Shown: piece after piece, positions 1-64,000 of the stretch
Position numbering within the stretch: the stretch's first letter is position 1
How the letters are laid out: each line of letters begins with the position of its first letter
NCBI GenBank assembly: GCA_030679995.1
Contig: JAUXSK010000018.1
Span: 121,492-185,491, forward strand
DNA length: 64,000 bases
Direction: 5' to 3'
DNA from: Candidatus Moraniibacteriota bacterium
GTDB taxonomy: Bacteria > Patescibacteriota > Minisyncoccia > Moranbacterales > UBA2206
Notes under the pieces: model-generated
What the model was told of the DNA's origin: nothing
What the model saw: only the letters and a program-made list of their open reading frames with translations
Databases searched by the model: none
Made by a program: the position numbers and the translations under genes

Positions 1-683
1 TGTTGTGCAAGTCCGTCCATCCGGCTCCGAGCTTTGTCTTCCACTCCGCCTGATTTGAAAGCGATGATATTCGTTATTACATCGGAAACTTCCCCGGTCA
101 CCTCGCGATATATTTCATGGGAAAGGCGGCGGTATTTGTTCACCTTTGATGATGACCACGTCACATAAATAAATTGAATCAAAACAATCGTAGCCGCGAT
201 CAACCCGACTTGGGGAGATGCGAAAAAGAGCACTATCGGCGGCACAACAAGCGCGATAAAAGACCCCAGGGCCTCGCCTCGAAAGAAGCGAAGTAAAAGC
301 ATGGAGGCATCCAGGTGTTGTCTGAACATACTCGCCAAATAACCGGTTTGGTTATCGCGATAAAATGAGACATCTTTGCCTACTAATTTTTGATAAAAAG
401 CTACCGACAGCTTCGCATATTGCTTGCTTTCCGTATAATTGGACAATATTTCGCCAAGCGTACCGATTATAGCTGCAGCCAGATAGGCAAAGAAAAAATA
501 AAGCGTATATTTTTTTGCAGCATCAAAATTTCCTGAAGCGACATTGGCCGTAACTTGTGCTATGGCGATAGCCATATATACTCTCATAACGGCTATGCGG
601 AAAACCTCAGCGAAAAAACCGATCCATTGTTCAAGGTTATGGCCATAGGTTCGGAATATGAATTTGTAGACTTCTTTGTTCAT
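1..683 (-). CDS. ABC exporter, N-terminal transmembrane domain (MsbA/ABCB-type), 5' part only. The gene runs off the window start; ATG is at 683..681 on the minus strand.
   Basis: Own translation of the minus strand gives MNKEVYKFIFRTYGHNLEQW...FRIAVMRVYMAIAIAQVTANVASGNF...FYQKLVGKDVSFYRDNQTGYLASMF. This is a hydrophobic six-helix ABC exporter TMD pattern. No stop codon occurs before position 1. Confidence 0.55.
   Translation of the reverse strand, partial: MNKEVYKFIFRTYGHNLEQWIGFFAEVFRIAVMRVYMAIAIAQVTANVASGNFDAAKKYTLYFFFAYLAAAIIGTLGEILSNYTESKQYAKLSVAFYQKLVGKDVSFYRDNQTGYLASMFRQHLDASMLLLRFFRGEALGSFIALVVPPIVLFFASPQVGLIAATIVLIQFIYVTWSSSKVNKYRRLSHEIYREVTGEVSDVITNIIAFKSGGVEDKARSRMDGLAQ
343..402. 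repeat. Copy 1 (inside the ABC exporter CDS) of a 58-60 bp imperfect direct repeat; copy 2 is at 1763..1820.
   Basis: ggtttggttatcgcgataaaatgagacatctttgcctactaatttttgataaaaagct is about 90% identical to the 1763..1820 segment. On the minus strand both copies encode AFYQKLVGKDVSFYRDNQTG, so all differences are synonymous. Confidence 0.7.
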
Positions 684-1008
684 CTGGCGCAGCTTATTTG
701 TTTTTTAATAATAACACTTATGCCAAGTTAAGTTAATTCAACGATATGTGTAATACTGCGGCTGCTATGATTTTTTTAAAGCGGTTTTGGCTTCTTCAGG
801 GCTCGGAGTATCTGTATGAAATGGACTCAGCAATCCATTTTTTAATGTGTGGACTTGACTTCTTTTGATTTTATGCTAATTTCTATTGTCATTGTTATTT
901 TAAAAATAAGGCACGAGCTGGCAGTTGAATAATCAAAATTATTGATTGTTCGGCTGTCAGTTTGTGAATATGATTCCAAATAATGTCTACTTCAAGGGAG
1001 GTGTTGAA

Positions 1009-1587
1009 ATGGAATATGATCTAAGTAAGGTTCCGATCAGTGAGCTTGCCAGTGCTTTGTTGGCGCGAGTGGAGGAAATTTTTGGGAATGGAAATTGGTT
1101 AATTCCGGCAGCATTCGCATTATACAAAGCCATGGGCCCGGTGGCTTGCGTGGACGGCATACCATGGCAGCTTAACGAAAGGGGAGAGATGGAGTTGCTG
1201 GCTATGCGACGCCGCACGGGCCCTTATCCTGGGAAGCTTGTCGTGGTGGGAGGAAAGATCGCAATGAAAGAGAGTCTGCAAGACGCGCTTGGCAGGCACT
1301 TTCGGGATGATCTGGGTGTTGAAATTATAATGGCGGAAGAGTCTCTGTGCATGTCCCAATATCGGAAAGACAACCCGAACGATTTGTGGATGCAGGATCC
1401 TGGTAAAGACCATGCAGTCGCGCCCGTGTACCTCGTACAAATCAAGGGTGATGCTCCTTCCCAGAGTCTTCAGGCGGATCCCTTGATGTGGTTTTCTGAA
1501 GACTCCATACCTCCAGCTTTGGAATTTGGCTACGACAATGAACGACTGTACCGCAAGGCCTTTCGTTGCCTTAAAGGAAAGTCTTAA
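1009..1587 (+). CDS. Divergent Nudix-like hydrolase (192 aa from the SD-supported start; the ORF track opens at 946).
   Basis: AGGGAGGTG sits 6 nt before ATG 1009. GGKIAMKESLQDALGRHFRDDLGV fits a degenerate Nudix box G-x5-E-x7-R(E/H)-x-x-(E/D)(E/D)-x-G. A strong terminator follows. Confidence 0.4.
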   Translation: MEYDLSKVPISELASALLARVEEIFGNGNWLIPAAFALYKAMGPVACVDGIPWQLNERGEMELLAMRRRTGPYPGKLVVVGGKIAMKESLQDALGRHFRDDLGVEIIMAEESLCMSQYRKDNPNDLWMQDPGKDHAVAPVYLVQIKGDAPSQSLQADPLMWFSEDSIPPALEFGYDNERLYRKAFRCLKGKS

Positions 1588-1597
1588 GGAATTACAA

Positions 1598-1650
1598 CCC
1601 ACCAGCAGAAAGCAGAAATCCATCTGTGCTGCTAGGTGGGTTTTTTGTTT
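1598..1650 (+). terminator. Rho-independent terminator.
   Basis: cccaccagcag...ctgctaggtggg stem followed by tttttt(g)ttttt. Confidence 0.7.
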
Positions 1651-1762
1651 TTATAAAAATGCGGTTCTGAATTTTTCCATACTTCGGAGCATCACTGGAT
1701 AACTAGAACTAAGAGCTCTAGCTTTTCTTTATTTAAGGGCATTTCAGCTTTGCTAAATAGCC

Positions 1763-1820
1763 TGTTTGATTATCGCGATAAAATGAAACATCTTTGCCTA
1801 CCAGCTTTTGATAAAAAGCT
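1763..1820. repeat. Copy 2 of the ABC-CDS-derived repeat. It is intergenic: an orphan gene fragment.
   Basis: See copy 1. Sequence outside the 58 bp is unrelated. Confidence 0.7.
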
Positions 1821-1915
1821 GTTTATTTATTTGATTTTTACGTATTTTTAATATACAATTAAATCGTGTTAGTCTTTTAAAAGGCAATATTTTAAGCATA
1901 AAAACAGGGGAGAAA

Positions 1916-4900
1916 ATGAAAAAAAATCCAATTTTGTTTTTATTTATTGCAGGCCATATTGTTTTTGGCTTGTTTTTTTTTAAAATAGAGGTCAACAGGA
2001 CGCTAGCTAGTTCTGAATTTGAGGTTAGTGAAAAAACCAGTCCTGTTTTTTCAACGCTAATTCCTGATCAGGCTTTTGTAATTAAGGATGATACTAATTA
2101 CAAGGTCTATTATGCTGGAGATGATTTTATTTCGATTAATCTGGCTCAATCGCCGGATGGTATAAATTGGACACCGTATTCTGGCAATCCTATTGTCAAT
2201 GATGCTCAATATCACGCTAATGTAAAGTTTTTCAATTCCGGATTTTCAGGTGAAAATATTGGAGATAATCCAAGCTCCGACATGATGTATTATAGGATGT
2301 GGTATGCGGGCTTGAATCAAAATAGCATAGCCGGGTGGAGATATGCCGAATCACCGGATGGAATCAGCTGGTATAACCGTATCAATGTTTCACAGTTTGG
2401 ACCGGCGGTATATAGTGCGCAAACAGGAGTGACATATGGAATTGCGGATGTGGTTTATACTGCGGGAGCGTCAAATAGTGGAATGGATTGGACTTTTAGG
2501 ATTTATGCAAATGTACAGTGGGAGGCAGGTGATTTTGCCGGCAAAGAACTCGTTGTGATGGCTTTTTCAAGCGATGGCTATAATTGGACCGGATATGACC
2601 CCACCTCGGTTGGCTATGCAACTCCAGTATTTAAGGGGACTCTTATTAGCGGTGATTTCGACAGTGATCATATTGGCTGGTTTAAGGTTATTAAAAATAA
2701 TCCAACTTTTTGGGAGGCTTTTTATTCTGGTGGAGCCGACACAACCTATCAATCATTGAATGGAATAGGTTATGCCTCATCAACAGATGGAATCAATTGG
2801 ATACGCGGGCAGAAACTATTTTCTACGGAAGATTCAATGTTATGGAGAAAAAGAAGTGTTTGGATGCCTTCAGTGGTAAAAACAGCCTCCAATTATCAAG
2901 TTTGGTTTTTGGGATCGGATAACTCTGATATCGCAAGTTCTGATTGGATTCAGTGGAAATTGGGTTTGGCAAATTTAGTGATGATTGCTCCGATAATATC
3001 TGACACTTCACCGGCAGATGCTGCAATAAATATTTCGACAACCGGAAATATTACTGCCTCCTTTAATGGAATAATGGATTCTTCAACAATAAATTCATCA
3101 ACATTTACTCTGGCCAAAGGCGCGACACCGATTGCTGGATCTGTCAGTTATGCAGGAACAACAGCGACTTTTATGTCGGCAAATGATCTTTTGCCTTTCA
3201 CTGAATATACTGCCACGGTGACAACGGGCGTCAAAGATATTTCCGGAGTAGCATTAAGTTCTGATTATTCGTGGACTTTTACGACCGGCCGATCCTATAT
3301 GGATTGGAATGACCAAGGCGTTGTTTTTACTGCTCCTTCTTCGGGTGACGCATATTATCCCAGTGTTATTTATAATGCCGGCGGATTTGGTGGCATTCAA
3401 CCGGCATATTCTATGTGGTATTCAGACGGATCGGGTGCTGTGTATATAACTAGATCTTCGGATGGTGTAACTTGGGATAATCCGACAGCAACGGTTGGGC
3501 TGGTTGGTGCCCATCATGCGCAGATTTTGTATGATGAAGATTGTTTCGGAACAGTTCCCTGTACGGATGGTACGATAAAATATCGAATTTGGTTTTGGGA
3601 TATTTCAAAATTATATAGTATTTCCGCGATAGCTACGGCTGAATCCGTTGATGGAATGAATTGGACTAACCAGCAATCATTGACTCAAGATGCATCTTTG
3701 AAATTAATTCAGGATCCTGATTCGGGTATCGGTTGGAACAGAGGCAGCTATGGTCCGGTATCTTTATTTTATCAATCGGATGCATCTAATACCGGCAATG
3801 AACCATGGAATTATCGATACGTAATGTATTACAACGGCACAGACGGCAGTTCGGAAGGTACCGGACTTGCATATTCCTCGGATGGCGTGTATTGGTCGGC
3901 ATATTCATCCAATCCAATTTTAGCTGGTTCTTCTGTGGCAGGCTGGGATTGTTTGAGTTCTTCCTATGGAACCGTACTTAGGGATTCTGCGGGTTTCCAC
4001 TATTTTTTTAGCGGTCGCGGCATGGATGATGGTGCGGGGGGTTGCGCCTATCCTTCAAGTTTTGATGGCATTGGCTATGCGTATTCAGTCGATGGTAAAA
4101 CTTGGATCAAAAGTTTGGATAATCCGATATTTCATATAAGCGATGGAGTGGCATATCGTGATGAACGAATTTATACGCCATCTGTCATAAATGACGCTAC
4201 GGGAATTTTAAAAATGTATTTTTCCGCAAAACAAACAGACCAGCCAAAGAAAATCGCTTATGCTACCATAGCACCTTTGAGTGAATCAAAAGCCATTACA
4301 TCTTTTAGTTTTCCGGAGGGAACGGGTGTCATTAATGAAACCGCTTACACAATCGCAGTGGAAGTATCTTCCGGTTCGGATTTAAATGCTCTTGTGCCAA
4401 CGATTGTCATCAGTGGAATATCAATCAGTCCGCGTTCCGACATCGCCCAAGATTTTACTTCGCCGGTCATATATAAAGTCACTGCTGAGAATGGAACGAC
4501 TCAAGAATATCTGGTTACGGTTACGGAAAAAGCTGAAGACGAAGATGAAGACGAAGATGAAGACGAAGACGAAGACGAAGATGAAGACGAAACAAAATCA
4601 TCAGATCATAAAAATAATTCGGATAAGAAAACAAAAAAAAATCCAGCAGCAACAACTACAACAGCCGAGACAATGACAGGCATAGCAGCACTGGAGGCGT
4701 TGGGCATGGGTGAGGCGGCACCGGGAATAACAATTGATGGCATACCTGTGGCATCTAGTGAAAAAAATCCCCTTACGGACGAAAAGTATAAATTTAACTG
4801 GATTTGGGTGATCATAGGTATTGTGTTGTTCATATTGCTGTTGATAATTCTTTTTGCTAAAAAACAAAAGAATAAATTCAAATTTTATTTCGCATCTCCA

Positions 4901-5161
4901 GCAGTTACCGGAATTGTTGATGAAACAGCCAAGACTGTTAAGTTTACTGTGCCTTTCGGCACTAATGTGAGTGCTCTTGTTCCAACAATCAAACTTTCTG
5001 ACGGCGCGTCAATCCGTCCGCGTTCCGACATCGCCCAAAACTTTACTTTGCCGGTCGTATATAAACTCACTGCTAGGGACGGAGTGACTCAATCGTACAC
5101 AGTTACGGCAAAGGTTGCTTCTAGGTCGGAATTCAACGCCAAAACAAAGGGGACAGCCTAA
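1916..5161 (+). CDS. Very large secreted/membrane-anchored multidomain protein (1081 aa). Domains in order: N-terminal signal anchor; about 8 S-x-D-G-x-x-W propeller-blade motifs (GH43/GH130/BNR-like beta-propellers); an Ig-like domain; a duplicated ~75-aa C-terminal module; an (ED)n acidic tract; a late TM helix.
   Basis: GGGGAG SD. N-terminus MKKNPILFLFIAGHIVFGLFFF. Propeller motifs include SPDGINWT, SPDGISWY, SSDGYNWT, STDGINWI, SSDGVTWD, SVDGMNWT, SSDGVYWS and SVDGKTWI. EDEDEDEDEDEDEDEDE is followed by the TM helix WIWVIIGIVLFILLLIILF. The two related modules read ...LVPTIVISGISISPRSDIAQDFTSPVIYKVTAENGTTQEYLVTVT and ...LVPTIKLSDGASIRPRSDIAQNFTLPVVYKLTARDGVTQSYTVTA. Confidence 0.8.
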   Translation: MKKNPILFLFIAGHIVFGLFFFKIEVNRTLASSEFEVSEKTSPVFSTLIPDQAFVIKDDTNYKVYYAGDDFISINLAQSPDGINWTPYSGNPIVNDAQYHANVKFFNSGFSGENIGDNPSSDMMYYRMWYAGLNQNSIAGWRYAESPDGISWYNRINVSQFGPAVYSAQTGVTYGIADVVYTAGASNSGMDWTFRIYANVQWEAGDFAGKELVVMAFSSDGYNWTGYDPTSVGYATPVFKGTLISGDFDSDHIGWFKVIKNNPTFWEAFYSGGADTTYQSLNGIGYASSTDGINWIRGQKLFSTEDSMLWRKRSVWMPSVVKTASNYQVWFLGSDNSDIASSDWIQWKLGLANLVMIAPIISDTSPADAAINISTTGNITASFNGIMDSSTINSSTFTLAKGATPIAGSVSYAGTTATFMSANDLLPFTEYTATVTTGVKDISGVALSSDYSWTFTTGRSYMDWNDQGVVFTAPSSGDAYYPSVIYNAGGFGGIQPAYSMWYSDGSGAVYITRSSDGVTWDNPTATVGLVGAHHAQILYDEDCFGTVPCTDGTIKYRIWFWDISKLYSISAIATAESVDGMNWTNQQSLTQDASLKLIQDPDSGIGWNRGSYGPVSLFYQSDASNTGNEPWNYRYVMYYNGTDGSSEGTGLAYSSDGVYWSAYSSNPILAGSSVAGWDCLSSSYGTVLRDSAGFHYFFSGRGMDDGAGGCAYPSSFDGIGYAYSVDGKTWIKSLDNPIFHISDGVAYRDERIYTPSVINDATGILKMYFSAKQTDQPKKIAYATIAPLSESKAITSFSFPEGTGVINETAYTIAVEVSSGSDLNALVPTIVISGISISPRSDIAQDFTSPVIYKVTAENGTTQEYLVTVTEKAEDEDEDEDEDEDEDEDEDETKSSDHKNNSDKKTKKNPAATTTTAETMTGIAALEALGMGEAAPGITIDGIPVASSEKNPLTDEKYKFNWIWVIIGIVLFILLLIILFAKKQKNKFKFYFASPAVTGIVDETAKTVKFTVPFGTNVSALVPTIKLSDGASIRPRSDIAQNFTLPVVYKLTARDGVTQSYTVTAKVASRSEFNAKTKGTA
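4535..4590 (+). repeat. In-frame tandem hexanucleotide repeat (gaagac/gaagat), about 9 units, encoding the (ED)n tract.
   Basis: gaagacgaagatgaagacgaagatgaagacgaagacgaagacgaagatgaagacgaa. Confidence 0.85.
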
Positions 5162-5230
5162 TAAAAAAACACCTAACACCACCAATCGTTCGATGTAAAT
5201 AATATTTTTTAATTTTAAACAACCAATATT

Positions 5231-6391
5231 ATGAACCAAAAAAGCATTATCGTAATTCTAGGATTTATTATCGTCTTCCTGACAGGCATAGTCGTATATT
5301 TTACAATAATAAATAAAGCGAATCAGCCAATTGATTCATCAGCACAACGTCAATCCATATCTTCACTGGAAAAAAATGAGATCGCATCTACGCAGATATC
5401 CGCGCCTGCTATAAAATTCGAGGGGCGGTATATAGATGTGCATACGCATATCATGCCGTCGGGGATGTCTCTCGAAGAGATGCTTAAAAATATGGATATT
5501 GAAGGTATCGATACTATGATAATAATGGAGACTCCAACGTCGATTTATATGGGAAAATCTCAAGAGGAGTATGGGATTCCAAGCGCTTCAGAAAAATATC
5601 CAAATAGATTCATCTCATTGTACGGAGGAGAGGCGATGACTCTGCTTGATATCGTTATCAAGAAAGGAGGATATACCCAATCACAAGAAGAAAAATACAC
5701 CGCTCTTCTTGAAGACGCAATGAAATCGGGTAAATACAAGGGCTTTGGAGAGATTGCGTTGAGACATATATCGCTTGGAGGAGAAGGAGCTGATGTGACT
5801 ATTCCAGGAGATCATCCATGGATGTTTATTATGAGCGATATCGCAGCTAAGTATGATTTGCCAATTGATATACATATGGATGTTGCAACTGCGAACGAAG
5901 GAATAGCTGGTCTTGAAAAACTTCTTGATCATAATAAAAACACAAAAATTATTTGGTCCCATACAGCTTGGTCAAGGACTGATTATAAATCTGGATCCAT
6001 TGAATTGATGCGGCGGTTATTTGAGAAACATCCGAATTTATATTCAAGCGTCAAAATCCAGACCGAAACTGCATTTATGGATGGCGGGGTGGGGATGAAG
6101 CAGCAGCCGCAAAAGGGAGCGGGCAGGGGAGAAAAACAACTGAGCTCCGGAAATGGCGGGACAAAACCATCACCACAGCAAGGACTAACCAGCGGAATCA
6201 ATCTTGAATGGTTGGCTTTATTCAAAGAATATCCAGAACGCTTTATGATGGGAAGTGATATAAAGCCCGGGGAAAGGCCAAATGAGTTCGCATACATAAA
6301 AGCTCACAGAAAATTTTTGGAACAATTACCCGCTGAAATTCTTAAACAGATTGAAAGAAATAATGCCAAAGAAATTTTTAAAATTAATTGA
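5231..6391 (+). CDS. Membrane-anchored amidohydrolase-2 family (TIM-barrel metal-dependent hydrolase) with a Gly/Gln-rich low-complexity insertion.
   Basis: N-terminal TM helix. The motifs YIDVHTHIMP and DIHMD are metal-binding His/Asp motifs typical of PF04909. The insertion MDGGVGMKQQPQKGAGRGEKQLSSGNGGTKPSPQQG lies at about 6085..6200. Confidence 0.6.
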   Translation: MNQKSIIVILGFIIVFLTGIVVYFTIINKANQPIDSSAQRQSISSLEKNEIASTQISAPAIKFEGRYIDVHTHIMPSGMSLEEMLKNMDIEGIDTMIIMETPTSIYMGKSQEEYGIPSASEKYPNRFISLYGGEAMTLLDIVIKKGGYTQSQEEKYTALLEDAMKSGKYKGFGEIALRHISLGGEGADVTIPGDHPWMFIMSDIAAKYDLPIDIHMDVATANEGIAGLEKLLDHNKNTKIIWSHTAWSRTDYKSGSIELMRRLFEKHPNLYSSVKIQTETAFMDGGVGMKQQPQKGAGRGEKQLSSGNGGTKPSPQQGLTSGINLEWLALFKEYPERFMMGSDIKPGERPNEFAYIKAHRKFLEQLPAEILKQIERNNAKEIFKIN

Positions 6392-6677
6392 GCTTAATTT
6401 GTAAATTTAAAGGCACTGTCGTAATTAGACTGGATTATGGATATCCGACCCCTTTATTTCCGCGGATTTTATCTTCCGCCAGAGCCAAGGTCGCCGAAGC
6501 GATTGTGGAAGGGAAGGCATTAAAAATCGAAGAGTAATGGAAAGTATGCTATAATCTAGCCATACAAACAAGTTAAAAAAGTCACGCCGTTTATTTTTTC
6601 GGTTCCATCCTCTTTTGTTGTCCTATCCGATTGGCGATGTGAAGCAAATAAATTAATAATTATTAAAAAACGAAAAG

Positions 6678-7343
6678 ATGAAAAAAACACTACTGATTGC
6701 TTTTTTCCTGGTGTTTGGAATGGCCGTCCAAGCCCAAGCGTCAAGCGCGAACCCTAACCAAGGTTCGAAGCCGGAGCAGGCTAATCCCCAGGTAAGCCAA
6801 ACTGGGAACGCCGTCCAAGTCCAAGAAAAAAACGAGGTTAAAAACCAAGGGGAAGAAACTCAAATCCAAACCCAAGAACAGAACGAGGTTGTGGCTAAAG
6901 ACAAAAAAGAAAACAAACCCCAGGATGCTGCCGAATTGCACAGGAGTGCGGTGGCTAATTTTGTCCAAGGTTTATTAGCCATAGCTGACAGGGAAGGCGG
7001 AATCGGGCAGGAGGTGAGGGTGATCGCCCAACAGCAAAATGATGTGAAAGATCGGGCGGCCGACTTGATATATGCCGTTGAAAATAGGAGCGATGTGAAA
7101 ACATTCTTCATAGGCACGAGTTATAAAAATTTGGGAGAATTGCGGGGCCAGACGGTCCAAGCCAGGAATCAAATCGAGCAATTGAAGCGGTTGGCTGACA
7201 AGGCGGACAACGAGCAGAACAGGATCGAATTGCAAGCGCAAATCCGGACGCTGGAGCAAGAGCAGGTGAATATCGATAATTTTATCGCTCAAAATGAAAA
7301 CAAATTCAGCGTATTCGGTTGGGCAGTGAGGCTTTTCCGATAA
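6678..7343 (+). CDS. Secreted coiled-coil protein with an N-terminal Q/N/E-rich repetitive region.
   Basis: Signal peptide MKKTLLIAFFLVFGMAVQAQA. Imperfect repeats NAVQVQEKNEVKNQGEETQIQTQEQNEV. Heptad-like C-terminal half. Confidence 0.55.
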   Translation: MKKTLLIAFFLVFGMAVQAQASSANPNQGSKPEQANPQVSQTGNAVQVQEKNEVKNQGEETQIQTQEQNEVVAKDKKENKPQDAAELHRSAVANFVQGLLAIADREGGIGQEVRVIAQQQNDVKDRAADLIYAVENRSDVKTFFIGTSYKNLGELRGQTVQARNQIEQLKRLADKADNEQNRIELQAQIRTLEQEQVNIDNFIAQNENKFSVFGWAVRLFR

Positions 7344-7372
7344 TTCTATCTTTTTGGGATAACCATAAAAAA

Positions 7373-7394
7373 CCGCCGGCAAGGGCGGTTTTTT
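7373..7394 (+). terminator. Rho-independent terminator.
   Basis: ccgccggcaagggcgg followed by tttttt. Confidence 0.75.
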
Positions 7395-7513
7395 GCTGAT
7401 TGGAAGATGGATATGCCAATTTTTTCTCCCGTTGCGGGACATTGTCCGGATAGGGGGCATTCCTCCGTCCGGGCGGTATTTTTTATCCTGAAAAAGTACC
7501 GGTATCCGGACCA

Positions 7514-7542
7514 TTGACATATCCGCCAGGCGGGCGTATCAT
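7514..7542 (+). promoter_or_regulatory. Sigma70-like promoter for the arsR operon.
   Basis: TTGACA, 17 nt spacer, TATCAT. A perfect palindrome GGACAtTGTCC lies about 80 nt upstream and is a candidate operator. Confidence 0.5.
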
Positions 7543-7569
7543 TCTAATATAAATTAGGATGATATACAT

Positions 7570-7878
7570 ATGGAATTCAGATGTTGCGTGAAAAATTCAA
7601 CTGAGGCGGAAGATGTCGGCAAAGCATACGCTTTTTTGCGCGCCGTTTCGGATTCCAACAGACTGAAAATCCTTTGCGTCTTGCAAACCGGCTCAAAATG
7701 CGTTTGCGAAATCGTTCCGGCCGTCGGCATATCGGATAAACTGGCCTCGCATCACCTCAAACAATTGAAAGGCGCCGGACTCCTAGTTGAGAAGAGAGAG
7801 GGTAAATTCATCCGCTACGGTTTGGATAAAAAGGCGATCAATGCATATAAGAAAATTTTTAATCAAGTAATAAAATAA
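7570..7878 (+). CDS. arsR: ArsR/SmtB-family metalloregulator.
   Basis: Winged-HTH signature RLKILCVLQTGSKCVCEIVPAVGISDKLASHHLKQLKGAGLL with a Cys pair in the metal-site position. Confidence 0.8.
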   Translation: MEFRCCVKNSTEAEDVGKAYAFLRAVSDSNRLKILCVLQTGSKCVCEIVPAVGISDKLASHHLKQLKGAGLLVEKREGKFIRYGLDKKAINAYKKIFNQVIK

Positions 7879-7883
7879 ATCAA

Positions 7884-8126
7884 ATGGATATTAAAATTCT
7901 GGGCACCGGTTGTCCTAACTGCCAACGATTGGAACAAAACACGAAGCAAGCCCTGGAGGAGCTGAAGATAGAGGCGGTCGTTGAAAAAGTGACCGATATC
8001 CAAGACATTATCGGTTATGGGATTATGAGTACGCCGGCATTGGTGGTTGATGGGAATGTGCTTTTGGCCGGGATGGTGCCAAGCGTAAATGATATCAAGG
8101 AAAAAATTGAGAACTATATAAAATAA
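7884..8126 (+). CDS. Small thioredoxin-fold redox-active disulfide protein (TM0983-like 'redox-active disulfide protein 2').
   Basis: 80 aa with a CPNC active site (GTGCPNCQ), as commonly found inside ars-type operons. Confidence 0.7.
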   Translation: MDIKILGTGCPNCQRLEQNTKQALEELKIEAVVEKVTDIQDIIGYGIMSTPALVVDGNVLLAGMVPSVNDIKEKIENYIK

Positions 8127-8128
8127 TT

Positions 8129-9019
8129 ATGCATATGCACGATCATAGTGAAAAACGTATCGGCTGGGTCATTTTATTCAATGTGGCTATCGTAATCGCC
8201 GAGTATATCGGCGGCCTGCTTTCCGGGAGTTTGGCGTTGCTTTCTGACGCGGGACATAATTTTTCCGACGTGCTTTCGCTGATTATAAGCTATATTGGAG
8301 AGAGATTTTCCCATAGCGAATCGACGAAACGCCATTCATTCGGTTTCAAGCGCTTTGAAGTCGCCGCGGCCTTTATAAACGCGCTGTCCCTTTGCGTTAT
8401 CGCCATCATCATTATCATCGAGGCGATGGGCAGGCTGGGGTCGGGTCGGGAAATTTCCCTAGGTATTATGCTTCCGGTCGCGATCGCCGGACTTTTGGGT
8501 AATATTTTTTCCGTCGCGTTGCTTGTTAAGGAAAAAGGCAAAAACCTGAATATGAAATCGGCATATCTGCATTTGGCGTATGACGCGCTTTCTTCGGTTT
8601 TTGTAATCATCGCCGCTGTCGCGATCGCCTTGACGCACTTAGCCGTTATCGACGTGGCGATCAGCCTTGTTATCGCGCTGATGATGTTATGGAGCGGGCT
8701 TGGCGTGCTCAAACAAGCGTTGCATATTTTTATGCAGGGAGTGCCGGACGGCATTGATTTCCAAAGCGTCCATAACGACCTGGTTTCTTTGGACGGAGTC
8801 CGAAGCGTGCATGATTTGCATATTTGGTCCGTGAATTCGGAAGATGTTTTTCTTTCCTGCCACGCTTGTTTGGAAGAGAAGCAAGATAGCGATCAAATAA
8901 ACGGACTGATCATAAAAGCGAACGGGGTATTGAAAGAAAAATACGGTATCACGCATAGCGCCATCCAATTCGAATACGCCGGAATTTGCAAGGCTGGCGG
9001 GGTGTGTTGTGAGAAATAA
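8129..9019 (+). CDS. czcD: Cation diffusion facilitator (CDF) family metal efflux transporter.
   Basis: HxH N-terminus, LLSDAGHNFSDV and HLAYDALSS motifs, and the C-terminal HDLHIWS motif. Confidence 0.85.
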   Translation: MHMHDHSEKRIGWVILFNVAIVIAEYIGGLLSGSLALLSDAGHNFSDVLSLIISYIGERFSHSESTKRHSFGFKRFEVAAAFINALSLCVIAIIIIIEAMGRLGSGREISLGIMLPVAIAGLLGNIFSVALLVKEKGKNLNMKSAYLHLAYDALSSVFVIIAAVAIALTHLAVIDVAISLVIALMMLWSGLGVLKQALHIFMQGVPDGIDFQSVHNDLVSLDGVRSVHDLHIWSVNSEDVFLSCHACLEEKQDSDQINGLIIKANGVLKEKYGITHSAIQFEYAGICKAGGVCCEK

Positions 9020-9037
9020 CCATAATCGATAAAACAA

Positions 9038-10009
9038 ATGGACATATTTTATCCTATCCAAATTTTAGCTGACTGGCTGACCTATGTGGTTTTCGGAATC
9101 ATTCCGGGAACTTTGCTGGCGGGCGCAGTCAACTTTTTCATATTCGACACGATCAAGATTTTCCTTCTTTTGCTTGTGATTATTTTTTCAGTCTCGCTTA
9201 TCCGTTCATTCCTGCCTCCGGAAAAAATCAGAAACATCCTTTCTCACGAGAAAAAATATTTCGGCAATATCCTGGCATCGCTTCTCGGAATCATCACTCC
9301 CTTTTGTACCTGTTCGGCGATTCCCTTGTTTTTGGGTTTTTTGGAAGCCGGGGTGCCGCTCGGAACGACTTTTTCGTTCCTTGTCGCTTCGCCGATGATA
9401 AATGAGGTGGCGCTGGTTTTGCTTCTGGGATTGTTCGGTTGGAAAATCGCTTTGCTGTATATCGCCAGCGGGTTGGCCATAGCCATCATCTCGGGAATTA
9501 TTATCGGGCATTTGAAAGTGGAAAATTTAGTGGAGGAGTTCGCATATAAAAGCAAATCCAATGGGCGGTTGCAGCTGCCAGAAATGGATTGGAAACAAAG
9601 GACGGATTATGCCAAAAATTATACAGCGGACATTATTAAAAAAGTTTGGATATATGTAGTCGTCGGCATCGGCATCGGCGCTTGGATACACGGCTATGTG
9701 CCGGCTGATTTCCTGGCCCGATATGCCGGAAGCGGCAAATGGTACGCCGTGCCGCTGGCGGTTTTGGTCGGCATCCCGCTCTATTCAAACGCAGCCGGAG
9801 TCATTCCGTTGGTCGGCGTCCTGACTGAAAAAGGCGTAAGCATCGGCACGAGTCTGGCCTTTATGATGGCGGTCACCGGACTTTCATTGCCGGAATTCTT
9901 GATCCTTAAAAAGGTGATGAAAACGAAACTTATCCTTATTTTCGCAGGCATCGTCGGAATGGGAATCATATTTACGGGCTATCTTTTTAATTTCATATTG
10001 GGACATTAA
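9038..10009 (+). CDS. arsP: ArsP-like permease (DUF318/PF03773) with a TPFCTCS cysteine motif.
   Basis: Polytopic membrane protein. ITPFCTCSAIP matches the conserved TPFcSCS motif of organoarsenical efflux permeases. Confidence 0.6.
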   Translation: MDIFYPIQILADWLTYVVFGIIPGTLLAGAVNFFIFDTIKIFLLLLVIIFSVSLIRSFLPPEKIRNILSHEKKYFGNILASLLGIITPFCTCSAIPLFLGFLEAGVPLGTTFSFLVASPMINEVALVLLLGLFGWKIALLYIASGLAIAIISGIIIGHLKVENLVEEFAYKSKSNGRLQLPEMDWKQRTDYAKNYTADIIKKVWIYVVVGIGIGAWIHGYVPADFLARYAGSGKWYAVPLAVLVGIPLYSNAAGVIPLVGVLTEKGVSIGTSLAFMMAVTGLSLPEFLILKKVMKTKLILIFAGIVGMGIIFTGYLFNFILGH

Positions 10010-10218
10010 GGAGGAGCTTTCTTCGGTCATAGTCAGACCTTTCGGGGAGCGAAGAATATTCCGATAGTCCGTTAACGAACAGGTGGAAATCTCTTTTGGA
10101 ATTTAGGCGGTGTTAATGCGCCATATAGAAATAGGAACGTTCCAAAATTATCCAAAAATAATTCAAGCCATCAGTGTCACTGCACTGATGGCTTAAGGCA
10201 AGTTGATTCAGTCAGGTG

Positions 10219-10377
10219 TTAATATCGGGTATTATTATGCCGTTTCTCATCTGCCTTGATTTGTCGCCTGACAGCGATTTTTTTTGGGACAGGCTTGTCC
10301 CGGCCTTGCGTTTTCAGGCCGCTTCTTCGACTTTTTGATTTTTTACTTTCAATTTTGTTTGTTCCGTGACCAGGCAT
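10219..10377 (-). CDS. Unannotated 52-aa highly basic small protein. It falls below the ORF-track size cutoff.
   Basis: On the minus strand gcGAGGAGGAGGGtcatt precedes ATG 10377..10375. The ORF encodes MPGHGTNKIESKKSKSRRSGLKTQGRDKPVPKKIAVRRQIKADEKRHNNTRY. A hairpin gccatcagtg/cactgatggc plus a T-run follows on the minus strand at about 10160..10190. Confidence 0.35.
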   Translation of the reverse strand: MPGHGTNKIESKKSKSRRSGLKTQGRDKPVPKKIAVRRQIKADEKRHNNTRY

Positions 10378-10514
10378 AATGACCCTCCTCCTCGCATTTT
10401 TTAGTTATAGCCAGGGTTAACAACATTTATATTATAGGGACTATTTCCAATATTGCAAAATTGGCCAGTCGCGATTTTTGTAATCCAGAAAACGCTGGCT
10501 ATTGCATTTTTCCG

Positions 10515-10530
10515 AACTATGCTATAATCA
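10515..10530 (+). promoter_or_regulatory. Extended -10 promoter element (TGcTATAAT) for the metK leader.
   Basis: ctatgctataatc lies about 85 nt upstream of the riboswitch core. Confidence 0.45.
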
Positions 10531-10612
10531 AAAAACAATTGAATACATAGACTCGCCCATAAATAATCTTTTCGCTAAAAACTTCCACTTGAAAAATTAT
10601 TTAGGGACAAGC

Positions 10613-10775
10613 CTATATTTATCAAGAGCGATGGCAGAGCACTGGCTCAGCGACCCATCCGGCAACCATTTTGGAGTGACTTCCAGGAAAGGGTGCCCCT
10701 TCCAGCTCGATTTTTCGGCGCATCGCGCGCCGGCAATTTCCGAGAAGAGATAAATGGTCGATTTCAGATCTCTTT
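10613..10775 (+). promoter_or_regulatory. SAM-I family (possibly SAM-I/IV-type) riboswitch with a downstream hairpin, in the metK leader.
   Basis: UAUUUAUCAAGAGCGAUGGCAGAGCACUGGCUCAGCGACCCAUCCGGCAACC matches the SAM-I core (AUCAAGAG...GG.GAGGGACUGGCCC...CC.GGCAACC). GGGUGCCCC follows. A 12-bp hairpin CCGAGAAGAGAU/AUCUCUUUUCGG lies upstream of the U-run, and the adjacent gene is metK. Confidence 0.6.
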
Positions 10776-10816
10776 TCGGCAAAGGGATTTTTTAATTTTT
10801 AAAACCATATAAGACT

Positions 10817-11863
10817 ATGCTTTATAAACCAAAAACCTATACAGTAGAGAGCGTTACGGCCGGCCATCCCGACAAAGTTTGTGACCAGATTTCCGATGCC
10901 ATCTTGGACGCTTGTCTCAAAGCGGATCCGATGAGTCGCGTGGCGGTGGAAACTTTCGGCGGCCACGGTACGCTGGTCATCGGCGGGGAAGTGACGACCA
11001 AAGCGGATATTGATTTTGAGAAAATCGCGCGGGAAGTGTATAAAAAAATCGGCTACGACCAAGATTTGGATATTTCGGTGCGGATCGTCAAACAATCGCC
11101 GGACATCGCGCAGGGAGTAGATACGGGCGGCGCGGGAGACCAGGGGATAATGTATGGCTACGCGACGGATGAGACGGAGGAATTTATGCCTGAGTCAGTC
11201 GTGAAAGTACATAAGCTGGCGAAAAAAATGGAAGATTTGAGGAATAATGACGCGGATTTCGCTTGGATGCGGCCGGACGGGAAAACGCAGATCAGCGTCC
11301 ATGATGGAAAAATATCCTCCGTGCTGGTGAGTTGCCAGCATGACAAGTCTATCGACAGCGCCCAAATCCGCCAGCAAATCATCGAAGGCGTCATCATACC
11401 GGTAATCGGGGATATTTCTGGAATTGAAATTCTGGTCAATCCGACCGGCAATTTCGTCCAAGGCGGATTTGAAGCAGACACGGGACTGACCGGCCGGAAA
11501 ATCATGGTGGACACATATTGCGGATTGGTGCCGCACGGAGGAGGAGCTTTTTCGGGCAAGGATTCGACCAAGGTCGATCGCAGCGCCGCGTATATGGCCC
11601 GCTATGTGGCCAAACAGATGGTGGCCCAAGGTCTTGCCAAAGAATGCTTGGTGAGCGTGGCCTATGCTATCGGCAAAGCTGAGCCGTTGATGGTGGAAGC
11701 GCTTAATGAAAAAGGAGAAAGCTTAGCGGAAATCGTCAAAAAGAATTTCGATTTCCGTCCGCAAGCGATCATTGAAACTTTAGGCCTCCGGTTGCCGATC
11801 TTTCAAGAGACAGCTGCATATGGGCATTTCGGGAAAGAGGGTTTGCCGTGGGAGCGGATTTAG
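10817..11863 (+). CDS. metK: S-adenosylmethionine synthetase.
   Basis: GHPDKVCDQISDAILDA, GGGAFSGKDSTKVDRSAAY and a glycine-rich loop are canonical MetK signatures. Confidence 0.95.
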   Translation: MLYKPKTYTVESVTAGHPDKVCDQISDAILDACLKADPMSRVAVETFGGHGTLVIGGEVTTKADIDFEKIAREVYKKIGYDQDLDISVRIVKQSPDIAQGVDTGGAGDQGIMYGYATDETEEFMPESVVKVHKLAKKMEDLRNNDADFAWMRPDGKTQISVHDGKISSVLVSCQHDKSIDSAQIRQQIIEGVIIPVIGDISGIEILVNPTGNFVQGGFEADTGLTGRKIMVDTYCGLVPHGGGAFSGKDSTKVDRSAAYMARYVAKQMVAQGLAKECLVSVAYAIGKAEPLMVEALNEKGESLAEIVKKNFDFRPQAIIETLGLRLPIFQETAAYGHFGKEGLPWERI

Positions 11864-12035
11864 TTCCGCGGAATCGGCATATCAAAACAGGATCCATAGG
11901 GATCCTGTTTTTTTCGGGGATGTATTATAGGGCGCCGATGCGGTCGAGGTTCGGAAATGCCGTTCCGTGCTTGACTGGAGCGGTTTTTGATGGTAAGATA
12001 ATCGGATGCTTTTTAATGGATAAATCAATAAAAAT

Positions 12036-13124
12036 ATGATGCGGATAATTAGAGAAAATAGGCGTAAAGTCTTTATTTCCATTTTTTTACTGGGACTGGC
12101 GATTATTCTGGTCTCTTTCCGGGAAGGCGAAAAGAGCCTGGGTGGTTTCGTCGCGGAAAAACAGGCGGTTACGGTGGGTGTTGAAAAAATCGAAGATTTG
12201 AAAGAATCGCGCGATCGGATCAAATATCCGGCGGTTGTCGCCGGCGATCAGGAAATAAATATTATGGCAGGAGCAGGTGGGACGGCGGCCGCGGTGGATT
12301 TCCGCTTGGGTGATCAAGTGGCGCGCGGAAAAATCCTGGTCCGGATCGATGATCCGGCTGGGTTGGTCGGGATAGGCAAAGAAGGGTTTGCCAGCGGCCA
12401 GATCCAACAGTTGGAAAACGCGTTCAAACAAGCCGATGAGGCTTATGACCAGGCTAAACGGAATTATGATAAGGATGATACGAAAGATAATAAGACTGCC
12501 AAGGATATCGCCAAATTACAAAAACAAAACGCGCAGATCGCGCTTGATGCGGCGATGGACAGCCGCTTGGTCAAGGCGCCGATCGCCGGTTATGTGACTG
12601 CTAAAAATATCGCGGTCGGCGATTCGATTTCGGCCGGACAAATTTTGGCAACCGTTTCCAGACCTGAGAAGATTAAGATCAAATTTTATGTGAGCCAGGA
12701 AGAATTGGCGAATGTGAAGGCGGGGGATATGGTAACCGTCGATAACGGCGACAAGGAGGTCCGAGCTAAGATTGCCAATGTTTCCATCCAAGCTGACGCG
12801 GTGACAAAGAGATTTTTGGTAGAGGCGGTGCCGTCTGAGGTCGGCGCTTTGGCTATCGGGACGGTCGTTGATGTTTTTGTCGATGCCCGACGGGAAGTTT
12901 CGGATGATGATTCGATAATATTGCCGCTTTCCGCCGTGACAGTCGGACAGAATGAAACATATCTGTTCATCGCGGAAGACGGGCAAGCCAAGAAGAATCC
13001 TGCGGAAATCGTGAAAATTTTCGGGGAGAATGCCGAAGTGCGGACTGATCTTGCGGCCGGAAGCCTGGTCATTATCGATGGAAGCCGGCTGGTCCAAGAC
13101 GGGAATAAAATAACCATACAATAA
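12036..13124 (+). CDS. RND efflux periplasmic adaptor (HlyD/MFP family).
   Basis: N-terminal TM helix, biotinyl-lipoyl-like and beta-barrel regions, and an interrupted coiled coil. It is immediately followed by the RND pump gene 2 nt downstream. Confidence 0.75.
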   Translation: MMRIIRENRRKVFISIFLLGLAIILVSFREGEKSLGGFVAEKQAVTVGVEKIEDLKESRDRIKYPAVVAGDQEINIMAGAGGTAAAVDFRLGDQVARGKILVRIDDPAGLVGIGKEGFASGQIQQLENAFKQADEAYDQAKRNYDKDDTKDNKTAKDIAKLQKQNAQIALDAAMDSRLVKAPIAGYVTAKNIAVGDSISAGQILATVSRPEKIKIKFYVSQEELANVKAGDMVTVDNGDKEVRAKIANVSIQADAVTKRFLVEAVPSEVGALAIGTVVDVFVDARREVSDDDSIILPLSAVTVGQNETYLFIAEDGQAKKNPAEIVKIFGENAEVRTDLAAGSLVIIDGSRLVQDGNKITIQ

Positions 13125-13125
13125 T

Positions 13126-16100
13126 ATGTCCGAAGGCAACAAATCTTCCGATTATCAATATCTTGAAAAACTGGAATTCCGTCCGGAACTCCGGAAAGGT
13201 TTTTTGAATTTTTTTATCACCAATTTCCGGGTGGTAGTCCTTTTGATGTTGTTGTTGGCCGGCGTGGGAATCTATGCCTATATCGCCTTGCCGGTCGAAT
13301 CCGATCCGGAGGTGAAAATACCGATCGCGGTAGTAACGACGGTTTTCCCCGGGGCGTCGCCGGCTAACGTCGAAGATTTGGTGACAAAGAAATTGGAAAC
13401 GGAAATCGCAGGCCTCAAAGATATCAATAAGGTCACGTCCAATTCTTCCAATTCGATTTCTTCCATCACGGTGGAATTCGATGCTAATGCCGATTTGGAG
13501 GGCAGTATCCGAAAATTGCGGGATGCCGTCAATGATGCCAAAGAAAAAATGCCCGAAGATGCCAATGATCCGGCCGTCACCGAAATATCAGTTGATGATA
13601 CGCCGATTTTTTCCGTTTCGATCGCCGGACCTTATGATGGTTTCGTTTTGCGGGATTTTGCCGAAGACGTCCAAACTGAATTGGAAAAGATTTCCGGCGT
13701 GCGCGAGGTGATGGTTTCAGGCGGGGATGAACGCGAATTTGAAATCGCTTATGATCCGGAAAAGCTGGTTTTTTACGACCTGTCGCCATTGGAGGCTAAT
13801 CGGATCGTGGCGGAAGCTAATTCGCAGATTCCGGGCGGAAATTTCCAGGGAAGCGAATATAATTATGCCATCCGGATAGACGCGCGTTTTTTTGATGCGG
13901 AAGCTTTGGGGAATATCCCGGTTTTCCACACGGCTGACGGCGCGATAGTCTATCTTAAAGATATGGCGGAAGTGCGGGATCGGGCTATCAAAAAAACCGT
14001 TTTTTCCCGGTTTTCCCGCCAGGGGGAAAAGCCGTCCGATAGTGTGAATATCGATATTATCAAAAAGACCGGCGGCTCGATCATCAAGACGGCCGATGCG
14101 TCGAAAACGAAGCTGGATGAGATGATCAAAGACGCTCCGGCCGGCATAACCTATGACATCACTATCGATACGGCCAAGGAAATCAGGAAAAATTTCGACC
14201 AATTGGTGCATGATTTCACATTGACGATCATTTTGGTTTTCGCGATCCTATTTTTGGTCATCGGGCTCAAGGAAGCGCTGGTGGCGAGTTTGGCGATCCC
14301 GCTGGTTTTTTTCGCGACTTTCGGCGTGATGCTCGAGGTCGGAATCAGCTTGAACTTCCTTTCGATGATCTCGCTTATCTTGGCGCTCGGGCTTTTGGTG
14401 GATGACGCGATCGTCGTGGTGAGTGCTACCAAGCAATATCTCCGGACCGGAAAATTCACGCCGGAAGAGGCGGTTCTCCTGGTGTTGAACGATTTCAAAG
14501 TGGTCCTGTTCACTACGACCCTTACGACCGTTTGGGCTTTCTTGCCTTTGCTTTTCGCCAGCGGCATTATGGGACAATATATCCGTTCTATTCCGATTAC
14601 GGTTTCGGTGACGCTCTTGGCGTCCCTGGCTATCGCCCTGGTTATAAACCATCCGTTGGCGGCGGTGCTTGAGCGCGTGCGCCTGACCCGCAAGGCATTT
14701 TTCGCATATTTGGCCCTTGTGATATCCGCGGGAATTTCCAGCTGGTATGTTCCGGACTTGATTGCCAAGACCGGGCTTTTGTCTGTCAGTGCGATTGCGA
14801 CCTATTGGATGCTGGATTGGTATTTCCGGCAAGGGAAAGCCGTGCTGCAAGCCAATGCCGGATTGATGGAACGCGAATGGCGCGACGATGGATTGATCAA
14901 AGAAAAATTGCGGTCCCAAGGCGATCATAAAGACGGCGCGTTTTTGTCGCGGCTGATCCACGGCATCATCCGTTTCGACCGGCTGATTCCGGTTTATGAA
15001 AAATATCTGAGAAAGATTCTGGTTACGAAAAAAAGAAGGTTGATGACGATAATTTCGGTAATCATTTTGTTTTTGGCGGCGGTCGCTTTGCCGATCGTCG
15101 GGGTGGTCAAGAGTGAATTTTTTCCGGTTACGGACGCGGAGCTGATGTTCGTGAATATCGAGGCGCCGGTGGGATTGCGGTTGGAAGAAACCGGCAAAAT
15201 CGTGTCACAAGTGGAAGAGAGGTTGTCCGTTTATCCGGAAATCGTCAGTCTATCCACGGTCATCGGCAGCGGCGGATCCAGCGGTAATTTCGTAAACAGT
15301 TCGGCGAGTCCTTCGCATCGGGCTCAAATCACGATCAAACTCCAAGAAGAAGAGAATCGCAAACTCAAGTCCTATGAATTCGCTGAAGTTGTCCGGCGGG
15401 ATATCGCCGATATCCAAGGGGCGGCTATCACTGTCCAGACCCTAAGCAACGGTCCGCCGTCCGGATCGGCTTTTGAAGCGCAGATTATGGGCGAGGATTT
15501 GGATGTTTTGGACGGCATCGCCCAAGATTTGAAGCCCGTGCTGGCTTCCGTTCCGGGAGTCGTGGACGCGGAAATCTCATTGAAAAATTCCCCGGCTGAT
15601 TATGTTTTCTTGTTAGACCATAATCGGATGGAACTTCTCGGCGTCGATGCTTCGCAAATCGGATTGACGATGCGGATGGCGATTTCCGGCACGGAAGTGA
15701 CTGAGATAATCAAAGGGGGTGATGAGATAAAAGTCGTAGCCCGTTTTGGGGAAGAAAAAATCCCTGATTTGGAAACTTTGCAAAACTTGCAAATAAAAAA
15801 TAATGCCGGAAAATCGATTTTCTTACGGGATGTCGCGCAAATCAGATTGGAGCCGTCAGTCGATAAGATCACTCGCATCAACCAGCGGCGGGCAGTGTTG
15901 CTTTCAGCGGGCGTGAGCGGTGGGACTCCTGCTACTGCCGTTGTCGCGGAATTTCAAAATAAGGCAAAGGATTATGATTTGCCCCAAGGCTACGAGATAG
16001 TCTATGGCGGGGAGAACGAACAGAGTGCCGAATCGGTGCAATCGATTATCCGCGCGATGGTCATCGCATTGATCTTGATCATCGCGACCTTGGTCATCCA

Positions 16101-16524
16101 GTTCAACTCTTTCAAAAAAACTTTCATCGTGCTGGTGACCATCCCGCTGGCGCTTATCGGTGTTTTTTTCGGCCTGGCGCTGTTCGGGGTCAGCCTCAGT
16201 TTTCCGGGCCTCATCGGAATAGTGGCGCTGTTCGGAATCGTGGTCAAAAACGCGATTATCCTGGTGGACAAGATCAATCTTAATATCCGGACCGGCATCG
16301 TTTTTTTCGAAGCGGTCATCGACGCCGGGAAATCGCGTTTGGAAGCGATTTCCATCACTTCCATCTGCACTATCGCCGGCATCACGCCTGTCACGCTTTC
16401 CAATGAAACTTGGCTGGCGATGGGTTCGACCATAATCTTCGGGCTGTTGCTATCTTCCTTTCTGACGCTTTTCGTCATCCCGACCTTGTATGTGATGCTG
16501 GTCGATAATGATCCTGGGCGCTGA
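13126..16524 (+). CDS. RND superfamily efflux permease (AcrB/HAE1-like, 1132 aa).
   Basis: 12-TM topology with two large periplasmic loops. Typical AcrB N-terminus (FFITNFRVVVLLML) and conserved TM4/TM10 regions. No outer-membrane factor gene is nearby. Confidence 0.9.
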   Translation: MSEGNKSSDYQYLEKLEFRPELRKGFLNFFITNFRVVVLLMLLLAGVGIYAYIALPVESDPEVKIPIAVVTTVFPGASPANVEDLVTKKLETEIAGLKDINKVTSNSSNSISSITVEFDANADLEGSIRKLRDAVNDAKEKMPEDANDPAVTEISVDDTPIFSVSIAGPYDGFVLRDFAEDVQTELEKISGVREVMVSGGDEREFEIAYDPEKLVFYDLSPLEANRIVAEANSQIPGGNFQGSEYNYAIRIDARFFDAEALGNIPVFHTADGAIVYLKDMAEVRDRAIKKTVFSRFSRQGEKPSDSVNIDIIKKTGGSIIKTADASKTKLDEMIKDAPAGITYDITIDTAKEIRKNFDQLVHDFTLTIILVFAILFLVIGLKEALVASLAIPLVFFATFGVMLEVGISLNFLSMISLILALGLLVDDAIVVVSATKQYLRTGKFTPEEAVLLVLNDFKVVLFTTTLTTVWAFLPLLFASGIMGQYIRSIPITVSVTLLASLAIALVINHPLAAVLERVRLTRKAFFAYLALVISAGISSWYVPDLIAKTGLLSVSAIATYWMLDWYFRQGKAVLQANAGLMEREWRDDGLIKEKLRSQGDHKDGAFLSRLIHGIIRFDRLIPVYEKYLRKILVTKKRRLMTIISVIILFLAAVALPIVGVVKSEFFPVTDAELMFVNIEAPVGLRLEETGKIVSQVEERLSVYPEIVSLSTVIGSGGSSGNFVNSSASPSHRAQITIKLQEEENRKLKSYEFAEVVRRDIADIQGAAITVQTLSNGPPSGSAFEAQIMGEDLDVLDGIAQDLKPVLASVPGVVDAEISLKNSPADYVFLLDHNRMELLGVDASQIGLTMRMAISGTEVTEIIKGGDEIKVVARFGEEKIPDLETLQNLQIKNNAGKSIFLRDVAQIRLEPSVDKITRINQRRAVLLSAGVSGGTPATAVVAEFQNKAKDYDLPQGYEIVYGGENEQSAESVQSIIRAMVIALILIIATLVIQFNSFKKTFIVLVTIPLALIGVFFGLALFGVSLSFPGLIGIVALFGIVVKNAIILVDKINLNIRTGIVFFEAVIDAGKSRLEAISITSICTIAGITPVTLSNETWLAMGSTIIFGLLLSSFLTLFVIPTLYVMLVDNDPGR

Positions 16525-16554
16525 TTCGGACTGGAGCAATGATAAATTTTCAGA

Positions 16555-16591
16555 GCGGACGGGCGGACAAAAAGTCCGCCCGTTTTTTTTC
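16555..16591 (+). terminator. Rho-independent terminator of the RND operon.
   Basis: gggcggacaaaaagtccgccc followed by gttttttttt. Confidence 0.8.
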
Positions 16592-16633
16592 GCCGCTTCT
16601 GCTTTGACGCCAGGATCGCGGTATGGTATATTT

Positions 16634-16652
16634 ATTGCAACAATGTTGCAAT
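16634..16652 (+). promoter_or_regulatory. Candidate Zur/Fur-type operator: an 8-3-8 perfect inverted repeat.
   Basis: ATTGCAAC-aat-GTTGCAAT lies between a -10-like tatggtat and the start codon of the Fur-family gene. Confidence 0.45.
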
Positions 16653-16659
16653 AGACAAT

Positions 16660-17082
16660 ATGCTGGACATCGATAATATATTTGAAAAAATTAAACTGGA
16701 CGGCCATCGCCTCACCAAAATACGCAAGGCGATGATCGGGATTTTGTTCGCGGATAAATGTTTGCTCTCCGCTTCTGAGATCCGGACGCGCCTGTCAGTG
16801 TCGGGCCTGTCAGCCGACCGCACCACCGTCTATCGCGAGCTGGGTTTTTTGCTCGAAAAAAACATTATCAAGGAAATCAGGATCGCCGATCGTAAAACAT
16901 ATTATGAAATAGTATCGCCGGAACACCATCACCACCTGGTCTGCACCAAATGTAATAGCGTGCAGGAAATCGTTATGGGAAACCATTTGAAGCGGCAGGA
17001 AGACAGGATTTATAAGAAAGCGAGATTCAAGGTTTTGGCCCATTCTTTGGAGTTCTACGGTTTGTGCCGGAACTGCAGATAA
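16660..17082 (+). CDS. zur: Fur-family metalloregulator, probably Zur, given the adjacent znuACB.
   Basis: HTH region, HHHH cluster, CTKC...CRNC zinc-ribbon motifs. It overlaps znuA by 19 nt. Confidence 0.8.
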   Translation: MLDIDNIFEKIKLDGHRLTKIRKAMIGILFADKCLLSASEIRTRLSVSGLSADRTTVYRELGFLLEKNIIKEIRIADRKTYYEIVSPEHHHHLVCTKCNSVQEIVMGNHLKRQEDRIYKKARFKVLAHSLEFYGLCRNCR

Positions 17083-18020
17083 AAAATATGAAAAAAAATA
17101 TCACCATCATTCTTATTATCCTCTGGCTGGCCGTTGCCGGATCGTTTTTTTTGCCGATTAGGAATGACGGGCGGCCTTCCGAGGACGTCGCGGCAAAAAA
17201 ACTTGAGGTAGTCGCCAGTTTTTATCCGCTCTATTTCATAGCCAGCGAAATCGGAGGCGATCGGGCGGTTGTATCCGATATCGTGCCGGCCGGAGCGGAA
17301 CCGCACGAATATGAACCGACTGCCCGGGATATGGCGGAGATGGAGAATAGCCGGCTCATCATTATGAACGGCGCCGGCTTGGAAGCTTGGGGGGAAAATG
17401 TTGAAAAAAATATCGATGCCGGCAAAACGACGGTCATCCGGGCGGGAGAAAGTCTGGCTACGCGGCAGATGGAGCGGGATGGGCAGGTAGAAACGGATCC
17501 CCATATCTGGCTTGATCCGCTGCTGTTCCGGCAGATGGCCGATAAGGTCGCGCAAGGTTTCCAGCAGGCCGATCCGGAGAACGCGGATTATTATGCTTCT
17601 AACGCGGAGCTTCTCAAATCCCGATTGGACGGATTGGATCAGGAATACCGCCAGGGCTTGGGGGATTGCGCGGGAAAAAATATCATCACCGCCCATAACG
17701 CCTTCAGCTATCTGGCTGCGGCCTATGGTTTCAACCAAGTGGCGATCGCCGGCTTGTCTCCCGATGCCGAACCTTCCTTGCGTGACTTGGCTGGAATTTC
17801 CCGTTTCGCCCGGGACAATAGAGTAGAATATATATTTTTTGAAAGCCTGGCAAGTCCCAAACTTTCCGAGACGATCGCCAATGAAGTCGGCGCCAAGACG
17901 CTGGTGCTCAATCCGATCGAAGGGCTCAGTGATGAGGAATTGTCCCAAGGTAAAAATTACCTGACCGTTATGCGGGAAAATCTGGCCAATCTGCGGATCG
18001 CACTGGAGTGCGCAAGATAA
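17064..18020 (+). CDS. znuA: Zinc ABC transporter substrate-binding protein (ZnuA/TroA family).
   Basis: Signal anchor, EPHEYEPT and DPHIWLDP metal-site motifs. Confidence 0.85.
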   Translation: MPELQIKNMKKNITIILIILWLAVAGSFFLPIRNDGRPSEDVAAKKLEVVASFYPLYFIASEIGGDRAVVSDIVPAGAEPHEYEPTARDMAEMENSRLIIMNGAGLEAWGENVEKNIDAGKTTVIRAGESLATRQMERDGQVETDPHIWLDPLLFRQMADKVAQGFQQADPENADYYASNAELLKSRLDGLDQEYRQGLGDCAGKNIITAHNAFSYLAAAYGFNQVAIAGLSPDAEPSLRDLAGISRFARDNRVEYIFFESLASPKLSETIANEVGAKTLVLNPIEGLSDEELSQGKNYLTVMRENLANLRIALECAR

Positions 18021-18040
18021 ATTTTCTTAAAAGATAAAAA

Positions 18041-18832
18041 ATGAAAAAATCCAACAGGGTGGACCATAATAAAAACATCATCGAAGTGGCGGACGTTTAT
18101 TTTTCATATGACGGCCGGGAAGATGTTTTGCAAAACATCACCTTGGAGATCCATCAAGGCGATTATATCGGTTTGGTCGGTCCCAACGGCGCCGGAAAAA
18201 CGACCTTGCTCAAGCTGATGCTCAACTTGCTCGTCCCGCGCTGTGGATCAGTCAGACTGTTCGGCCAGGATATGCGGGATTTCAAAGATTGGCATAAGAT
18301 CGGCTATGTGCCGCAGAAGCTGGCCAACTTCGATGCTAATTTTCCTGCCAGTGTCTTTGAGGTCGTATTGATGGGGCGGTATGATAACAAGCGCCTGTTC
18401 CAGCGCACTACGGAAACGGATAAAAAAGCCGTTCTGGATGCATTGAACCAAGTCGATATGTGGGAATTCAAAGACCGGCTGATCGGCGATCTGTCCGGCG
18501 GACAACAACAGCGGGTGTTCATTGCCCGGGCGCTGGTCAACCGGCCTGAAGTCATTTTTTTGGATGAGCCGACGGCCGCCGTGGACAGGGAGGCTCAGGA
18601 CAGTTTTTTTGCGCTGTTGCAAAAACTCAACCAGGAAGCGGGACTGACTTTGGTGCTGGTGTCACACGACATCCGGCGTTTGACGCAGGAAGTTATGCAC
18701 ATCGCCTGCGTCGACAAGACGCTGACTTGCCACATTTCGCCGGAAGAATATCTGGCTGAAAGCGAGTCTTCGGATATCGGCGGCAAGAAAGTCAAAATCC
18801 TAACTCATCATCATCACAATCAAAATGTTTGA
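18041..18832 (+). CDS. znuC: Zinc ABC transporter ATPase with a C-terminal His-rich tail.
   Basis: Walker A GPNGAGKTT, signature LSGGQQQR, Walker B IFLDEPT, and tail ILTHHHHNQNV. Confidence 0.9.
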   Translation: MKKSNRVDHNKNIIEVADVYFSYDGREDVLQNITLEIHQGDYIGLVGPNGAGKTTLLKLMLNLLVPRCGSVRLFGQDMRDFKDWHKIGYVPQKLANFDANFPASVFEVVLMGRYDNKRLFQRTTETDKKAVLDALNQVDMWEFKDRLIGDLSGGQQQRVFIARALVNRPEVIFLDEPTAAVDREAQDSFFALLQKLNQEAGLTLVLVSHDIRRLTQEVMHIACVDKTLTCHISPEEYLAESESSDIGGKKVKILTHHHHNQNV

Positions 18833-19625
18833 AAATATTTTCCAATACGGTTTCATAATACGGGGACTCGAGGCCGGCATCATTGTCGCCATAATCGCGC
18901 CGCTCATCGGGATTTTTTTGGTGCTGAGGCGTTATTCGCTGATCGCGGATACGCTGGCCCATGTCTCATTGGCGGGCATCGCGATCGGTTTGCTGTTGGG
19001 AATAAACCCCGTATTGACGGCCATCGGCACCGCTGTCGCCGCTTCTTTAGGCATCGAAAAACTGCGGACTTCCAAACGGCTTTTCGGCGAGTCGGCGCTG
19101 GCGCTTTTCCTTTCCGGAAGTCTGGCTCTCGCGGTCGTCATCCTGGGTCTGGCCAACGGTTTCAATGCCAGCCTGCTTAATTATCTGTTCGGAAGCATCG
19201 TAACCGTATCGGCAGCCGACGTGCGTATGATTTTTATCTTGGCGTTCGTGGTGGTCCTGGTTTTGGGAATTTTTTATAAACAATTGATCTATGTCACTTT
19301 CGATGAGGAAGCGGCCAGGATCAGTGGTATTCCGACGCGCCTAGTGAATTCCGTCCTGATCGTCCTGGCCGCTTTGACCGTGGCGCTGGCCATCCCGATC
19401 GTCGGAGTGCTTCTTATCTCGGCTCTCATCGTCATTCCGGTGGTGACGGCGCTTCAGTTCAGGAAGAGTTTCACCCGGACGATCATCTATGCCGAAGCCG
19501 TTTCGCTTTTTTCCGTCATCGCGGGAATCCTGGTCTCTTTCTATTTCAATCTCGCGACCGGCGGATCCATCGTCCTGGTTATGCTGGCGATTTTCGCCGG
19601 CGCGCTCATTGTCCGGCGGCGCTGA
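18825..19625 (+). CDS. znuB: Zinc ABC transporter permease.
   Basis: ABC-3 family 8-TM permease. It overlaps znuC by 8 nt. Confidence 0.85.
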   Translation: MFENIFQYGFIIRGLEAGIIVAIIAPLIGIFLVLRRYSLIADTLAHVSLAGIAIGLLLGINPVLTAIGTAVAASLGIEKLRTSKRLFGESALALFLSGSLALAVVILGLANGFNASLLNYLFGSIVTVSAADVRMIFILAFVVVLVLGIFYKQLIYVTFDEEAARISGIPTRLVNSVLIVLAALTVALAIPIVGVLLISALIVIPVVTALQFRKSFTRTIIYAEAVSLFSVIAGILVSFYFNLATGGSIVLVMLAIFAGALIVRRR

Positions 19626-19800
19626 AAAAGCCCGTGGTTTTGCACAGTCTTGAATTTTTCCGAAATTAAGATATCGGCGATGGACTGAAGAGCGGGTTGC
19701 CAGAGCCAAACATAGAACCTATGTCTCGCGACATTTTTTCTTTAACAATTTTAAAAATTAATCAATTTCCATATGACTCAAAATAAGAGGAGCTGCGGCA

Positions 19801-20172
19801 ATGAAAAATGAAGATGATTATCTGATATTGGATGAGCAGTTTGAACGATTGATGGGAAGCGAGCTATTCGTGCATTATGTGGGTATGTTTTCCCCGCCAA
19901 GGCCGGATATCACCAGATGTATCCTATTGTCCCAGAAGAAGTGCGTTTGTGACGCCCAGTCGCAGAAAGAACTTTTTATGGTGAGGATCGCTGAGTGGAA
20001 CGGGGTGATGTGGTCCATAGTCAGCGTGCGTGCCGAGTATACGGATGTTATAGAAGAGGTCGCGGATAATTGCGATGTCAAAATCATCAAGGGGATTCCG
20101 GTTATGATTGACGATGGCGATATCAGATGGATGTTCCCAGTCGGCAATGGTCGGATTTTCACATTCGTTTGA
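19801..20172 (+). CDS. Hypothetical 123-aa protein.
   Basis: Good SD (aagaggag) and a terminator hairpin tccgccgg...ccggcgga followed by ttttttt at about 20232..20270. No recognisable motif. Confidence 0.4.
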   Translation: MKNEDDYLILDEQFERLMGSELFVHYVGMFSPPRPDITRCILLSQKKCVCDAQSQKELFMVRIAEWNGVMWSIVSVRAEYTDVIEEVADNCDVKIIKGIPVMIDDGDIRWMFPVGNGRIFTFV

Positions 20173-20292
20173 TAGTCCATCGATTGTCATCTGGTACGGA
20201 TGCCGGCGTAAGATCGCCGGCCAGAGCCGATTTGTTCCGATCCGCCGGGCAGTAAACCTGTTCCGGCGGATTTTTTTGATGGTTTGCTAGCC

Positions 20293-20321
20293 TTGATTTT
20301 TTCGGGGCTGGCTGATATGCT
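20293..20321 (+). promoter_or_regulatory. Sigma70-like promoter driving leader RNA copy A.
   Basis: TTGATT, 17 nt spacer, TATGCT. The same hexamers recur before copy B. Confidence 0.5.
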
Positions 20322-20358
20322 GGACATAGTCTGAAGTTTGAAAAAATGTTTAAGAGGA

Positions 20359-20490
20359 CTATGATCCGCGCATTGAGATGAAATTTAGAAAGAATTGATT
20401 GGTCGCTTGCGTTTGCGCGGGGAGTCGAATGGCGAAACCGGTTTAGACCGAAAAGTTGCAAGACTTTTCAGCTTGGCCGGTTTTTTATTT
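20359..20490 (+). ncRNA. Conserved structured leader RNA, copy A, with an intrinsic terminator (candidate riboswitch/attenuator).
   Basis: About 85% identical to copies B and C. It has a long-range helix CCGCGCA/UGCGCGG, a conserved GGGGAGUCGAAUGGCGAAACCGG, and a long terminator hairpin followed by UUUUUU 34 nt before the GT2 start. Confidence 0.6.
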
Positions 20491-20523
20491 GCGGCAATTG
20501 GATTTTTCAATAAATGAAACCTG

Positions 20524-22101
20524 ATGTATATAAGATATCGAAAGGCGCAAACGGCCGGGAATGGTCCGCAAAACAGGACCGGTTTTGAGGAGGATAAAAA
20601 GAGGAAAAAACTGTTGAAAAAACCGATAAACTTCCGCGACTGCGCCTATTCCGGCGCCATCGGAAACGGCATCCGGTATGAAGGAAATTATTTCGTGACG
20701 CACAGCGATTTGCCCCATCGGCATAGTGCCATCCAGACTTGCCAGCCTTGCCAAAAAATATTCCTATTGCTGATAGCCGGCCTGGTTTTGGCGGGAGCCA
20801 TAATTGATATCAAAAGCGCATTGGTTGTTACGGTCGCCATCCTATCCGCTTTTTATTTTTTGGATCTGCTTTTTAATTTTTTCTTGATTATCAAAAGTTT
20901 TCAAAAATCGCGTGAGATAAAAATAACCGCTAGCGAGATAGGGGAGTTGGCTGGCGAAAAGCTTCCGGTATATACGATTTTCTGTCCGCTCTACAAGGAA
21001 TGGCAAGTCATTCCCCAGTTTACGCGGGCCATTTCCAAAATCGATTGGCCGAAAGACAAGCTGGATGTGCAACTTCTCTTGGAAGAGGATGATCCTCAGA
21101 CGATTGCGGAAGCGGAAAAGATGGGGTTGCCCGGTTATTTCCGGATTATCGTCGTGCCACACGGCCATCCGAAGACCAAACCTAAAGCTTGCAATTACGG
21201 ACTGCACCATGCCAAGGGGGAATATGCCGTCATTTTTGACGCGGAAGATATTCCTGATCCGGACCAGCTGAAAAAGGCTTATCTGTCCTTCCGGAAACTT
21301 AGGGGTGAAAAGGTTCTCTGTGTCCAAGCTAAGCTTAATTTCTACAATGCCCGCCAAAATATCCTGACGCGTTTTTTTTCTGCGGAATATGCCTTATGGT
21401 TCAATCTGGTGCTGGTCGGACTCCAATCGATCAAATCGCCGATCCCGCTGGGCGGGACTTCCAACCATTTCCGCACGCGCGATTTGCAATTGCTGAGCGG
21501 CTGGGATCCGTTCAATGTGACGGAGGATTGCGATTTGGGAATCCGGATCGCCAAATTGGGCTATCGCACCGAGATTTTCAATTCCAATACGATGGAAGAG
21601 GCGACCAGCAAAGTCGGTAACTGGATGCGCCAGCGTTCGCGCTGGATCAAAGGCTATATGCAGACCTATCTCGTGCATATGCGCCGGCCGAAGGAATTCG
21701 CGTCGGACCTTAGAAATCCGCAGGTCCTTACATTTCAGTTGGTAGTGGGCGGAAAAGTGCTTTCGATTTTCATCAATCCGTTGATGTGGCTGTTGGTCAT
21801 TTCCTATTTCTCTTTCCGCGCGACGATGGGTCCGATCATTGAGCCTTTGTATCCGAAGCCGGTTTTCTATATCTCTATCTTTTCTTTGATATTCGGGAAT
21901 TTCCTCTACGTCTATTATTATATGATCGGTTGCGCGAAACGGGAGCAGTGGGATTTGGTAAAATATGTCTTTCTGGTGCCGGTGTATTGGCTGATGATGA
22001 GCGTCGCTTCCTGGAAAGCGCTGTGGCAATTGATTTTCAAACCTCATTATTGGGAAAAGACGGTGCATGGTTTCCATTTGGCAATCAAAAAAAATGCTTA
22101 G
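20524..22101 (+). CDS. Processive family-2 glycosyltransferase (cellulose/curdlan-synthase-like) with N- and C-terminal TM segments.
   Basis: DAED (D,D,D class) and QRSRWIKG (QxxRW) motifs. Confidence 0.75.
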   Translation: MYIRYRKAQTAGNGPQNRTGFEEDKKRKKLLKKPINFRDCAYSGAIGNGIRYEGNYFVTHSDLPHRHSAIQTCQPCQKIFLLLIAGLVLAGAIIDIKSALVVTVAILSAFYFLDLLFNFFLIIKSFQKSREIKITASEIGELAGEKLPVYTIFCPLYKEWQVIPQFTRAISKIDWPKDKLDVQLLLEEDDPQTIAEAEKMGLPGYFRIIVVPHGHPKTKPKACNYGLHHAKGEYAVIFDAEDIPDPDQLKKAYLSFRKLRGEKVLCVQAKLNFYNARQNILTRFFSAEYALWFNLVLVGLQSIKSPIPLGGTSNHFRTRDLQLLSGWDPFNVTEDCDLGIRIAKLGYRTEIFNSNTMEEATSKVGNWMRQRSRWIKGYMQTYLVHMRRPKEFASDLRNPQVLTFQLVVGGKVLSIFINPLMWLLVISYFSFRATMGPIIEPLYPKPVFYISIFSLIFGNFLYVYYYMIGCAKREQWDLVKYVFLVPVYWLMMSVASWKALWQLIFKPHYWEKTVHGFHLAIKKNA

Positions 22102-23380
22102 AAAAACAAGTACAATCAAATCATTATTCACGGATGAATTCGCCAGAAGCAGTTCAATCTTCTTTTTCAGTTCCGTTGCTGCCGCTTTTTTGAATTATCT
22201 GTACCATCCTATTTTGGGACGGTTGATGGATGTGGCGGATTTCGGCGAAGCGCAGGCGGCTATCTCGCTGTTTTTGCAATTCGGCGTTTTGGCGTCCGTC
22301 TTTTCTTTTTTCACTATCAGTCTGACTTCCAATGCTGAGGCTGGGAAATCCAGGGAAGCGTCTTTCGTTATCGCTGAGTTCCGGAAATTTGCCGTGCTGG
22401 CAATTCTGGCATTGGCTGTCGGCCTGGTTTTATTTCATCAATCAGTCAAAGAGTTTTTGAATTTTTCTTCTATCTATCCGTTACTGATCCTGATGCTGCT
22501 GCTATTGGCCAATGTGTTGTTTTCTTTCCGCCGGGCCTATCTGCAGGGAGTGCGGAAAATCAAAAGCGTGTCCGCGGCGGATTTGATTTTTTCCGCGTCC
22601 CGCTTGTTTTTCGCGGTCGCTTTCGTGTATGCCGGCTGGCGTTCGTCCGGAGCGGTCGCCGGTCTTCTAGTCGGACAACTTATCGCCTTGGCGTATGTTT
22701 TTTCCAAAACCAAAGATGTCCTGGCTTCGGAAAACTGGAGCCTGCTGCCTCGCTGGCGGAATCCTGCGTTCAGGAGGGAATTCAAATTCGGCTTGTTGGT
22801 ATTGGTATCGGTTTTTTGCGTGACATTTTTTTATGCGAGCGATATCATTTTTGTGCGGCACTACTTTCCGGCGGAGGAAGCTGGTTTATACGGCGGCATA
22901 GCGACGGTGGCCAGGATAATTTTTTTCGCTACCAGCCCGATAGTTATGGTGATGCTACCGATGGTCAAGTTGAAAAATATCCCGGAAAAAAACGAGGCGC
23001 TTTTCCGGAAAGCGTTCATAACGGTGGCCGTGCTCGGACTGGCCATAACGCTGGTCTTGCAAATTTTTCCAGCGCTCGTCATCAAGATTTTGATCGGCGG
23101 ACGTTATGCCGTTTTCGCGCCGATCTTGCCGCGGTTGGGCTGGATGCTTTTTGCCGCTTCGTTGGCCAATCTGCTTTCCGCCTATTTCATCGCACTTAGG
23201 AAATATGCGCTGATCCCGATATCCCTCGCGTCCGTTTTTCTCACCGCAGTCCTGGCATTTTTTTTCCATAGCGATCCGCTTCAGATAATAAACGGTTTCA
23301 TCTGCGGACTGGTTCTCATAATTTTTTTATCATCCATAATATATGCGCAAAAAGATTTCTATCGTAATACCGGTCTATAA
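22067..23380 (+). CDS. Polysaccharide flippase/transporter (Wzx/MOP superfamily).
   Basis: About 12 TM helices. It overlaps the upstream GT2 by 35 nt. Confidence 0.6.
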   Translation: MVSIWQSKKMLRKTSTIKSLFTDEFARSSSIFFFSSVAAAFLNYLYHPILGRLMDVADFGEAQAAISLFLQFGVLASVFSFFTISLTSNAEAGKSREASFVIAEFRKFAVLAILALAVGLVLFHQSVKEFLNFSSIYPLLILMLLLLANVLFSFRRAYLQGVRKIKSVSAADLIFSASRLFFAVAFVYAGWRSSGAVAGLLVGQLIALAYVFSKTKDVLASENWSLLPRWRNPAFRREFKFGLLVLVSVFCVTFFYASDIIFVRHYFPAEEAGLYGGIATVARIIFFATSPIVMVMLPMVKLKNIPEKNEALFRKAFITVAVLGLAITLVLQIFPALVIKILIGGRYAVFAPILPRLGWMLFAASLANLLSAYFIALRKYALIPISLASVFLTAVLAFFFHSDPLQIINGFICGLVLIIFLSSIIYAQKDFYRNTGL

Positions 23381-24281
23381 TGAAGAAGAAAATATCCGGC
23401 CGGTCTATGCCAGGATGAAAGAAACCATCCGGGCCATCCCTGACTACGAGTTCGAAGTCATTTTTGTCAATGACGGCAGTTCGGACGGGACTTGGGCGGA
23501 AATATCCGGGCTGGCTGAAAGTGAAAATGGGATCAAGGCTTTGAATTTCAGCCGCAACTTCGGACACCAGGCCGCGATCGAAGCCGGACTGGCCAATGCC
23601 GGAGGGGAGGCGGCGATAACTATGGACGGGGATATGCAACATCCGCCGGAAATTATTCCTGAATTGATCAGCAAATGGGAACAAGGTTTTGAAATCGTGA
23701 ACACCAAGCGGGAAGAAACCGAAGGCATCTCTTTTTTCAAAAAGATCGCTTCCGGCATTTTCTATCGTTTGATAAACAGCATTTCCGAAGTGCATATCGA
23801 AAGCGGCTCGGCCGATTTCAGATTGGTCGGCCGGCGGGCGATGGATGAATTGAACAGATTGACGGAAAAAAACAAATTCTACCGGGGATTGATCAGTTGG
23901 ATCGGATTTGAAAGCGCTACCGTGAAATACAAGGCGGAAAAAAGACTGGGCGGAAAATCCTCTTATACTTTCAACAAGATGCTGTCGTTGGCCAGGGTCG
24001 GCATAACTTCTTTCAGTATGTTGCCGATGAAAGTGATTCTCCTGTTCGGCGCGCTGCTTTTTTTCGGCGGATTTTTGCTGACGGCCGGGATGGTCTTTTG
24101 GCGGTATTGCATCGGGTCGGCGCTGTTCAGCGGGACGGGGATATTAGCGGCTTTCATCATAATGAATAATGGGTTGTTTATGGTGATGCTTGGAATCGTT
24201 TCGATGTATCAGATCAATATGTGCAAAGAATTGCAGAATCGGCCGAATTATATCATTACTGAAAAAATAAATCTCAGCTGA
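23343..24281 (+). CDS. GT2 polyprenyl-phosphate sugar synthase (DPM1/GtrB/ArnC-like) with two C-terminal TM helices.
   Basis: ISIVIPVYNEEENI...VNDGSSDGT...DGDMQHPPE and a C-terminal membrane hairpin. Confidence 0.75.
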   Translation: MRKKISIVIPVYNEEENIRPVYARMKETIRAIPDYEFEVIFVNDGSSDGTWAEISGLAESENGIKALNFSRNFGHQAAIEAGLANAGGEAAITMDGDMQHPPEIIPELISKWEQGFEIVNTKREETEGISFFKKIASGIFYRLINSISEVHIESGSADFRLVGRRAMDELNRLTEKNKFYRGLISWIGFESATVKYKAEKRLGGKSSYTFNKMLSLARVGITSFSMLPMKVILLFGALLFFGGFLLTAGMVFWRYCIGSALFSGTGILAAFIIMNNGLFMVMLGIVSMYQINMCKELQNRPNYIITEKINLS

Positions 24282-24305
24282 CTATTAATCATTAAGATCA
24301 GTATT

Positions 24306-25124
24306 ATGGATGAAAAAAATCCGAAAGTTTCCGTCCTGATGTCCGCCTATAATGAAGAGCGGTATGTCGGCGCCGCCATCGAAAGCATCCTGGACCAAAC
24401 CTACCATGATTTTGAATTGATCATCATCGATGACCGCAGTCAGGACGCGACCTGGGAATTGATCTCCGGGTATGCCGGACGCGATCCGCGGGTGAGGGCG
24501 TCCAGGAATGAAAAGAATCTGGGAATTTCCGGCGCGCTCAACAGAGGGCTCGTGCTGGCCCGCGGGGAATATGTCGTCAAGATGGACGCGGACGACTGGT
24601 CCTATCCGGACCGGCTGGAAAAGCAAGTCGGGTTTATGGAAAAAAATCCCCAAGTCGCCATCAGCGGCGGCACGATGGAAGTTTGCGATGAGAATCTGGC
24701 GGTCCTGAACAAACGGGCCTATAATCTGACCGACCGGGAGATACGCCGGAAAATTTTCCGGTACAATCCGTTCTGCCATCCGGCCGTGATCTACCGGACG
24801 GACATCGCCAAGGATGTCGGCGGCTATTGCCTGATCGATTCGGCCGGCGATTATGAATTATATTTCAAACTCGGATTGCACGGGGAGTTCGCCAACTTGC
24901 CGGACACCCTTTTGAAATACCGGGTCAATCGCGGCTCCATTTCCGTTTATAAGGCGAGAAGCCAGGAATGCGACACATTATATGTGCGGCTCAAGGCGGT
25001 TTTTGAATACGGCTACAAGATGCGCCCGGTCGATAAATTATATTTCGCCTGCCAGTTTTTGAGTATGTATCTCATCCCACAACGGATCAAAGCCTGGATA
25101 TTTAACCGATTAAGAAGCAGTTAA
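24306..25124 (+). CDS. Family-2 glycosyltransferase.
   Basis: VSVLMSAYNEERYV...IIIDDRSQDAT...VVKMDADD. Confidence 0.75.
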   Translation: MDEKNPKVSVLMSAYNEERYVGAAIESILDQTYHDFELIIIDDRSQDATWELISGYAGRDPRVRASRNEKNLGISGALNRGLVLARGEYVVKMDADDWSYPDRLEKQVGFMEKNPQVAISGGTMEVCDENLAVLNKRAYNLTDREIRRKIFRYNPFCHPAVIYRTDIAKDVGGYCLIDSAGDYELYFKLGLHGEFANLPDTLLKYRVNRGSISVYKARSQECDTLYVRLKAVFEYGYKMRPVDKLYFACQFLSMYLIPQRIKAWIFNRLRSS

Positions 25125-25129
25125 CCATT

Positions 25130-26806
25130 ATGGCCCGATTTTTTAAAAAAATCAGCGCGTCATTCCGCGAAAACATACTGCCGGTCACTTTGATCCTGGC
25201 GGCTTCTTTCAGTCTGGCGAGTTTCCTTTTTTTCTATTTGGACGGACAACAAAATACCACCTATTTCGACGCGCAATCCCATCTGAATATGTCCCGTAAA
25301 ATCGTGGACAATCTGAATCCCGGTCTGGGCCAACTCGGCGGTTTGTGGCTGCCGCTTTTGCACTTGCTGATGGTGCCGTTCATCTGGAGCGATTTTATGT
25401 GGCGTTCCGGCTGGGCAGGGGCTTGCGTTTCAATGCCGGCTTTCGTCCTGTCGGTCTATTTCGTTTTCAAGACCGTCGAGTTTCTTTTCCGCGATCGGAC
25501 GGCGGCTTTTCTCGGAGCTTTGGTATATATGGCCAGTATGAATATGCTTTTGCTCCAGAGTATGGCGATGATGGAGCCGCTATTTAATCTGACGATCATC
25601 GGCAGTATCTACTATCTTTCCCGTTGGGCCCGGACGGATAATTTAGCGGATCTGTCCATCGGGGCTTTCTTCGTTTTTTTGAGCACACTGACCCGCTATG
25701 AAGGCTATGCGGTTCTGGCGGCATCCGCCGCCGCCGTGCTCATCGTCACTTTCATAAAAAATTTCAACGCACGCCACTGGTATCGGATCGTGGAAGGCAA
25801 ATTCCTGATCTTTATGACACTGGCGTCTTTTGGCGTCTTACTGTGGCTGGCCTACTCGTTGGTGATTTTCGGCGATCCGTTGCATTGGACTCATCCTAAT
25901 ACTCGGGATGTGTCGGCGGTTATTGAAACCGTTCAAGATGGAAATCCGGCCGGACTTTTGCGCGGGGATCCCACGGACTATTACCGCCACGATTTATCCA
26001 GGGCGCTTCTGACATTCTGGTGGACCGCGGCCATCGGTAATGGTCTGATAGTTTTTTTAGCGGGCATAATAGGCTTCCTATCACTCCTGTGGTTTTGCGT
26101 GAAAAATAGCCGCTATGCCTATCTGTTCATTCCGGCCGTGCTGATTTCTGTCGCATTCCCGCTGTTCATCATAGCGCTGATGTATTTTGGACAGGTTTCG
26201 CTCTTGCCACCATTCCTCGGTTTCACCGGTATCTTCGACAAGGGGAATAATCTGGCCGACGAAGCCGGCATCCGTTACACTCTCGCGATGCTGCCTTTCG
26301 TCGCGATTTTTATGGGCTGGCTGGCCGCGGGCGGAGCCTATCGGAAAATCACCATCCTCCTGCTCATCGTTTTCCAAACAGGCTCCTTTTTTTTCGGTCC
26401 GCTGTTTCTGACCTATGATCTTTCCTTGAAATGGAAAGGCGTGTATGGACAGGAAAACCGTTCGGTGGAATGGTTCAAGAAAAATTATTCCGGCGGCCTC
26501 ATCCTGGAGAGCGCGTTGTCCCACGAGGCGGAGATGTTCCAGAACGGATTGGCATACAAGAACTATATCCACGAAGGGACGGGCCACTATTGGGAGGAAT
26601 CTTTGAAAAACCCGGTGCGCTACGCGACTTGGATAATTATGAACAAGAGCGCCAAGACCGACACGTCCGGCATTTGGGGGCAAGATATCTTGACCGACAA
26701 ATTCCGCGACTCGAAGATCTTGCGGAACAATTTCAATCTGGTTTATGACGACGGCAAAATCCTGATTTACAAAATAAAGTCCGGCAAGGATTTGCTCCGT
26801 TCTTGA
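25130..26806 (+). CDS. GT-C fold membrane glycosyltransferase (ArnT/PMT-like, about 12 TM).
   Basis: Polytopic N-terminal domain with a first extracytoplasmic loop carrying DAQSHL, plus a soluble C-terminal domain. It lies next to the DPM1-like GT2 that would make a lipid-linked donor for it (inference). Confidence 0.5.
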   Translation: MARFFKKISASFRENILPVTLILAASFSLASFLFFYLDGQQNTTYFDAQSHLNMSRKIVDNLNPGLGQLGGLWLPLLHLLMVPFIWSDFMWRSGWAGACVSMPAFVLSVYFVFKTVEFLFRDRTAAFLGALVYMASMNMLLLQSMAMMEPLFNLTIIGSIYYLSRWARTDNLADLSIGAFFVFLSTLTRYEGYAVLAASAAAVLIVTFIKNFNARHWYRIVEGKFLIFMTLASFGVLLWLAYSLVIFGDPLHWTHPNTRDVSAVIETVQDGNPAGLLRGDPTDYYRHDLSRALLTFWWTAAIGNGLIVFLAGIIGFLSLLWFCVKNSRYAYLFIPAVLISVAFPLFIIALMYFGQVSLLPPFLGFTGIFDKGNNLADEAGIRYTLAMLPFVAIFMGWLAAGGAYRKITILLLIVFQTGSFFFGPLFLTYDLSLKWKGVYGQENRSVEWFKKNYSGGLILESALSHEAEMFQNGLAYKNYIHEGTGHYWEESLKNPVRYATWIIMNKSAKTDTSGIWGQDILTDKFRDSKILRNNFNLVYDDGKILIYKIKSGKDLLRS

Positions 26807-26830
26807 TTATCCTAAGGATATCTGTTATGC
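26803..26830 (+). promoter_or_regulatory. Sigma70-like promoter driving leader RNA copy B.
   Basis: TTGATT, 16 nt spacer, TATGCT. Confidence 0.5.
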
Positions 26831-26871
26831 TGTGGATAGTTGAATATTGATAGAACGCCATACTTTGAAAG

Positions 26872-27009
26872 GCTATGATCCGTGCATTGAGATGAAATTT
26901 TGAGAGAGTTGATTGGTTGCTTACGTTTGCACGAGGAGTCGAATGGCAAAACCGGTTTGAACCAAAAAGTTGTGAGACTTTTTGGTTTAAGTCGGTTTTT
27001 ATTTTTTTT
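26872..27009 (+). ncRNA. Conserved structured leader RNA, copy B.
   Basis: Same motif as copy A. P1 carries a compensatory change (CCGUGCA/UGCACG versus CCGCGCA/UGCGCGG). The terminator stem ACCAAAAAGU/ACUUUUUGGU also covaries. U-run. Confidence 0.6.
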
Positions 27010-27057
27010 CTTTTTTTAGTCAGCTTCACCTAACTTTTTAATGGAATATTTTTTTCC

Positions 27058-29145
27058 ATGGTTTTTAATTATAAAATATTTATTATAGCTTTTGTTTTGA
27101 TCCTCTTTTTTATAGGGGGATTCAATATTTATTTTTCAAGAAAAAATATTGTAAAAAACAATCAAGTATCTGTCGAGCAATCAGATATATATCAAAAAAT
27201 AATAAATGAAGATATAAATAAATTAGAGCAAAAAACTGCCTTGACGGGCAAGATATATGTCGATGATCCTAATATCCCAGCGCCCACCAACCAGTGGTTC
27301 AGCTCAGTGATATTTGAAAAGACATCGCAACCTATATTCGCTTATCCGATGGCTGTGAAAATGAATAATGATGGGTTTGGGTTTTCCTATCCATCGGTTG
27401 TTTCAACGCAAGATACTGTTTTCGCTTCGTATAAATCTGATTTGAAAGTAGTTTTTCAAAAAAATGAGCTTGTTTCTAGTGTTTCATCTTTTGATGATAT
27501 GTCAGTCGGTGTTTTGCAAAAAAACGGAGAAAATACCATTTCAAAACTTAAAATTACGCACGGATCTCCTTTCGTATATATTTCGGTGTTGCCAGGCGAG
27601 TCTTTTAATATCCAATCAGAAGAGTTGATTTTAATGGATAAAAGTGCGGATTATTTTGTGTTTGCGTCTGGTGGAAAATTTTTCGCATTTTTCCCATCTT
27701 TAAATGAAATGTCTGTGAAAAAAAATGATGATCACTCGATTACCGTTTCCAATGTCCGCAAAGAAGCTCTTATTTCAATCGCTGTTTTGCCAAATCTTGA
27801 ATGTCTGGATATTTTCAGCCAGTATGCATTGGATCCGATAATTGGCACAAACGTTGATTTTAATGTGACGGATAATCGGATCAGCACTAAATACGAAATT
27901 GTTACGAAGAGCGGAGGAAAAACACTTTTTGCTTTGTTGCCAAACAGTTACGATTCTTTTGAACAACAGTTGAAAAATCAGAATCCAATTGGGGAGTATG
28001 ACACACTCAGGGGTAAACAGTTATTGTACCAGGGAAGGATCTTTGATTTTTCAGAGGAAGCTGGGCCTATTCCACGACAACTGGAAGTGTCATTTTTATC
28101 GCATTCTGACAAGGAAAATTTACGTAATTTTATTAAGACAGATGCAGATAGGTTAACAGTCACTGAGAATGATACCTATTTTGTTGGAAAAAAACTTTTT
28201 GCTATGGCGAATGTCTTGGATATAGCGGAGCAGCTTGGTATGGAAAGAGAATCGGATATTTTGAAAATAAAATTAAAAACTGAGTTAGAAACATGGAAAA
28301 ATAATACGCTGGCTGGCGGACAGCAGAAAAAATATTTTTACTATGATCCGATAATCAAAGGAATCGTGGGGGAGACGGCTAGTTTCGGCAGTGAGTTATT
28401 TAATGATCATAATTTTCATTACGGATATTTTATCTATGCGGCAAGCATACTCTCGCGCTATGACAATAAATATCTGTCGGATAACCAAACTTTTATCAAT
28501 CTGCTGGTGAAGGATATCGCCAATAATGACCGCGATGACAAAACATTTCCGTATCTGAGGGGTTTTGATGCTTATGAGGGACATAGTTGGGCTTCAGGCT
28601 TTGGGATGTTTGCTGACGGCAATAATCAGGAATCAAGTTCCGAGGCAGTCAACGCATGGTACGCATTGTATTTGTGGAGCGATATTATCGGAAATAAAAA
28701 TCTCAAGGAGACGGCGGAATATTTATATTTTAAGGAATCATCAAGCGCATTGGATTATTGGCTCAATATTGATAAGGGGGATTTGCGTTTTGAAAATTTC
28801 CAACATTCCATGGTAGCGCTTGTTTGGGGTGGAAAATTGGATTTTGCGACTTGGTTCAGTCCGCATCCAGAGGCTATGCTGGGAATCCAATTGATTCCGT
28901 TCAGTCCCGCTAGCGGTTATTTGGGGCGTGATGCGGGGCGTGTCCAGGAAAATTTGTCGTCAGAAAACGCTTTTCAGAGTCCCGCACTATTCAAGGATTA
29001 TCTGGCGATGTACCGGGCGTTTTATGATGTTACCGGAGCAAGGCAAATGATAGATAAATTGAAGCCAACAGACATCGATAGCGCGAATTCAAGGAGTTTT
29101 ATGGAGGCTTGGTTGCTTGTTCTCGAAAATAAGGAAAATCATTAA
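27058..29145 (+). CDS. Membrane-anchored GH81-like endo-beta-1,3-glucanase.
   Basis: N-terminal TM helix. NDHNFHYGYFIYAAS and NNQESSSEAVNAWYALYLW resemble the GH81 catalytic-region motifs (DHHFHYGY; E-x-S-S-E pair) as I recall them. Confidence 0.55.
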   Translation: MVFNYKIFIIAFVLILFFIGGFNIYFSRKNIVKNNQVSVEQSDIYQKIINEDINKLEQKTALTGKIYVDDPNIPAPTNQWFSSVIFEKTSQPIFAYPMAVKMNNDGFGFSYPSVVSTQDTVFASYKSDLKVVFQKNELVSSVSSFDDMSVGVLQKNGENTISKLKITHGSPFVYISVLPGESFNIQSEELILMDKSADYFVFASGGKFFAFFPSLNEMSVKKNDDHSITVSNVRKEALISIAVLPNLECLDIFSQYALDPIIGTNVDFNVTDNRISTKYEIVTKSGGKTLFALLPNSYDSFEQQLKNQNPIGEYDTLRGKQLLYQGRIFDFSEEAGPIPRQLEVSFLSHSDKENLRNFIKTDADRLTVTENDTYFVGKKLFAMANVLDIAEQLGMERESDILKIKLKTELETWKNNTLAGGQQKKYFYYDPIIKGIVGETASFGSELFNDHNFHYGYFIYAASILSRYDNKYLSDNQTFINLLVKDIANNDRDDKTFPYLRGFDAYEGHSWASGFGMFADGNNQESSSEAVNAWYALYLWSDIIGNKNLKETAEYLYFKESSSALDYWLNIDKGDLRFENFQHSMVALVWGGKLDFATWFSPHPEAMLGIQLIPFSPASGYLGRDAGRVQENLSSENAFQSPALFKDYLAMYRAFYDVTGARQMIDKLKPTDIDSANSRSFMEAWLLVLENKENH

Positions 29146-29154
29146 TAACATAAT

Positions 29155-31215
29155 TTGAAAACATTTATGCAACAACTAATTAAAAATAAAAACATATCCA
29201 GGATAGCGGCATACCTGTGGTTGGTTTTGGGTGAGATGTCTACGCTTGCGGCGATTATCGCTGTCGGATGGTTTTTGATTGGTTATTATGCGCATTTCGA
29301 ATTTTTGCAAACTGGCTATCAGGATTGGATTTATCATGCCTTTCGAGTTCAGGATATTTCTCAGTTCGGTATCGCTTCCTGGGATCATATTTGGAGCGGC
29401 GGTATAAATCATTGGCGAGCGTTTCAATATATTGAGCATATGCTTACTTATGGCGTGGTAAACCTAACTGGAATGTCTATTACGCATGCCATGCTTTGGA
29501 TATCGATAGTTGTTTTTATCGCATTACGTGTTTTTATGTATGGGGTACTCAGGTATTTGAAAATAAGCCGCTTGTTTAGCGCTGTCGCTGTTATTGTTTC
29601 ATTTGCATTTTCTCAACAGTGGACGGCCCTAAAGGAGTTTTCTATTTTTGTGGGTTTTATCGTGGTTCCGTTATATGTGTTGCTTTGGATTGCGACTTTA
29701 AAATCAATGCGCTATGTTTTTTTGCTTGCCGCTATCACCGGAGCGTCTTGGTCGATACACCCTGTCGTAGGTTATAGTATGTCCGGTATGCTCCTATTTC
29801 TCGTGCTTGCTAATAATCTCAAAAAGGACATAAGAAAATTGATGCTGGTTGTATTAGTATATTTCGTCAGTTCAATGCCATTCACAATACCGTATTTTTT
29901 TTCGGGATACAGCGTCAGTAATTTATTTTATGTTACGCCGCAGTTTTTGCGAATGTTGCTTGTTCCTGAATATTTTGGATTGAGCCTGCTCTATTTTATT
30001 TTGCTTGCTGTGAGTTGGGTAATTATGGTTGTAAAATCAAGCGAATCACCTCGCTGGGCAAAAATACTACTCTTGTATTGCACGGTTTATTTGTGCTTTA
30101 TTTATTTTGGTTTATTGGGATATTTTCCAGTTTTTATCAATAAATTTCAATTCTCGCGTGCCATTCCATTTATTGCTTTGGTATTACCTTTTTGTTTTGC
30201 TGCTTTTTTTCAGACCGCTCTTCCAAATATTCGATCGCGTATGGCGTACGCGATATTTATTGTATTGATAGCTATTGGCATTTCACAATCGATTGAAATT
30301 GCGACACGATATTCCGGTCAGCCGATAGACTCGATTCAAGACCCGGTGGCAATATATTTTGCAAACAAAGAAGTGCCATATGGAAGCATATATTTCAAAG
30401 ATGTTACTGAGGCAAGTTATTTAGGGAAAACCGGGTTGCGTTTTATAACATCGTACAATCAGCATTTATTACCCAATCCGTACTCTATGCGCTTCGACGG
30501 ACTTATGAAAACTGACATTTCTTATACTGGCGTAACGGAACGTCAGATAAAAATGATCAATGATTATAGTCTTGTTTTGGGAGTCGAATATGTCTTCATT
30601 CCTAAACTCTCTCCGCTTGTGAATGGTTTGACTGTCAGTCAAGGGGATTTTGACGCTCTATTTGAAAATTTGGGAGAAGTCAATGTGCCTTCGGATGTTT
30701 TTGCAGTTTTGCGTAATCGCCAGCCGATTGCAAATGCGTATGCTTTCGATAAAAATAATATGGATAATTTTCTTCGTTTTTCGGAGATACCCAAACCGAC
30801 ATTGCAAATTGATTCATATAAGCTGTGGGATGACGAAATCAGTCGTATGGCGCAATTGATACGGTCAGGACAAATGAAATCATTGCCGATGAGCTTTGTT
30901 TGGCCAAATAAACTTGTGGTGGATGCGAAAGAAATTCAAGATATGAATCAGCCAAGTTTGTTGTTAACTCAGAGTTATGATCAGAATTGGACTATAGAAA
31001 ATGAAAAGTCAGCGATTAAACCGACAAATTTGCGATTTATGTCAGTCAATCTTCCCAAGGAAAAAATTTCTGATAAGGTGGTCTTATCGAACAACTGGCC
31101 GCGTTGGCACTGGCCTATCCAATCACTCGGCCTGGTTATGATTGTTGTCACCGGAATTATTGCGATATTTCGAAGGCATAAAATAATAAATTCTACTAAT
31201 AGGACTAATTTATGA
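29155..31215 (+). CDS. Large polytopic membrane protein with a C-terminal extracytoplasmic domain and a final TM helix, function unknown (synthase accessory subunit?).
   Basis: About 10 TM helices in the first 380 aa, then a ~280-aa soluble domain, then the TM helix LGLVMIVVTGIIAIF. A 4-nt overlap (ATGA) with the downstream GT2 synthase implies translational coupling. Confidence 0.6.
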   Translation: MKTFMQQLIKNKNISRIAAYLWLVLGEMSTLAAIIAVGWFLIGYYAHFEFLQTGYQDWIYHAFRVQDISQFGIASWDHIWSGGINHWRAFQYIEHMLTYGVVNLTGMSITHAMLWISIVVFIALRVFMYGVLRYLKISRLFSAVAVIVSFAFSQQWTALKEFSIFVGFIVVPLYVLLWIATLKSMRYVFLLAAITGASWSIHPVVGYSMSGMLLFLVLANNLKKDIRKLMLVVLVYFVSSMPFTIPYFFSGYSVSNLFYVTPQFLRMLLVPEYFGLSLLYFILLAVSWVIMVVKSSESPRWAKILLLYCTVYLCFIYFGLLGYFPVFINKFQFSRAIPFIALVLPFCFAAFFQTALPNIRSRMAYAIFIVLIAIGISQSIEIATRYSGQPIDSIQDPVAIYFANKEVPYGSIYFKDVTEASYLGKTGLRFITSYNQHLLPNPYSMRFDGLMKTDISYTGVTERQIKMINDYSLVLGVEYVFIPKLSPLVNGLTVSQGDFDALFENLGEVNVPSDVFAVLRNRQPIANAYAFDKNNMDNFLRFSEIPKPTLQIDSYKLWDDEISRMAQLIRSGQMKSLPMSFVWPNKLVVDAKEIQDMNQPSLLLTQSYDQNWTIENEKSAIKPTNLRFMSVNLPKEKISDKVVLSNNWPRWHWPIQSLGLVMIVVTGIIAIFRRHKIINSTNRTNL

Positions 31216-32744
31216 GCATAAAACTATTGAAACAATACGTGCCGCACGCACGCATCACGTCCGCTAAAATTCTCAGTATGACCACAGTCTTTCTTTTGGG
31301 CGCCCCGATGGTCGTGATTTATTATGGAGCTTTTGTTTTTAATCCTGCCAATGCGGATAATGTCTTTATGTATATAATCCAGGTGGTTGCGGATATTATC
31401 GCGATTATAGCGTTGCTTGGACTTTGGGTGACGGTTCTTATGGATGTGATAACCCAGCAACATCATCGCTCGCATCATTTTGATCCAGGTGATTTTCTTG
31501 TTGAAAAAAAACCGACTATAGATATATTCGTGACTGCTATGGGTGAATCTTTAGAGACTCTTGAAGAAACTCTTACAGCAGCGATAAATATGGATTATCC
31601 GCATAACACTTTTATTTTGGATGATGGTAAATCCGATGCTTTAAAGAAGTTTGCACAATCATTGGGCGTGATATATGTTGTTCGTCCAGACAGGAGGCAT
31701 GCTAAGGCAGGGAATGTCAATAATGGACTAAGATTCAGCAAAAGTGAATTTTTCGCAATTTTTGATGCGGATCAAGTGCCTAAAAAAGATTTTATTACCA
31801 GGTTGTTGCCATACATGAAAGATTCGAAAATGGCAATGGTCCAATCTCCCCAATATTTCGCCAATACGCATTCTTTCATTGCGGCTGGAACATCACAGGC
31901 CCAAGAAGTTTTTTATAAATATGTTTGTCCGGCAAAAAATATCTCTAACTCAGCTTTTTGTGTCGGGACGAATGTTGTTTTCAGGCGTAGCGCCATCGAA
32001 GATATCGGCGGGATAGCCCGCAACAATTCGGAGGATATCTGGACATCATACCAGCTTCATGAAAATGGCTGGCACACGATTTTTGTGAATGAGGTATTGG
32101 CAATCGGCGAGGCTCCGGCGACGGTAGTTTCATATTTCAAACAGCAAAGGCGCTGGGCTAAGGGAGGGCTTTCGATGCTTTTTACGAAAAATCCGCTTCG
32201 ATCAAAAAAATTAAATCTTGATCAAAAAATGCAATATTTTATTTCCAATTCATTTTTTCTAGTCGGTGTGTCCATCTTTGTTTATGTGCTTTTTCCGATC
32301 CTGTATCTTCTCTTCGGCATCAAGCCTCTTGATACCGAAAATGGCATCGTTTGGGTACTTCATTACGTTCCTTATTTTGCTTTGTATTATTCTTTGACGT
32401 ATTTATTTTTAGGCAGTATTCGGTTGGAAACTCTTTCGACAGCATTGGCAAGTTTTTACCCATATCTGCTTGGACTTTTTTCAGCTCTTTTCGATACGGA
32501 GCAAGTATGGGTGGCAACGACTTCAAGAAAAAATACGGAAGACGCTTTTATGAAATGGGCGTGGCCGCATGTGTTTATAATTTTTCTTTCTCTGTTTAGC
32601 CTGGTTGTCGGATGGTATAATCCATATAATTTTTGGACGACAGTATTCAATACGGCATGGGTTGTTTTGAATGCCTATTTGCTCTTTTTGTTTATAACTG
32701 GAGAAAAAAGAATTGTTAAAAATAGAAATAATATAATTCAATAA
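31212..32744 (+). CDS. Processive GT2 beta-glycan synthase (cellulose/curdlan/chitin-synthase-like).
   Basis: ILDDGKSD, FDADQVP and QQRRWAKGG (QxxRW) motifs; N- and C-terminal TM bundles. Confidence 0.75.
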   Translation: MSIKLLKQYVPHARITSAKILSMTTVFLLGAPMVVIYYGAFVFNPANADNVFMYIIQVVADIIAIIALLGLWVTVLMDVITQQHHRSHHFDPGDFLVEKKPTIDIFVTAMGESLETLEETLTAAINMDYPHNTFILDDGKSDALKKFAQSLGVIYVVRPDRRHAKAGNVNNGLRFSKSEFFAIFDADQVPKKDFITRLLPYMKDSKMAMVQSPQYFANTHSFIAAGTSQAQEVFYKYVCPAKNISNSAFCVGTNVVFRRSAIEDIGGIARNNSEDIWTSYQLHENGWHTIFVNEVLAIGEAPATVVSYFKQQRRWAKGGLSMLFTKNPLRSKKLNLDQKMQYFISNSFFLVGVSIFVYVLFPILYLLFGIKPLDTENGIVWVLHYVPYFALYYSLTYLFLGSIRLETLSTALASFYPYLLGLFSALFDTEQVWVATTSRKNTEDAFMKWAWPHVFIIFLSLFSLVVGWYNPYNFWTTVFNTAWVVLNAYLLFLFITGEKRIVKNRNNIIQ

Positions 32745-32755
32745 GATAAAATAAT

Positions 32756-33544
32756 ATGCCAAGGACAATATTCGCAGAAATCAAACAATGGTTAATAAAT
32801 AGCGCGTATTTCGTCGCAGTCTTTGTATTGGCCTTTGGAATCGCGACACAAGCATTGGTACGGCGAGTGAATGGTTATGAGGCGACCAAGAAGCCCCTAT
32901 TTTTTTCTATAAACAAGGAAAATATTATATTGTCAAATTCTGTTGCTGGAAGAATCGAAAATGTCGCAGTTTCAACGGGTGAACATGTGCACAAAGGGGA
33001 TCTGCTTGTTAGCATAGTGGATGATTCTATGACGCAGCGCATCATTGCTTTGAAGGGATTGGCTAATAATAATATTTCCGCTGAAACGGAATTGGAAACG
33101 CTCAAATCGCGCGTGGGGGAATATGAAATTCGTGCGCCTCGAGACGGGGTGATTTATTACATTTCGGCGGCTGAAGGAAGTTATTTAAATGCCAGTTCTC
33201 CGATTTTGACTATGTTTGCGGATAGCAATGTAAAAATTATGGGTATGGTAAATCAGGAACAATATACAAAAATACAACAAAACAAAGAAATCGATGTCTA
33301 TAGCCCTCGATTTGAGCAGGTGTATAAAATAATTTTTACAGGTGTCGGGCGCGTACAAGCAGCAACAAATTATGAAGAGAGTAAGTTCGAAATCCAATTC
33401 CGTTTTGCAGATGAAGAGAATGGCGCAGCTTTCATCGAGGGTGAGCAACTTGAAATGATAGCCAGAAATGATACCGATGATGCTGCTTTAAAGCCGTCTT
33501 TTCGCATCGCTAAATTGTGGAATAATATGATTTTAGGGGATTAA
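32756..33544 (+). CDS. HlyD/biotin-lipoyl-like membrane-fusion-type protein with a single N-terminal TM.
   Basis: TM anchor then GRIENVAVSTGEHVHKGDLLVSI, a lipoyl-like hairpin typical of MFPs. Confidence 0.5.
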   Translation: MPRTIFAEIKQWLINSAYFVAVFVLAFGIATQALVRRVNGYEATKKPLFFSINKENIILSNSVAGRIENVAVSTGEHVHKGDLLVSIVDDSMTQRIIALKGLANNNISAETELETLKSRVGEYEIRAPRDGVIYYISAAEGSYLNASSPILTMFADSNVKIMGMVNQEQYTKIQQNKEIDVYSPRFEQVYKIIFTGVGRVQAATNYEESKFEIQFRFADEENGAAFIEGEQLEMIARNDTDDAALKPSFRIAKLWNNMILGD

Positions 33545-33588
33545 ATCGCTTTATTTTCAGCCATTTGCCAGATTTCCGATTGTCTGAT

Positions 33589-33597
33589 ATTATCTGG
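33589..33597 (+). promoter_or_regulatory. Extended -10 (TGaTATTAT) about 39 nt upstream of leader RNA copy C.
   Basis: Same -10-to-element spacing as in copies A and B (38-42 nt). Confidence 0.4.
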
Positions 33598-33635
33598 GCA
33601 ACAGCAGAATCTTAAAAATAGCATACTTAAAAAGA

Positions 33636-33770
33636 TTATGATCCGCGCATTGTGATGAAATTTCGAGAGAGTTTCTTGGTCACTTATGTTTGTGCGGGGA
33701 GTCTAATAGTGAAACCGGTTTGGGCCGAAAAGTTGTGAGACTTTTCAGTTTGGACCGGTTTTTTATTTTT
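33636..33770 (+). ncRNA. Conserved structured leader RNA, copy C.
   Basis: Same motif. P1 has a G-U variant (UGUGCGG). The terminator is followed by UUUUUUAUUUUU. It lies 134 nt before the first TasA-like gene. Confidence 0.6.
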
Positions 33771-33903
33771 GGAAAAACAACCCAATTTTAATATATATAA
33801 AGGTCGAGGCGGAAACTGCCTAAAGTTTCAAAATTTTTATTCCGATTCATAAAATAGGAATAAAAAATAATTTTAATCAGCGTTTAATAAATAATAAAAA
33901 ACT

Positions 33904-35088
33904 ATGAAAAAAATGATCAAAAGCGGACTCATCGTGCTCGCGGTCGCTGCAATTGCCGGGTATGGAACATACTCTTTCTTTAGCGACACAGAAACGTCTT
34001 CGGGAAACAATTTTACCGCAGGAGAAATCGACCTGACCGTGACCAATACTGGCAGCGCTACGGACGGCGCTTGTACGTTTGATAATACGCCAGGCGGACC
34101 GATTTTTAATTGTACTGATGTGAAGCCTGGAGACAATGGTGAAAGCACATTGAACTTCAACCTTACAAGCAATCCTGCTTGGGCTTGTATGTATGTGGAC
34201 AATGTTGTTGATAGTGATAATGGGTGCAACGATCCGGAATTGGCTGCTGAATCAGTTTGTACGGAAGATGGAAATGGTGAATTAGACAACGCTCTAATGC
34301 TGACTGTTTGGGTTGATGACGGCGCTGGAGATGGCGGAACAGCATGTAATAATATCCGAGACGGATCAGAAGAGGTAATTATAGGCAATCAGGCGTTAAG
34401 CTCTTTTGTGTTGCCAACGGGAGGCTATGTCCTTCCTATTTCAGACGCAAGTGCTGATTCTATGATGACCGCTCCAGTCCAACCGGGTGACCATTGTGTC
34501 GGTGTCGCGTGGAGTGTCGATCCAACAACAGGAAACGAAGTGCAGACAGATAAATTAGGTGGTGATCTGACCTTCTATGTTGAACAGGCAAGAAACAATG
34601 ATGGATTCACATGCGCGGCACATTTCACGCCTGCGGAAGGAGTGCAAACATTGACTCTTGAAAATGAGATACAGAATCCGACAGGACCTTGGACACCGAT
34701 TACCGGTGACGGGATACAAGGAACATTAGTTTGGCAAGGAGATGGAGATACATTTGATTACACTCTAACTGCGCAAGGATTACCTGCTAATTCATCATAC
34801 AGTTTGATTTATTATGCTGATCCTTACCCAGGTAATAATCCAGGTAAATTAATCGGAACACACATGACCGATGGAGATGGCGAAATCGATGCTGCTGGAA
34901 ATCCAGATTTAGGAATGGATTTGCCAGATCCTGCAGATGCTAACTTCGGGACTGGTGCTAAGATTTGGTTGATTCCAAGCAGTGCATATGATGCTGCGAG
35001 CAGTAGTATCATTTCTTGGACACCAGATACTACTACCTGGTTGTTCGAAGGTAATGTTTACATCCATTACAACGATACGAATAACTAA
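33904..35088 (+). CDS. TasA/camelysin-like secreted protein with a SipW-cognate signal peptide (paralog 1).
   Basis: MKKMIKSGLIVLAVAAIAGYGTYSFFSDTETSSGNNFTAGEIDL matches the SipW-cognate class motif. A paralog-conserved DVKPGDNGE...AWACMYVD block follows. Confidence 0.75.
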   Translation: MKKMIKSGLIVLAVAAIAGYGTYSFFSDTETSSGNNFTAGEIDLTVTNTGSATDGACTFDNTPGGPIFNCTDVKPGDNGESTLNFNLTSNPAWACMYVDNVVDSDNGCNDPELAAESVCTEDGNGELDNALMLTVWVDDGAGDGGTACNNIRDGSEEVIIGNQALSSFVLPTGGYVLPISDASADSMMTAPVQPGDHCVGVAWSVDPTTGNEVQTDKLGGDLTFYVEQARNNDGFTCAAHFTPAEGVQTLTLENEIQNPTGPWTPITGDGIQGTLVWQGDGDTFDYTLTAQGLPANSSYSLIYYADPYPGNNPGKLIGTHMTDGDGEIDAAGNPDLGMDLPDPADANFGTGAKIWLIPSSAYDAASSSIISWTPDTTTWLFEGNVYIHYNDTNN

Positions 35089-35199
35089 ACAAGATGTAGT
35101 CTTTTACTTCCGCTCATTTTCAAAATGGGCGGGAGAATAAAGATCTAAGGATAATTAATTACTTGCATAAGTAAGTACCTAAGTAAGTATTAAAACAAT

Positions 35200-36543
35200 A
35201 TGATGAAAATATTGAAAAGCCTTGCAATCGTCATTGCCATCGCGGCTATCGCGGGGGGAGCATCCTATTCGTTTTTCTCTGACACGGAAATGTCAGCTGG
35301 CAATATGTTCACGGCGGGAGTTATTAATTTAAAAATTGATAATTCAAGTTATGCCATAGATTCTGTTATTCCTGGGTTTGATGATCCGGTGGGAGATTTG
35401 GTTGCGAGTCCGCACAATACCTGGTCCTATGACAACCTCACCGATCAACTATTTTTCAATTTTGAAGATTTGAAACCGGGGGATATAGGGGAAGACACGA
35501 TCGGTTTGCAGGTTTCCAGTAATGACGCTTGGGCGTGTATGAAGGTGGACATAACGGACACTCCTGAAAATGATTTGATAGATCCGGAAGCAGAAGCAGG
35601 GGACAAGACAGAAAAGAACGGGGAACTTCAAGATGAGCTAAGTTTCGCTTTTTGGGCGGATGACGGGGACAATGTATATGAAGATGAGGAAGTCACGCTT
35701 GATGATGGCAATCCGGGCATATTTTTAGAGGGAAAAGCCGCAGATATTTTCAAAAATAAATTTATTACGCTGGCTGATTCAATGGCTGATGTGTGGCCTG
35801 GCGGCAATGGCCGTCCGATAATCGCGGGTGAAAATTATTATATTGCTAAGGTTTGGTGCTTTGGAAAATTGACTCCGGCACCTGTCTCATCCGGAGACGG
35901 AGATCCTCTCCATCGCGGAACTGGATTTTTATGTGATGGAGATTCAGTTTCTAGCGCGTCTCAAACGGATGGGATAAAAGCGGACGTGACATTCTACTCT
36001 GAGCAAGCTAGAAATAATCCGCACTTCGTCTGTAATCAGCAGGAGTGCTTGGCTGATACTGTCTATACTTCAGAAGTCGAAAGCAATGTCCAAGGTACGC
36101 TCAATGATGGCACTCCTGTGATTGATCCGGATCGGACTGACCCAAGTGAGGCTAATGGTCCGCCAGATTGGGTTAGTGGAACTGGCACGAACTTCTATAG
36201 TCTGGGTAAAGGTGGGACAGTGACTCTGAAATTTGCCGATGTCGTCGGTAATGGGAATGGAAATGACCTCGCTGTCTATGAAGCGACCAACGGGCGCGAT
36301 TCATATCCGCTGGAAAGTGCGGATGTGGAAGTGAGCCTCAATGGAAAGGCTTGGTATCCTGTTGGCATAGCCACAAGCGAACCTGGTGGGGATGGCGTTT
36401 CATATTTTGATATATCTTCCACTCCTCTTTCAATGTTCAAATATGTAAGACTGACTGATTCGACTGATTTCTCTTTGCACAACAGTATCTCCGACGGATT
36501 TGATTTGGACGCGGTTGGTGGTGTCTACGGAGAGTGCGAATAA
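35200..36543 (+). CDS. TasA/camelysin-like secreted protein (paralog 2).
   Basis: MMKILKSLAIVIAIAAIAGGASYSFFSDTEMSAGNMFTAGVINL, then DLKPGDIGEDTIGLQVSSNDAWACMKVD. Confidence 0.75.
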   Translation: MMKILKSLAIVIAIAAIAGGASYSFFSDTEMSAGNMFTAGVINLKIDNSSYAIDSVIPGFDDPVGDLVASPHNTWSYDNLTDQLFFNFEDLKPGDIGEDTIGLQVSSNDAWACMKVDITDTPENDLIDPEAEAGDKTEKNGELQDELSFAFWADDGDNVYEDEEVTLDDGNPGIFLEGKAADIFKNKFITLADSMADVWPGGNGRPIIAGENYYIAKVWCFGKLTPAPVSSGDGDPLHRGTGFLCDGDSVSSASQTDGIKADVTFYSEQARNNPHFVCNQQECLADTVYTSEVESNVQGTLNDGTPVIDPDRTDPSEANGPPDWVSGTGTNFYSLGKGGTVTLKFADVVGNGNGNDLAVYEATNGRDSYPLESADVEVSLNGKAWYPVGIATSEPGGDGVSYFDISSTPLSMFKYVRLTDSTDFSLHNSISDGFDLDAVGGVYGECE

Positions 36544-36592
36544 TTATTGTTAAATATGTGATGTCCATCGCGTGCTATAAGAATACATTCTA

Positions 36593-37675
36593 ATGAATAA
36601 GATTATAACAAAATTTTCTAGAAACCTGATCATAGCCGTTTTTATTTTAGCTATGGGGGGATATGAGACGTATGCTTGTGTCGTGCAAGGCAAGGAGCTT
36701 TTTTGGCATAACTTTCCCGATAAGAAATTGGATTTGGAGATAAGCTATGCCGGATATTATAATAAGGATGCCGACAATCATCCCAATGCGGGAAGCTGGC
36801 GGCAACAGGACCTGACTACGCAGAAATTTTTTGATTTCTATGATATCAAACCGGGCGATTTCGGTGAGGGCACAATCGGCTTGCGCCTCAAGCACCAAGA
36901 TGCTTGGGGTTGTGCCACCATCCGTCCGACCGAAAATGATGATAATGGCTCCACTGAACCGGAATTGTTCGAGGATGCGCAAAATGTGGCAGCTGATAAA
37001 TGGGATGGCGAGTTGGCGAAAAAAATTAATTTTAAGATCTGGGCCGATGTTTGTTCGAAAAGATATGTGAAAGCGGGCGATAATGTTTTTCAGCCTGATT
37101 GCGATCGGCTTATAACCAGCGGTACCGGTCCGTTGCAGGAGCTTGACTTAGTTTTGGCTGACACTGAAAATCCGAATGTTTTCAACGGGAATATGGGACC
37201 GCTCAAAAAAAACAAAAACTATTATATAGGCGTAGATTGGAATATCGATTCGGATGTCGGCAATATCATCCAAACTGATTCATATAAGGCAGACATAACT
37301 TTTTTTGTCCAGCAGTCGGTTGGCAACCAGGACTTCCGTTGCGCTGATATCCGTAATGATGATCCGGATAAATGCTCGGATGGCGCCATACGCAATTGTT
37401 ATTCAGGTGATTTCGATAAAATCGATATCGGCATCTGTCGAAGCGGGACTGAAGCTTGCGTTCAAGGAAACTGGGGAAATTGTTCCGGAGAGATTTTTCC
37501 TGACAAGGAAATCTGCAAAGACAATCTGGATAACGACTGTGACGGGCAAATCGATGAAGGATGCCCGCCAATATGCCAGCGCGTGAGTGATTGCGACGAC
37601 CACAATTCAAAAACCGATGACAACTGCGTGAATAAAGAATGCGTGCATACGGAGAAAAAGAATTTAAAACGGTAA
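36593..37675 (+). CDS. Divergent TasA-like paralog 3 with a C-terminal cysteine-rich MopE-like/EGF-like metal-binding domain.
   Basis: DIKPGDFGEGTIGLRLKHQDAWGCATI is conserved with paralogs 1 and 2. C-terminus: CSDGAIRNCYSGDFDKIDIGICRSGTEACVQGNWGNCSGEIFPDKEICKDNLDNDCDGQIDEGCPPICQRVSDCDDHNSKTDDNCVNKEC. Confidence 0.65.
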   Translation: MNKIITKFSRNLIIAVFILAMGGYETYACVVQGKELFWHNFPDKKLDLEISYAGYYNKDADNHPNAGSWRQQDLTTQKFFDFYDIKPGDFGEGTIGLRLKHQDAWGCATIRPTENDDNGSTEPELFEDAQNVAADKWDGELAKKINFKIWADVCSKRYVKAGDNVFQPDCDRLITSGTGPLQELDLVLADTENPNVFNGNMGPLKKNKNYYIGVDWNIDSDVGNIIQTDSYKADITFFVQQSVGNQDFRCADIRNDDPDKCSDGAIRNCYSGDFDKIDIGICRSGTEACVQGNWGNCSGEIFPDKEICKDNLDNDCDGQIDEGCPPICQRVSDCDDHNSKTDDNCVNKECVHTEKKNLKR

Positions 37676-37698
37676 TACATAAAATAATATGAAAAGAT

Positions 37699-38355
37699 AT
37701 GACGGATAAAATTTTAAAAATTTTAAAAAATCTCATTTGGACGGCAATCGTCGTATTCCTGATTTTGATCGGTATAACATTCATTCCGATCAAAGGAAAT
37801 TACAAGGTTTATACGGTACAATCAGGTTCGATGGAGCCAGCTATCCATACCGGCAGTTTAATTTTTGTTAAAAGTCAGGAAAGTTACAGTGTAGATGATA
37901 TTGTAACGCGGGCGACCAAAGGCTCAAGAGCGACTGTCACGCATCGTATCATTTCTAAAAAAACGGAAGGTAGCAAGGTAATATTTGAAACCAAGGGAGA
38001 TGCTAATGAGGATCCAGATAGGGAAAGCGTGAGTCAAGATACGATTATTGGTAAGAAATTTTTTCAAATACCATATATCGGCTATCCAGTCGGATACGCT
38101 CGGACGATGCCGGGATTCATCCTTCTTATAATTATCCCAGCCGTAATTATCGTTTATGAAGAGATTAGGAAAATCAAAGAAGAAATCGTGAATATCTGGA
38201 AAAAGAAAAATGGGAAAGAAAATTTGCTTGTGGAAGATAATTTATCGGAAAAAAAATATACCCGAGTGTTAGCAGAGAATAATATCACGAATATAGGTCT
38301 TGAAACCAAAGAAGGCCTTATTAAGAAAGAAAAAATCAGTCGGAAAAAAGGATAA
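37699..38355 (+). CDS. sipW: Signal peptidase I, SipW type (S26B, archaeal/eukaryal-like).
   Basis: VQSGSMEPAIHTGSLIFVK carries the catalytic Ser. There is a C-terminal TM helix and a K/E-rich tail. Confidence 0.8.
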   Translation: MTDKILKILKNLIWTAIVVFLILIGITFIPIKGNYKVYTVQSGSMEPAIHTGSLIFVKSQESYSVDDIVTRATKGSRATVTHRIISKKTEGSKVIFETKGDANEDPDRESVSQDTIIGKKFFQIPYIGYPVGYARTMPGFILLIIIPAVIIVYEEIRKIKEEIVNIWKKKNGKENLLVEDNLSEKKYTRVLAENNITNIGLETKEGLIKKEKISRKKG

Positions 38356-38360
38356 TTTTT

Positions 38361-38828
38361 TTGAAGAGGTTGCATAGTCTGTATAAAAAACATTCAAATA
38401 TGAAAGCGATTTTAAAATCATTGACACGGATTTTCATCGTAACCTTTCTGGTTGTTTTTGTCTTTGATATGAATCGTATTATCGGCACTGATTCTTCTTT
38501 TAGTGATATGGAATTGTCTTCAGATAATTCGTTTGTTGCTGGAAAGTGGGAGGAAAAAACAGATGTAATACTCAAAATAAAAGAGCTTAGATTGCCTGAA
38601 GAAAAACAGGACACGGTAATTTCTCCTACGATAAGCGAGCAAGTTGATAGTCCGCCATCTGAGCCATCTTTGCCTGTGGATGATGATATTCAGGACCAAG
38701 AAGAGGTTCCTGATGAAGAGGTTCGGAACGTTCTTGGTATTGAAGATCCGGTAGGGCAGGAGCAACCTTTGTCATCGGATGAGTCGGACTCTCCGACTGT
38801 GGATGGAGAGGGACAGGAATCATTGTGA
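38361..38828 (+). CDS. Small secreted acidic protein with a SipW-cognate-like motif (TapA-like accessory?).
   Basis: TM/signal region then GTDSSFSDMELSSDNSFVAGKWEE, followed by a D/E/P/S-rich tail. The start may be the TTG at 38361 or the ATG at 38400. Confidence 0.5.
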   Translation: MKRLHSLYKKHSNMKAILKSLTRIFIVTFLVVFVFDMNRIIGTDSSFSDMELSSDNSFVAGKWEEKTDVILKIKELRLPEEKQDTVISPTISEQVDSPPSEPSLPVDDDIQDQEEVPDEEVRNVLGIEDPVGQEQPLSSDESDSPTVDGEGQESL

Positions 38829-39015
38829 TAAACACTCGCAATATAATCCAGGATATCTATTCGCTGGGAAATGGATCGGATAGGGCTGCTGTAACAATCG
38901 GCAATCAATGTCGGTTTTTTTGTCTTTTCCGCTTTTGTTGACAAACCAAGCCGGTTGGGATAGCTTGTAAACAACTAAAAAAATCAAAATACAACTGAAA
39001 TAGAGGAGGTGCAGA

Positions 39016-40209
39016 ATGAAGGGAATTGAAAGGGTTTATTGTGATTTCGCGATCCGGACCGTTTTGGGTGCCGCATTGGATTTGATGCAAACCCCCGTGG
39101 CGGAGGTCCTGAAAAAGCAAAAAATCGGCAAAAGAGACACATTGGGAATGGATGCCGTGCCTGAAAACAGCATCCGTGAAGCGGTCGACGGTTTTTTTAT
39201 CAATCCGGTGTTGGTGACGGAGGAAACGGACCACATCACCAGGAAACACTGGCCTGAGGATTCCGATCCCGACAAACAGCCGTTGATGTTCTTTTCCGAT
39301 CCATTGGATCGGTCGGCCAAATTCGGGCGGTTCCTGAGGACTTTCCCGGACATTTGCGGGAAAAGTGAAATCGATTTGGTCGGTGATGTCATCGCTTGCC
39401 CGGAGGCGAACAGCTATTGGGAGAAGGAGATCGACAACATTTCGCCGATTATGATTTCCGGCGCGACCATCTCACTCACTTGCGTAAACCGGGGTAACAT
39501 AGTCGTTTCCGTGGTGATGAATATTATGACCCGGACGATTTTTGTCGCCTGTCTCAGTGGCACCTATGCGTTCTGTGTCCGTGGAGATGTGGATCAGATA
39601 GGCAAGATCCACTCCACGATCAATTTGAAAGCGGTTGAACGGAAGGGGAAAAAAATCAGCTTTTGTTCCAGCAAAAATAGATGCGAGAACCGGGAGGATT
39701 TTCTCAGATTCGTTTCTTTCGTCGGTAAAACCGGCTATGAGGAAAACCTGACCAATAGCGGTATCTTGCCGGACTATCGATCGCATTTATATCATGATTG
39801 TCCCGGTGGTCCTTCCAGAATCCTGTTTCTTTCCGATTTCCAGTCTGCCAAATCGCCGATCGGGTTTATTATGGCTAATGGGGAAAAAATCGGTGAATGG
39901 ATCCATTGGTTGGCGTATGTCAAATTCGCCAAAGATATCCAAGGCAAAAACAGCTTCAATATCTATGAGGTAAGTTTGGCGCAAACATTGGCTAAAGAGA
40001 GTATTCTGATGTCCCCGTTACCGCCGTATTCGATTTTCCGGCACAAGAGCAACAGCGCCAGAAGTTCGTTTTTGAATATCAGCCGTCTGCGCGATTTGGA
40101 CCGGCCGAGCAATTTCCGATCGACGGTCATCGTGACCAAGGCGGACAATATGCGGGTCAAAAACATTATGTACGGCAAAGGCTTCCATGATGTCAGCGCG
40201 TCGCTTTGA
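39016..40209 (+). CDS. Hypothetical 397-aa protein with possible IMPase/FBPase-superfamily metal-site motifs.
   Basis: VLVTEETDH followed 25 residues later by FFSDPLDRSAKF, compared with the IMPase pattern EE...DP(I/L)DG(T/S).F. No C-terminal WDxAAG-type motif is seen. The SD is GAGGAGGTG. Confidence 0.4.
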   Translation: MKGIERVYCDFAIRTVLGAALDLMQTPVAEVLKKQKIGKRDTLGMDAVPENSIREAVDGFFINPVLVTEETDHITRKHWPEDSDPDKQPLMFFSDPLDRSAKFGRFLRTFPDICGKSEIDLVGDVIACPEANSYWEKEIDNISPIMISGATISLTCVNRGNIVVSVVMNIMTRTIFVACLSGTYAFCVRGDVDQIGKIHSTINLKAVERKGKKISFCSSKNRCENREDFLRFVSFVGKTGYEENLTNSGILPDYRSHLYHDCPGGPSRILFLSDFQSAKSPIGFIMANGEKIGEWIHWLAYVKFAKDIQGKNSFNIYEVSLAQTLAKESILMSPLPPYSIFRHKSNSARSSFLNISRLRDLDRPSNFRSTVIVTKADNMRVKNIMYGKGFHDVSASL

Positions 40210-40213
40210 TCAA

Positions 40214-40322
40214 ACGGATCCGCCCGCCCGCAACCCGCCCTGTTTTTTTTCACAGGGCGGGTTATTTTATTCCAAAACAAAAAGGGATGACCGAAAGGTA
40301 TCCCTTTTATTTTTTTGTCGAA
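40214..40322. terminator. Convergent terminator pair.
   Basis: cccgccctg-ttttttttt-cagggcggg, then aagggat...atccctttt followed by attttttt, between the converging genes 39016(+) and 40333(-). Confidence 0.7.
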
Positions 40323-40332
40323 ACCTGTTTTG

Positions 40333-41505
40333 CTAATCCGCGGAGTCGATCAATTCCAGATTGCGCGTGTGCCAATTCAGGACGGCTGTTTTTTTGATCA
40401 TCAACTTGAACATATCAGGATGTTCCTTTTCGATGACTTCCGAAGCGTATTGGCTCAAAAATTGCGATTTCAATTCAGCTCTGGCTTTGTCCACGCCGAT
40501 TTCCGAATAGGGGGCCGAGGTCAGGAGCAAAAAACCGTCTTTGGGAATCATCCCGCGTTCCATATTCGATTTTATGATGCTAGCCGCGGTTTTGATCGGT
40601 CCGCTGATGTCGGGGCTGTAGGGGCCGATGATGAGCGCGATATTGGGCACGTGCAGAAAATCGAAACCGCGTCCGATGCAGATGATCCATTCGCGATGCA
40701 CCGAATCCAGTTCCAGATTGCGGTGGGCGTTGCGGATATCGGAGATATGTTCGATGTTGCCGGTGACCAATGGCAATAAATCGCGCAACACTTGGTCGGG
40801 CATATCCGGATACATCGCGCGCAATTTGTTGGTCAGAAATTCTTTGGAAGAATCCGTGCTTTCGGCCAGATTGAAAATTTCCTTGTTTTCCCCGTCGTGG
40901 AGGATCATCGCGTCTTCGTCCGTTTCGATCCCGCAAATCAGCGGATAGACGGCCTGGTGGTTTTGGCCGAAAATATATTCCGCTTGTTTTTTGACTTCAA
41001 AGACATGTTTGATGGCGGCATCGCAATCATATTTGAAACCGGCGCAGCCGCGGTGTCCATCGCCTTTGGAATAGTGATAGGTGATGATCATCAACACCCG
41101 GCGGGAATCTTCGATGGCGGCGTTGACCGTGTTATACAGCACTTCACCTAGATACGGCCAGCCAAGATTGAACATCCCGCCGATATTGCGGAAAGGTTTG
41201 ATGATGCCCAATGGGGTCTTGGTCGCGTAGGGCAGATGGATCCGGCCATCCATACATTTCAAGGCGATTATCATCGTCGGATGTTTAGCGGAATATCTTT
41301 TGCGAGAAAGATAGGCTTCGGAAGAGCAATAGGCGTTGGAATGTTTCTTGCTTAAGTCCAAGAGCCAGTCGATCCGTTCCTGGATCGGCATATGGTAGAT
41401 GTCCGCCTCGCGGGCGTCGATATATTTGTTGATTTCTTTCATATACGTGGATTGAATAATATTATTGCCTGCTTTAAAGTATAGTTCCTGGTCCAGCAAA
41501 GTCAA
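40333..41505 (-). CDS. Hypothetical 390-aa protein with a beta-carbonic-anhydrase-like Cys/His pattern.
   Basis: MIIALKCMDGRIH (C84-x-D86-x-R88) and ITYHYSKGDGHRGCAGF (H151-x-x-C154), compared with the beta-CA pattern CxDxR...HxxCG. The rest of the protein is unrecognised. Confidence 0.4.
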   Translation of the reverse strand: MTLLDQELYFKAGNNIIQSTYMKEINKYIDAREADIYHMPIQERIDWLLDLSKKHSNAYCSSEAYLSRKRYSAKHPTMIIALKCMDGRIHLPYATKTPLGIIKPFRNIGGMFNLGWPYLGEVLYNTVNAAIEDSRRVLMIITYHYSKGDGHRGCAGFKYDCDAAIKHVFEVKKQAEYIFGQNHQAVYPLICGIETDEDAMILHDGENKEIFNLAESTDSSKEFLTNKLRAMYPDMPDQVLRDLLPLVTGNIEHISDIRNAHRNLELDSVHREWIICIGRGFDFLHVPNIALIIGPYSPDISGPIKTAASIIKSNMERGMIPKDGFLLLTSAPYSEIGVDKARAELKSQFLSQYASEVIEKEHPDMFKLMIKKTAVLNWHTRNLELIDSAD

Positions 41506-41589
41506 TATTGGACAAGCTGTTCCGGATTATGATAAAATTGCCACTTAACGGGGGTAGCTTAACAATAAAATCAGACCGGTGAGGTTCGT

Positions 41590-42045
41590 ATGTTGAAATC
41601 GAAACTTGTTAAATTAGGAGCGGATGAAAAAAGCTTTGCGATTGTCAGTCGCGATTTGACGGAACTGCCAGATGGCATACTTAAAGCGGAGGGTCTATTA
41701 TGGAATCTTTGGGATATCGGAGTAAAATTCGGCCAAGAATATCCTAACGGCATCCGGCTCAATGCCGAACCTTTGATCCTGGATCTGTATGACTTTCGCG
41801 GTGCCAGGAATAGCAATTTCGGATTTTCAGTCGGGCGGACGGACAAGATCGGAACCGTAGCCCGGATATTAGTATTTGATTTGATGAACGGTATGCAAAT
41901 TTTTTGGGATTCAGGGCTGGGCGTTCCGGAAGTCCGGCAAGTCATCGAGGAGATCGACGCATATGCGGACTCCCAAAGTCTTGTTAAAGATGGTATCCGG
42001 CTGATGGACTACAATGGTTCTTTCGGTGTGAGGGATACGGAATGA
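41590..42045 (+). CDS. Hypothetical 151-aa protein.
   Basis: ORF only; no motif recognised. Confidence 0.4.
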   Translation: MLKSKLVKLGADEKSFAIVSRDLTELPDGILKAEGLLWNLWDIGVKFGQEYPNGIRLNAEPLILDLYDFRGARNSNFGFSVGRTDKIGTVARILVFDLMNGMQIFWDSGLGVPEVRQVIEEIDAYADSQSLVKDGIRLMDYNGSFGVRDTE

Positions 42046-42257
42046 ATTTTTCCGGAAAAATCGTCTATGCTTCAAGGGAGCATAGGCGCAAAAGAGGGGT
42101 GGCCGGTCATTGACCGATCACCCTGATTTTTTGTTTTGGGATGGCGATAGATATTTGACATTAGCCTTAAAACAAGCCATCATAAGCAATAATATAAACC
42201 CGGTTCTTTCAAAACGACAGGCTTCAAAAAATCGGAAGCCTGTTTTTACACATCCAA

Positions 42258-43172
42258 TTGGAAAAGGAGAAAAATATGATTGGAAAACCAGTTGTTCAGA
42301 CGAATTTTGGTGATCTGCGTTTGCTTCATCGCGGCAAGGTCCGCGATATCTATGAAGTGGAGGATAAGTTGCTGATAGTGGCGACCGATCGCGTTTCCGC
42401 CTTTGATGTGGTGATGGATGAACCCATTCCCAATAAAGGAGCGGTGCTGACCGGTCTTTCCATTTTTTGGTTCGATTATCTGCGGGATATCGTGCCGAAC
42501 CATCTCATTTCCGTTAACCCTGAGTATTATCCGGAAGTCTGCGCCCCGTACCGGGAGCAGCTGCGTGGTCGCAGTATGCTGGTGAAAAAAGCTAATCCCT
42601 TGCCGGTGGAATGCATCGTGCGCGGCTATCTGTCCGGCTCGTTTTGGAAAGCCTACCAAAAAAATACTACGGTGTGCGGATTTGCGCTGCCCTCCGGCAT
42701 GCGGGAGTCGGAAAGGCTGCCGGAAGTTATCTTTACCCCGTCCACCAAGGCGGAGCTGGGGACTCATGATGAGAATATTTCGCTGGCCAAGATGGCGGAA
42801 CTGGTCGGGCAGCCGGAGACGGAAAAAATCGCCGCTATCTGCAAGGCGCTCTACTGCAAAGCGGCTGATTATGCTCGTAAGCGCGGCATTATCATCGCCG
42901 ATACGAAATTCGAGCTGGGCTGGTATGAGGGCGAGCTGATACTTATCGACGAAGTACTTACGCCGGACTCGTCGCGTTTCTGGCCGGCATATGAATATGA
43001 GGTCGGTAAGGGCCAACCTAGTTTCGATAAGCAGTTCTTGCGGGACTATCTTTCTTCCTTGGACTGGAATCAGGCTCCGCCGGCTCCTGTTTTGCCGCCG
43101 GAAATCATCGACAAGACCAAGACCCGCTATCAGGAGGCTTTCCTGTATCTGACGGGTCATAACATCACGTAA
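42258..43172 (+). CDS. purC: Phosphoribosylaminoimidazole-succinocarboxamide (SAICAR) synthase.
   Basis: [25 protein letters not shown] and GSFWKAYQ are canonical PurC motifs. The start may be the internal MIGKP at 42276. Confidence 0.9.
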
Positions 43173-43184
43173 TGGAGGTTGCTA

Positions 43185-43463
43185 ATGTTTAGCCTTAATG
43201 TCGAGGTGCATGGATACGGATATTCAAAAAATATCGGAATCCAGATCAAGGATGAGATTTTCGCTCTTTTTGCAGATTGGGAAATTGATGAGTTGGCGGT
43301 CACCTTGTATGATGATAAGAGTGACCGCCCAAAATTCATCAGTACCCCGTTCTTACGGGTGTATCATAACGGCGGGGATAAATTACAGGAGGTCATTGAC
43401 AAGCTCGGGAAGTTGAAATATAGGATAGAACTTGTCAAAGTCGAATTCATCATTCCTGTCTGA
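43185..43463 (+). CDS. Hypothetical small protein (92 aa from the SD-supported ATG).
   Basis: GGAGG sits 7 nt upstream of ATG 43185. The terminator hairpin ggagtat...atactcc is followed by ttttatttttttt at about 43478..43525. Confidence 0.45.
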   Translation: MFSLNVEVHGYGYSKNIGIQIKDEIFALFADWEIDELAVTLYDDKSDRPKFISTPFLRVYHNGGDKLQEVIDKLGKLKYRIELVKVEFIIPV

Positions 43464-43696
43464 ATGGCGAAGGCCGGGAGTATTTGCTGCACGCTTGTGG
43501 CAGATACTCCTTTTATTTTTTTTGACTTTTTCGCGCTATGGAGTATCATCAAGTTATGGATAAGATGATTTTTTCGGAAACAAACATTTGCTGTCGCAGA
43601 CCTTGATTTCCAAGAGGGTGTTTTATCTACTGCAAAAATTCCAGCCTATGAAATACTCTCACCCGAGGGTTTTTTAATTCCAATGAAAGTTAAAAT

Positions 43697-44587
43697 ATGT
43701 TGCATCAAAATATCCTAAGCCTGATCGGTGATACGCCGGTCATCAAAGTCAGTAAAATCAATCCGAACCCAAAGGTTAATTTATACATAAAACTGGAAGG
43801 CCAAAATCCCAGCGGATCTATCAAAGACAGGATCGCCTTGGCGATGATCAAATCGGGGGAAAAAAGCGGCGAGCTGACCAGGGACAAAATTATTCTCGAG
43901 CCGACCTCCGGCAATACTGGGATCGGTTTGGCGATGGTCGCGGCGCTCAAAGGCTATCGAGTGGTCTTAACAATGTCGGCGGGTATGAGCGAAGAGCGGA
44001 GAAGGATCTTGAAAGCCTACGGGGCGGAAATAGTCCTGACACTCGAAGAGCAGGGGACTGACGGGGCGATAATGGAGGCCCACCGGATGGTGGCCGGAAG
44101 CCCGGGCAAATATTGGATGCCGAACCAATTCGCCAATCCGGAAAATCCAGAAATCCACTATCGGGTGACGGCCGAAGAAATCCTGGCCGACGTACCGGAT
44201 ATCACCCACTTTGTGGCCGGACTGGGGACATCCGGCACCTTGATGGGCATCAGCCGTAAATTGAAAGAAAAAAACAAAGCCATCAGGGTCATCGCCGTCG
44301 AACCCGCGCTCGGGCACAAGTTGCAAGGTTTGAAAAATATGCAAGAAGCGATTATGCCGGAAATCTATGATCCGGAAATGTTCGACGAAAAAATCAATGT
44401 CAGTGATGAAGACGCCTGCAGCGCGATCCGGAAAATAGCCAGGGAAGAAGGGATATTTTTGGGTATGAGTTCCGGCGCCGCTTTGCACGCGGCTTTGGAA
44501 TTAGCTAAGACATTGGAAGCCGGCGATATCGTCATCATATCTCCCGATCGGGGAGAGAAATACGCAAGTACGAATTTATTCAACTAA
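43697..44587 (+). CDS. cysK: Cysteine synthase (O-acetylserine sulfhydrylase), PLP-dependent.
   Basis: IGDTPVIKV, EGQNPSGSIKDR (PLP lysine), TSGNTGIGLA, GTSGT. Confidence 0.9.
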   Translation: MLHQNILSLIGDTPVIKVSKINPNPKVNLYIKLEGQNPSGSIKDRIALAMIKSGEKSGELTRDKIILEPTSGNTGIGLAMVAALKGYRVVLTMSAGMSEERRRILKAYGAEIVLTLEEQGTDGAIMEAHRMVAGSPGKYWMPNQFANPENPEIHYRVTAEEILADVPDITHFVAGLGTSGTLMGISRKLKEKNKAIRVIAVEPALGHKLQGLKNMQEAIMPEIYDPEMFDEKINVSDEDACSAIRKIAREEGIFLGMSSGAALHAALELAKTLEAGDIVIISPDRGEKYASTNLFN

Positions 44588-44596
44588 CGCTTATAT

Positions 44597-45394
44597 ATGA
44601 AAAAAAGATATTTATTGGTAATCATATTTGTTTTTACGGTTCTTGGTGGAGGCTGTATTTTAGTTGTGTTGAAGACTGGTTTCACGATGCGGACAGGCGC
44701 GCCGGTTAATTTTCAAAATGCCGATATTCCGGAAACTACGAGTGATCCGCAACCGATCGAAACGGCGCCAAGCGGACAGGCGCTTCCGGAAAATTCCGCG
44801 GATAAGCTGATACGATACCGCGTGCCTTTCGTGGTCCAGGCTCCGACTGCGAATTGGGATGATCTTGTTTTTCAGAACGCCTGCGAAGAAGCGTCGGTTA
44901 TTATGGCGATGGGCTGGGTCAATGGAACAGAATCAATATCGTCATCCGATGCGCAAAAGCAAATATCGGATATCGATGATTTTGAAATGGAAACTTTCGG
45001 TTACAGTTATGATACGGATGTCTTTGATGTGAAGCGCATTTTTGAGCAATATTTTAAGTATAATAATGTTTCAATCCAAGAAAATATTAGTATTGACGAT
45101 ATAAAAAGAGAATTGCAAGCTGGTAATCTCGTGTTGGTTCCGGCTTTCGGCCAGGCATTGGGAAATCCCAATTATACCTATCCCGGCCCGGTCGTGCATA
45201 TGCTGGTCATTACTGGTTATGATCCGGCCGCCCGGGAATTCATCACTAACGATCCGGGAACCAGACGGGGAGGCGGATATCGCTATGATGGGAATGTCCT
45301 GATGGATGCCGTTTGGCAATATCCGAGCGGTCAGGATGTCCCGTCTGTCCCTCTGGGAAGTCTCAAAAAGGCGATGATAATCGTCGGGAAATAA
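44597..45394 (+). CDS. Membrane-anchored papain-like (peptidase C39-like) domain protein.
   Basis: N-terminal TM. Cys in NACEEASVIMAMG and His in HMLVITGYD...NDPG sit in C39_2-like positions. Confidence 0.45.
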   Translation: MKKRYLLVIIFVFTVLGGGCILVVLKTGFTMRTGAPVNFQNADIPETTSDPQPIETAPSGQALPENSADKLIRYRVPFVVQAPTANWDDLVFQNACEEASVIMAMGWVNGTESISSSDAQKQISDIDDFEMETFGYSYDTDVFDVKRIFEQYFKYNNVSIQENISIDDIKRELQAGNLVLVPAFGQALGNPNYTYPGPVVHMLVITGYDPAAREFITNDPGTRRGGGYRYDGNVLMDAVWQYPSGQDVPSVPLGSLKKAMIIVGK

Positions 45395-45416
45395 ATCGTG
45401 GATTTGAAAAAACATA

Positions 45417-45447
45417 GAAAAAACGCATCCGCTGGATGCGTTTTTTA
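45417..45447. terminator. Bidirectional terminator.
   Basis: aaaaaacgcatccgctggatgcgtttttt between convergent genes. Confidence 0.8.
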
Positions 45448-45469
45448 ACATCGCTATTTTTGTGATCGG

Positions 45470-45922
45470 TCAGATATCGCATTTTTCCATTTCCTTGGTG
45501 AGCATCTCAATGTGTTGTTCGGTTTCAGCGTTCATTTGCTGGAATAATTCTTTGATGGTCGTGTTCGCCGGCATAAGCATATCGAAACATTTTTTTTCCA
45601 AGATGGATCGTTCCACGCGCAAGGCGGTTTGCAGAGCATCGAAGTGCGTGATATCGTCTTTTTCCGCGCGCCGGATTTCCTCCAATACGAAATCCATCAC
45701 ATATCTGACGACGCCTCGGGAAAATTTATTTTCGATGATGGAATGCGCCGGATCGATCAGCGCGCTGCCGTTTCCCAGGGATGAGGCGTGGGAAATTTCC
45801 TCGTTGGAAAGTTGTTCCCAAAAGGCGCCCTTGTGCGGAATCTTCCGCGCGTATAGCGAATAGAGCGATGAAATATTCAGCTCATTTTCTTCCAGCAGCA
45901 GGAGGATGGGTTTGTCATTCAT
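45470..45922 (-). CDS. Hypothetical all-helical 150-aa protein (possibly ferritin-like).
   Basis: Helical repeats carrying EEISHA and ETEQHIE. The fold assignment is weak. Confidence 0.4.
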   Translation of the reverse strand: MNDKPILLLLEENELNISSLYSLYARKIPHKGAFWEQLSNEEISHASSLGNGSALIDPAHSIIENKFSRGVVRYVMDFVLEEIRRAEKDDITHFDALQTALRVERSILEKKCFDMLMPANTTIKELFQQMNAETEQHIEMLTKEMEKCDI

Positions 45923-45958
45923 ATTTTATTTTTTATATATTTATCGTCCTAACGGCCC

Positions 45959-46726
45959 CTAAACTTCAATTTTGGAAAAGAGATAACTGCCGATAGCCAA
46001 AGTCGCTATTACGAAAATAAGGAGGACGGAAAAGTCGGTATGGAAGTTGAAATGCATCTGGCCGGAAAGCATACCTCTGATTCCATCCACTCCGTAGGAT
46101 AACGGATTGGCATAGGTGATTAATTGGATGGTTTTTGGCAGGCCGCTTAGCGGGAAAAGAGCGCCTGAAAGGAAGAAGAGGGGCATTATTAGAAAATTTA
46201 TGATAATCGGGAAAGCTTGCATATCCTCCATTTTTGAAGCGATGGCTGTTCCGAAAGCGGTGAAGAAAAAAGCTATCAAAACCATATAGATGATCGCTAA
46301 CGGAGCCAGGAAGATATTTTCCGGTCTGAAACCGACAAGTAACGCGATGAAAAAAACCACTATGCCTTGGATGGTCGCCACTGTCGCTCCTCCGAAAGTC
46401 CGGCCCAGCATAATCGTCCAGCGGGGGACTGGAGCGACCAGTGTTTCCTTAAGGAAGCCGAACTGGCGGTCATAGATGACTTCTATGCCGGTAAACATAG
46501 CAGTAAAGATGATGCTCATAGCGATGATTCCAGGCGCGATGAATTGGATATAATTTCCACCTCCCGCTTTTTGGTAGATCGGTCCGAATCCGAAGCCGAG
46601 CGCCACCAAAAAAAGCACCGGCTGGGCTAGGGCGCCTATCATCCTGGCGCGCGAACGGTAATATCTTTTGAGCTGTCTCAGCCAAAGGATATAGATTATT
46701 TTGGAATATCGGTTTATCTTTTCCAT
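45959..46726 (-). CDS. ABC-2 type exporter permease.
   Basis: 6-TM ABC-2 pattern. It overlaps the upstream ATPase gene by 13 nt. Confidence 0.75.
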   Translation of the reverse strand: MEKINRYSKIIYILWLRQLKRYYRSRARMIGALAQPVLFLVALGFGFGPIYQKAGGGNYIQFIAPGIIAMSIIFTAMFTGIEVIYDRQFGFLKETLVAPVPRWTIMLGRTFGGATVATIQGIVVFFIALLVGFRPENIFLAPLAIIYMVLIAFFFTAFGTAIASKMEDMQAFPIIINFLIMPLFFLSGALFPLSGLPKTIQLITYANPLSYGVDGIRGMLSGQMHFNFHTDFSVLLIFVIATLAIGSYLFSKIEV

Positions 46727-47541
46727 ACGCGTCGCATAGTTCTTAATTTATCGATGCCTTTGGCGCCCTCCTCGCGGATTTCCTTACCGGTGAGTTTGAG
46801 GAAAGCGTCTTCCAGCGTTTGGGAATCCGTTTCCTCCTTGAGTTTTTGGGCAGTGCCTTCAGCGACTATTTTTCCATTGTCGATTATGGCGATCCGGTCC
46901 GCCATCCTGTCAGCTTCTTCCATATAATGGGTGCTGAAAAAGACCGTTATGTTTTCTTTCTGGTTCATATCTTTGATGTAGCTCCAAAGATGGTTGCGGG
47001 TTTGCGGATCAAGCCCGAGAGTCGGTTCATCCAGGAAGATTATTTCCGGATGGTGCAGAAGTCCGCGGGCGATTTCCAGGCGTCTTTTCATTCCGCCGGA
47101 AAATTCTTTCACTAAATCATCCTTGCGTTTTTCCAGTTCCACTAACCGAAGCAATTCGGTTATCCTTTCGCGGCGGACCTCTTTCGGGATATCATATAAT
47201 ACCCCATGGAATTCCAAATTTTCAAAAGCGGTAAGATCATCATCCAAGCTGGGATCTTGGAAAATTATACCGAATGAACGACGGACGTCATTAGGGTCGG
47301 TAACTGGATCAAATCCATTAATCAGGATTTTCCCGCTGGTCGGTTGGAGGAGGGTGGTGAACATTTTGATCGTCGTGGTTTTGCCGGCGCCGTTCGGGCC
47401 GAGGAATGCGAATATCTCACCTTTTTCCACTTCGAAGGAAACATCGTCAACAGCCGTGATGTCGTCGAATTTTTTTACCAGATTTTTAACTTTGATGATG
47501 TCCATAATCCTAATTAAAACATACATCCGGACATCCATCAA
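46714..47541 (-). CDS. ABC transporter ATP-binding protein (DrrA/NatA-like).
   Basis: Walker A GPNGAGKTT, signature FSGGMKRR, Walker B IFLDEPT. Confidence 0.9.
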   Translation of the reverse strand: MMDVRMYVLIRIMDIIKVKNLVKKFDDITAVDDVSFEVEKGEIFAFLGPNGAGKTTTIKMFTTLLQPTSGKILINGFDPVTDPNDVRRSFGIIFQDPSLDDDLTAFENLEFHGVLYDIPKEVRRERITELLRLVELEKRKDDLVKEFSGGMKRRLEIARGLLHHPEIIFLDEPTLGLDPQTRNHLWSYIKDMNQKENITVFFSTHYMEEADRMADRIAIIDNGKIVAEGTAQKLKEETDSQTLEDAFLKLTGKEIREEGAKGIDKLRTMRRVWKR

Positions 47542-47672
47542 ACTTTCAGGCTAGTTGCCTGAGGTCAATCTGGCGGGAATGAATTGCCATATATCCGGAT
47601 TTGGTACTATAATCGGGTAGTGGCTGATTGGATAGCCACTTATCCGTTTAATCATTTATTTGTAATAAAATT

Positions 47673-48134
47673 ATGCTTGACGTAAAACCCTATCGGCAAA
47701 AACCCGGATTTTGCGGGCCGGCTTCCCTGAAGATGGTGTTGGATTTTTATGGCGTGGAAAAAAGCGAGGAGGAGCTGGGGAAAATCACCAAGTGCGATCC
47801 GGATAAAGGCATCACCGGCTTGGCTATCGTCAAAGCGGCTGAAAAACTTGGTTTTGCCGGGTTTCTGAAGGATTATGCCAAATTGGAAGATATTAAAAAA
47901 TTTTTAACTAAAAAAATCCCCGTTATCGTAGAGTGGTTTTCAGTGGATGACGGACATTTTTCCGTGGTAGTGGAAATGGATAAAAAATATATTTATCTGC
48001 AGGATCCGGAATTAGCCGGCGTGCGCAAGATCGATTTGGAAACTTTCGAGCGTATCTGGTTCAGTTTCGATACCAAAACCATACGCAAAGAAAGGGATTT
48101 GGTTTTGCGCCGGATGGTCGTGATTGAAAAGTAA
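47673..48134 (+). CDS. Peptidase C39-like domain protein (standalone).
   Basis: YRQKPGFCGPASLKMVL carries the catalytic Cys context; the His is in DGHFSVVVE. An extended -10 tactataat is present upstream. Confidence 0.6.
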   Translation: MLDVKPYRQKPGFCGPASLKMVLDFYGVEKSEEELGKITKCDPDKGITGLAIVKAAEKLGFAGFLKDYAKLEDIKKFLTKKIPVIVEWFSVDDGHFSVVVEMDKKYIYLQDPELAGVRKIDLETFERIWFSFDTKTIRKERDLVLRRMVVIEK

Positions 48135-48162
48135 AATTAAAAACTGCTGTCCTCGGGATAGC
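48096..48162. repeat. Copy 1 of a 67-bp direct repeat: the 3' end of the C39-like gene plus, on the minus strand, a remnant C-terminus (...YPEDSSF*) of a homolog of gene 55516..56109.
   Basis: gatttggttttgcgccggatggtcgtgattgaaaagtaaaattaaaaactgctgtcctcgggatag is about 88% identical to 55472..55540. Confidence 0.75.
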
Positions 48163-48311
48163 GACGATTTTTAAATTGGGAGCTTTGAATTACGGTTATA
48201 ATGCCGATGTTTCCGATATGCAGCACGTCTTTGAATGATATCTCCGAATAATATCCAAAGTGTTTTTTGGCGGCATTTATGCTATTATGGAGCTATAAAC
48301 ATTTGGAAAAT

Positions 48312-50600
48312 ATGCCTAAAAACAAAAAAAAACGGCAACAAGGCGGAATTGATCGGCAAGTGGCAAATGCGCCTCATTTTTTTAACTTTTTTTCCAAGAC
48401 GCGGATTGAAAAAGCCATCAAATTGCTGCTATTTATTTTTCCTTTCGTTCCCTTGGCTAGTTATAGCGGTTTTTTCTTTCCATATATTTCAATCAAGCTT
48501 TTCATAATCTATATCTTGTGCGAAGCGGTTTTTGGCTTATATCTGATCCTGTGTTTTTTAGACAGGAGCTACTGGCCGAATCTCTATCGCAAAAACGGAC
48601 AGGGCGGGAAAAGCGTAAATTGGATCTGGATCAGCTTGGCGGCGTATATGGCGGTTTTGATCTTGACCACTTTTTTTTCCGTGGACATCGCCAAAAGTTT
48701 TTTCGGCAGTATCGGGTTTATGAACGGACTGCTGACATTGCTGCATTTTTTCTTGCTGTTTATGGTGTTTTCGCAGGCGTTTCTCGACCGGAAATTCTGG
48801 ATTCTTTTTTTCCGTCTCAATATGTCAGTCGGAATTTTCATTTCCGCCTATGCGTTGGTCCAAAAGATAGGCGGCGCCGCGGCGCCGATGGCGACTTTCG
48901 GAAATCAGGCCTATCTTTCCGGCTACTTGGTTTTTATCATCTTCCAGGCTTTGACTTTGTTTTGGTGGGATAATAAAAACAATTGGAAGATTTTACATTC
49001 GGTGGCTGGAGCCGCCAGTCTGCTGGCGATCTTCCTGGCGACCGATATCCGCGGTTCCAAATTAGGTGTCGCGGCCGGATTGCTTGCGATAATCCTGCTG
49101 TACGGTTTGGCAAATGAAAAGGAAAAGATTAGAAAATCTTTCCGTTGGTTAATCGTATTGGGGTTGGCAGTCGGGGTGTCGGTTTGTGTCTACGCTATCA
49201 AATCAGGCAAAATTTATTCCGCTTTTGAACGGTCTTATACTGTCAAAACCCGTTTGGTGGCTTGGGAGGCAGGACTGCGCGGTTTCGGCGATAAATTCTT
49301 GACCGGCTATGGCTTGGAAAATTATACGGTGCCGTTTGAAAAATATTTCCAGCCGACTTATTACAACCAGGGCCGGGGCAGTTCCACTGAATTTGGCGCG
49401 GATTCCCCGCATAATAAAATCATTGAGGTGGCGGTTTCGAATGGGGTTTTCGGGCTGTTTGCTTATCTGGGAATATTCGTAGCTGTTTACCAGCTGATTT
49501 ATGCGCGGTATCGAGCTTCGCATCAGAAAATTTTTCTGGGATTGGCCGGACTTTTCGGCGCCTACCTGGCGCATCTGCTTTTCATATTTGATACGGTAGT
49601 CACTTTACTGCTGTTTTTCCCGTCCGTGGCCTTTTTGATTTTCATATCGTATGCGGATGGGACCGGGCCGGCGGAAAAAGAAGAGAAGGTTGGGATTGCT
49701 TTCGGCAAAATGGTTTCTATCGCGGGAGTTGTCGCGATTATTTTCTGTACCTCGGTTTTCTATTTCGTCTGGAAGCCGGCCAAGGCGGTTTGGTATGCCA
49801 ATCAGGCTATAAATTCAGCTAAAGCTGGAAAGTATGCTGAAACATCGGATAATTTGGACAGTTTGCACCGGGAAAATGTCTATTCGGTGGAGGAAAGCGC
49901 GATTTTGGAAATCGGTAAGATTACCCAGATAAATTTCTTTGATAAAATCGATTTCACGCAGGATGATAAAAAATATTTTGAAAAAATAATCGGCTTGGCG
50001 GAGTATAATTTACAACGCAATCCTGACAACCTGCATTATTTCATCGAGCTGGCCTCGCTGTATGACCGGGCCGGCCGGTATGATCAAAATTATTATGCGA
50101 AAAATATCGAGCTTCTAGAAAGGGATCTGCAACGCGGCACTAAACGGATGGAAGCTTATATGATGCTGGCTGACGCTTATGGCGCAACTGGCAACCGGAC
50201 TAGGGCGGAAGAATTGGGCCTGGCCGGCGTGGCGCTGGATCCGACCTATGGCTACGGCTATTTTTTGCTGGGCAATATTTATTTCTACAAACTGGGGGAT
50301 GCAGCCAGGGCCAACGAAAATTTCGAAAAAGCTTTCGAATACGGATATAAAAACGTGAATTCGTTGAAATCCTACGCGGACGTGAATGTGAAAACCGATA
50401 ATTTGCCCAAAGCCATTGCCGCTTTCGAAGACTTGATCAAGCTCAATCCGAAGGACCCGCAGCAATATGCCAATCTCGTTATGTTATATTACAATAATAA
50501 GGACTACCAAAAAGCACGGGATATGGCGGAAAAAACCAAAAAGAAATTTCCCGGCACCCAGGCCCGGATCGACGCTTTCCTAAAAATAATTCCAAAATAA
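48312..50600 (+). CDS. O-antigen ligase/polymerase-family membrane protein (Wzy_C-like) fused to C-terminal TPR repeats. The ORF track opens at 48267.
   Basis: About 11 TM helices with a large loop, then multiple TPR-like helical repeats (LGNIYFYKLGDAARANENFEKAFEYGYKN...). Confidence 0.65.
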   Translation: MPKNKKKRQQGGIDRQVANAPHFFNFFSKTRIEKAIKLLLFIFPFVPLASYSGFFFPYISIKLFIIYILCEAVFGLYLILCFLDRSYWPNLYRKNGQGGKSVNWIWISLAAYMAVLILTTFFSVDIAKSFFGSIGFMNGLLTLLHFFLLFMVFSQAFLDRKFWILFFRLNMSVGIFISAYALVQKIGGAAAPMATFGNQAYLSGYLVFIIFQALTLFWWDNKNNWKILHSVAGAASLLAIFLATDIRGSKLGVAAGLLAIILLYGLANEKEKIRKSFRWLIVLGLAVGVSVCVYAIKSGKIYSAFERSYTVKTRLVAWEAGLRGFGDKFLTGYGLENYTVPFEKYFQPTYYNQGRGSSTEFGADSPHNKIIEVAVSNGVFGLFAYLGIFVAVYQLIYARYRASHQKIFLGLAGLFGAYLAHLLFIFDTVVTLLLFFPSVAFLIFISYADGTGPAEKEEKVGIAFGKMVSIAGVVAIIFCTSVFYFVWKPAKAVWYANQAINSAKAGKYAETSDNLDSLHRENVYSVEESAILEIGKITQINFFDKIDFTQDDKKYFEKIIGLAEYNLQRNPDNLHYFIELASLYDRAGRYDQNYYAKNIELLERDLQRGTKRMEAYMMLADAYGATGNRTRAEELGLAGVALDPTYGYGYFLLGNIYFYKLGDAARANENFEKAFEYGYKNVNSLKSYADVNVKTDNLPKAIAAFEDLIKLNPKDPQQYANLVMLYYNNKDYQKARDMAEKTKKKFPGTQARIDAFLKIIPK

Positions 50601-51988
50601 TGTTTTATAGCGATCGATTATTGATGCGAAAAATAATCCTGTTGGCAGGTGACGTTGCGCTGTTTTTCTTTGCGCTTTTTTTGGCGCTTTCCATCCGGCA
50701 GGTGCGGGTGGTTTCTGCGGACTATTATCAGATAAATCTGCAGGTTTTTTGGCCGATTTTCGCGATGTCCGTTGTAATATATTTCCTATTTGACTTGTAT
50801 AACATCAAAATGCTGCAAAAAATATACCGTTCGGTCTACTTTCTTTTTTTGGCGGTGGCAACCAACATCCTGCTGGCCGTTTCGTTCTGGTATGTTTTTT
50901 ATTCGGAAACCGAGGTGACGCCAAAGACCGGATTGCTCCTCTATGGAGCGCTGGTGTTCTTATTGACGGTCGTCTGGCGCTTCCTCTATCATGACCTATT
51001 TTTCAATAACAGCAGATATCAAAAAAGAATCGTGATAGTCGGCGGGGAAGAGCAAAATGAAGAATTGCTGAAAATTGCCAATCCGCCGCAAGGAGCGGAC
51101 TATAAAATCGTCGGCTATATTTCCCAAACGGCTGGCCAGGATTCGATGGTTTTCCAAAGCATACCATATTTGGGAAATTTCCATGATATCCAGAAAATCA
51201 TCCGCGAACAGAAAGTCGAGGAATTGATCGTAGCTTTCGATTACCGCCGTAACCGTGAATGCGTGAAAGAGTTGTCCGACTCTTTGAATTTCGGGATCAA
51301 AATTTTCGAATGGCCGGTTTTCTTCGAACAGGTCTTCCAGAAAGTCCCTACTAATCAGATAGATCATTTTTGGTTCATCTATGGCTTGGGTGATGCGGAT
51401 AGAAAGCTGTACGAAAGGATAAAAAGACTGCTGGATATGCTGGTCGCGGTGGTCGGCCTGATTTTTTCAGCGTGCGTCTTGCCTTTGGTCGCGATCGCGG
51501 TAAAATCAACATCACGTGGTCCGATTTTCTATCGGCAAAAAAGGATGGGATTCAATGGCAAGTTGTTCACTTTGATAAAATTCCGCACGATGGAGAATCA
51601 AGCTGAAAAAAATGGAGTCCAATGGGCCTCCAAGAATGATGCCAGGGTGACAATGGTCGGCCGATTTTTACGCCGGACGCGTCTGGATGAAATTCCGCAA
51701 TTCATAAATATCTTGAAAGGTGAAATGAGTCTGGTCGGACCGCGGCCTGAGCGGCCGGAATTTTTGGAAACCCTCTCTGAAAAAATCCCGTTCTATTACA
51801 AAAGGAATATGGTTCTGCCGGGGCTGACCGGTTTCGCCCAAATAATGTATCCCTATGCGGCGACCGTCGAAGATTCACTGGAAAAAGTCGGCTATGACCT
51901 CTATTACATCAAAAACCGATCACTCTTCCTTTATTTGAAAATAGTCTTATTGACAGTGAGGACGGCACTGTCCTTTAGCGGCCGGTAA
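50600..51988 (+). CDS. Polyprenyl-phosphate sugar phosphotransferase (WbaP/CpsE 'bacterial sugar transferase' family): an initiating glycosyltransferase.
   Basis: C-terminal PF02397 signature [25 protein letters not shown]...[22 protein letters not shown]-terminal TM bundle. A 1-nt overlap with the upstream gene. Confidence 0.85.
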
Positions 51989-51990
51989 TC

Positions 51991-53256
51991 CTATCTGAAA
52001 AATAACTCATTTAAGGAAATATTTTGTTTTTGGTTCAATATCACGGAATATCTTAAATTAAAAAAGACAAAAAGCGATAAGGACAGAACAATTATGGTAA
52101 AAATAAATTTCCTCAAGACAGGGGATTTTATTTTTTCCTGGATGAACTTCACGCCATAAAAAGTGAAAAAAGCGGCGATGAGATATGTCAGCGGCCAGAG
52201 CAGGATAAGCGAACGAAAAGCATAATAATTGACTGAAGAAAAAATTGTAAAAATGAAAGAGGCTGAGAAAATGGCGAGTATTTTGTATTGCTTGTAGTAT
52301 GCCAGTATGAGCAGAAGCATTGAAAAAATGGCGGCTGCTGACCAATGGGGAAACATAAATTTGAAATAATCCCTTTCAAGAAAAATCATTCCCGGGAAAA
52401 TGCCTGGGCTGGCTACGTTTTCCATTTTGTCTTGGGAGATATGGCTTCCATTTTTGATTATCTGGGCAGTCGATTCCTTGGAAAGACCAGACGGTCCATA
52501 TGGATTATTTTTATAAAACATCGATGGGGCGATGTAGGACAAAAATAACAAAAACAAGACGAACGCGGTTTTTTTGATGATCGTCCATTCTATCCTTTTG
52601 GATAATATGCTGTAGAAAAAACAAAAAGCAATTAAAATAAAAGAGAAATATACCCCGATGGTATGCGAATAAACCATCGCAGGTATGACCAGCAGTGAAA
52701 AAATTTTCCAATGCTTGTTATCGTCAAGTATCAATGCGAATAGGAGCAAGAAAAGCAGCAGCGCGAAAAAGCTCGGAACGACCCAAAAAAAACCATGATA
52801 AGTGCCGGCGCCGTTGAATAGCGCTAGAAAAAATATTGCTAGCGCCGTTAGATTTTTGTTGTCGCTGAATTGCTTTACGAAATAAACCAAGACTGGCAGC
52901 AGCAGGATCGTTCCGATGTAAAAATTCAGCTTGAATGCTTGATAAGATGTTATATCGAGAATTTTTGCCAGCGAACCCAGCGGCAGCCTGTATGTTAGAT
53001 GTTCCCAGAAAACATACCTATTCGGCGTAAAGTTGTCTGTGCTGCAAAAAATGAAGCTAGGGCAATTTTTTACGGATTCAATGTGCCGTACGTATGATGC
53101 GATGTCATCTGCCGATCCGGGGGCATTCAAGCCGTTGCTTAAAAAAATACCTATTAAAAAAAATTTCCAGGCGATGAAAAAAAATATCGCAGCGATGAGC
53201 CATTTGTTTTCATTGATAAATAATCGCAGTTGTCCATTTTTGAAATAATTATTCAT
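51991..53256 (-). CDS. Polytopic membrane protein (candidate Wzy-type polymerase/EpsG-like).
   Basis: About 11 TM helices with no soluble domain. It is embedded in the glycan cassette. Confidence 0.5.
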   Translation of the reverse strand: MNNYFKNGQLRLFINENKWLIAAIFFFIAWKFFLIGIFLSNGLNAPGSADDIASYVRHIESVKNCPSFIFCSTDNFTPNRYVFWEHLTYRLPLGSLAKILDITSYQAFKLNFYIGTILLLPVLVYFVKQFSDNKNLTALAIFFLALFNGAGTYHGFFWVVPSFFALLLFLLLFALILDDNKHWKIFSLLVIPAMVYSHTIGVYFSFILIAFCFFYSILSKRIEWTIIKKTAFVLFLLFLSYIAPSMFYKNNPYGPSGLSKESTAQIIKNGSHISQDKMENVASPGIFPGMIFLERDYFKFMFPHWSAAAIFSMLLLILAYYKQYKILAIFSASFIFTIFSSVNYYAFRSLILLWPLTYLIAAFFTFYGVKFIQEKIKSPVLRKFIFTIIVLSLSLFVFFNLRYSVILNQKQNISLNELFFR

Positions 53257-53260
53257 AGTT

Positions 53261-54214
53261 TTATTTATTATAAAGCTTGATGTATTTGCCGGTTATTTTA
53301 GTCCAAGAAAAATTTTTAGCAATCCGGATGGCTTCCGCCCCGCCCCGTTTCCTTTCTTCCTTCGAGGTGATGAATTTTTTCAGGATTGCCTGATAATCCT
53401 CATCAGTGCGGGCGATATGTCCCTCCATCTGTCCAGTTAGGATTTCTTCAATCGATCCGACGACGTTGCTTATTACCGGCAAGCCGAAAGCCATCGCCTC
53501 AAGCACGGCCAGTGGTTGGTTATCAAGCATCGAATAATAAGCGAATATGTCGATCCGGTTAAAGAGATCTTCTTTTTCGCAATAGCCTAAAAACTCAGTG
53601 TTGGCATGGATTTCCAGGATAGTTTTTTTGTATGCTTCGAAAAAAACCCCGCCGCCTCCGATAACGAGCGTCGCTTCGGGAGAAACGGCCTCGATTATTC
53701 TGGCGAGCTTTACGGTTCCGTCAGCTTTTTTCCGGAAATTGAAATTGGTCAGAATCCCTAATTTAGGATTTTTTGAATCGAGGTCATAGGTCGTTTTGGT
53801 CGTTTCGGGGATATTTACGCCGTTGGGAATGACGAGAATTTTTTTAATTCCCAAGGTTTTTTTGAGGAAATTTGAAGGTGTGGTGGTGAAATCGGCTTGT
53901 TGGATGATTAATGGATAAAAAAATCGGCCCAAGTGCTTTTCGGCTTTGAAATTGCCATGGATAGTCAAAATATATTTTTTGCAAAATAAATTCGGTACCG
54001 GTACGCAGGAATGGACGATGTCGTAGCGTTGGAACATTTGTTTGAGGTAGGCTTTTCTGCCCCAAATCACCGTGACAGCATAACCACGCTTTTCCAAATG
54101 TTTGGCTAAATTTTGCGCCCAGACATACGGCCCGCCTTGGGAAAAAGTGATAATGAGTACGGTTTTTTTCTTTGATGACATAAAAAGCTCGGTTACTTCA
54201 TAAGTATTTACCAT
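53261..54214 (-). CDS. GT4 (GT1-fold) glycosyltransferase.
   Basis: EAMAFGLPVISNVVGSIEEIL is the C-terminal GT4 EX7E-region motif. Confidence 0.8.
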   Translation of the reverse strand: MVNTYEVTELFMSSKKKTVLIITFSQGGPYVWAQNLAKHLEKRGYAVTVIWGRKAYLKQMFQRYDIVHSCVPVPNLFCKKYILTIHGNFKAEKHLGRFFYPLIIQQADFTTTPSNFLKKTLGIKKILVIPNGVNIPETTKTTYDLDSKNPKLGILTNFNFRKKADGTVKLARIIEAVSPEATLVIGGGGVFFEAYKKTILEIHANTEFLGYCEKEDLFNRIDIFAYYSMLDNQPLAVLEAMAFGLPVISNVVGSIEEILTGQMEGHIARTDEDYQAILKKFITSKEERKRGGAEAIRIAKNFSWTKITGKYIKLYNK

Positions 54215-54291
54215 TATACACTTTTTCGCTTTTTTCCGCCTCTGTTTCGTGATATATTTAGGATAGCTTATGGAAAATCGGCTTAAATTCT

Positions 54292-55398
54292 ATGAAAAAG
54301 GCAAAAATCCTCTATATTATCACCCAATCCGACTGGGGAGGGGCCCAGAAGTACGTTTTTGACTTAGCGAACGGTCTCAAGGGCGAATTTGAGGTCTCAG
54401 TGGCTTTTGGCGGCAAGGGCAGGCTGAGTGATCGATTGCAGGCGATAGGCATCAGAACCCATCGGTTGGAGAATTTGGTGCGGGAAATCCATCCTTGGAA
54501 AGACTTTTTGGTTTTTTGGGAAATCTACCGTCTGATTAAAAAAGAAAAACCGGATATCGTGCACACCAATTCCTCCAAGGCGGAAATTCTGGGTAATATC
54601 GCGGCAAGGCTCGCCGGAGTCGAAAGAGTCGTTTTTACGGCACACGGTTTCGTTTTTAATGAGAATCTTGGTTTTTGGAAAAAAACCTTTTTTATTTTTT
54701 GGGAAAGATTGGCTGGACTTTTCGCTACACGGATAATTTGCGTGTCGGATTTTGATCGTAAGTCAGCGCTGAAAAATAAAATATCTCCAGCTAGAAAATT
54801 GTGCGTCATCCACAATGGTATTGAAATCCCGGCAGGAAATTTAGCGCGTGTTGAAAGGGCGGGTAGAAAAATCATCATCGGCACGATTGCCAACTTCTAT
54901 CGCAACAAAGGACTGGAGTTTCTGGTCCAAGCGGCGGCGGAATTGAATAAAAAATTTCCCAATTTGGAATTCCGGGTGGCCGGCGATGGAGGAGAAAGGC
55001 GCAATATCGAAGATGCCATAAAGAAACAGCGGTTGCAAAATTTCAAACTGCTGGGTTTTCAAGAAGAACAATATGATTTTTTGCGGCAGCTGGATATTTT
55101 TGTTTTGCCGTCACTCAAAGAAGGTTTGCCGTACGCGCTTCTAGAGGCGTTGTCGCTGGGTGTGCCGGCGGTAGCTAGCAAGGTTGGCGGTATTCCGGAG
55201 ATAATTTCCGATGGGGAAAATGGTTTTTTGGTGGAACCGAAAAATTCCAAGATGCTGGCGGAAAAAATCAACCTTCTGCTTGGGAATGAAAGGCTGAAGG
55301 CGGAATTTTCCCGGTCAGGACGGGAAATAATCCAGGCGGAATTTTCCCTGGGATGGATGCTGGCGCGGACACAGGAAGCGTATATCGGGATAGTCTGA
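54292..55398 (+). CDS. GT4 (GT1-fold) glycosyltransferase.
   Basis: EALSLGVPAVASKVGGIPEII...GFLVEP. Confidence 0.8.
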   Translation: MKKAKILYIITQSDWGGAQKYVFDLANGLKGEFEVSVAFGGKGRLSDRLQAIGIRTHRLENLVREIHPWKDFLVFWEIYRLIKKEKPDIVHTNSSKAEILGNIAARLAGVERVVFTAHGFVFNENLGFWKKTFFIFWERLAGLFATRIICVSDFDRKSALKNKISPARKLCVIHNGIEIPAGNLARVERAGRKIIIGTIANFYRNKGLEFLVQAAAELNKKFPNLEFRVAGDGGERRNIEDAIKKQRLQNFKLLGFQEEQYDFLRQLDIFVLPSLKEGLPYALLEALSLGVPAVASKVGGIPEIISDGENGFLVEPKNSKMLAEKINLLLGNERLKAEFSRSGREIIQAEFSLGWMLARTQEAYIGIV

Positions 55399-55471
55399 AG
55401 GAGCCTTTTTATTTTTTACAAAAATACGTTAGACGTGAAACCTTTTTGACAGTGAATTTATGCGGATCAAG

Positions 55472-55540
55472 GATGATTTGGTTTCGCGCCGGATGGTCGT
55501 GATCGAAAAGGAAAATTAAAAACCGCTGTCCTTGGGATAG
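55472..55540. repeat. Copy 2 of the 67-bp direct repeat. It holds an orphan 19-codon remnant (MRIKDDLVSRRMVVIEKEN*) of a C39-like gene 3' end on the plus strand, and the true 3' end of gene 55516..56109 on the minus strand.
   Basis: ggatgatttggtttcgcgccggatggtcgtgatcgaaaaggaaaattaaaaaccgctgtccttgggatag. Confidence 0.75.
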
Positions 55541-56109
55541 TGTCCGAAGCCGTCGTTCCTGCGGGCGGCTTTTTCGGTCGCGAGCGAGAAGTCGTGGGCA
55601 TTGTCATAGCTCGTGCCTTTTTCCATCAGTTTGGCTTCGTGCAGTTCGTGGAGCAATGTGTATTTGATTTCCCTGCCGTCCTGGGCGTCATCGATCCAAA
55701 TTTCGTTTTTTGGGACATAATCATATATCAGATTATGTCCGCCCAGGAAAAAATCCGGATCCAGCTTTGCGCGCACTTCCCGGCCGGATACCAAGAATAT
55801 TTTGAAGCCCGAAGATTTTCCAAGCGGTTTTATTTTGAACGGTTCTGTTTTTATGCCGGCCGTCTTCTTAGCTGCGTCGGTGATTCTTCGGCGGACAAAA
55901 GCGCCATATTTTTCGGCGCCAAGTTCGGTTTTCAATTTCCGGTCGGCCAGGAAGCTTTGCACGATCCGGTCTTTTTCGGCCAAATAACTTTTTTCCAGCC
56001 AGAGTTCGCCCTTGGGAACGTAGGTCTGGCTCTGGCTGTCTTCGATAGCGCAGAAATTTGGGTCAAGGGTGTTTCTGATTTCGAAGCCGTCGACGATTTT
56101 GATTTTCAT
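55516..56109 (-). CDS. Hypothetical protein with an internal tandem duplication and an HExxH motif (possible small zincin-like metalloprotein).
   Basis: Repeat 1 GFEIRNTLDPNFCAIEDSQSQTYVPKGELWLEK is paralleled by repeat 2 GREVRAKLDPDFFLGGHNLIYDYVPKNEIWIDD. HELHE lies at residues 154-158. Confidence 0.5.
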   Translation of the reverse strand: MKIKIVDGFEIRNTLDPNFCAIEDSQSQTYVPKGELWLEKSYLAEKDRIVQSFLADRKLKTELGAEKYGAFVRRRITDAAKKTAGIKTEPFKIKPLGKSSGFKIFLVSGREVRAKLDPDFFLGGHNLIYDYVPKNEIWIDDAQDGREIKYTLLHELHEAKLMEKGTSYDNAHDFSLATEKAARRNDGFGHYPKDSGF

Positions 56110-56309
56110 AAGTTTCGCGTTAATGTGATAAGTCTGGGGTTATTCTAACACGGCAGGCGGAAAACCGGCAAAGTTCCGCGGAGAATGCGGGTCTGGCAAT
56201 TTTTGGAAATTATGGGATAATTGTTTGTACTATATGCGATCAGCAGATCGGAATATTTGTCTGATTGAAATCGGTGATGATGTTTTTTTAAAATCAATGA
56301 GGAGGAAGT

Positions 56310-56681
56310 ATGATGTCTACGAGAATCGTTTACTGGAAGCCTGCGGCGAAAAAAAGAGCCACCTGCCGCATAAATCCAATCGCGAAATGGGGTGAGGCAT
56401 ATTGTTCTTTATGTCAGACGAAGTTGACGCAAGAAGAGGAGCGTGCAGGAATAGAATTTCATTTCAATTGCGTCCTGCTGAGATGTAAAACGCTTTTGAA
56501 GAGGCATGATATTTCCGTCCCATCGCAAGGAACGGAGAAATTTCTTAAGCACCTGTTTTTTTCTAATGAAATTACGGAAGGAAAAGCGGTGATAGCGGAG
56601 GGGACTTTTTTCTTTCTGAGCGCGACAGATCCGTTTTTTTCATTCAACCGGCTTCGTCGTGAAGCGGAGGCGTTCGGATAG
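56310..56681 (+). CDS. Hypothetical 123-aa protein.
   Basis: Strong SD (GAGGAGGAAG) before the ATG. Cys pairs CRINP...CSLCQ. No homology recognised. Confidence 0.4.
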   Translation: MMSTRIVYWKPAAKKRATCRINPIAKWGEAYCSLCQTKLTQEEERAGIEFHFNCVLLRCKTLLKRHDISVPSQGTEKFLKHLFFSNEITEGKAVIAEGTFFFLSATDPFFSFNRLRREAEAFG

Positions 56682-56843
56682 TATTGCTATCCGTATTGAG
56701 TTTGTCCATTCAACTGTAATGGACAAGCTCTTTTTTATGATTTTGAAGCTGGCAGGAAAGCCATTATTGCCAGAAACGCTTCCCAAAAACAAAAATATGT
56801 TGTACCATAGAAACTCGATATTATTTTTTTATCCTATCCGGCT

Positions 56844-58295
56844 ATGGCGAATGATAACGTGGCGGTCAGATTCAATAAGGTGTCCTTCGAATACGGACGC
56901 GACAAGCCTATTTTAGACGAGGCGTCTTTCGCGTTGCGCCGCGGTTCGAAAATCACCCTGATGGGCCAGAACGGAGCCGGCAAGAGCACGATCCTTAATA
57001 TGATCACTGGGGAATTGAAAGTGCACGACGGTTCTATCTATGTCGATCCGGGTTTGAGGATCGCCTATGCCAAACAAGTCATTCCGCGCGAACAAATGCC
57101 GCTGACTATGCGGGAATTTTTCGCGGCTTGTTTTTCTGGAAAAGATTATGAGCTTGACCGGCAAATTGAAGATGTTTTGGAAGTGGTCAACTTGAAGGCG
57201 CCGTCCGACCGGCTGATCAAAGACTTTTCCGGCGGGCAACAGGCACGTTTGCTCTTGGCTTCCGCTTTGATCCAGAATCCGGACATTTTGATTTTGGACG
57301 AGCCGACCAATAACCTGGACCGGGCCGGCATCGAACATTTGACCCAATTTTTGATAATGTATGATAAGACTTGCATCGTCATTTCGCACGATGCGGACTT
57401 TTTGAATATGTTCACCGACGGCGTGCTGTATCTGGATGTTTTCACGAAAAAAATCGACCAATATATCGGCGACTACTATGTGGTGGTGGCGGAAATCGCG
57501 GCTCGCATTGAAAAGGAAGAGCGCAAGAACGCGCAATATGAAAAAGAAATCATCGCTAACAAAGAAAAAGCTAATTTTTTCGCCAACAAGGGAGGCGGTA
57601 TGCGTTTGGTAGCTAAGAAGATGCGCGAAAAAGCGGCGGCTATGGAGGAGGCCAAAGTGGACGTGCGGCGGGAGGACAAGGCGATCCGGGAATTTGAGAT
57701 TCCGGTCCAAGAGGGATTGGGCGGGGAAATATTGAACATCTCGTCTTTTACGATTATGCAGGATCATAAACTGGTTGAAAAAAAAGCTAACATTTCCTTG
57801 AAGAAAAGGAGCCATCTTTTGATTTCAGGACCAAACGGTATCGGCAAAAGTACTTTGATCGAGGCGATGGCGTTAGACAAAGCAGCGGGCGCCAAAATCA
57901 CTGAGGATATGCGCGTGGGTTATTATCGCCAAGATTTCTCGACTTTGAATTTCGACCACACCGTGCGTGAATCGTTGTTTTCCGTGATGCGTTCTGAGGA
58001 TGAGGAGCGGATGCGCAGCGTGGCTTCCGGTTTTTTGTTGACCAAGGAGGTCATCAATGCCAGGATCGGAACCTTGTCCGAAGGCCAGAAAGGCCTAGTA
58101 GCTTTCGCGCAACTGGTGCTTCTGGAGCCGGGGCTTTTGATTTTGGACGAGCCGACCAATCATATCAACTTCCGCCATTTGCCGGTCATCGCCAATGCTT
58201 TGGATAGATTCGAAGGCGCGATGATTTTGGTTTCCCATGTGCCGGAATTCGTGGAACAGATCCGGATCGACGAAGTGCTGGATTTGGAAAAATAG
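56844..58295 (+). CDS. ABC-F family ATPase (two tandem ABC domains, no TMD).
   Basis: Two Walker A sites (GQNGAGKST, GPNGIGKST), two signatures (FSGGQQARL, LSEGQKGLV), a linker with a K/E-rich helix. At 483 aa it is short for the family. Confidence 0.8.
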   Translation: MANDNVAVRFNKVSFEYGRDKPILDEASFALRRGSKITLMGQNGAGKSTILNMITGELKVHDGSIYVDPGLRIAYAKQVIPREQMPLTMREFFAACFSGKDYELDRQIEDVLEVVNLKAPSDRLIKDFSGGQQARLLLASALIQNPDILILDEPTNNLDRAGIEHLTQFLIMYDKTCIVISHDADFLNMFTDGVLYLDVFTKKIDQYIGDYYVVVAEIAARIEKEERKNAQYEKEIIANKEKANFFANKGGGMRLVAKKMREKAAAMEEAKVDVRREDKAIREFEIPVQEGLGGEILNISSFTIMQDHKLVEKKANISLKKRSHLLISGPNGIGKSTLIEAMALDKAAGAKITEDMRVGYYRQDFSTLNFDHTVRESLFSVMRSEDEERMRSVASGFLLTKEVINARIGTLSEGQKGLVAFAQLVLLEPGLLILDEPTNHINFRHLPVIANALDRFEGAMILVSHVPEFVEQIRIDEVLDLEK

Positions 58296-58365
58296 TTTTT
58301 GATTTTTTTAGGTTATGGCGCAGGGCGCAAGCCAGGTACTTTTTATCTTAATAACGGGGGGCGGG

Positions 58366-58644
58366 ATGAGAAAAACCAGATTGTTTTTTTGGGTGGTAAT
58401 ATTGATTTTTTTCGGGGCTATGTTGGAAGAAAGAAGGGTTGGCTTGAGGATTATCCCATTCCAATTCGCTTCGGATGCGGTATGCCTGATTCCGGCGGAG
58501 GCGGAATTGGTGGAAGCGGATTACGCTCTGGCGGGTTGCTACTATTATATCGGCGGAAAAAAGCATTTTTCTGCCGGATATGTCGTTGGCGATGCGGAAC
58601 CGCAGCGTAAAAACGCCTTTAAAATCGCGTTCAGCCAGCCGTAG
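58366..58644 (+). CDS. Possible small membrane protein (low confidence).
   Basis: ORF with a hydrophobic N-terminus (RLFFWVVILIFFGAML). A strong terminator lies immediately downstream. Confidence 0.25.
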   Translation: MRKTRLFFWVVILIFFGAMLEERRVGLRIIPFQFASDAVCLIPAEAELVEADYALAGCYYYIGGKKHFSAGYVVGDAEPQRKNAFKIAFSQP

Positions 58645-58653
58645 CGGGTTTAT

Positions 58654-58696
58654 AGCCTATGGTTCCCTTTTGTGGAACCATAGGCTGATTTTTTTG
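58654..58696 (+). terminator. Rho-independent terminator.
   Basis: agcctatggttcc-cttttgt-ggaaccataggct followed by gattttttt. Confidence 0.85.
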
Positions 58697-58830
58697 TCCC
58701 GCAGGCACCCCTTTACAAAGCGCGCAGGGTATGCTATAGTGGTTTTAATCACAGTAGCGTGCAGCAGTAGCGTAGTCGAACTTTCTTTGCATTGCGGTAT
58801 GTGTATTTAATTAATTTGTACTATATCAAA

Positions 58831-59031
58831 ATGGCACAAGGAACAATCAAACGATTGACTGATCGTGGATTCGGATTCATCACACAAGATGGTGAAGACA
58901 AGGATCTATTCTTTCATGCAAAAGAACTACAAGGTGTAGAATTCAATGACCTGAAGGAAGGCGACCGTGTTCAATTCGAAGTTAGCGAAAGCCCGAAAGG
59001 ACCAAACGCTACCAACGTATCAAGAGTCTAG
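58831..59031 (+). CDS. cspA: Cold-shock protein (CspA family).
   Basis: MAQGTIKRLTDRGFGFITQDGEDKDLFFHAKEL contains the RNP1/RNP2 motifs. An extended -10 tgctatagt sits upstream with a long 5' UTR. Confidence 0.9.
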   Translation: MAQGTIKRLTDRGFGFITQDGEDKDLFFHAKELQGVEFNDLKEGDRVQFEVSESPKGPNATNVSRV

Positions 59032-59043
59032 TTCGATTCGCGA

Positions 59044-59079
59044 ACAAAAAAAAGCTCCGCTTCACGCGGAGCTTTTTTT
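59044..59079. terminator. Bidirectional rho-independent terminator.
   Basis: aaaaaaaa-gctccgc-ttcac-gcggagc-ttttttt. Confidence 0.85.
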
Positions 59080-59224
59080 GTTTGCCAAGAGGTATTGATT
59101 AATTGGATAAAACGGAGTAAGATGCTAGGATTGCAATATTAGGAAAATCTGTATGGTTGTCATCCGAACTGAGCAATGCGGATTCCGGATCAAGTCCGGA
59201 ATGACAATTTTAGATAATATTATT

Positions 59225-60553
59225 ATGAAAAGCAAAATTGAAAAATTCGATATCATGGTGATCGGCGGCGGGCCGGCCGGTATGATGGCGGCCGGACGGG
59301 CGGCTGAACTCGGCGCACACGTGGCCTTGCTTGAAAAAAACGGCAGTCTGGGCAGGAAACTGTTGATTACCGGCAAAGGGCGCTGTAATCTGACGCAGGC
59401 GGAATTCGATGATAAGGAAATCATCAAGAAATTCGGCAGGAATGGAAAATTTTTATTTTCTGCTTTGGCCGCTTTCGGCCCGGAAGAAGTAATCAGATTT
59501 TTCGAAGACCGGACAGTGCCGGTCAAAATCGAAAGGGGCGGGCGGGTTTTCCCGAAATCGGATCGGGCGCAGGATGTGTTGCGGGCGTTGGAAAGATATC
59601 TGGAAACCAGGCCTGTCGGAAATCCGGAAAACAAAGTGGAAATAATTTATGACGCCGATGTGGCTGGCTTTGATGTGGCGCCAGCGGCCAGCGGGGGAAA
59701 AATTGCCAGCGTGAAATTGGCTGAGAAGGGATATATGTCGGCGGAAAAACAAGCTATGATGCCGGCAAGAAGGATTTACGCGGATAAATTCATTATCTGC
59801 ACCGGCGGAAAATCTTATCCGGCGACCGGTTCGACAGGGGATGGTTATCAGTGGGCTAAAAATTTGGGTCACAAAATAATCCCGCCTGCGCCGGCGCTGG
59901 TGCCGGTCAAAACCAAGGAGGCTTGGGTCAAGGATGTGCAGGGATTAAGCTTGAAAAACGTAACCATCGATTTATGGCAGGATAATAAAAAACAAGATTC
60001 GCGTTTCGGCGAAATGATGTTCGCGCATTTCGGTCTGACCGGCCCGATCGTGCTGGATCTCAGCAAGAAGATCGGCGAGCTGATGGAAAAGGGCGAGGTT
60101 GCCATCGCTATCGATTTGAAGCCGGCGCTGGACCACGACCAATTGGACGCGCGTTTGCAAAGGGATTTTAAGGAAAACAGCAATAAGGATTTCATCAATT
60201 ATCTGCCGGAATTGTTGCCGCAAAAAATTATCGCCATCATCATAAATTTGTCCGGCATCGATCCGCGCAAAAAAATAAATTCAGTCACCAAAGAAGAGCG
60301 GAAAAAATTGGTCGGATTGCTCAAGGACCTGCGTCTGACGGCCGATGGCACGACCGGTTACAACCAGGCCATCGTTACTAGCGGCGGCGTGGATACTAAG
60401 GAAGTGGATCCTAAGACGATGCGTTCGCGGATTGTCGACAATCTTTTCTTGGCCGGCGAGATTCTGGATTTGGACGGGCCGACCGGCGGATATAATTTGC
60501 AGATGTGCTGGAGCACGGGTTACGCGGCCGGGACATACGCGGCAAGGCCTTGA
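59225..60553 (+). CDS. HI0933-like FAD-dependent flavoprotein (aminoacetone-oxidase-family dehydrogenase).
   Basis: MKSKIEKFDIMVIGGGPAGMMAAGRAAELG is a Rossmann GxGxxG motif. The C-terminal GEILDLDGPTGGYNLQ is typical of the family. Confidence 0.8.
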   Translation: MKSKIEKFDIMVIGGGPAGMMAAGRAAELGAHVALLEKNGSLGRKLLITGKGRCNLTQAEFDDKEIIKKFGRNGKFLFSALAAFGPEEVIRFFEDRTVPVKIERGGRVFPKSDRAQDVLRALERYLETRPVGNPENKVEIIYDADVAGFDVAPAASGGKIASVKLAEKGYMSAEKQAMMPARRIYADKFIICTGGKSYPATGSTGDGYQWAKNLGHKIIPPAPALVPVKTKEAWVKDVQGLSLKNVTIDLWQDNKKQDSRFGEMMFAHFGLTGPIVLDLSKKIGELMEKGEVAIAIDLKPALDHDQLDARLQRDFKENSNKDFINYLPELLPQKIIAIIINLSGIDPRKKINSVTKEERKKLVGLLKDLRLTADGTTGYNQAIVTSGGVDTKEVDPKTMRSRIVDNLFLAGEILDLDGPTGGYNLQMCWSTGYAAGTYAARP

Positions 60554-60687
60554 GGCGATTTTGCGCCGCAGGCCAGCCGATGTCCGGACGCGGATATGCG
60601 ATATGTCCGGCATTGTATTTTTTTTGCGGAAATGGTAGATTGAATAGGTTATTTTTCTTTTGATATTACGAGCGGCATAGATGGGAT

Positions 60688-62484
60688 ATGCGTCTCCGCT
60701 TGCAGGTATCGCTAAAACAAATGGATAAAAATATTAGAAACTATTTAGTGGCCGCTTTGGGAATTTCAGCGGTCTGGTCTGTCTCCAATTTCGGAGGAAG
60801 GATTTATCAGGCCTTGGAACACAATCACGAACATGGGATGTTAGTCGCCTTTTTCGTTTTAGCGGCTTTGTTTATGTTGAGCTTCATAGTTTTCTATCTG
60901 TCACATCTGGTCAAATTGCCGTCTTTCATTTTGGCGATTTTCTTGGGCTTGGCAGCTAAACCATTATTGACGCCCATACTCGATAATGATGAGCTTTTGG
61001 GTGTGATCGTGAGTTTCGGCGCCACTCTGATATTGTTCGCGGGAGGATTGGAAACGCCTTTCGCCAACTTCAAAAAATTGATTTGGAAAATATTTTCCGT
61101 TTCATTCGTCGGCCTGCTTGTCACGGCTTTCCTGTTTTCCTGGACCATCTGGTTCTTAGGGGGGATTTTCGGATTGGAAATATCCGTCCTGGCTTCCGTC
61201 CTGCTTGGAGCTTTGTTGGCTTCGACTGATCCAGCGGCGATTATTCCGGTTTTGAAAAGGCTGCGTTTCCATAACCGCTCTATCAAAGATATCATCGTTT
61301 CGGAAAGCGCCGTTACGGATGTGGTGGGCACTTTACTGACGGTGGTTTTTTTGTCGTTGGCGGTAGGCGGAGGCCTTTCCGGCGGGATCAATCAATGGTA
61401 TCAGGCTATTTTCAACTATGGAAGCATGGTAGTATTGGCAGCCCAACTTTTTTTCGGGGCGTTGCTGGGTTTGGCGGGTTATTTTTTTCTGGAACTTCTT
61501 TTGCGCGCCAAGCACCTGTATGGGGAAGAATTTGAAGCGGATGCCGCTTTTTTCATCTCGGTGCCGGTCATCATTTTTACCGGCGCTATCTTTTTCGGCG
61601 GCAGCGGATATTTGGCTGCTTTCATAGCGGGATTGATTTTCCATATCACCGAACATTTGAGCGAGACTGAGAGATTTTTTAATAACCTAGTGGATGGTTT
61701 CCTGAAGCCGATCATATTCATCCTATTGGGAGCTTTGGTCGATCCGGTGCAGCTGCTGACATATGCGCCGATCGGCATCGTGGCCGCCTTGATATTCATG
61801 TTCATCATCCGTCCCGTAGCGGTATTCGTTTCCTTGGGCGGCTTCCATTTTTTCGGACGGGAAAAATTGAGTTGGCGTGACCTGCTGTTCATTTCTTTCG
61901 TGCGTGAGACTGGCGCCATCCCGGCCGTGTTGATGGTGACCATCATCAGCTTGGGATTGGCAGGTATGCGGGGCTTAGTCGAGATAGGTATGTGGACGAT
62001 CCTCCTGACTTTGATCATCGAGCCGTTGCTGACGCCGTTCGTCGCTAAATATCTCCAGGTGGCCGAAGAAATGAAGGACCGGACCAAGGCGCCTTTGAAT
62101 AAAAAATCCACAGTCGTTTTGGTTACGCGAGGCGAATCTTTCCTGGACAGGATGCCGTATGTGGCCAAATGGGCCTCGAAACATTCGATCAGTGATGTCG
62201 CGGTTATGCTATGTTTGGAAAATAAATATTCGGCCGCGCTGGAGAAAGATATCAAAGCGAAAGCGCAAGTGGCTTTCGCGCGGGAAACCGGAGAACTTAA
62301 GAAAAAATCCTTGGATCATATCGATTTCACTTTCATAAGCCGCAAGGGGTCGCTGCATGAAAACATCGACAATCTGGCGAAGACCGATAATAAGGTCGTG
62401 GCTATATTTGTAGGTAAGAAGATGCTTGATTACCGCTTGTCCGAGATAAAACAATTGGCCGTCCCGTTCTACTTTATGGATTAA
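60688..62484 (+). CDS. Monovalent cation:proton antiporter (CPA1/NhaP-like) with a C-terminal cytoplasmic domain.
   Basis: About 12 TM helices with a LASTDPAAIIPVL-type motif, then a ~150-aa soluble tail. The start is possibly MDKNIRNYL at 60721. Confidence 0.7.
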   Translation: MRLRLQVSLKQMDKNIRNYLVAALGISAVWSVSNFGGRIYQALEHNHEHGMLVAFFVLAALFMLSFIVFYLSHLVKLPSFILAIFLGLAAKPLLTPILDNDELLGVIVSFGATLILFAGGLETPFANFKKLIWKIFSVSFVGLLVTAFLFSWTIWFLGGIFGLEISVLASVLLGALLASTDPAAIIPVLKRLRFHNRSIKDIIVSESAVTDVVGTLLTVVFLSLAVGGGLSGGINQWYQAIFNYGSMVVLAAQLFFGALLGLAGYFFLELLLRAKHLYGEEFEADAAFFISVPVIIFTGAIFFGGSGYLAAFIAGLIFHITEHLSETERFFNNLVDGFLKPIIFILLGALVDPVQLLTYAPIGIVAALIFMFIIRPVAVFVSLGGFHFFGREKLSWRDLLFISFVRETGAIPAVLMVTIISLGLAGMRGLVEIGMWTILLTLIIEPLLTPFVAKYLQVAEEMKDRTKAPLNKKSTVVLVTRGESFLDRMPYVAKWASKHSISDVAVMLCLENKYSAALEKDIKAKAQVAFARETGELKKKSLDHIDFTFISRKGSLHENIDNLAKTDNKVVAIFVGKKMLDYRLSEIKQLAVPFYFMD

Positions 62485-62501
62485 CATATTTGGGTTCTTG
62501 A

Positions 62502-62530
62502 TTGACAACTGTTGGCGCGATAGCTATACT
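62502..62530 (+). promoter_or_regulatory. Sigma70-like promoter for the ECF sigma gene.
   Basis: TTGACA, 17 nt spacer, TATACT. Confidence 0.55.
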
Positions 62531-62570
62531 CGACCGTTGTAACCATTAAGCTGGCGCAGGCGAAGCCAAT

Positions 62571-63158
62571 TTGGCAAGTTTCCGCCATAAACCGGCAAAA
62601 ACAATGGAGAAAGAAGATCGACAATTGATTGCGGATTTTCTGGGCGGGGAAGACGCGGCTTTCGAACGGCTGGTCGGCCGTTATTTGAAACCGGTTTACA
62701 ATTTTTTATATCAATTCACCCAGGACAGGGACTCGCTGGACGATTTGGCGCAGGAAACTTTCATCAAGGCTTGGAAGAATATCAAAAAATTCGATCCGGA
62801 AAAAGGTTTCAAAACCTGGATTTTCATTATCGCCAAAAACACGGCCTATGATTTTTTTAAAAAGAAAAAAACCTTGCCATTTTCCAATTTTATTGATGGG
62901 GAAGGAAATAATAAATTGGAAAATATAGTCGAGGACGGTCCTCGACTGGAAGAAGTCTTGGCTGGCAATGATTCGGCGCGAGAGCTGGAAAAGAAGTTGC
63001 AAGAAATTCCGGATAATTACCGTGTCCTTCTGATGATGCGGTACAAGGATGATTTTTCCTTGCAAGAAATCGCCCAAATTCTTGACCTGCCTTACAATAC
63101 CGTCAAAAGCCAGCACGCCAGGGCCTTGGCGAGCCTCAAGAAGATCTGGCCGGCCTGA
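62571..63158 (+). CDS. ECF-type sigma-70 family RNA polymerase sigma factor.
   Basis: Region 2 (YNFLYQFTQDRDSLDDLAQETFIKAW) and region 4 (FSLQEIAQILDLPYNTVKSQHARALASLKK). Confidence 0.85.
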   Translation: MASFRHKPAKTMEKEDRQLIADFLGGEDAAFERLVGRYLKPVYNFLYQFTQDRDSLDDLAQETFIKAWKNIKKFDPEKGFKTWIFIIAKNTAYDFFKKKKTLPFSNFIDGEGNNKLENIVEDGPRLEEVLAGNDSARELEKKLQEIPDNYRVLLMMRYKDDFSLQEIAQILDLPYNTVKSQHARALASLKKIWPA

Positions 63159-63201
63159 TCTATCGATCCGTAAAATTCGACCGATCCGAAATTTTCCCAA
63201 C

Positions 63202-63235
63202 GTGTCATCTTCACACGGCCGTGCGAAGATGACAC
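63202..63235. repeat. 34-bp near-perfect palindrome.
   Basis: GTGTCATCTTCaCACGGCCGTGcGAAGATGACAC has two symmetric mismatches. It generates the mirror-image ORF pair in the track (SSHGRAKMTH / SSHGRVKMTR). Confidence 0.8.
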
Positions 63236-63482
63236 ATCGATTAAAAAGGCTGAAAGCCGGATTGCCAAACGGGCGAAAAGAAGATGTGTGTCCTTTGCGG
63301 GCGCATTTTTTCTTTTTATTCTGGATGGGATTGGAACTTTTCGCATGTTGCATAAATACAAACATCTGCTATGATAGAGGACTGCTTTTGGGCAGGATGT
63401 ATTTTTAAAAATTGAGGCTTAAAACAACTGCTTTTCAGATATGAAATAAATCATCGATCAAGAACATCAAGAGGAGGGCAAA

Positions 63483-63920
63483 ATGATTGCGGAAAAATTG
63501 CTTGAAAGGGTTATCGCGGAAGGCAAAGTTTTTAAAGTTGGAAATAGTTTCTTTTTTGCCGCGCAAATACCGGACGATTCGGTGGGATGTAGCGGTTCTC
63601 GTTGTTCATGTTGCAATGGCAAAGTAGCTTATTGCAATCATGTGTGCAAACATTGCGGATTGCCTTTTGTCGGTCCGTGTGGTTTTCCGCAATTGCCGCA
63701 TTGGGAGGCTATGTCTATCGATATGAGGATAGATATGGTCGAGATGGTTTTTAATCAAAAAGATAGAAGAGGACGTCTTGAATATGCAGGGGTCAAATTT
63801 TTTCCACTAACCCCCAGCGAATTGCTTGAGGTTGAGGATCCGGATAAGCAAGCCGCCTGGTCATTTCATGATATCCATGGCGTGTATCCGTATGAGATCA
63901 GGGCAAAACTTATGGGTTGA
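63483..63920 (+). CDS. Cysteine-rich hypothetical protein (9 Cys in 40 residues). Possible zinc-binding partner of the ECF sigma.
   Basis: Strong SD (AAGAGGAGGG). CSGSRCSCCNGKVAYCNHVCKHCGLPFVGPCGF. Own extended -10 tgctatgat. Confidence 0.5.
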   Translation: MIAEKLLERVIAEGKVFKVGNSFFFAAQIPDDSVGCSGSRCSCCNGKVAYCNHVCKHCGLPFVGPCGFPQLPHWEAMSIDMRIDMVEMVFNQKDRRGRLEYAGVKFFPLTPSELLEVEDPDKQAAWSFHDIHGVYPYEIRAKLMG

Positions 63921-63977
63921 ATCAGCCGAACTGACCGTTCAACACAAGATTAAAACAATAATATTGAGGAGGTTAAG

Positions 63978-64000
63978 ATGTATAGTCTGGAAAACATAAG
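63978..64000 (+). CDS. Start of an unknown gene (window edge).
   Basis: GAGGAGG SD then ATG at 63978; only 7 codons are visible. Confidence 0.25.

Follow-up and report, generated by a model that had tools for sequence, protein, structure and literature searches.

We describe a conserved and previously undescribed four-gene module of CPR (Patescibacteria) genomes, centred on Moranbacteria and seen here in a Candidatus Moranbacteria genome. It encodes a GH81 hydrolase, a membrane glycosyltransferase of GT-C fold, a processive GT2 synthase and a HlyD-like adaptor, and we give an even chance to the proposal that these proteins make and process a surface or secreted β-glucan by a synthase-dependent route, under riboswitch control in the present genome. 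Most CPR bacteria have never been cultured; their cells are tiny and probably attach to others, and the composition of their surfaces is little known. Few conserved envelope systems of several genes can be defined in this group from sequence alone; the module would be one of them, and it predicts both a specific polymer, a β-1,3-linked glucan, and an enzyme, GH81, for detecting that polymer. A search of the literature on GH81, cellulose synthase or curdlan in CPR, Moranbacteria or Patescibacteria found nothing relevant.

Layout and conservation of the module

All four open reading frames proposed in the initial annotation are real, and their grouping as one module is borne out by synteny that is conserved across 31 loci of Moranbacteria, Woesebacteria and Paceibacterota. 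Throughout this set the order GT-C, GT2, HlyD-like is invariant (Table 1 gives the coordinates here). The GT2 gene follows the GT-C gene in 29 loci, the other two being cut by contig ends, and the HlyD-like gene, present in 27 loci and cut off in the remaining four, lies after GT2 in all 27 that reach far enough. GH81 is found in 26 of the 31; four others are cut, and in one the contig stops right behind the HlyD-like gene. Wherever the contig extends, GH81 adjoins the module, although its location is variable and takes three different positions. An invariant gene order, together with a GH81 gene that is variably placed but always adjacent, argues that the genes form one functional unit.

The window (the whole 64-kb stretch of DNA analysed) also contains the ATGA through which GT2 had been said to be coupled to the preceding gene, the GT2 start codon and GT-C stop codon overlapping at 31212-31215; in related loci these two genes likewise overlap or nearly do so. 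An ATG four codons after the TTG of the GT-C reading frame is the start of NCBI's 682-aa version.

Table 1. Positions of the module genes, leader RNAs and associated features in the window
Feature	Position	Strand	Length	Remarks
Leader copy A	20346-20490	+		Ahead of operon 20524-26806; 156.5 bits
PgfS/GtrB-like polyprenyl-phosphate sugar synthase	23343-24281	+		Leader-A operon
Candidate extended -10 promoter element (CTGTTATGCTG)	26822-26832	+		Putatively for the module's own transcript
Leader copy B	26860-27005	+		Ahead of module; covariance model, 164 bits
Membrane-anchored GH81 endo-β-1,3-glucanase (predicted)	27058-29145	+	695 aa	Pfam, PDB matches
GT-C-fold membrane glycosyltransferase, new CPR-restricted family	29155-31215	+	686 aa	TTG start
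Processive GT2 β-glucan synthase (predicted)	31212-32744	+	510 aa	BcsA/CrdS/BgsA superfamily
Membrane-anchored HlyD/MFP-like adaptor	32756-33544	+	262 aa	Pfam HlyD_3, RND_mfp
Leader copy C	33623-33768	+		Ahead of operon from 33904; 169 bits

Hydrolase and synthase

The product of the first gene is a GH81 protein with an intact active site, as judged from alignments, and is predicted to hydrolyse β-1,3-glucan. Both Pfam domains of the family score above their curated cut-offs of 25.6 bits (Glyco_hydro81C, PF17652, 219.4 bits, 1.1e-64; Glyco_hydro_81, PF03639, 38.6 bits, 9.6e-10), and the whole length of the protein can be aligned with solved bacterial GH81 endo-β-1,3-glucanases (6FOP, 1.6e-83; BH0236, 7e-64), in agreement with the family originally proposed. 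Its single N-terminal transmembrane segment, at residues 7-25, likewise upholds the membrane anchoring that had been claimed. N449-D450-H451 and D520..E525..E529 are invariant in eight module-linked GH81 proteins; they include D450, E525 and E529, the active-site acids in DH...QESSSE. The catalytic position was read from PDB mutant sequences, as a literature search gave no residue numbers: E525 aligns with the Glu that is mutated in inactive entries, to Ala in 6FOP and to Gln in 5UPI. Endo-β-1,3-glucanase is the sole activity reported for GH81, and PsLam81A does not cleave mixed-linkage glucan, cellulose, β-1,6-glucan or β-1,2-glucan (PMC9609564).

The synthase shows the D,D,D,QxxRW signature of the processive GT2 that it had been taken for, with D137/D138, D185xD187, S273-E-D275 and Q311xxR314-W315 invariant in 118 relatives. 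It resembles BcsA, CrdS and BgsA in type and not NodC or the chitin synthases: among NCBIfam models CelA scores highest, with 248 bits, and NodC reaches 37. Equivalog cut-offs are nonetheless missed widely (TIGR03030, CelA, 248.5 against 699.1 bits; NF008558, BcsA, 194.9 against 992 bits). The closest solved structure is BcsA, from E. coli (5e-50) and R. sphaeroides (1e-45), in an alignment that stops at residue 682, before PilZ. Neither PilZ nor any other C-terminal domain is present in the module synthase, whose chain ends past its last transmembrane helices at residue 510, and the family is 481-531 aa long across the 118 sequences. Of the characterised references, BgsA scores best, at 33% identity and 8e-68 (218 and 206 bits for two BgsA sequences), followed by RsBcsA at 170 bits and CrdS at 149. 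A neighbour-joining tree with few references, themselves taken from an OCR-read supplement with a few errors, places the Moranbacteria GT2s outside (BcsA,(CrdS,BgsA)). By these comparisons the synthase is a clade of its own in the BcsA/CrdS/BgsA superfamily, outside the CrdS clade.

Clade-discriminating residues, which we took from S8 Table of PMC6821405, bear on the linkage of the product. The module family matches CrdS at V318 (117 of 118 sequences) and T320 (all 118), both of which are CrdS-only states in that table, as well as at C317, T357, Y376, Q276, Q298 and K309, the last three being listed among the glucan-contacting residues of CrdS (PMC6821405). Mismatches with CrdS fall at 295, 321, 322, 359, 387, 402 and 412, and the other discriminating positions are either BcsA-like (E299, Y302, A336, H351, P370) or like neither enzyme. 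The acceptor motif reads F-C-V-G-T-N, against FFCGS in BcsA, and the gating loop W-[VTI]-A-T-[TS]-x-[KR] keeps part of BcsA's FxVTxK. Because the acceptor residues C-V-G-T are of curdlan type, the chain most likely has runs of β-1,3 linkages, although sequence is an unreliable guide to linkage. The β-1,3, curdlan-like product of the initial annotation is therefore retained in part: the strict association with GH81 and the C-V-G-T motif speak for β-1,3 linkage, but the position outside the CrdS clade does not, and linear curdlan is doubtful.

These data also bear on a reading in which the hydrolase and synthase do not share a polymer, the GT2 making cellulose or a mixed-linkage β-1,3/1,4 glucan while GH81 digests foreign β-1,3-glucan, such as laminarin or fungal and algal walls, as food or in attacking a host. 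The ranking of BgsA and then BcsA among the references would fit, as would the several BcsA-like residues and the general reliance of CPR bacteria on external carbon. However, GH81 still adjoins the module through three rearrangements and as far as Woesebacteria, and the enzyme is tethered to the membrane, with no carbohydrate-binding module detected in a Pfam scan and no sugar transporter travelling with it in the related module loci. The acceptor motif, too, is of the CrdS type and not of the BcsA or BgsA type, and neither of the two proposed products, mixed-linkage glucan and cellulose, is cut by GH81 enzymes (PMC9609564). We consider a non-cognate GH81 unlikely, and favour a hydrolase that would act on the module's own polymer.

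GT-C transferase, adaptor and leader RNA

The 686-aa protein had been interpreted as a BcsB-like subunit of a polytopic kind with a large extracytoplasmic domain. The topology is as described, with about 12 transmembrane helices, an extracytoplasmic domain of about 270 aa and a C-terminal transmembrane helix, but the BcsB-like identity is contradicted by two fold-search methods, both of which found a GT-C fold and returned GT-C enzymes as every top match; no Pfam or NCBIfam model matches the protein. D57, which lies just past the first transmembrane helix within Y55-x-D57-W58, is invariant in 37 sequences and corresponds to the acidic residue that GT-C enzymes conserve in their first extracytoplasmic loop. 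In relatives, the GT-C protein is fused, with coherent topology, to a polyprenyl-phosphate-sugar synthase (ArnC/PgfS/DPM1-like domains), and such a synthase is fused or adjacent in 17 of the 31 related loci. Cassettes of GtrA and polyprenyl-phosphate-sugar synthase adjoin the module in related loci, where an HpnE/CrtI-like flavoprotein (PRK07233 family) accompanies them. The fusions and GtrA neighbours suggest that the GT-C enzyme would use a polyprenyl-phosphate-linked sugar donor. Within the module operon of this window there is no polyprenyl-phosphate-sugar synthase; a candidate supplier of the donor in this genome is the PgfS/GtrB-like protein of the leader-A operon, which scores 252 bits (6.3e-75) against NCBIfam PgfS, under the equivalog cut-off, and whose link to the module we infer.

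Two further readings turn on this protein. One keeps the logic of cellulose synthesis, with a trio plus an adaptor in which the 686-aa protein is a non-catalytic guide, the product is linear curdlan and GH81 is the analogue of BcsZ. A large outside domain followed by a C-terminal helix does recall BcsB, the gene does overlap that of the synthase, and the donor-synthase gene is absent from the operon here. Yet given the GT-C fold and the fusions to polyprenyl-phosphate-sugar synthases, the analogy with cellulose synthase omits an enzymatic step, a step that makes plain linear curdlan doubtful, and we hold this arrangement to be very unlikely. The other reading assigns the GT-C enzyme and the synthase separate targets, the former glycosylating surface proteins, a membrane glycolipid or a teichoic-acid-like polymer (compare PMT, PglB and YfhO) and the two merely sharing an operon. 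Protein glycosyltransferases (Pmt4, Pmt2, STT3 and PglB) are indeed among the top structural matches, distant family members match PF10131 and YfhO, and the same riboswitch family stands ahead of surface-protein operons. Against it, no locus departs from the order GT-C then GT2, the genes overlapping or nearly so, and the GT-C family is small (155 clusters), all members with an examined locus (31 loci) adjoining the synthase gene. Separate targets thus have a low probability in our estimate, and a GT-C enzyme that works with the synthase is the reading we carry forward.

The last gene encodes a HlyD-like protein, as first annotated, with matches to Pfam HlyD_3 (1.6e-13, 51.7 bits against a cut-off of 22.2), HlyD_D23 (41.4 against 30) and RND_mfp. 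It has barrel-sandwich (lipoyl) and β-barrel domains and one transmembrane segment, at residues 13-38. Aligned to MacA (4DK0), it has about 10 residues where MacA has an α-hairpin of about 68. BLASTP of this protein against a BgsB homologue gave no specific similarity.

The module had been placed under the control of a leader RNA, one of two copies. Copy B and its terminator are real, but the window holds three copies, not two. The second GT2 (20524-22101) does head the operon behind copy A, which comprises GT2/Wzx/GtrB-like/GT2/GT-C genes, and the operon behind copy C encodes proteins with SipW-type signal peptides (TasA/camelysin-like). In copy B, a c-di-GMP-II-like aptamer (about 26864-26966) overlaps an intrinsic terminator of 20 pairs (stem 26950-26997, plus a U tract). 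Its Rfam scores lie under the gathering scores of both c-di-GMP-II models (RF01786, 18.1 against 53.5 bits; RF03169, the c-di-GMP-II-GAG variant, 21.4 bits, E 0.028, against 40), as does that of the best leader homologue against c-di-GMP-II, which spans positions 1-84 of 84 (44.9 bits, E 3.7e-9, against 53.5). Every copy of the leader stays under these gathering scores, and at that threshold Rfam reported only tRNAs in the window and six related loci. Pairing in P1, P1b, P2 and the pseudoknot holds in 95.1% of cells, compared with at most 41.7% in slid controls; 12 of 22 pairs have changed on both sides, and none of 500 shuffles reached the observed values. Genes downstream of leader homologues encode giant surface proteins, TasA/SipW-like products and a GT2.

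On this basis the leader is a candidate c-di-GMP-II-like riboswitch family that is lineage-specific, supported by covariation and equipped with a competing terminator, and for which c-di-GMP binding is predicted. Since the 3' strands of the aptamer form the 5' arm of the terminator, ligand binding should stop termination, making the leader an ON switch. A covariance model and Rfam found no leader in 36 related module loci, and no GGDEF/EAL genes for c-di-GMP turnover were found in the window. The putative promoter element of the module (Table 1) corresponds to a CTGnTATGCTG block that leader regions A and B share unchanged, and the region of copy C has TTGCCA-17-TATTAT at 33565-33593. A TATGAT within the leaders was considered as a -10 box and set aside, since it coincides with CUAUGA, a conserved part of the c-di-GMP-II-GAG aptamer consensus, and the separate CTGnTATGCTG block lies upstream.

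Proposed pathway and known systems

The homology to BcsA, CrdS and BgsA suggests that UDP-glucose is the substrate from which the GT2 builds a glucose polymer, and that the growing chain leaves through a membrane channel within the enzyme itself. By analogy with BgsB and BgsA, the short, hairpin-less HlyD-like protein may help in export or assembly. The GT-C enzyme would move a sugar from a polyprenyl-phosphate carrier at the outer face, most probably onto the emerging glucan, to form a branch, a cap or an anchor. Of this step, the GT-C fold and the fusions with donor synthases are observed, and the acceptor is our inference. The membrane-tethered GH81 might then cut, release or remodel the polymer, as BcsZ, PslG, PelA and AlgL do elsewhere. 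In this genome only, a transcript from the module's own promoter would cross the c-di-GMP-II-like aptamer, with ligand leading to read-through, and such RNA-level control may take over the role of a PilZ domain, which is absent from the synthase.

A more specific proposal, which we put forward tentatively as possible rather than probable, is a pathway of CPR's own in which a curdlan-type GT2 and a GT-C enzyme in place of BcsB, fed by the cassette of GtrA, flavoprotein and polyprenyl-phosphate-sugar synthase, yield a branched or capped β-1,3-glucan (laminarin- or scleroglucan-like) at the cell surface; membrane-bound GH81 would remodel it, and a divergent c-di-GMP-II riboswitch would activate the pathway in some lineages. 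If true, this would give, for the first time to our knowledge, a BcsA-like synthase with a GT-C enzyme as an integral partner, and also the first CPR envelope polysaccharide to be defined. It would represent a new assembly of the synthase-dependent exopolysaccharide machine, joining a GT-C enzyme for lipid-linked sugar to a BcsA-like synthase, with a hairpin-less membrane-fusion protein operating in a host that lacks an outer membrane. The GT2 clade may be a natural intermediate of cellulose, curdlan and mixed-linkage synthases, and could reveal the residues that set linkage. The candidate riboswitch family, with its predicted ligand, would add CPR bacteria to the groups whose matrix genes are under RNA control of the c-di-GMP type.

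Several known systems share parts of this design. Like BcsA-BcsB with BcsZ, the module combines a processive membrane GT2 (D, DxD, (T/S)ED, QxxRW) with a co-encoded hydrolase; it differs in that the GT2 has no PilZ, the partner is a GT-C protein and not BcsB, and the hydrolase is GH81 instead of GH8. CrdS of the Agrobacterium crdASC locus belongs to the same GT2 superfamily and also lacks PilZ, whereas its V295, W359, T387, Y/F402 and H412 are absent from the module GT2, as are counterparts of CrdA and CrdC. We know of no GH81, GT-C or MFP partner for crdASC.

The mixed-linkage β-glucan system BgsB-BgsA (with TolC) of Sinorhizobium is a precedent for pairing a GT2 with a HlyD-type adaptor gene (locus L009), and a cyanobacterial tripartite cellulose system is cited alongside it (PMC13438883). 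BgsA and the module GT2 each have two N-terminal transmembrane helices, but the gene order is reversed in the module, the acceptor motif is C-C-G-S in BgsA and C-V-G-T here, and the C-terminal c-di-GMP-binding region of BgsA has no equivalent, the alignment ending at about BgsA residue 439 of 664. In contrast to BgsB, the module adaptor is without a TolC-docking hairpin. CPR hosts have no outer membrane.

The leader shares with the c-di-GMP-II riboswitch (RF01786, variant RF03169) its conserved unpaired nucleotides, P1, P2 and pseudoknot, a terminator platform and an association with surface or matrix genes; it differs in a 36-38-nt insertion that replaces the apical loop, and in its CPR hosts. 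Finally, GtrA/GtrB/GtrC, CsbB/GtcA/YfhO and PgfS-type systems are three-component machines for extracytoplasmic glycosylation. Related loci have the same set, a cytoplasmic polyprenyl-phosphate-sugar synthase, a GtrA-family protein and a GT-C transferase, but here the trio is joined to a glucan synthase machine, and the donor synthase is often fused to the GT-C enzyme.

Module architecture and conservation

The initial annotation gave four module open reading frames, all borne out exactly, and the ATGA overlap it proposed between the stop of the second gene and the start of the GT2 gene is present in the sequence at 31212-31215. The second gene opens with TTG, the NCBI start being an ATG four codons further on, and the HlyD-like gene begins 11 bases past the GT2 stop codon. 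A protein encoded on a 196-kb contig of a Candidatus Moranbacteria MAG is 100% identical to the GT2, which places the window in a CPR/Patescibacteria genome.

Features of the window discussed in the text
Feature	Position	Strand	Description
Leader A	20346-20490	+	c-di-GMP-II-like RNA and terminator
Leader-A operon	20524-26806		
PgfS/GtrB-like gene	23343-24281		in the leader-A operon
Leader B	26860-27005	+	c-di-GMP-II-like RNA and terminator
GH81 gene	27058-29145	+	module; next gene starts at 29155
GT-C gene	29155-31215	+	module; 686-aa protein
GT2 gene	31212-32744	+	module
HlyD-like gene	32756-33544	+	module
Leader C	33623-33768	+	c-di-GMP-II-like RNA and terminator
Leader-C operon	33904-38355		
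S24/S26 signal peptidase gene	37699-38355		after the three camelysin-like genes
390-aa ORF	40333-41505	-	weak PF20686 match

Gene presence was assessed by tblastn in 31 loci (26 GTDB species representatives and five metagenome loci), mostly from Moraniibacteriota, with three Woesebacteria, one Paceibacterota and several automatically labelled MAGs. The GT-C gene is followed by a BcsA-like GT2 gene in 29 of the 31, and the HlyD-like gene comes next in 27; the remaining two and four, respectively, are cut by contig ends. GH81 was found in 26 loci, four others are cut, and the contig of the last, L031, stops just past the HlyD-like gene. The GH81 gene has three placements relative to the others: ahead of them, which is the window's arrangement, or behind them on either the same or the opposite strand. 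That it changes place yet is never lost from the module is good evidence that these genes are functionally coupled as one unit.

In 17/31 loci a polyprenyl-phosphate-sugar synthase is encoded, either as a fusion with the GT-C or close by. Beside it, in 16 loci (counting L007, a duplicate of L019), lie a GtrA-family gene and a gene for an HpnE/CrtI-like flavoprotein (NCBIfam PRK07233, 443 bits); these sit at 6223-7993 in L006 and 6213-7996 in L007, and occur in L017-L027, L029, L030 and L038. A possible role of this flavoprotein, which is of isoprenoid-desaturase type, is to modify either the lipid carrier or the sugar linked to it. The window operon contains no synthase, GtrA or flavoprotein gene of these kinds; the operon next to it has a PgfS/GtrB-like gene. 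The complete Moranbacteria genome CP064989.1 (L008) carries a fused GT2+GtrA gene after the HlyD-like gene, and a large GH94-family gene (PF06165 and PF17167; locus positions 1-1855), of beta-glucan phosphorylase or cyclic glucan synthase type, sits upstream of its module at a distance of about 4 kb.

The G+C content is 0.38-0.41 over 26-34 kb of the window (26001-34000) versus 0.48-0.51 in the 12 kb before, and the closest relatives, L011 and L012, carry a PBP gene upstream of the module in place of the leader-A operon; on these grounds this lineage may have relocated the module or acquired it. In one Moranbacteria MAG (L001/L002/L028; JBBCGM010000001.1, JBBCBH010010996.1) the module appears broken: the GH81 is called at 335-342 aa, the GT-C is divided between two ORFs, and what follows the GT2 is just a short fragment, which could reflect pseudogenisation or assembly/frameshift errors. 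The CPR-type module also occurs in TPA MAGs titled 'uncultured Bdellovibrionales', 'Bacteriovoracaceae', 'Gammaproteobacteria' and 'Pseudomonadales' (L015, L018, L020-L023, L025, L026, L031, L033, L035), whose organism labels are probably unreliable.

Leader RNAs and neighbouring operons

Two leader copies had been annotated; we found three paralogous ones, each ahead of one operon. Because the leader is missing from all 36 related module loci, it is not part of the module as such. No leader copy reaches an Rfam gathering score, and the best match of the short leader region was c-di-GMP-II-GAG (21.4 bits, E 0.028, below gathering), with the conserved unpaired nucleotides matched. Scanning metagenomes with the leader 3' core gave 15 loci, among which a covariance model recovered 13 full-length homologs (62-115 bits). 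These match c-di-GMP-II far more strongly than the window leaders do (44.9 bits, E 3.7e-9, model positions 1-84 of 84; then 35.9, 32.7 and 29.2 bits), the chief difference from that family being a 36-38-nt apical-loop insertion in the homologs. As all leader copies score below Rfam gathering thresholds, the window copies and the 13 metagenomic homologs (L041-L052 among their loci) seem to form a CPR branch of the c-di-GMP-II clan that had gone unrecognised.

Covariation supports the fold. In a 12-sequence alignment, 95.1% of cells are paired across P1, P1b, P2 and a pseudoknot (GGUCGC with GCGAAACC), versus at most 41.7% with partners slid; 12 of 22 pairs show compensatory changes, and none of 500 shuffles reached the observed values. 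The 3' strands of the pseudoknot and P1 also form the 5' arm of a 20-pair terminator, so aptamer fold and terminator are mutually exclusive and ligand binding should permit read-through. Behind the leader homologs lie genes for giant surface proteins (1,854-2,273 aa), for TasA/camelysin-like proteins with a SipW-type peptidase, and for a homolog of the window's first GT2, a gene set typical of c-di-GMP regulons. No GGDEF or EAL gene lies within the window.

The leader-A operon would be a second pathway to an envelope glycan, with the same kind of RNA controlling it. Its products are a 525-aa membrane GT2 that weakly resembles CelA/PgaC, a Wzx-like flippase, a PgfS/GtrB-like synthase, a second GT2 and a 558-aa protein whose weak, sub-threshold PMT_2 match makes it a possible second GT-C. 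The leader-C operon encodes three proteins (394, 447 and 360 aa) with SipW-dependent-type signal peptides and camelysin (Peptidase_M73)-like N-termini, followed by a signal peptidase; it represents a TasA/SipW-like fibre system in a genome of the CPR. After its own module, L011 carries a Peptidase_M73 gene in the corresponding place. Further on, a 390-aa ORF weakly matches PF20686, the carboxysome shell carbonic anhydrase catalytic domain (27.2 bits, cut-off 21.5), which is unexpected for a CPR genome.

The synthase and the hydrolase

The GT2 is a member of the BcsA/CrdS/BgsA superfamily and not of NodC type (NCBIfam CelA 248 bits versus NodC 37 and PgaC 76; PDB BcsA at 5e-50), and so passes the check that the initial annotation asked for. 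Across 118 relatives (481-531 aa) no catalytic motif varies, and none of these proteins carries a PilZ domain or any other domain at the C-terminus. The best matches in plasmid and chromid records are rhizobial pairs of an HlyD-family and a glycosyltransferase gene, and L009 has the bgsBA arrangement; BgsA makes mixed-linkage beta-glucan with BgsB and TolC (PMC13438883). Against RsBcsA, AtCrdS and SmBgsA references taken from the S1 Fig in PMC6821405, whose OCR text contains a few errors, the window GT2 scored 218 and 206 bits with BgsA sequences, 170 with BcsA and 149 with CrdS. In a neighbour-joining tree the Moranbacteria GT2s branch outside all three and therefore form a separate clade.

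At the 33 clade-discriminating positions (S8 Table of PMC6821405) the family is a mosaic, CrdS/BgsA-like at Q276, Q298, K309, C317, T357 and Y376, BcsA-like at E299, Y302, A336, H351 and P370, and BgsA-like at G387. Its acceptor-site motif is F-C-V-G-T, whereas BcsA has F-F-C-G-S and BgsA F-C-C-G-S; V318 (117/118) and T320 (118/118) are exclusive to the curdlan-synthase clade (PMC6821405 S8 Table). In simulations, CrdS Gln237, Gln259 and Lys270, which our alignment equates with RsBcsA positions 276, 298 and 309, are among the residues holding the first glucoses of a beta-1,3 chain (PMC6821405). These CrdS-type residues are suggestive, not decisive.

The hydrolase was rightly assigned to GH81: both Pfam GH81 domains exceed curated cut-offs, residues 74 to 675 align with the solved GH81 6FOP (1.6e-83), and Bacillus halodurans BH0236 matches at 7e-64. 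One hydrophobic segment at the N-terminus (residues 7-25) is expected to anchor it in the membrane, leaving the catalytic domain on the outer side. Eight module-linked GH81s share the invariant blocks N-D-H-x-F-H-Y-G-Y, G-H-S-W-A and D-G-N-N-Q-E-S-x-S-E-A. E525, the first Glu of QESSSE, is marked as catalytic because two depositor groups made inactive enzymes for their complexes by replacing its equivalent, giving QASSSE in 6FOP and QQSSSE in 5UPI with its related entries. The sole activity reported in GH81 is endo-beta-1,3-glucanase, and PsLam81A does not cleave barley mixed-linkage glucan, cellulose, pustulan or beta-1,2-glucan (PMC9609564).

The GT-C protein, the adaptor and known systems

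The 686-aa protein has no sequence match in Pfam, NCBIfam or PDB. An AlphaFold2 model based on 37 homologs has high confidence (pLDDT 91.4, pTM 0.90), and the best 16 Foldseek matches in the PDB are all GT-C (including AftD, PglB, AftA, STT3, AglB, ArnT and ALG9), so that the modelled fold points to a GT-C glycosyltransferase and excludes BcsB. Asp57, invariant in the family, comes just past TM1 within Y-x-D-W-I-Y-H, which is where GT-C enzymes such as PglB, ArnT and PMT have their catalytic acid. About 20 homologs (927-952 aa) have an additional N-terminal PF00535 domain, best matched in NCBIfam by ArnC, PgfS and DPM1-type polyprenyl-phosphate sugar synthases. As this soluble domain of ~240 residues leads straight into TM1, the predicted topology is coherent, with the synthase domain inside and the Asp57 loop outside. 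The family is tiny (155 cluster representatives in 1.84 billion proteins), and its farthest members link to PF10131, YfhO and DUF6541, each of them a GT-C family. Some distant members (P0267, P0296, P0262, P0269) have N-terminal response-regulator receiver/TPR domains or are embedded in 1,500-2,150-aa proteins.

The HlyD-like protein exceeds the Pfam HlyD_3 and HlyD_D23 cut-offs and has one N-terminal TM helix. In alignment its lipoyl halves are ~10 residues apart, versus a ~68-residue hairpin in MacA (4DK0), and it thus lacks the TolC-docking element, which fits CPR cells, as these have no outer membrane. It shows no specific similarity to a BgsB homolog.

Our literature search returned no description of such a four-part system. 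The initial observation was correct, and that one module makes and trims a glucan with beta-1,3 linkages is now better supported. Inferred throughout from sequence, fold and gene context, the machine would combine a synthase of its own clade, an enzymatic GT-C partner that draws on lipid-linked sugar, an adaptor with no hairpin and a membrane-tethered GH81; it does not replicate the BcsA/BcsB/BcsZ set.

Follow-up and report, generated by a model that had tools for sequence, protein, structure and literature searches.

What does a cluster of five genes behind a structured leader RNA build in a Moranbacteria-like Patescibacterium (Patescibacteria/CPR), and how would it be controlled? The first-pass annotation of the window, that is, of the whole 64,000-nucleotide stretch of DNA analysed here, had read the cluster as a five-gene fibre operon of the TasA/SipW type. 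All five ORFs were found and are co-directional; the products of genes 1, 2, 3 and 5 are called P1, P2, P3 and P5, and gene 4 encodes the signal peptidase. The features of the locus are as follows.

33565..33593, + strand: promoter-like site TTGCCA-17-TATTAT with an extended TG (consensus match only)
33615..33778, + strand: leader RNA, copy C
33904..35088, + strand: P1, TasA-like subunit with a SipW-type signal (profile matches, structure model)
35097..35147, + strand: intercistronic hairpin with a 13-bp core at 35107-35135, no U-tract
35168-35177 and 35180-35189, + strand: two copies of TAAGTAAGTA, 2 nt apart
35200..36543, + strand: P2, second TasA-like subunit, with a canonical SipW-type signal and donor motif
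36593..37675, + strand: P3, TasA-core paralog with a variant N-terminus
nt 37349-37672, + strand: Cys-rich tail of P3, the C-terminal 108 aa with 12 Cys
37699..38355, + strand: SipW-like ER/archaeal-type signal peptidase I (TIGR02228)
38400..38828, + strand: P5, 142 aa, in an ORF of 38361-38828 (start ATG at 38400 likely true)
38896..38926, + strand: end-of-operon terminator-like hairpin plus T-run

Genes 1 to 4 encode proteins of 394, 447, 360 and 218 aa, respectively, and the mature subunits are very acidic, with a pI of about 4. No site in the region scored higher than the promoter-like one, which precedes the leader by about 20-30 nt. When the operon was compared with its orthologue in L002, dN/dS values of 0.08-0.23 were obtained for P1, P2, P3 and SipW.

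P1, P2 and P3 are paralogs across their first ~240-280 aa (BLASTP 3e-33, 3e-23 and 2e-25). An internal KPGD/DAW.C block had been described as common to the three, and D..KPGD.GE.T...AW.C was indeed invariant among them. The synteny survey that the annotation had proposed showed SipW behind one to five TasA-core paralogs in nearly all of about 80 related loci. The family comprises 5,565 clusters at E<=1e-3, in which the core is joined to many different C-terminal extensions, and it is present also in DPANN archaeal MAGs.

All three paralogs had been thought to start with a SipW-cognate signal. This was correct for P1 and P2, which scored 26.3 and 25 bits against TIGR04088 (curated cut-off 19), but not for P3, which matched neither TIGR04088 (searched to E<=1) nor PF12389. 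Against PF12389 (Peptidase_M73), P1 scored 29.3 bits and P2 a borderline 22.9 bits (gathering threshold 22.5), and these matches were confined to the N-terminal ~40-80 residues. In P1, cleavage is predicted after S24, with the donor-strand motif FFSDTETSSGNNFTAG next, followed by the jelly-roll core (residues ~42-240) and a Cu,Zn-SOD-like beta-sandwich without the His ligands (residues ~245-394). The P2 core carries two insertions, and the C-terminal domain of P2 (~165 aa), which matched no family, recurs in other large CPR/DPANN surface proteins. Since the Pfam family matched by P1 and P2 bears the name 'Camelysin metallo-endopeptidase', the proteins could be taken for secreted camelysin-like metalloproteases. 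However, the region matched is only the signal and the N-terminal strand, the columns that are invariant in 110 homologues contained no His or Glu catalytic motif, His occurs only 4-5 times in the mature proteins, and family members with a solved structure are fibre subunits (8AUR). We regard a protease function as highly improbable.

Predicted structures were compared for the P1 and P3 cores. Both matched the TasA fibre (8AUR) in the structure search, with a jelly-roll core like that of TasA (8AUR/5OF1). The best specific matches were the linear donor-strand filaments 8AUR, 7PNB, 7UEG and 9H8B, and generic sandwiches aside, the top core neighbours were donor-strand filament subunits. Identity to TasA is about 15% and the family profile matched none of the PDB sequences searched; hhalign of this profile against B. 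subtilis TasA gave E 8.4e-5 and set TWA↓AFNDIKSKDATFASGTLDL of TasA against TYS↓FFSDTETSSGNNFTAGEIDL. In TasA, residues 28-38, directly after the SipW cut, form the donor strand (PMC9674648). The P1 model had a pLDDT of 81.8 with residues 1-41 below 50, which fits the expectation for an undocked donor strand. The annotation had made its reading depend on a predicted TasA fold and on significant SipW motifs; the fold is predicted for the P1 and P3 cores, and the motif is significant in P1 and P2 but not in P3.

The paralogs could also work singly or in small oligomers, as SipW-processed secreted or surface proteins (adhesins, cell-envelope proteins) whose N-terminal motif serves peptidase recognition only. 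PF12389 and TIGR04088 match just the N-terminal part of P1 and P2, each paralog has a different adhesin-type C-terminal module (SOD-like sandwich, unassigned domain or Cys-rich tail), and the extensions joined to the core vary widely throughout the family, all of which would suit this explanation. Against it, the motif runs well past the predicted cut and can be matched to the TasA donor strand residue by residue (PMC9674648), the N-terminus is unstructured in the monomer model, and the structural neighbours of the core point to filaments.

Gene 4 bore out the SipW-type signal peptidase that had been placed after the paralogs, with 113 bits against TIGR02228 (cut-off 51.85). Its sequence shows two TM segments, a C-terminal tail rich in Lys and the boxes SGSMEP, THR and GDAN; human SEC11A/C could be aligned with it across SGSMEP, HR and KGD.NE. 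Since its 113.4 bits against the Bacillus SipW equivalog NF046067 are under the cut-off of 190, the enzyme is SipW-like in type and context and no Bacillus orthologue.

The N-terminus of P3 reads ...GGYETYA↓CVVQGKELFWHNFPDKKLDL, and this variant is kept in the P3 orthologues. Core paralogs lacking the donor motif were also found directly upstream of SipW in L010, L072 and L073. The P3 N-terminus could instead be a specialised donor strand. The Cys-rich domain of about 110 aa described at the P3 C-terminus is present; it includes DNLDNDCDGQIDEGC and the MopE/DxDxDG-like motif DNLDNDCDGQIDE. As for the MopE assignment, P3 itself remained below the PF11617 gathering score of 27 (20.6 bits for whole P3, 23.2 bits for the tail alone, with a match to profile positions 15-30 of 30 only), but the motif may hold at the family level, where 7 of the 8 tail-bearing orthologues matched at E<=0.01 (best E 7.6e-6). 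A search for structural relatives of the tail found none. The tail is a putative metal-binding module.

The degenerate SipW-cognate motif reported for the small acidic protein was recovered as well, as gene 5 contains SSFSDMELSSDNSFVAG and the motif is kept in orthologues. The start of P5 at 38400 matches the gene call on an identical Logan contig. P5 consists of a signal/TM segment, the degenerate donor-strand motif GTDS↓SFSDMELSSDNSFVAGKWEE and an acidic tail of ~90 aa predicted to be disordered, and it has no TasA core. P5 matched neither TIGR04088 at E<=1 nor Pfam, and the motif is visible only by alignment with orthologues and P1. This N-terminal motif is conserved in L002 and L026, while L003 has it joined to a lamin-tail domain (63 bits). 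Constraint on P5 is weak (dN/dS 0.74 vs L002), and only one homologue besides itself was found by sequence search. A strand-only P5 next to a donor-poor core paralog would be hard to explain without strand complementation; on all these grounds, monomers or small oligomers appear unlikely.

Between P1 and P2, the strong hairpin noticed after paralog 1, which the annotation had likened to an attenuator, was confirmed: the 116-nt stretch around it has an MFE of -28.6 kcal/mol and a z of -4.1. The hairpin is identical in L002 and retained in L003 through G-U-compatible changes. The evident terminators of this genome have a U-tract and the post-P1 hairpin has none, so that it does not qualify as a canonical intrinsic terminator. 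A hairpin of -15 kcal/mol or stronger was present behind 83 of 125 TasA-core genes, compared with 12 of 120 random windows. The tandem decamer just before paralog 2 was also seen as described. The TAAGTAAGTA pair ends 10 nt ahead of the P2 start codon, with 0.04 expected vs 2 seen, and is conserved only in a 93%-identical relative.

The annotation had further placed the operon under leader RNA copy C, which indeed lies upstream of P1. In copy C, an aptamer-like part spans ~33626-33724. The conserved GAAACCGG at its 3' end shares nucleotides with the 5' arm of a terminator hairpin (33711-33762), behind which comes a U-run (33763-33774). Further copies were found in the window at 20338 and 26852, making the leader common to the TasA operon and two polysaccharide operons, and also upstream of the orthologous TasA operons in L002 and L026. 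Across eight leader copies, 92% of cells were paired and 18 pairs showed double changes, values that none of 500 shuffles reached. Copy A scored 31 bits against RF03169, and copies C and B scored 22.5 and 18.1 bits against RF01786. These scores of 18-31 bits are under the gathering scores of 40 (RF03169) and 53.5, and no riboswitch match at the Rfam gathering level was obtained in the window, L002 or L026. A search with the core pattern retrieved metagenomic RNAs, six of which passed RF03169 gathering at 41.9-47.9 bits. Like c-di-GMP-II-GAG riboswitches (RF03169, clan CL00127), the leader has the conserved core UGAUCCGCG...CGCGGGGAGUC.AAUGGCGAAACCGG and is followed by an intrinsic terminator overlapping the aptamer 3' end; unlike them, the window copies hold a hairpin insert of about 34 nt. 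Judged by pairing and core, the leader appears to be related to the c-di-GMP-II-GAG riboswitch, as a divergent form with covarying stems, and its candidate ligand is probably c-di-GMP or a related signal. No GGDEF, EAL or PilZ genes were found in the 64-kb window.

The leader also bears on a further explanation, in which P1 and P2 would be lattice components of a two-dimensional surface layer or sheath and P3 and P5 its anchoring factors. CPR cells are reported to have surface layers, and a mature pI of about 4 is common among S-layer proteins. However, the best specific structural matches are linear donor-strand filaments, and a switchable leader common to exopolysaccharide operons is more in keeping with an inducible matrix than with an envelope layer made constitutively, and we give a layer or sheath only a slim chance.

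Taken as a whole, the TasA/SipW-type fibre reading agreed with the P1 and P2 profile matches, the fit of the P1 and P3 cores to 8AUR, the peptidase, the gene order and the leader upstream, the exception being P3, which is without the SipW motif. We consider it reasonably likely that the operon is riboswitch-controlled and builds a TasA-type extracellular fibre by donor-strand exchange. Transcription would start near 33590 and enter the leader of ~160 nt, whose aptamer-like fold would compete with the intrinsic terminator, so that ligand binding would permit read-through. P1, P2, P3 and P5 would be exported and cut by the operon's own signal peptidase at T/S-x-S/A, in the same register as TasA (TWA↓AFNDIKS). 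In P1 and P2, the cut would free FFSDTE.S.GN.FTAG as an N-terminal donor strand, which could enter the jelly-roll core of the next subunit to form a shaft decorated by the C-terminal domains (the SOD-like sandwich of P1 and the unassigned domain of P2). P5, a donor-like strand without a core, may act like TapA, as a nucleator or cap that occupies the first subunit's acceptor groove, and P3, a core without the donor-strand consensus, may sit at the opposite end, its Cys-rich, acidic, DxDxDG/MopE-like tail serving as an adhesive, Ca2+-binding or anchoring module. Through partial termination or 3' stabilisation, the post-P1 hairpin would probably shift the balance towards P1 and away from the products encoded downstream.

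A more far-reaching proposal is that the locus encodes a complete, self-contained donor-strand-exchange fibre, with shaft subunits, a 'groove-only' end subunit whose adhesin tail is Cys-rich and binds Ca2+, and a 'strand-only' nucleator of 110 aa. One divergent riboswitch of the c-di-GMP-II-GAG type, present in three copies, would switch this fibre on together with the two exopolysaccharide operons. We put this forward tentatively, as a possibility with the odds against it. Most CPR/Patescibacteria, an abundant group, have not been cultured; those in culture attach to host cells, and their attachment has so far been studied mainly via type IV pili. The ~5,500 clusters, the almost constant company of an own SipW-type peptidase and the occurrence in DPANN suggest a second, widespread and unstudied surface-filament system. 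The operon would offer a compact set of its parts, namely shaft subunits, a donor-poor subunit with an adhesin-like tail and a minimal strand-only accessory protein. The leader common to two polysaccharide operons provides a regulatory handle that could reveal the signal for matrix building or attachment. If the joint fibre and riboswitch reading is true, an ultra-small, probably episymbiotic bacterium would have a matrix or attachment regulon controlled by a second messenger.

Compared with tapA-sipW-tasA of B. subtilis (8AUR/5OF1), the operon likewise has a dedicated ER/archaeal-type signal peptidase beside its substrates, a jelly-roll substrate core with a mature N-terminus alignable to the donor strand of TasA, an accessory protein with a donor-strand-mimicking N-terminus (P5 here, TapA there) and a biofilm-matrix context with adjoining exopolysaccharide genes. 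The TapA N-terminus resembles the TasA donor strand and is thought to supply the first strand (PMC9674648). P5 is without a TapA-like central domain, and the likeness is one of functional analogy, resting on the donor-like N-terminal strand and the gene position beside SipW. Where B. subtilis has a single core protein, three core paralogs are encoded here, each extended by a C-terminal domain absent from TasA, and one of them lacks the donor consensus and has a Cys-rich tail; the gene order differs, and a riboswitch-like leader is found here whereas SinR acts there.

The sipW-bsaABCRSD operon of C. perfringens and sipW-tasA/calY of B. cereus also encode several TasA-like secreted proteins together with SipW. 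SipW comes first there and fourth here, regulation is by a two-component system or SinR/SinI, and neither a Cys-rich nor a strand-only subunit is present. In C. perfringens sipW-bsaA, the terminator documented behind the gene of the major subunit yields a short, abundant transcript alongside a read-through product (PMC7395162); the post-P1 hairpin is analogous but has no U-tract. The archaeal donor-strand filaments, that is, the Pyrobaculum bundling pili (AbpA, 7UEG), the Sulfolobus threads (7PNB) and the Pyrodictium cannulae (CanX, 9H8B), are much more distant in sequence, and such systems are reported to have no dedicated signal peptidase (PMC9245690). In chaperone-usher pili (FimH, PapH), a linear donor-strand polymer likewise needs special end subunits, one that offers a groove but lacks a usable strand and another that starts or ends growth, but the proteins and assembly machinery are unrelated and the comparison is an analogy only. 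The operon is a known kind of system whose accessory parts and riboswitch-like control RNA are unusual; the TasA assembly principle would be unchanged, extended to a new clade with new accessory parts.

Five open reading frames, all on the forward strand, were called at the fibre locus of the window, and the operon was bounded as follows.

33565-33593, +, sigma-70-like site, 5' bound of the operon
33615-33778, +, leader RNA, 164 nt
33904-35088, +, TasA-like paralog P1, 394 aa
35200-36543, +, TasA-like paralog P2, 447 aa
36593-37675, +, TasA-like paralog P3, 360 aa
37699-38355, +, SipW-type peptidase (gene 4), 218 aa
38400 (ATG start), +, small acidic protein P5, 142 aa; the mechanical ORF begins at TTG 38361
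38896-38926, +, hairpin with T-run, 3' end of the operon

The first-pass annotation had read this locus as a TasA/SipW-type operon. This main point was upheld by matches to the SipW-cognate and PF12389 models, by the peptidase and by a TasA-like fold, and the locus is a genuine operon of this type. Translation of P5 from ATG 38400 gives MKAILKSL..., resembling the N-termini of the other operon proteins, and in an identical Logan contig the start was called likewise (142 aa). No recognisable Shine-Dalgarno sequence was found 5' of any of the five genes (33880-33903, 35190-35199, 36570-36592, 37676-37698 and 38380-38399), where the sequence is A/U-rich. Unlike these, the next gene downstream, at 39016, is preceded by GAGGAGG (39000-39015). 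Its 397-aa product (39016-40209, +) had no Pfam match, and a neighbouring 390-aa protein (40333-41505, -) weakly matched the carboxysome-shell carbonic anhydrase catalytic domain (27.2 bits).

Sequence comparison showed P1, P2 and P3 to be true paralogs along the N-terminal 240-280 residues, with pairwise E values of 3e-33, 3e-23 and 2e-25 and invariant D.KPGD.GE.T and AW.C blocks. P1 and P2 exceeded the cut-offs of both TIGR04088 (26.3 and 25 bits; cut-off 19 bits) and PF12389 (29.3 and 22.9 bits; cut-off 22.5 bits), while P3 matched neither model. A SipW-cognate signal had been claimed for all three proteins; the HMM searches proposed for this purpose bore it out for P1 and P2 and not for P3, and the MopE model, also proposed, matched below its gathering threshold. 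Pfam searches with P5 and with the C-terminal domain of P1 or P2 taken alone gave nothing useful, and the P2 C-terminal domain had no match among PDB sequences. A Cu/Zn site in the SOD-like domain of P1 was considered and rejected, there being no His among the invariant columns and four His in the mature protein.

Gene 4 passed TIGR02228 (113 bits; cut-off 51.85) and fell below the cut-off of the Bacillus SipW equivalog model (113.4 bits; cut-off 190). Since it passed TIGR02228 and could be aligned to human SEC11A/C through the SGSMEP, HR and KGD.NE boxes, it was assigned to the ER/archaeal-type signal peptidases, like SipW. At many related loci (L004, L006, L010, L049, L067, L072, L073 and others) the SipW-type peptidase ORF was 440-600 aa long, a length that points to fusion of the peptidase with a long extension.

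The AlphaFold model of P1 (pLDDT 81.8) had two domains, with residues 1-41 disordered. Foldseek returned TasA structure 8AUR with a probability of 0.99; the fold scores were moderate, and for P3 GH2 jelly-roll domains scored about equally. A family profile built from 110 P1 homologues found no match among PDB sequences. When this profile was aligned by hhalign with B. subtilis TasA, whose sequence was confirmed to be identical to 8AUR, an E value of 8.4e-5 was obtained, and TasA TWA|AFNDIKSKDATFASGTLDL faced P1 TYS|FFSDTETSSGNNFTAGEIDL. In TasA the stretch directly after the SipW cut, residues 28-38, serves as the donor strand and completes the subunit that follows; the N-terminus of TapA is similar to this strand and is considered to provide the first one (PMC9674648). 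With the TasA cleavage register carried over, P1 and P2 are predicted to be cut after S24, P3 after A28 and P5 after S32 (GTDS|SFSDMELSSDNSFVAGKWEE).

The N-terminus of P3 reads ...GGYETYA|CVVQGKELFWHNFPDKKLDL. Because this variant was kept in orthologues 53-63% identical, it represents a maintained difference and not decay. A lipobox reading of TYA|C was set aside, since the Cys is absent from two orthologues, which read AEA|N or AEA|F. Core paralogs without an FSDTE-type donor motif, as in P3, were also found directly 5' of SipW at three unrelated CPR loci:

L010, 12859-13740
L072, 10510-11817
L073, 3241-4200

The 108-aa tail of P3 (residues 253-360) contains 12 Cys, 24 Asp+Glu and the sequence DNLDNDCDGQIDE; D-x-D-x-D-G is a classic Ca2+-binding loop. 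PF11617 (MopE) scored 20.6 bits on the whole protein and 23.2 bits on the tail alone, both under the gathering threshold of 27, and matched at E<=0.01 in seven of the eight tail-bearing P3 orthologues. The MopE-like motif noted at first pass is sub-threshold in this protein and has some support at the level of the family, and metal binding by the tail had been put forward with too much confidence. No match to the tail was found among PDB sequences.

In P5 a donor-like motif follows the signal segment and precedes an acidic tail, and there is no TasA core; the predicted mature form has 110 aa, 31 Asp+Glu and no Cys. Homologue searches recovered P5 itself and one relative (81% identity), and the exact sequence is on record from a Candidatus Moranbacteria MAG. 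More distant relatives were recovered through synteny only. In L002 and L026 the gene after SipW retains N-R-I-x-G-T...F-x-D-x-E-x-S-S-x-N-x-F-x-A-x-x-W-x-E, and in the Moranbacteria locus L003 a P5-type motif (ISSDSEKSEGNEFQAGEW) is joined to a lamin-tail domain (PF00932, 63 bits). Compared with L002, dN/dS was 0.74 for P5 and 0.08-0.23 for the other four operon genes. P5 is a maintained, weakly constrained gene. The post-SipW genes of L003 (14222-14950) and L019 (Nanoarchaeia, 11696-12310) both combine a SipW-type/donor-like N-terminus with a non-TasA domain, the lamin-tail in the former and a domain like the P2 C-terminus in the latter. In many other loci a 400-900-aa protein with a SipW motif follows SipW.

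A linear donor-strand polymer would have an empty groove at one end and an unused strand at the other. Because such ends require a strand-only member and a groove-bearing, donor-poor member, we infer that P5, which would offer only a strand, could nucleate or cap the polymer in the manner of TapA, and that P3 may be a terminal subunit with an adhesive or anchoring tail.

The closest relatives, at 93% identity, are labelled 'TasA family protein [Parcubacteria group bacterium]', and further ones came from Moranbacteria, Woesebacteria, Campbellbacteria, Paceibacterota and other CPR groups. Searching 1.84 billion representatives with the family profile gave 5,565 clusters at E<=1e-3, of which 1,311 reached E<=1e-30. 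Many different C-terminal extensions are joined to the conserved core, which spans profile positions 1-255. In the synteny survey suggested by the first-pass annotation, nearly all 80 related loci repeated the gene order, with between one and five core paralogs ahead of a SipW-type peptidase. The module was also seen in archaeal MAGs, DPANN and others (L014, L019, L035, L045, L054, L070), and in bins assigned to Chloroflexota (L029, L033); these occurrences suggest either cross-domain transfer or binning errors. PF12389 hits in Patescibacteria were noted earlier by Wang et al. 2022 (PMC9245690), and apart from this survey remark a literature search on CPR TasA fibres found no study of these proteins. 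The operon belongs to a CPR/DPANN branch of the TasA superfamily that is very large and has hardly been studied. The operon type itself is already known; of interest here are the pair of accessory proteins, one strand-only and one donor-poor, the modularity of the C-terminal domains and a riboswitch-like leader that the operon shares with two polysaccharide operons.

Three leader copies of about 160 nt, mutually 77-80% identical and each ending in an intrinsic terminator, occur in the window:

20338-20500, 5' of an EPS operon (20524-26806: GT2, flippase, GT2, GT2, PMT_2-like protein)
26852-27015, 5' of a second operon (27058-33544: GH81, 686-aa membrane protein, cellulose-synthase-like GT2, HlyD-like protein)
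33615-33778, 5' of P1

GH81 is a beta-1,3-glucanase family. The third copy precedes the TasA operon, as had been claimed, and copies also lie 5' of the TasA operons of L002 and L026. Taken together, the two polysaccharide operons and the TasA operon have the appearance of a matrix regulon under joint control. A further set of surface-polysaccharide genes (Wzy_C-TPR, Bac_transf, GT4) lies between the two copies of a 66-nt direct repeat, 92% identical (48096-48161 and 55475-55540).

Across eight leader copies, 92% of cells were paired and 18 pairs had compensatory changes; none of 500 shuffles equalled this, and slid controls were 35-52% paired. The 5' arm of the terminator overlaps the conserved GAAACCGG. 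Rfam matches to the c-di-GMP-II clan were below threshold (31 bits for RF03169; 22.5 and 18.1 bits for RF01786). A metagenome scan with the leader core found RNAs fitting the leader model, six of which passed RF03169 gathering (41.9-47.9 bits). On this evidence the leader is best taken as a divergent relative of the c-di-GMP-II-GAG motif in which one hairpin is enlarged, and it probably acts as an ON switch. An aptamer-closing P1 stem (an RNA stem) competing with the terminator was paired in 40 of 48 cells over the eight copies, which is suggestive but not convincing. No GGDEF, EAL or PilZ domain, and no c-di-GMP enzyme, was found among the genes of the window. A broader leader model (R2), applied to 78 more TasA loci, gave weak matches only (directly 5' of TasA in L055, L069, L004 and L056), so that the association of the leader with TasA is solid in the Moranbacteria-like clade only. 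The bona fide c-di-GMP-II-GAG RNAs of the metagenome contigs (L117, L126, L140, L145, L149, L159) lie 5' of receiver-domain and signal-peptide secreted proteins, and several contigs of this L117-L159 set look non-CPR from their higher GC.

Between P1 and P2, TAAGTAAGTA is present in two tandem copies (35168-35177 and 35180-35189; 0.04 expected by chance), confirming the tandem decamer noted before P2; it was kept in the 93% relative only. The strong hairpin reported right after P1 is likewise present (core 35107-35135, z -4.1). In L002 the hairpin is identical, and in L003, at 68% protein identity, it is kept by substitutions compatible with G-U pairing. Both the terminator of the leader and the one that closes the operon have a U-tract, which this hairpin lacks. 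Hairpins of <= -15 kcal/mol followed TasA-core genes in 83 of 125 intergenic regions (L002-L081), compared with 12 of 120 random windows, a rough contrast, since most of the sequence in the random windows is coding; these hairpins, found after about two-thirds of the genes against about 10% of random windows, are strong, GC-rich and mostly without a U-tract. Attenuation at the P1 hairpin had been asserted too confidently. The C. perfringens operon has a terminator behind bsaA, which gives rise to abundant sipW-bsaA mRNA and to a read-through product (PMC7395162), and by this analogy hairpin-driven differential expression in favour of P1 is plausible.

Follow-up and report, generated by a model that had tools for sequence, protein, structure and literature searches.

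The locus lies within a 64,000-nucleotide stretch of a Candidatus Moranbacteria genome (hereafter the window), and carries three open reading frames of 397, 390 and 151 aa. An earlier note, made from the sequence alone, had listed these, and all are present: 39016..40209 (+, 397 aa), 40333..41505 (-, 390 aa, TTG start) and 41590..42045 (+, 151 aa), here called P1, P2 and P3 (Table 1). As was also noted then, they sit between a fibre operon and purC. The TasA/camelysin-like fibre operon is divided from P1 by a hairpin positioned 3' of the ORF 38361..38828 and 5' of the P1 start, and a second hairpin is a probable terminator common to P1 and P2. The description of the locus as bracketed by strong terminators is only partly right: the second hairpin is a good one, but the first is weaker, and the five terminator-like sites found against 4.2 expected from shuffles represent no excess. 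A scan of the 64-kb window for tRNAs and Rfam families detected none. Because dN/dS is 0.03-0.16 across P1, P2 and P3, all three are real genes on which purifying selection acts.

Table 1. Features of the locus, in window coordinates.
Feature	Coordinates	Strand	Description
Terminator-like hairpin and T-run	38896..38916	+	8-pair stem, then TTTTTGTCTT; weaker of the two hairpins
P1	39016..40209	+	397 aa; divergent IMPase/FBPase/PAP-phosphatase superfamily protein
Hairpin between convergent P1 and P2	40232..40263		12-bp stem, 8 G-C pairs
P2 (CsoSCA2)	40333..41442	-	369 aa from ATG at 41442
Promoter-like site for P2	41478..41505	-	TTGACT-16-TATACT
Promoter-like site for divergent P3	41509..41538	+	TGGACA-18-TAAAAT, extended TG
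P3	41590..42045	+	151 aa; short form of a small alpha+beta domain family

Fold and residue conservation show that P1 belongs, though very divergent, to the IMPase/FBPase/PAP-phosphatase superfamily of Mg2+-dependent sugar phosphatases. P1 has the two-domain alpha-beta-alpha-beta-alpha sugar-phosphatase fold, and its candidate metal-binding and catalytic residues are D46, E50, E69, E70, D95, D98, S100 and E290. The IMPase/FBPase-like E-E ... DP(L)D(R)S spacing to which the earlier note had drawn attention is no chance resemblance. Among the 177 distinct sequences used for residue conservation, T68-E69-E70 is present in every one and aligns with the 'TEE' of IMPases, with E69/E70 matching the metal-binding Glu of the superfamily (human IMPase E70; FBPase E97/E98); in the D95-P96-L-D98-R-S100 loop, D98 is likewise conserved in 177/177, and D95 and S100 in 176/177 each. 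The PROSITE-type pattern of the superfamily for this region (motif A) is DPxD[GS][ST], to which P1 gives no literal match, its fifth loop position being Arg in 167/177 members rather than the usual Gly or Ser. The literal WDxAAG motif is indeed absent, as had been remarked, and its counterpart in P1 is an invariant NGEKxxEW, in which N288-G289-E290-K291 falls where strand 284-291 gives way to helix 292-304. From strand and helix order only, E290 may be the topological equivalent of the C-terminal acidic ligand (IMPase D220; FBPase E280).

The divergence of P1 is such that it has no match to PF00459 Inositol_P, PF00316 FBPase or PF03320 GlpX, nor to any other model of Pfam or NCBIfam at E <= 1. 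The family profile returned a single IMPase match from the PDB (E 0.4), and hhalign against a canonical IMPase from locus L086 aligned the N-terminal half alone (E 0.076). Structures of the superfamily (CysQ 3B8B, the archaeal FBPase/IMPase AF2372 1LBV, SuhB 2Q74 and Hal2p 1K9Y) are only 10-17% identical to P1, which is longer than IMPases by ~130-150 residues, with insertions that follow the DPxDRS loop, separate the domains and precede the last strand. The family comprises at least 195 database clusters, is confined to Patescibacteria (CPR) and has no Pfam or NCBIfam model; diverse orthologs include P0133 of Falkowbacteria and P0138 of Sungbacteria. We consider it somewhat new, as a new family inside a known superfamily, and it is the only partly novel element of the locus.

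By analogy with the superfamily, P1 would act as a Mg2+-dependent phosphomonoesterase, with two or three Mg2+ liganded by E69/E70, D95 and D98, probably together with E290, and with S100 and E69/E70 activating a water for attack on the phosphate ester. Many basic and aromatic residues are also invariant (K39, R99, K238, Y241, R268, K291, K327 and R368), which would suggest a bis-phosphorylated sugar or nucleotide as the substrate. One of the other classical substrates of the superfamily, namely 3'-phosphoadenosine-5'-phosphate (as in CysQ), inositol monophosphate, NADP(H) or histidinol phosphate, is a possibility that we hold to be somewhat unlikely: the differences in Z are trivial, no gene context speaks for any of them, and CPR bacteria are generally not known to assimilate sulfate or to have a de novo metabolism of lipids or inositol. 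Our first candidate would be fructose-1,6-bisphosphate, given the patchy distribution of recognised FBPases among CPR bacteria (PMC9166423, PMC5220378). It is tempting to go further, and to see in P1 a new class of FBPase, the missing fructose-1,6-bisphosphatase (or sedoheptulose-1,7-bisphosphatase) of many Patescibacteria, although we rate this as unlikely. If it were true, an apparent gap in gluconeogenesis that has been reported repeatedly for Patescibacteria would be filled, and, wherever a lineage has P1, reconstructions that deny it the route from C3 compounds to hexose phosphates would be mistaken. Whatever its substrate, P1 adds a Pfam-less, Patescibacteria-only family to the IMPase/FBPase superfamily. 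Metabolic reconstructions of CPR bacteria lean on HMM annotation, and a sugar- or nucleotide-phosphatase invisible to HMMs could, therefore, explain 'missing' steps such as FBPase.

P3 matches no known fold or family. It is confidently predicted to adopt an alpha+beta fold without known relatives, and its family is marked by the motifs LWxLWDIxxKFG, NGxxVxWD and IDxxA..GxR. With 46 relatives of P3, the family is small; it is also patchy, a C-terminal domain is present in some members and not in others, and its named members come only from Patescibacteria metagenome-assembled genomes; the family HMM found no match in locus L001 or in any non-Moranbacteria locus. About ten residues past the P3 stop are weakly similar to the long form of the family. 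No remnant of the C-terminal domain is detectable 3' of P3 in the window or in locus L003, so that a split or truncated gene was rejected and P3 is instead a short-form member, as is roughly half of the family. A 246-aa gene upstream of the Desulfurispirillum CsoSCA2 gene was considered as a relative and rejected; its product has a signal-peptide-like N-terminus.

P3 is also the fastest-evolving gene of the locus. Its counterpart in locus L012 has a dS of about 4.3 (saturated) and 53% amino acid identity, amid flanking P1, P2 and purC genes with dS of 0.26-0.54 and 88-98% identity, and this divergence looks like allele replacement. Such a pattern, in a small and patchy family whose C-terminal domain is optional, would suit a fast-evolving protein of the conflict type, be it an immunity protein, an antitoxin or an anti-phage accessory, better than a housekeeping one. 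We nevertheless judge that reading improbable, given that neither PADLOC nor PHROG returned a hit for P3, that its fold matched nothing viral, and that no toxin-like partner gene was found adjacent to it. The earlier suggestion that all three proteins could be enzymes finds no sign in P3, which bears no visible catalytic signature. With low confidence, we would guess at a role in binding or regulation, and P3 is of minor interest pending a context or a partner.

P2 had been described as otherwise unrecognisable and perhaps lineage-specific, a view that must be abandoned. By sequence, P2 belongs to CsoSCA2, a group of compact, non-carboxysomal proteins homologous to the carboxysome shell carbonic anhydrase, itself a deeply divergent beta-carbonic anhydrase (beta-CA). 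CsoSCA2 was described and named in 2022, with Candidatus Moranbacteria listed among its carriers (Sutter, Kerfeld & Scott, Front Microbiol 13:872708; PMC9164163), and is widespread, being carried by at least 571 reference genomes. Of the earlier statement that none of the three proteins matches a family, what holds at the HMM level is the part on P1 and P3. P2 scores 27.2 bits against PF20686 CsoSCA_cat, over the gathering score of 21.5, and CsoSCA structures in the PDB, 2FGY among them, match it at E 1.8e-5; against the equivalog TIGR02701 it reaches 35.8 bits, well below the cutoff of 241. Its 1933 homologs include proteins of Proteobacteria, Chrysiogenes, Desulfurispirillum, Sulfuricella and Marinospirillum that are 57-62% identical to it, for example Chrysiogenes arsenatis P0120 (59%, with 91% of P2 aligned) and Desulfurispirillum indicum Selin_1106 (62%). 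The CPR copies form a group of 66-98% identity surrounding the window protein, for which dN/dS is 0.03. The P2 finding bears on why a compact carbonic anhydrase should be so widespread and so conserved, with about 60% identity between CPR and Proteobacteria.

The start of the 390-aa frame at 41505 is 63 nt too far upstream. Its TTG belongs to the -35 hexamer of the promoter-like TTGACT-16-TATACT site. The real start codon is the ATG at 41442, which gives a protein beginning with MKEINKY, as do its homologs of 365-370 aa; the lengths of homologs span 349-371 aa. So defined, P2 agrees with CsoSCA2 as published (PMC9164163) in its size of ~369 aa, within the roughly 350-370 aa of the compact variant, its short N-terminal region, its active and defunct domain regions, its full set of catalytic residues and its location outside any carboxysome locus, without substantive difference. 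None of the annotated ORFs in the window codes for a shell protein, CsoS2 or RuBisCO.

Alignment to the carboxysomal enzyme, a carbonic anhydrase of the epsilon/beta class, places the active site. The CsoSCA residues C173, D175, R177, H242, C253, H397 and E399 of Halothiobacillus neapolitanus (Hn; 2FGY; Table 2 of PMC9164163) correspond to C84, D86, R88, H144, C154, H270 and E272 of P2 (390-aa numbering), and all seven are conserved in 119-120 of 120 sequences of the P2 family. By homology, the zinc ligands are C84, H144 and C154, and D86, R88, H270 and E272 are catalytic. The earlier note had read the pattern CxDxR ... 62 aa ... HxxCxG as a beta-CA zinc site, which was right in kind: C84-x-D86-x-R88 and H151-x-x-C154-x-G156 are there as described. 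The ligand His, however, is not H151, which is conserved in only 71/120 sequences (59%), but H144 in 'YHYS', conserved in 120/120. P2 resembles canonical beta-CA (Pro_CA) in its CxDxR motif and Cys/His/Cys zinc site, but the canonical enzymes use HxxC, whereas in P2 and CsoSCA the ligand His lies 10 residues ahead of the Cys (YHYS...GC). Membership of the canonical group was rejected on the 59% conservation of the HxxC His and on the lack of a significant Pro_CA HMM match (Pro_CA_2: E 0.14, 12.8 bits, cutoff 30). Among the searches for all three proteins, there was no confident hit to an unrelated family with the flagged residues not conserved.

P2 differs from carboxysomal CsoSCA in two ways that bear on where it may work. 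Carboxysomal CsoSCA has 514 aa, with an N-terminal domain of ~144 aa; P2 has 369, and its alignment to 2FGY begins at the catalytic domain. The Cys motif lies at residue 173 in the Hn protein and at 63 in P2 (ATG numbering), so that only 62 residues precede the catalytic Cys and, with ~110 fewer residues ahead of the motif, P2 has no Rubisco-binding N-terminus. In addition, a vicinal-Cys redox switch (Hn C283/C284) has been newly described for carboxysomal CsoSCA, where it is found in about 80% of members and keeps the enzyme off in the cytosol. No CC pair is present in P2, and only 1/119 homologs has one; the Hn stretch 'AHCCGAS' aligns to a gap. The lack of this switch in the family, CPR copies included, would fit a cytosolic enzyme, and is the detail that the present analysis adds to its confirmation of CsoSCA2 in Moranbacteria. 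Cys-to-Ala variants of the redox pair in carboxysomal CsoSCA are, however, inactive, and the absence of the pair alone is, therefore, no proof that P2 is constitutively active.

We postulate that P2 is a cytosolic zinc carbonic anhydrase, with activity expected from homology and residue conservation. Zinc would be held by C84, H144 and C154, D86-R88 would form the Asp-Arg dyad of beta-CA, and H270/E272 would complete the active site. Having neither the Rubisco-binding N-terminus nor the redox switch, P2 would be expected to convert CO2 to HCO3- and back without restraint in the cytoplasm, in the service of biosynthetic steps that need bicarbonate or of pH/CO2 handling. We found nothing specific in the literature on carbonic anhydrase function in Patescibacteria. 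P2 could instead catalyse a related hydration, such as the hydrolysis of COS or CS2 known from some beta-CA relatives, or form the catalytic head of a system in which CO2 hydration is coupled to energy. Many carriers of CsoSCA2 are sulfur oxidisers (Sulfuricella, Thiobacillus, Thiodiazotropha, Sulfurimicrobium, Ectothiorhodospiraceae), and the gene adjoins a complex-I-like membrane module in ~18/83 loci and, in L005, a SulP transporter and cbbLS as well. Nonetheless, the invariance of all seven CsoSCA catalytic residues, the occurrence of the family in heterotrophs (Marinobacter, Halomonas relatives, Chrysiogenes) and the CPR genomes that carry CsoSCA2 without such modules make these functions quite improbable, and in the window P2 has no adjoining membrane partner.

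Taken as a whole, the region is best read as three independent functional genes of Candidatus Moranbacteria, a phosphatase (P1), a CsoSCA2 (P2) and a small protein of no known fold (P3), rather than as a three-gene system, a reading to which we assign a probability of about 0.78. P1 and P2 are convergent and P2 and P3 divergent, each gene has its own promoter-like and terminator-like signals, and co-occurrence is scarce; the three are, therefore, separate transcription units and do not form a unit. A carbon-handling module, in which a carbonic anhydrase, a sugar-bisphosphatase and an accessory protein would serve, for instance, a CPR RuBisCO/nucleoside-salvage or gluconeogenic route, has to its credit the 147-bp divergent promoter region common to P2 and P3 and the order P1 > < P2 < > P3 > purC, retained in three Moranbacteria genomes (one with a P3 only 53% identical), but is very improbable, as convergent and divergent genes make no operon, no annotated ORF in the 64-kb window codes for RuBisCO, no relative of P1 or P3 lies within 10 kb of any of 76 other CsoSCA2 loci (the CPR-like L013-L016 included), and CsoSCA2 or P3 is near P1 in only 5/87 P1 loci, all of them close relatives of the window. 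The adjacency of the three independent genes is thus limited to close Moranbacteria relatives. Other P1 homologs and one distant P3 relative sit in unrelated gene neighbourhoods; no neighbour family of P1 is found in more than 7/87 P1 loci, and the neighbours of CsoSCA2 differ by lineage.

P1, the first of three consecutive genes that an earlier note had described as encoding unknown, possibly linked lineage-specific enzymes, represents a new, HMM-invisible family in a well-known phosphatase superfamily, and is the most useful lead of the three. The observation itself mostly held and the guesses made from motifs were good ones, though the framing was only partly right: P1 does belong to a new Patescibacteria family and P3 is still unmatched, whereas P2 is assigned to the known and widespread CsoSCA2 family, and the linkage did not hold.

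Coordinates of the three genes and of the promoter-like site of P2
Feature	Position	Strand	Details
P1	39016..40209	+	397 aa
P2	40333..41505	-	390 aa counted from TTG
P3	41590..42045	+	151 aa
P2 promoter-like site	-35 hexamer = TTG at 41505	-	TTGACT-16-TATACT

All three reading frames lie where they were originally placed, and dN/dS against two related genomes (0.11–0.12 for P1, 0.03 for P2 and 0.07–0.16 for P3) shows that they are under purifying selection and are, therefore, real coding genes. They are flanked upstream by TasA/camelysin-like fibre genes and a SipW-type signal peptidase, and downstream by purC, a PLP-dependent enzyme (PALP family) and a C39-like peptidase; the rest of the window holds glycosyltransferases and transporters in large number. 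No RuBisCO or carboxysome genes, tRNAs or Rfam families were found in the window. A 304-aa ORF (42246-43160, minus strand) antisense to purC (42258-43172, plus strand) was rejected as a shadow ORF of this SAICAR synthetase gene.

P1 and P2 converge on a common hairpin (40232..40263, 12-bp stem), and P2 and P3 diverge from a 147-bp spacer, each strand of which carries a promoter-like site. Three Moranbacteria genomes (the window, L003/L004 and L011=L012) share the gene order P1-P2-P3-purC, but no relatives of P1 or P3 occur within 10 kb of CsoSCA2 at 76 other loci, other CPR-like loci included, and of the 87 P1 loci just 5, all from close relatives, have CsoSCA2 and P3 nearby. As co-location does not extend beyond close relatives, the adjacency is lineage synteny and the genes do not form a unit.

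P1 matches a protein from a Candidatus Moranbacteria MAG at 100% identity, which places the window in a Patescibacteria/CPR genome, an origin with which the flanking genes agree. P1 had no match in Pfam, NCBIfam or PDB sequences. Its homologs fall into 195 clusters (~385–400 aa), and all those named by source are Patescibacteria (Moran-, Falkow-, Sung-, Komeili-, Magasanik- and Doudnabacteria). Forty diverse members were aligned first, then 177 distinct sequences; among the latter, E69, E70, P96 and D98 were kept in 177/177 and D95 and S100 in 176/177, so the E-E and DPLDRS residues that had been noticed as IMPase/FBPase-like are real; K39, D41, D46, E50 and the block N288-G289-E290-K291-x-x-E294 are also essentially invariant. 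The sole PDB match of the family profile was inositol monophosphatase, a weak hit (E 0.4) with exact alignment on GKxD..D...E ... TEE ... DPxD, and the GKxD/TEE/DPxD motifs aligned again when the family was compared by hhalign with a canonical IMPase (from locus L086), from which P1 differs by a ~35-residue insertion following the DPxDRS loop. The reported absence of a WDxAAG motif was borne out. The invariant NGE290K lies where strand 284-291 meets helix 292-304, and from the order of secondary structures we infer that E290 takes the place of IMPase D220 / FBPase E280 in a colinear topology. Given these motifs, alignments and placement, our reading of P1 is an active Mg2+-dependent phosphomonoesterase in a new family-level branch of the IMPase/FBPase superfamily.

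No neighbour family recurs across the 87 P1 loci (the maximum, 7/87, is due to relatives of the window itself). P1 has many invariant basic residues, which would suit a bis-phosphorylated substrate. In published CPR reconstructions FBPase is described as patchy or absent (PMC9166423, PMC5220378), which makes FBP an attractive, if rather unlikely, candidate; likewise P1 is possibly, though not probably, the missing CPR sugar-bisphosphatase.

P2 had also been called a protein of unknown family, yet it passes PF20686, the CsoSCA catalytic domain (27.2 bits; gathering threshold 21.5), and matches all solved CsoSCA structures (2FGY at E 1.8e-5), while scoring far under the carboxysomal-enzyme equivalog model (35.8 bits vs 241 needed). 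Judged by sequence, it is CsoSCA2, the compact non-carboxysomal homolog named by Sutter, Kerfeld and Scott in 2022, which combines one active domain with a defunct one, has a much shortened N-terminus, keeps every catalytic residue, and is widespread in both autotrophs and heterotrophs at sites away from carboxysome loci; nine Candidatus Moranbacteria genomes are among its carriers (Table 1 footnote there; PMC9164163). We detected 1933 P2 homologs (~350–370 aa); the family is present in at least 571 reference genomes, and identity is 66–98% within CPR-type sequences and still 57–62% in Desulfurispirillum, Chrysiogenes, Sulfuricella, Marinospirillum and others. The CsoSCA2 proteins of two MAGs, an "uncultured Gammaproteobacteria" (L013) and an "uncultured delta proteobacterium" (L016), share 83% and 77% identity with the Moranbacteria protein, far more than the ~60% typical of Proteobacteria, reflecting either mislabelled bins or recent CPR-Proteobacteria lateral transfer.

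The seven active-site residues of Halothiobacillus neapolitanus (Hn) CsoSCA, C173, D175, R177, H242, C253, H397 and E399 (PMC9164163), correspond in order to P2 C84, D86, R88, H144, C154, H270 and E272 (390-aa numbering), kept in 119–120 of 120 family members. The CxDxR and the Cys of "HxxCxG" in the proposed beta-carbonic-anhydrase zinc pattern were therefore right; the zinc His is H144, within "YHYS", and not H151, kept in only 71/120. The start also moves, as homologs begin at MKEINKY, an ATG at 41442 that gives 369 aa, and the TTG belongs to the promoter-like site. The vicinal pair C283/C284 of Hn, a redox switch through which carboxysomal CsoSCA stays inactive as long as it is in the reducing cytosol (bioRxiv 10.64898/2026.04.02.716132), is absent from P2, where the segment aligns to a gap, and any CC occurs in just 1/119 homologs. 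Unlike carboxysomal CsoSCA, P2 lacks both this pair and the Rubisco-binding N-terminus, which fits a free cytosolic enzyme with predicted carbonic anhydrase activity. Zinc-handling genes, a CDF-type zinc/cation efflux protein (8129-9019) and a ZnuA/ZnuC/ZnuB-like uptake system (17064-19625), share the window with this zinc enzyme, as co-presence only.

In many Proteobacteria, at ~18 of 83 CsoSCA2 loci (among L012-L091) and in L005, CsoSCA2 adjoins a complex-I-like membrane module of NuoB-like, fused NuoCD-like and NuoH-like proteins and two Proton_antipo_M subunits, which is absent from the CPR window. In Sulfuricella sp. T08 (L005:9092-17062) CsoSCA2 also adjoins a SulP/STAS transporter and cbbLS-cbbQO. 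By analogy with cyanobacterial NDH-1/CupA and DabAB, CsoSCA2 and this module may form an energy-coupled CO2-hydration or DIC-uptake system.

P3 belongs to a small family whose fold is unmatched, and no functional clue was found. Word-indexed search returned 2 relatives and exhaustive HMMER with a three-sequence profile 46 (23 of them < 1e-10), in two length classes (~130–165 and ~235–275 aa); the 2 named by organism are both Parcubacteria-group/Patescibacteria MAGs. They share a ~140-aa domain with motifs LWxLWDIxxKFG, NGxxVxWD and IDxxA..GxR, to which long forms add a ~90-aa C-terminal extension; the window's P3 belongs to the short class, with no trace of the extension detectable in the downstream DNA. 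Of the genes at this locus P3 evolves fastest: P1, P2 and purC are 92%, 98% and 88% identical to those of L012 (dS 0.26–0.54), whereas P3 and its positional counterpart (L012:9402-9857) share 53% identity at saturated dS (~4.3), a divergence against conserved flanking genes that suggests allele replacement or recombination limited to P3.

Elsewhere in the window, a block of G+C 0.38–0.41 (26001-34000) between regions at 0.44–0.51 encodes a GH81 glucanase, a cellulose-synthase-like GT2, a 686-aa Pfam-less protein and an HlyD-like protein, and may be acquired DNA. The fibre genes (Peptidase_M73 N-termini) and SipW-type signal peptidase (33904-38828) are 87–96% identical to those of L003 but only 27–43% identical to their counterparts in L012, despite the 92–98% identity of P1 and P2 in that genome; the surface-fibre cassette appears to have been swapped among otherwise close genomes.
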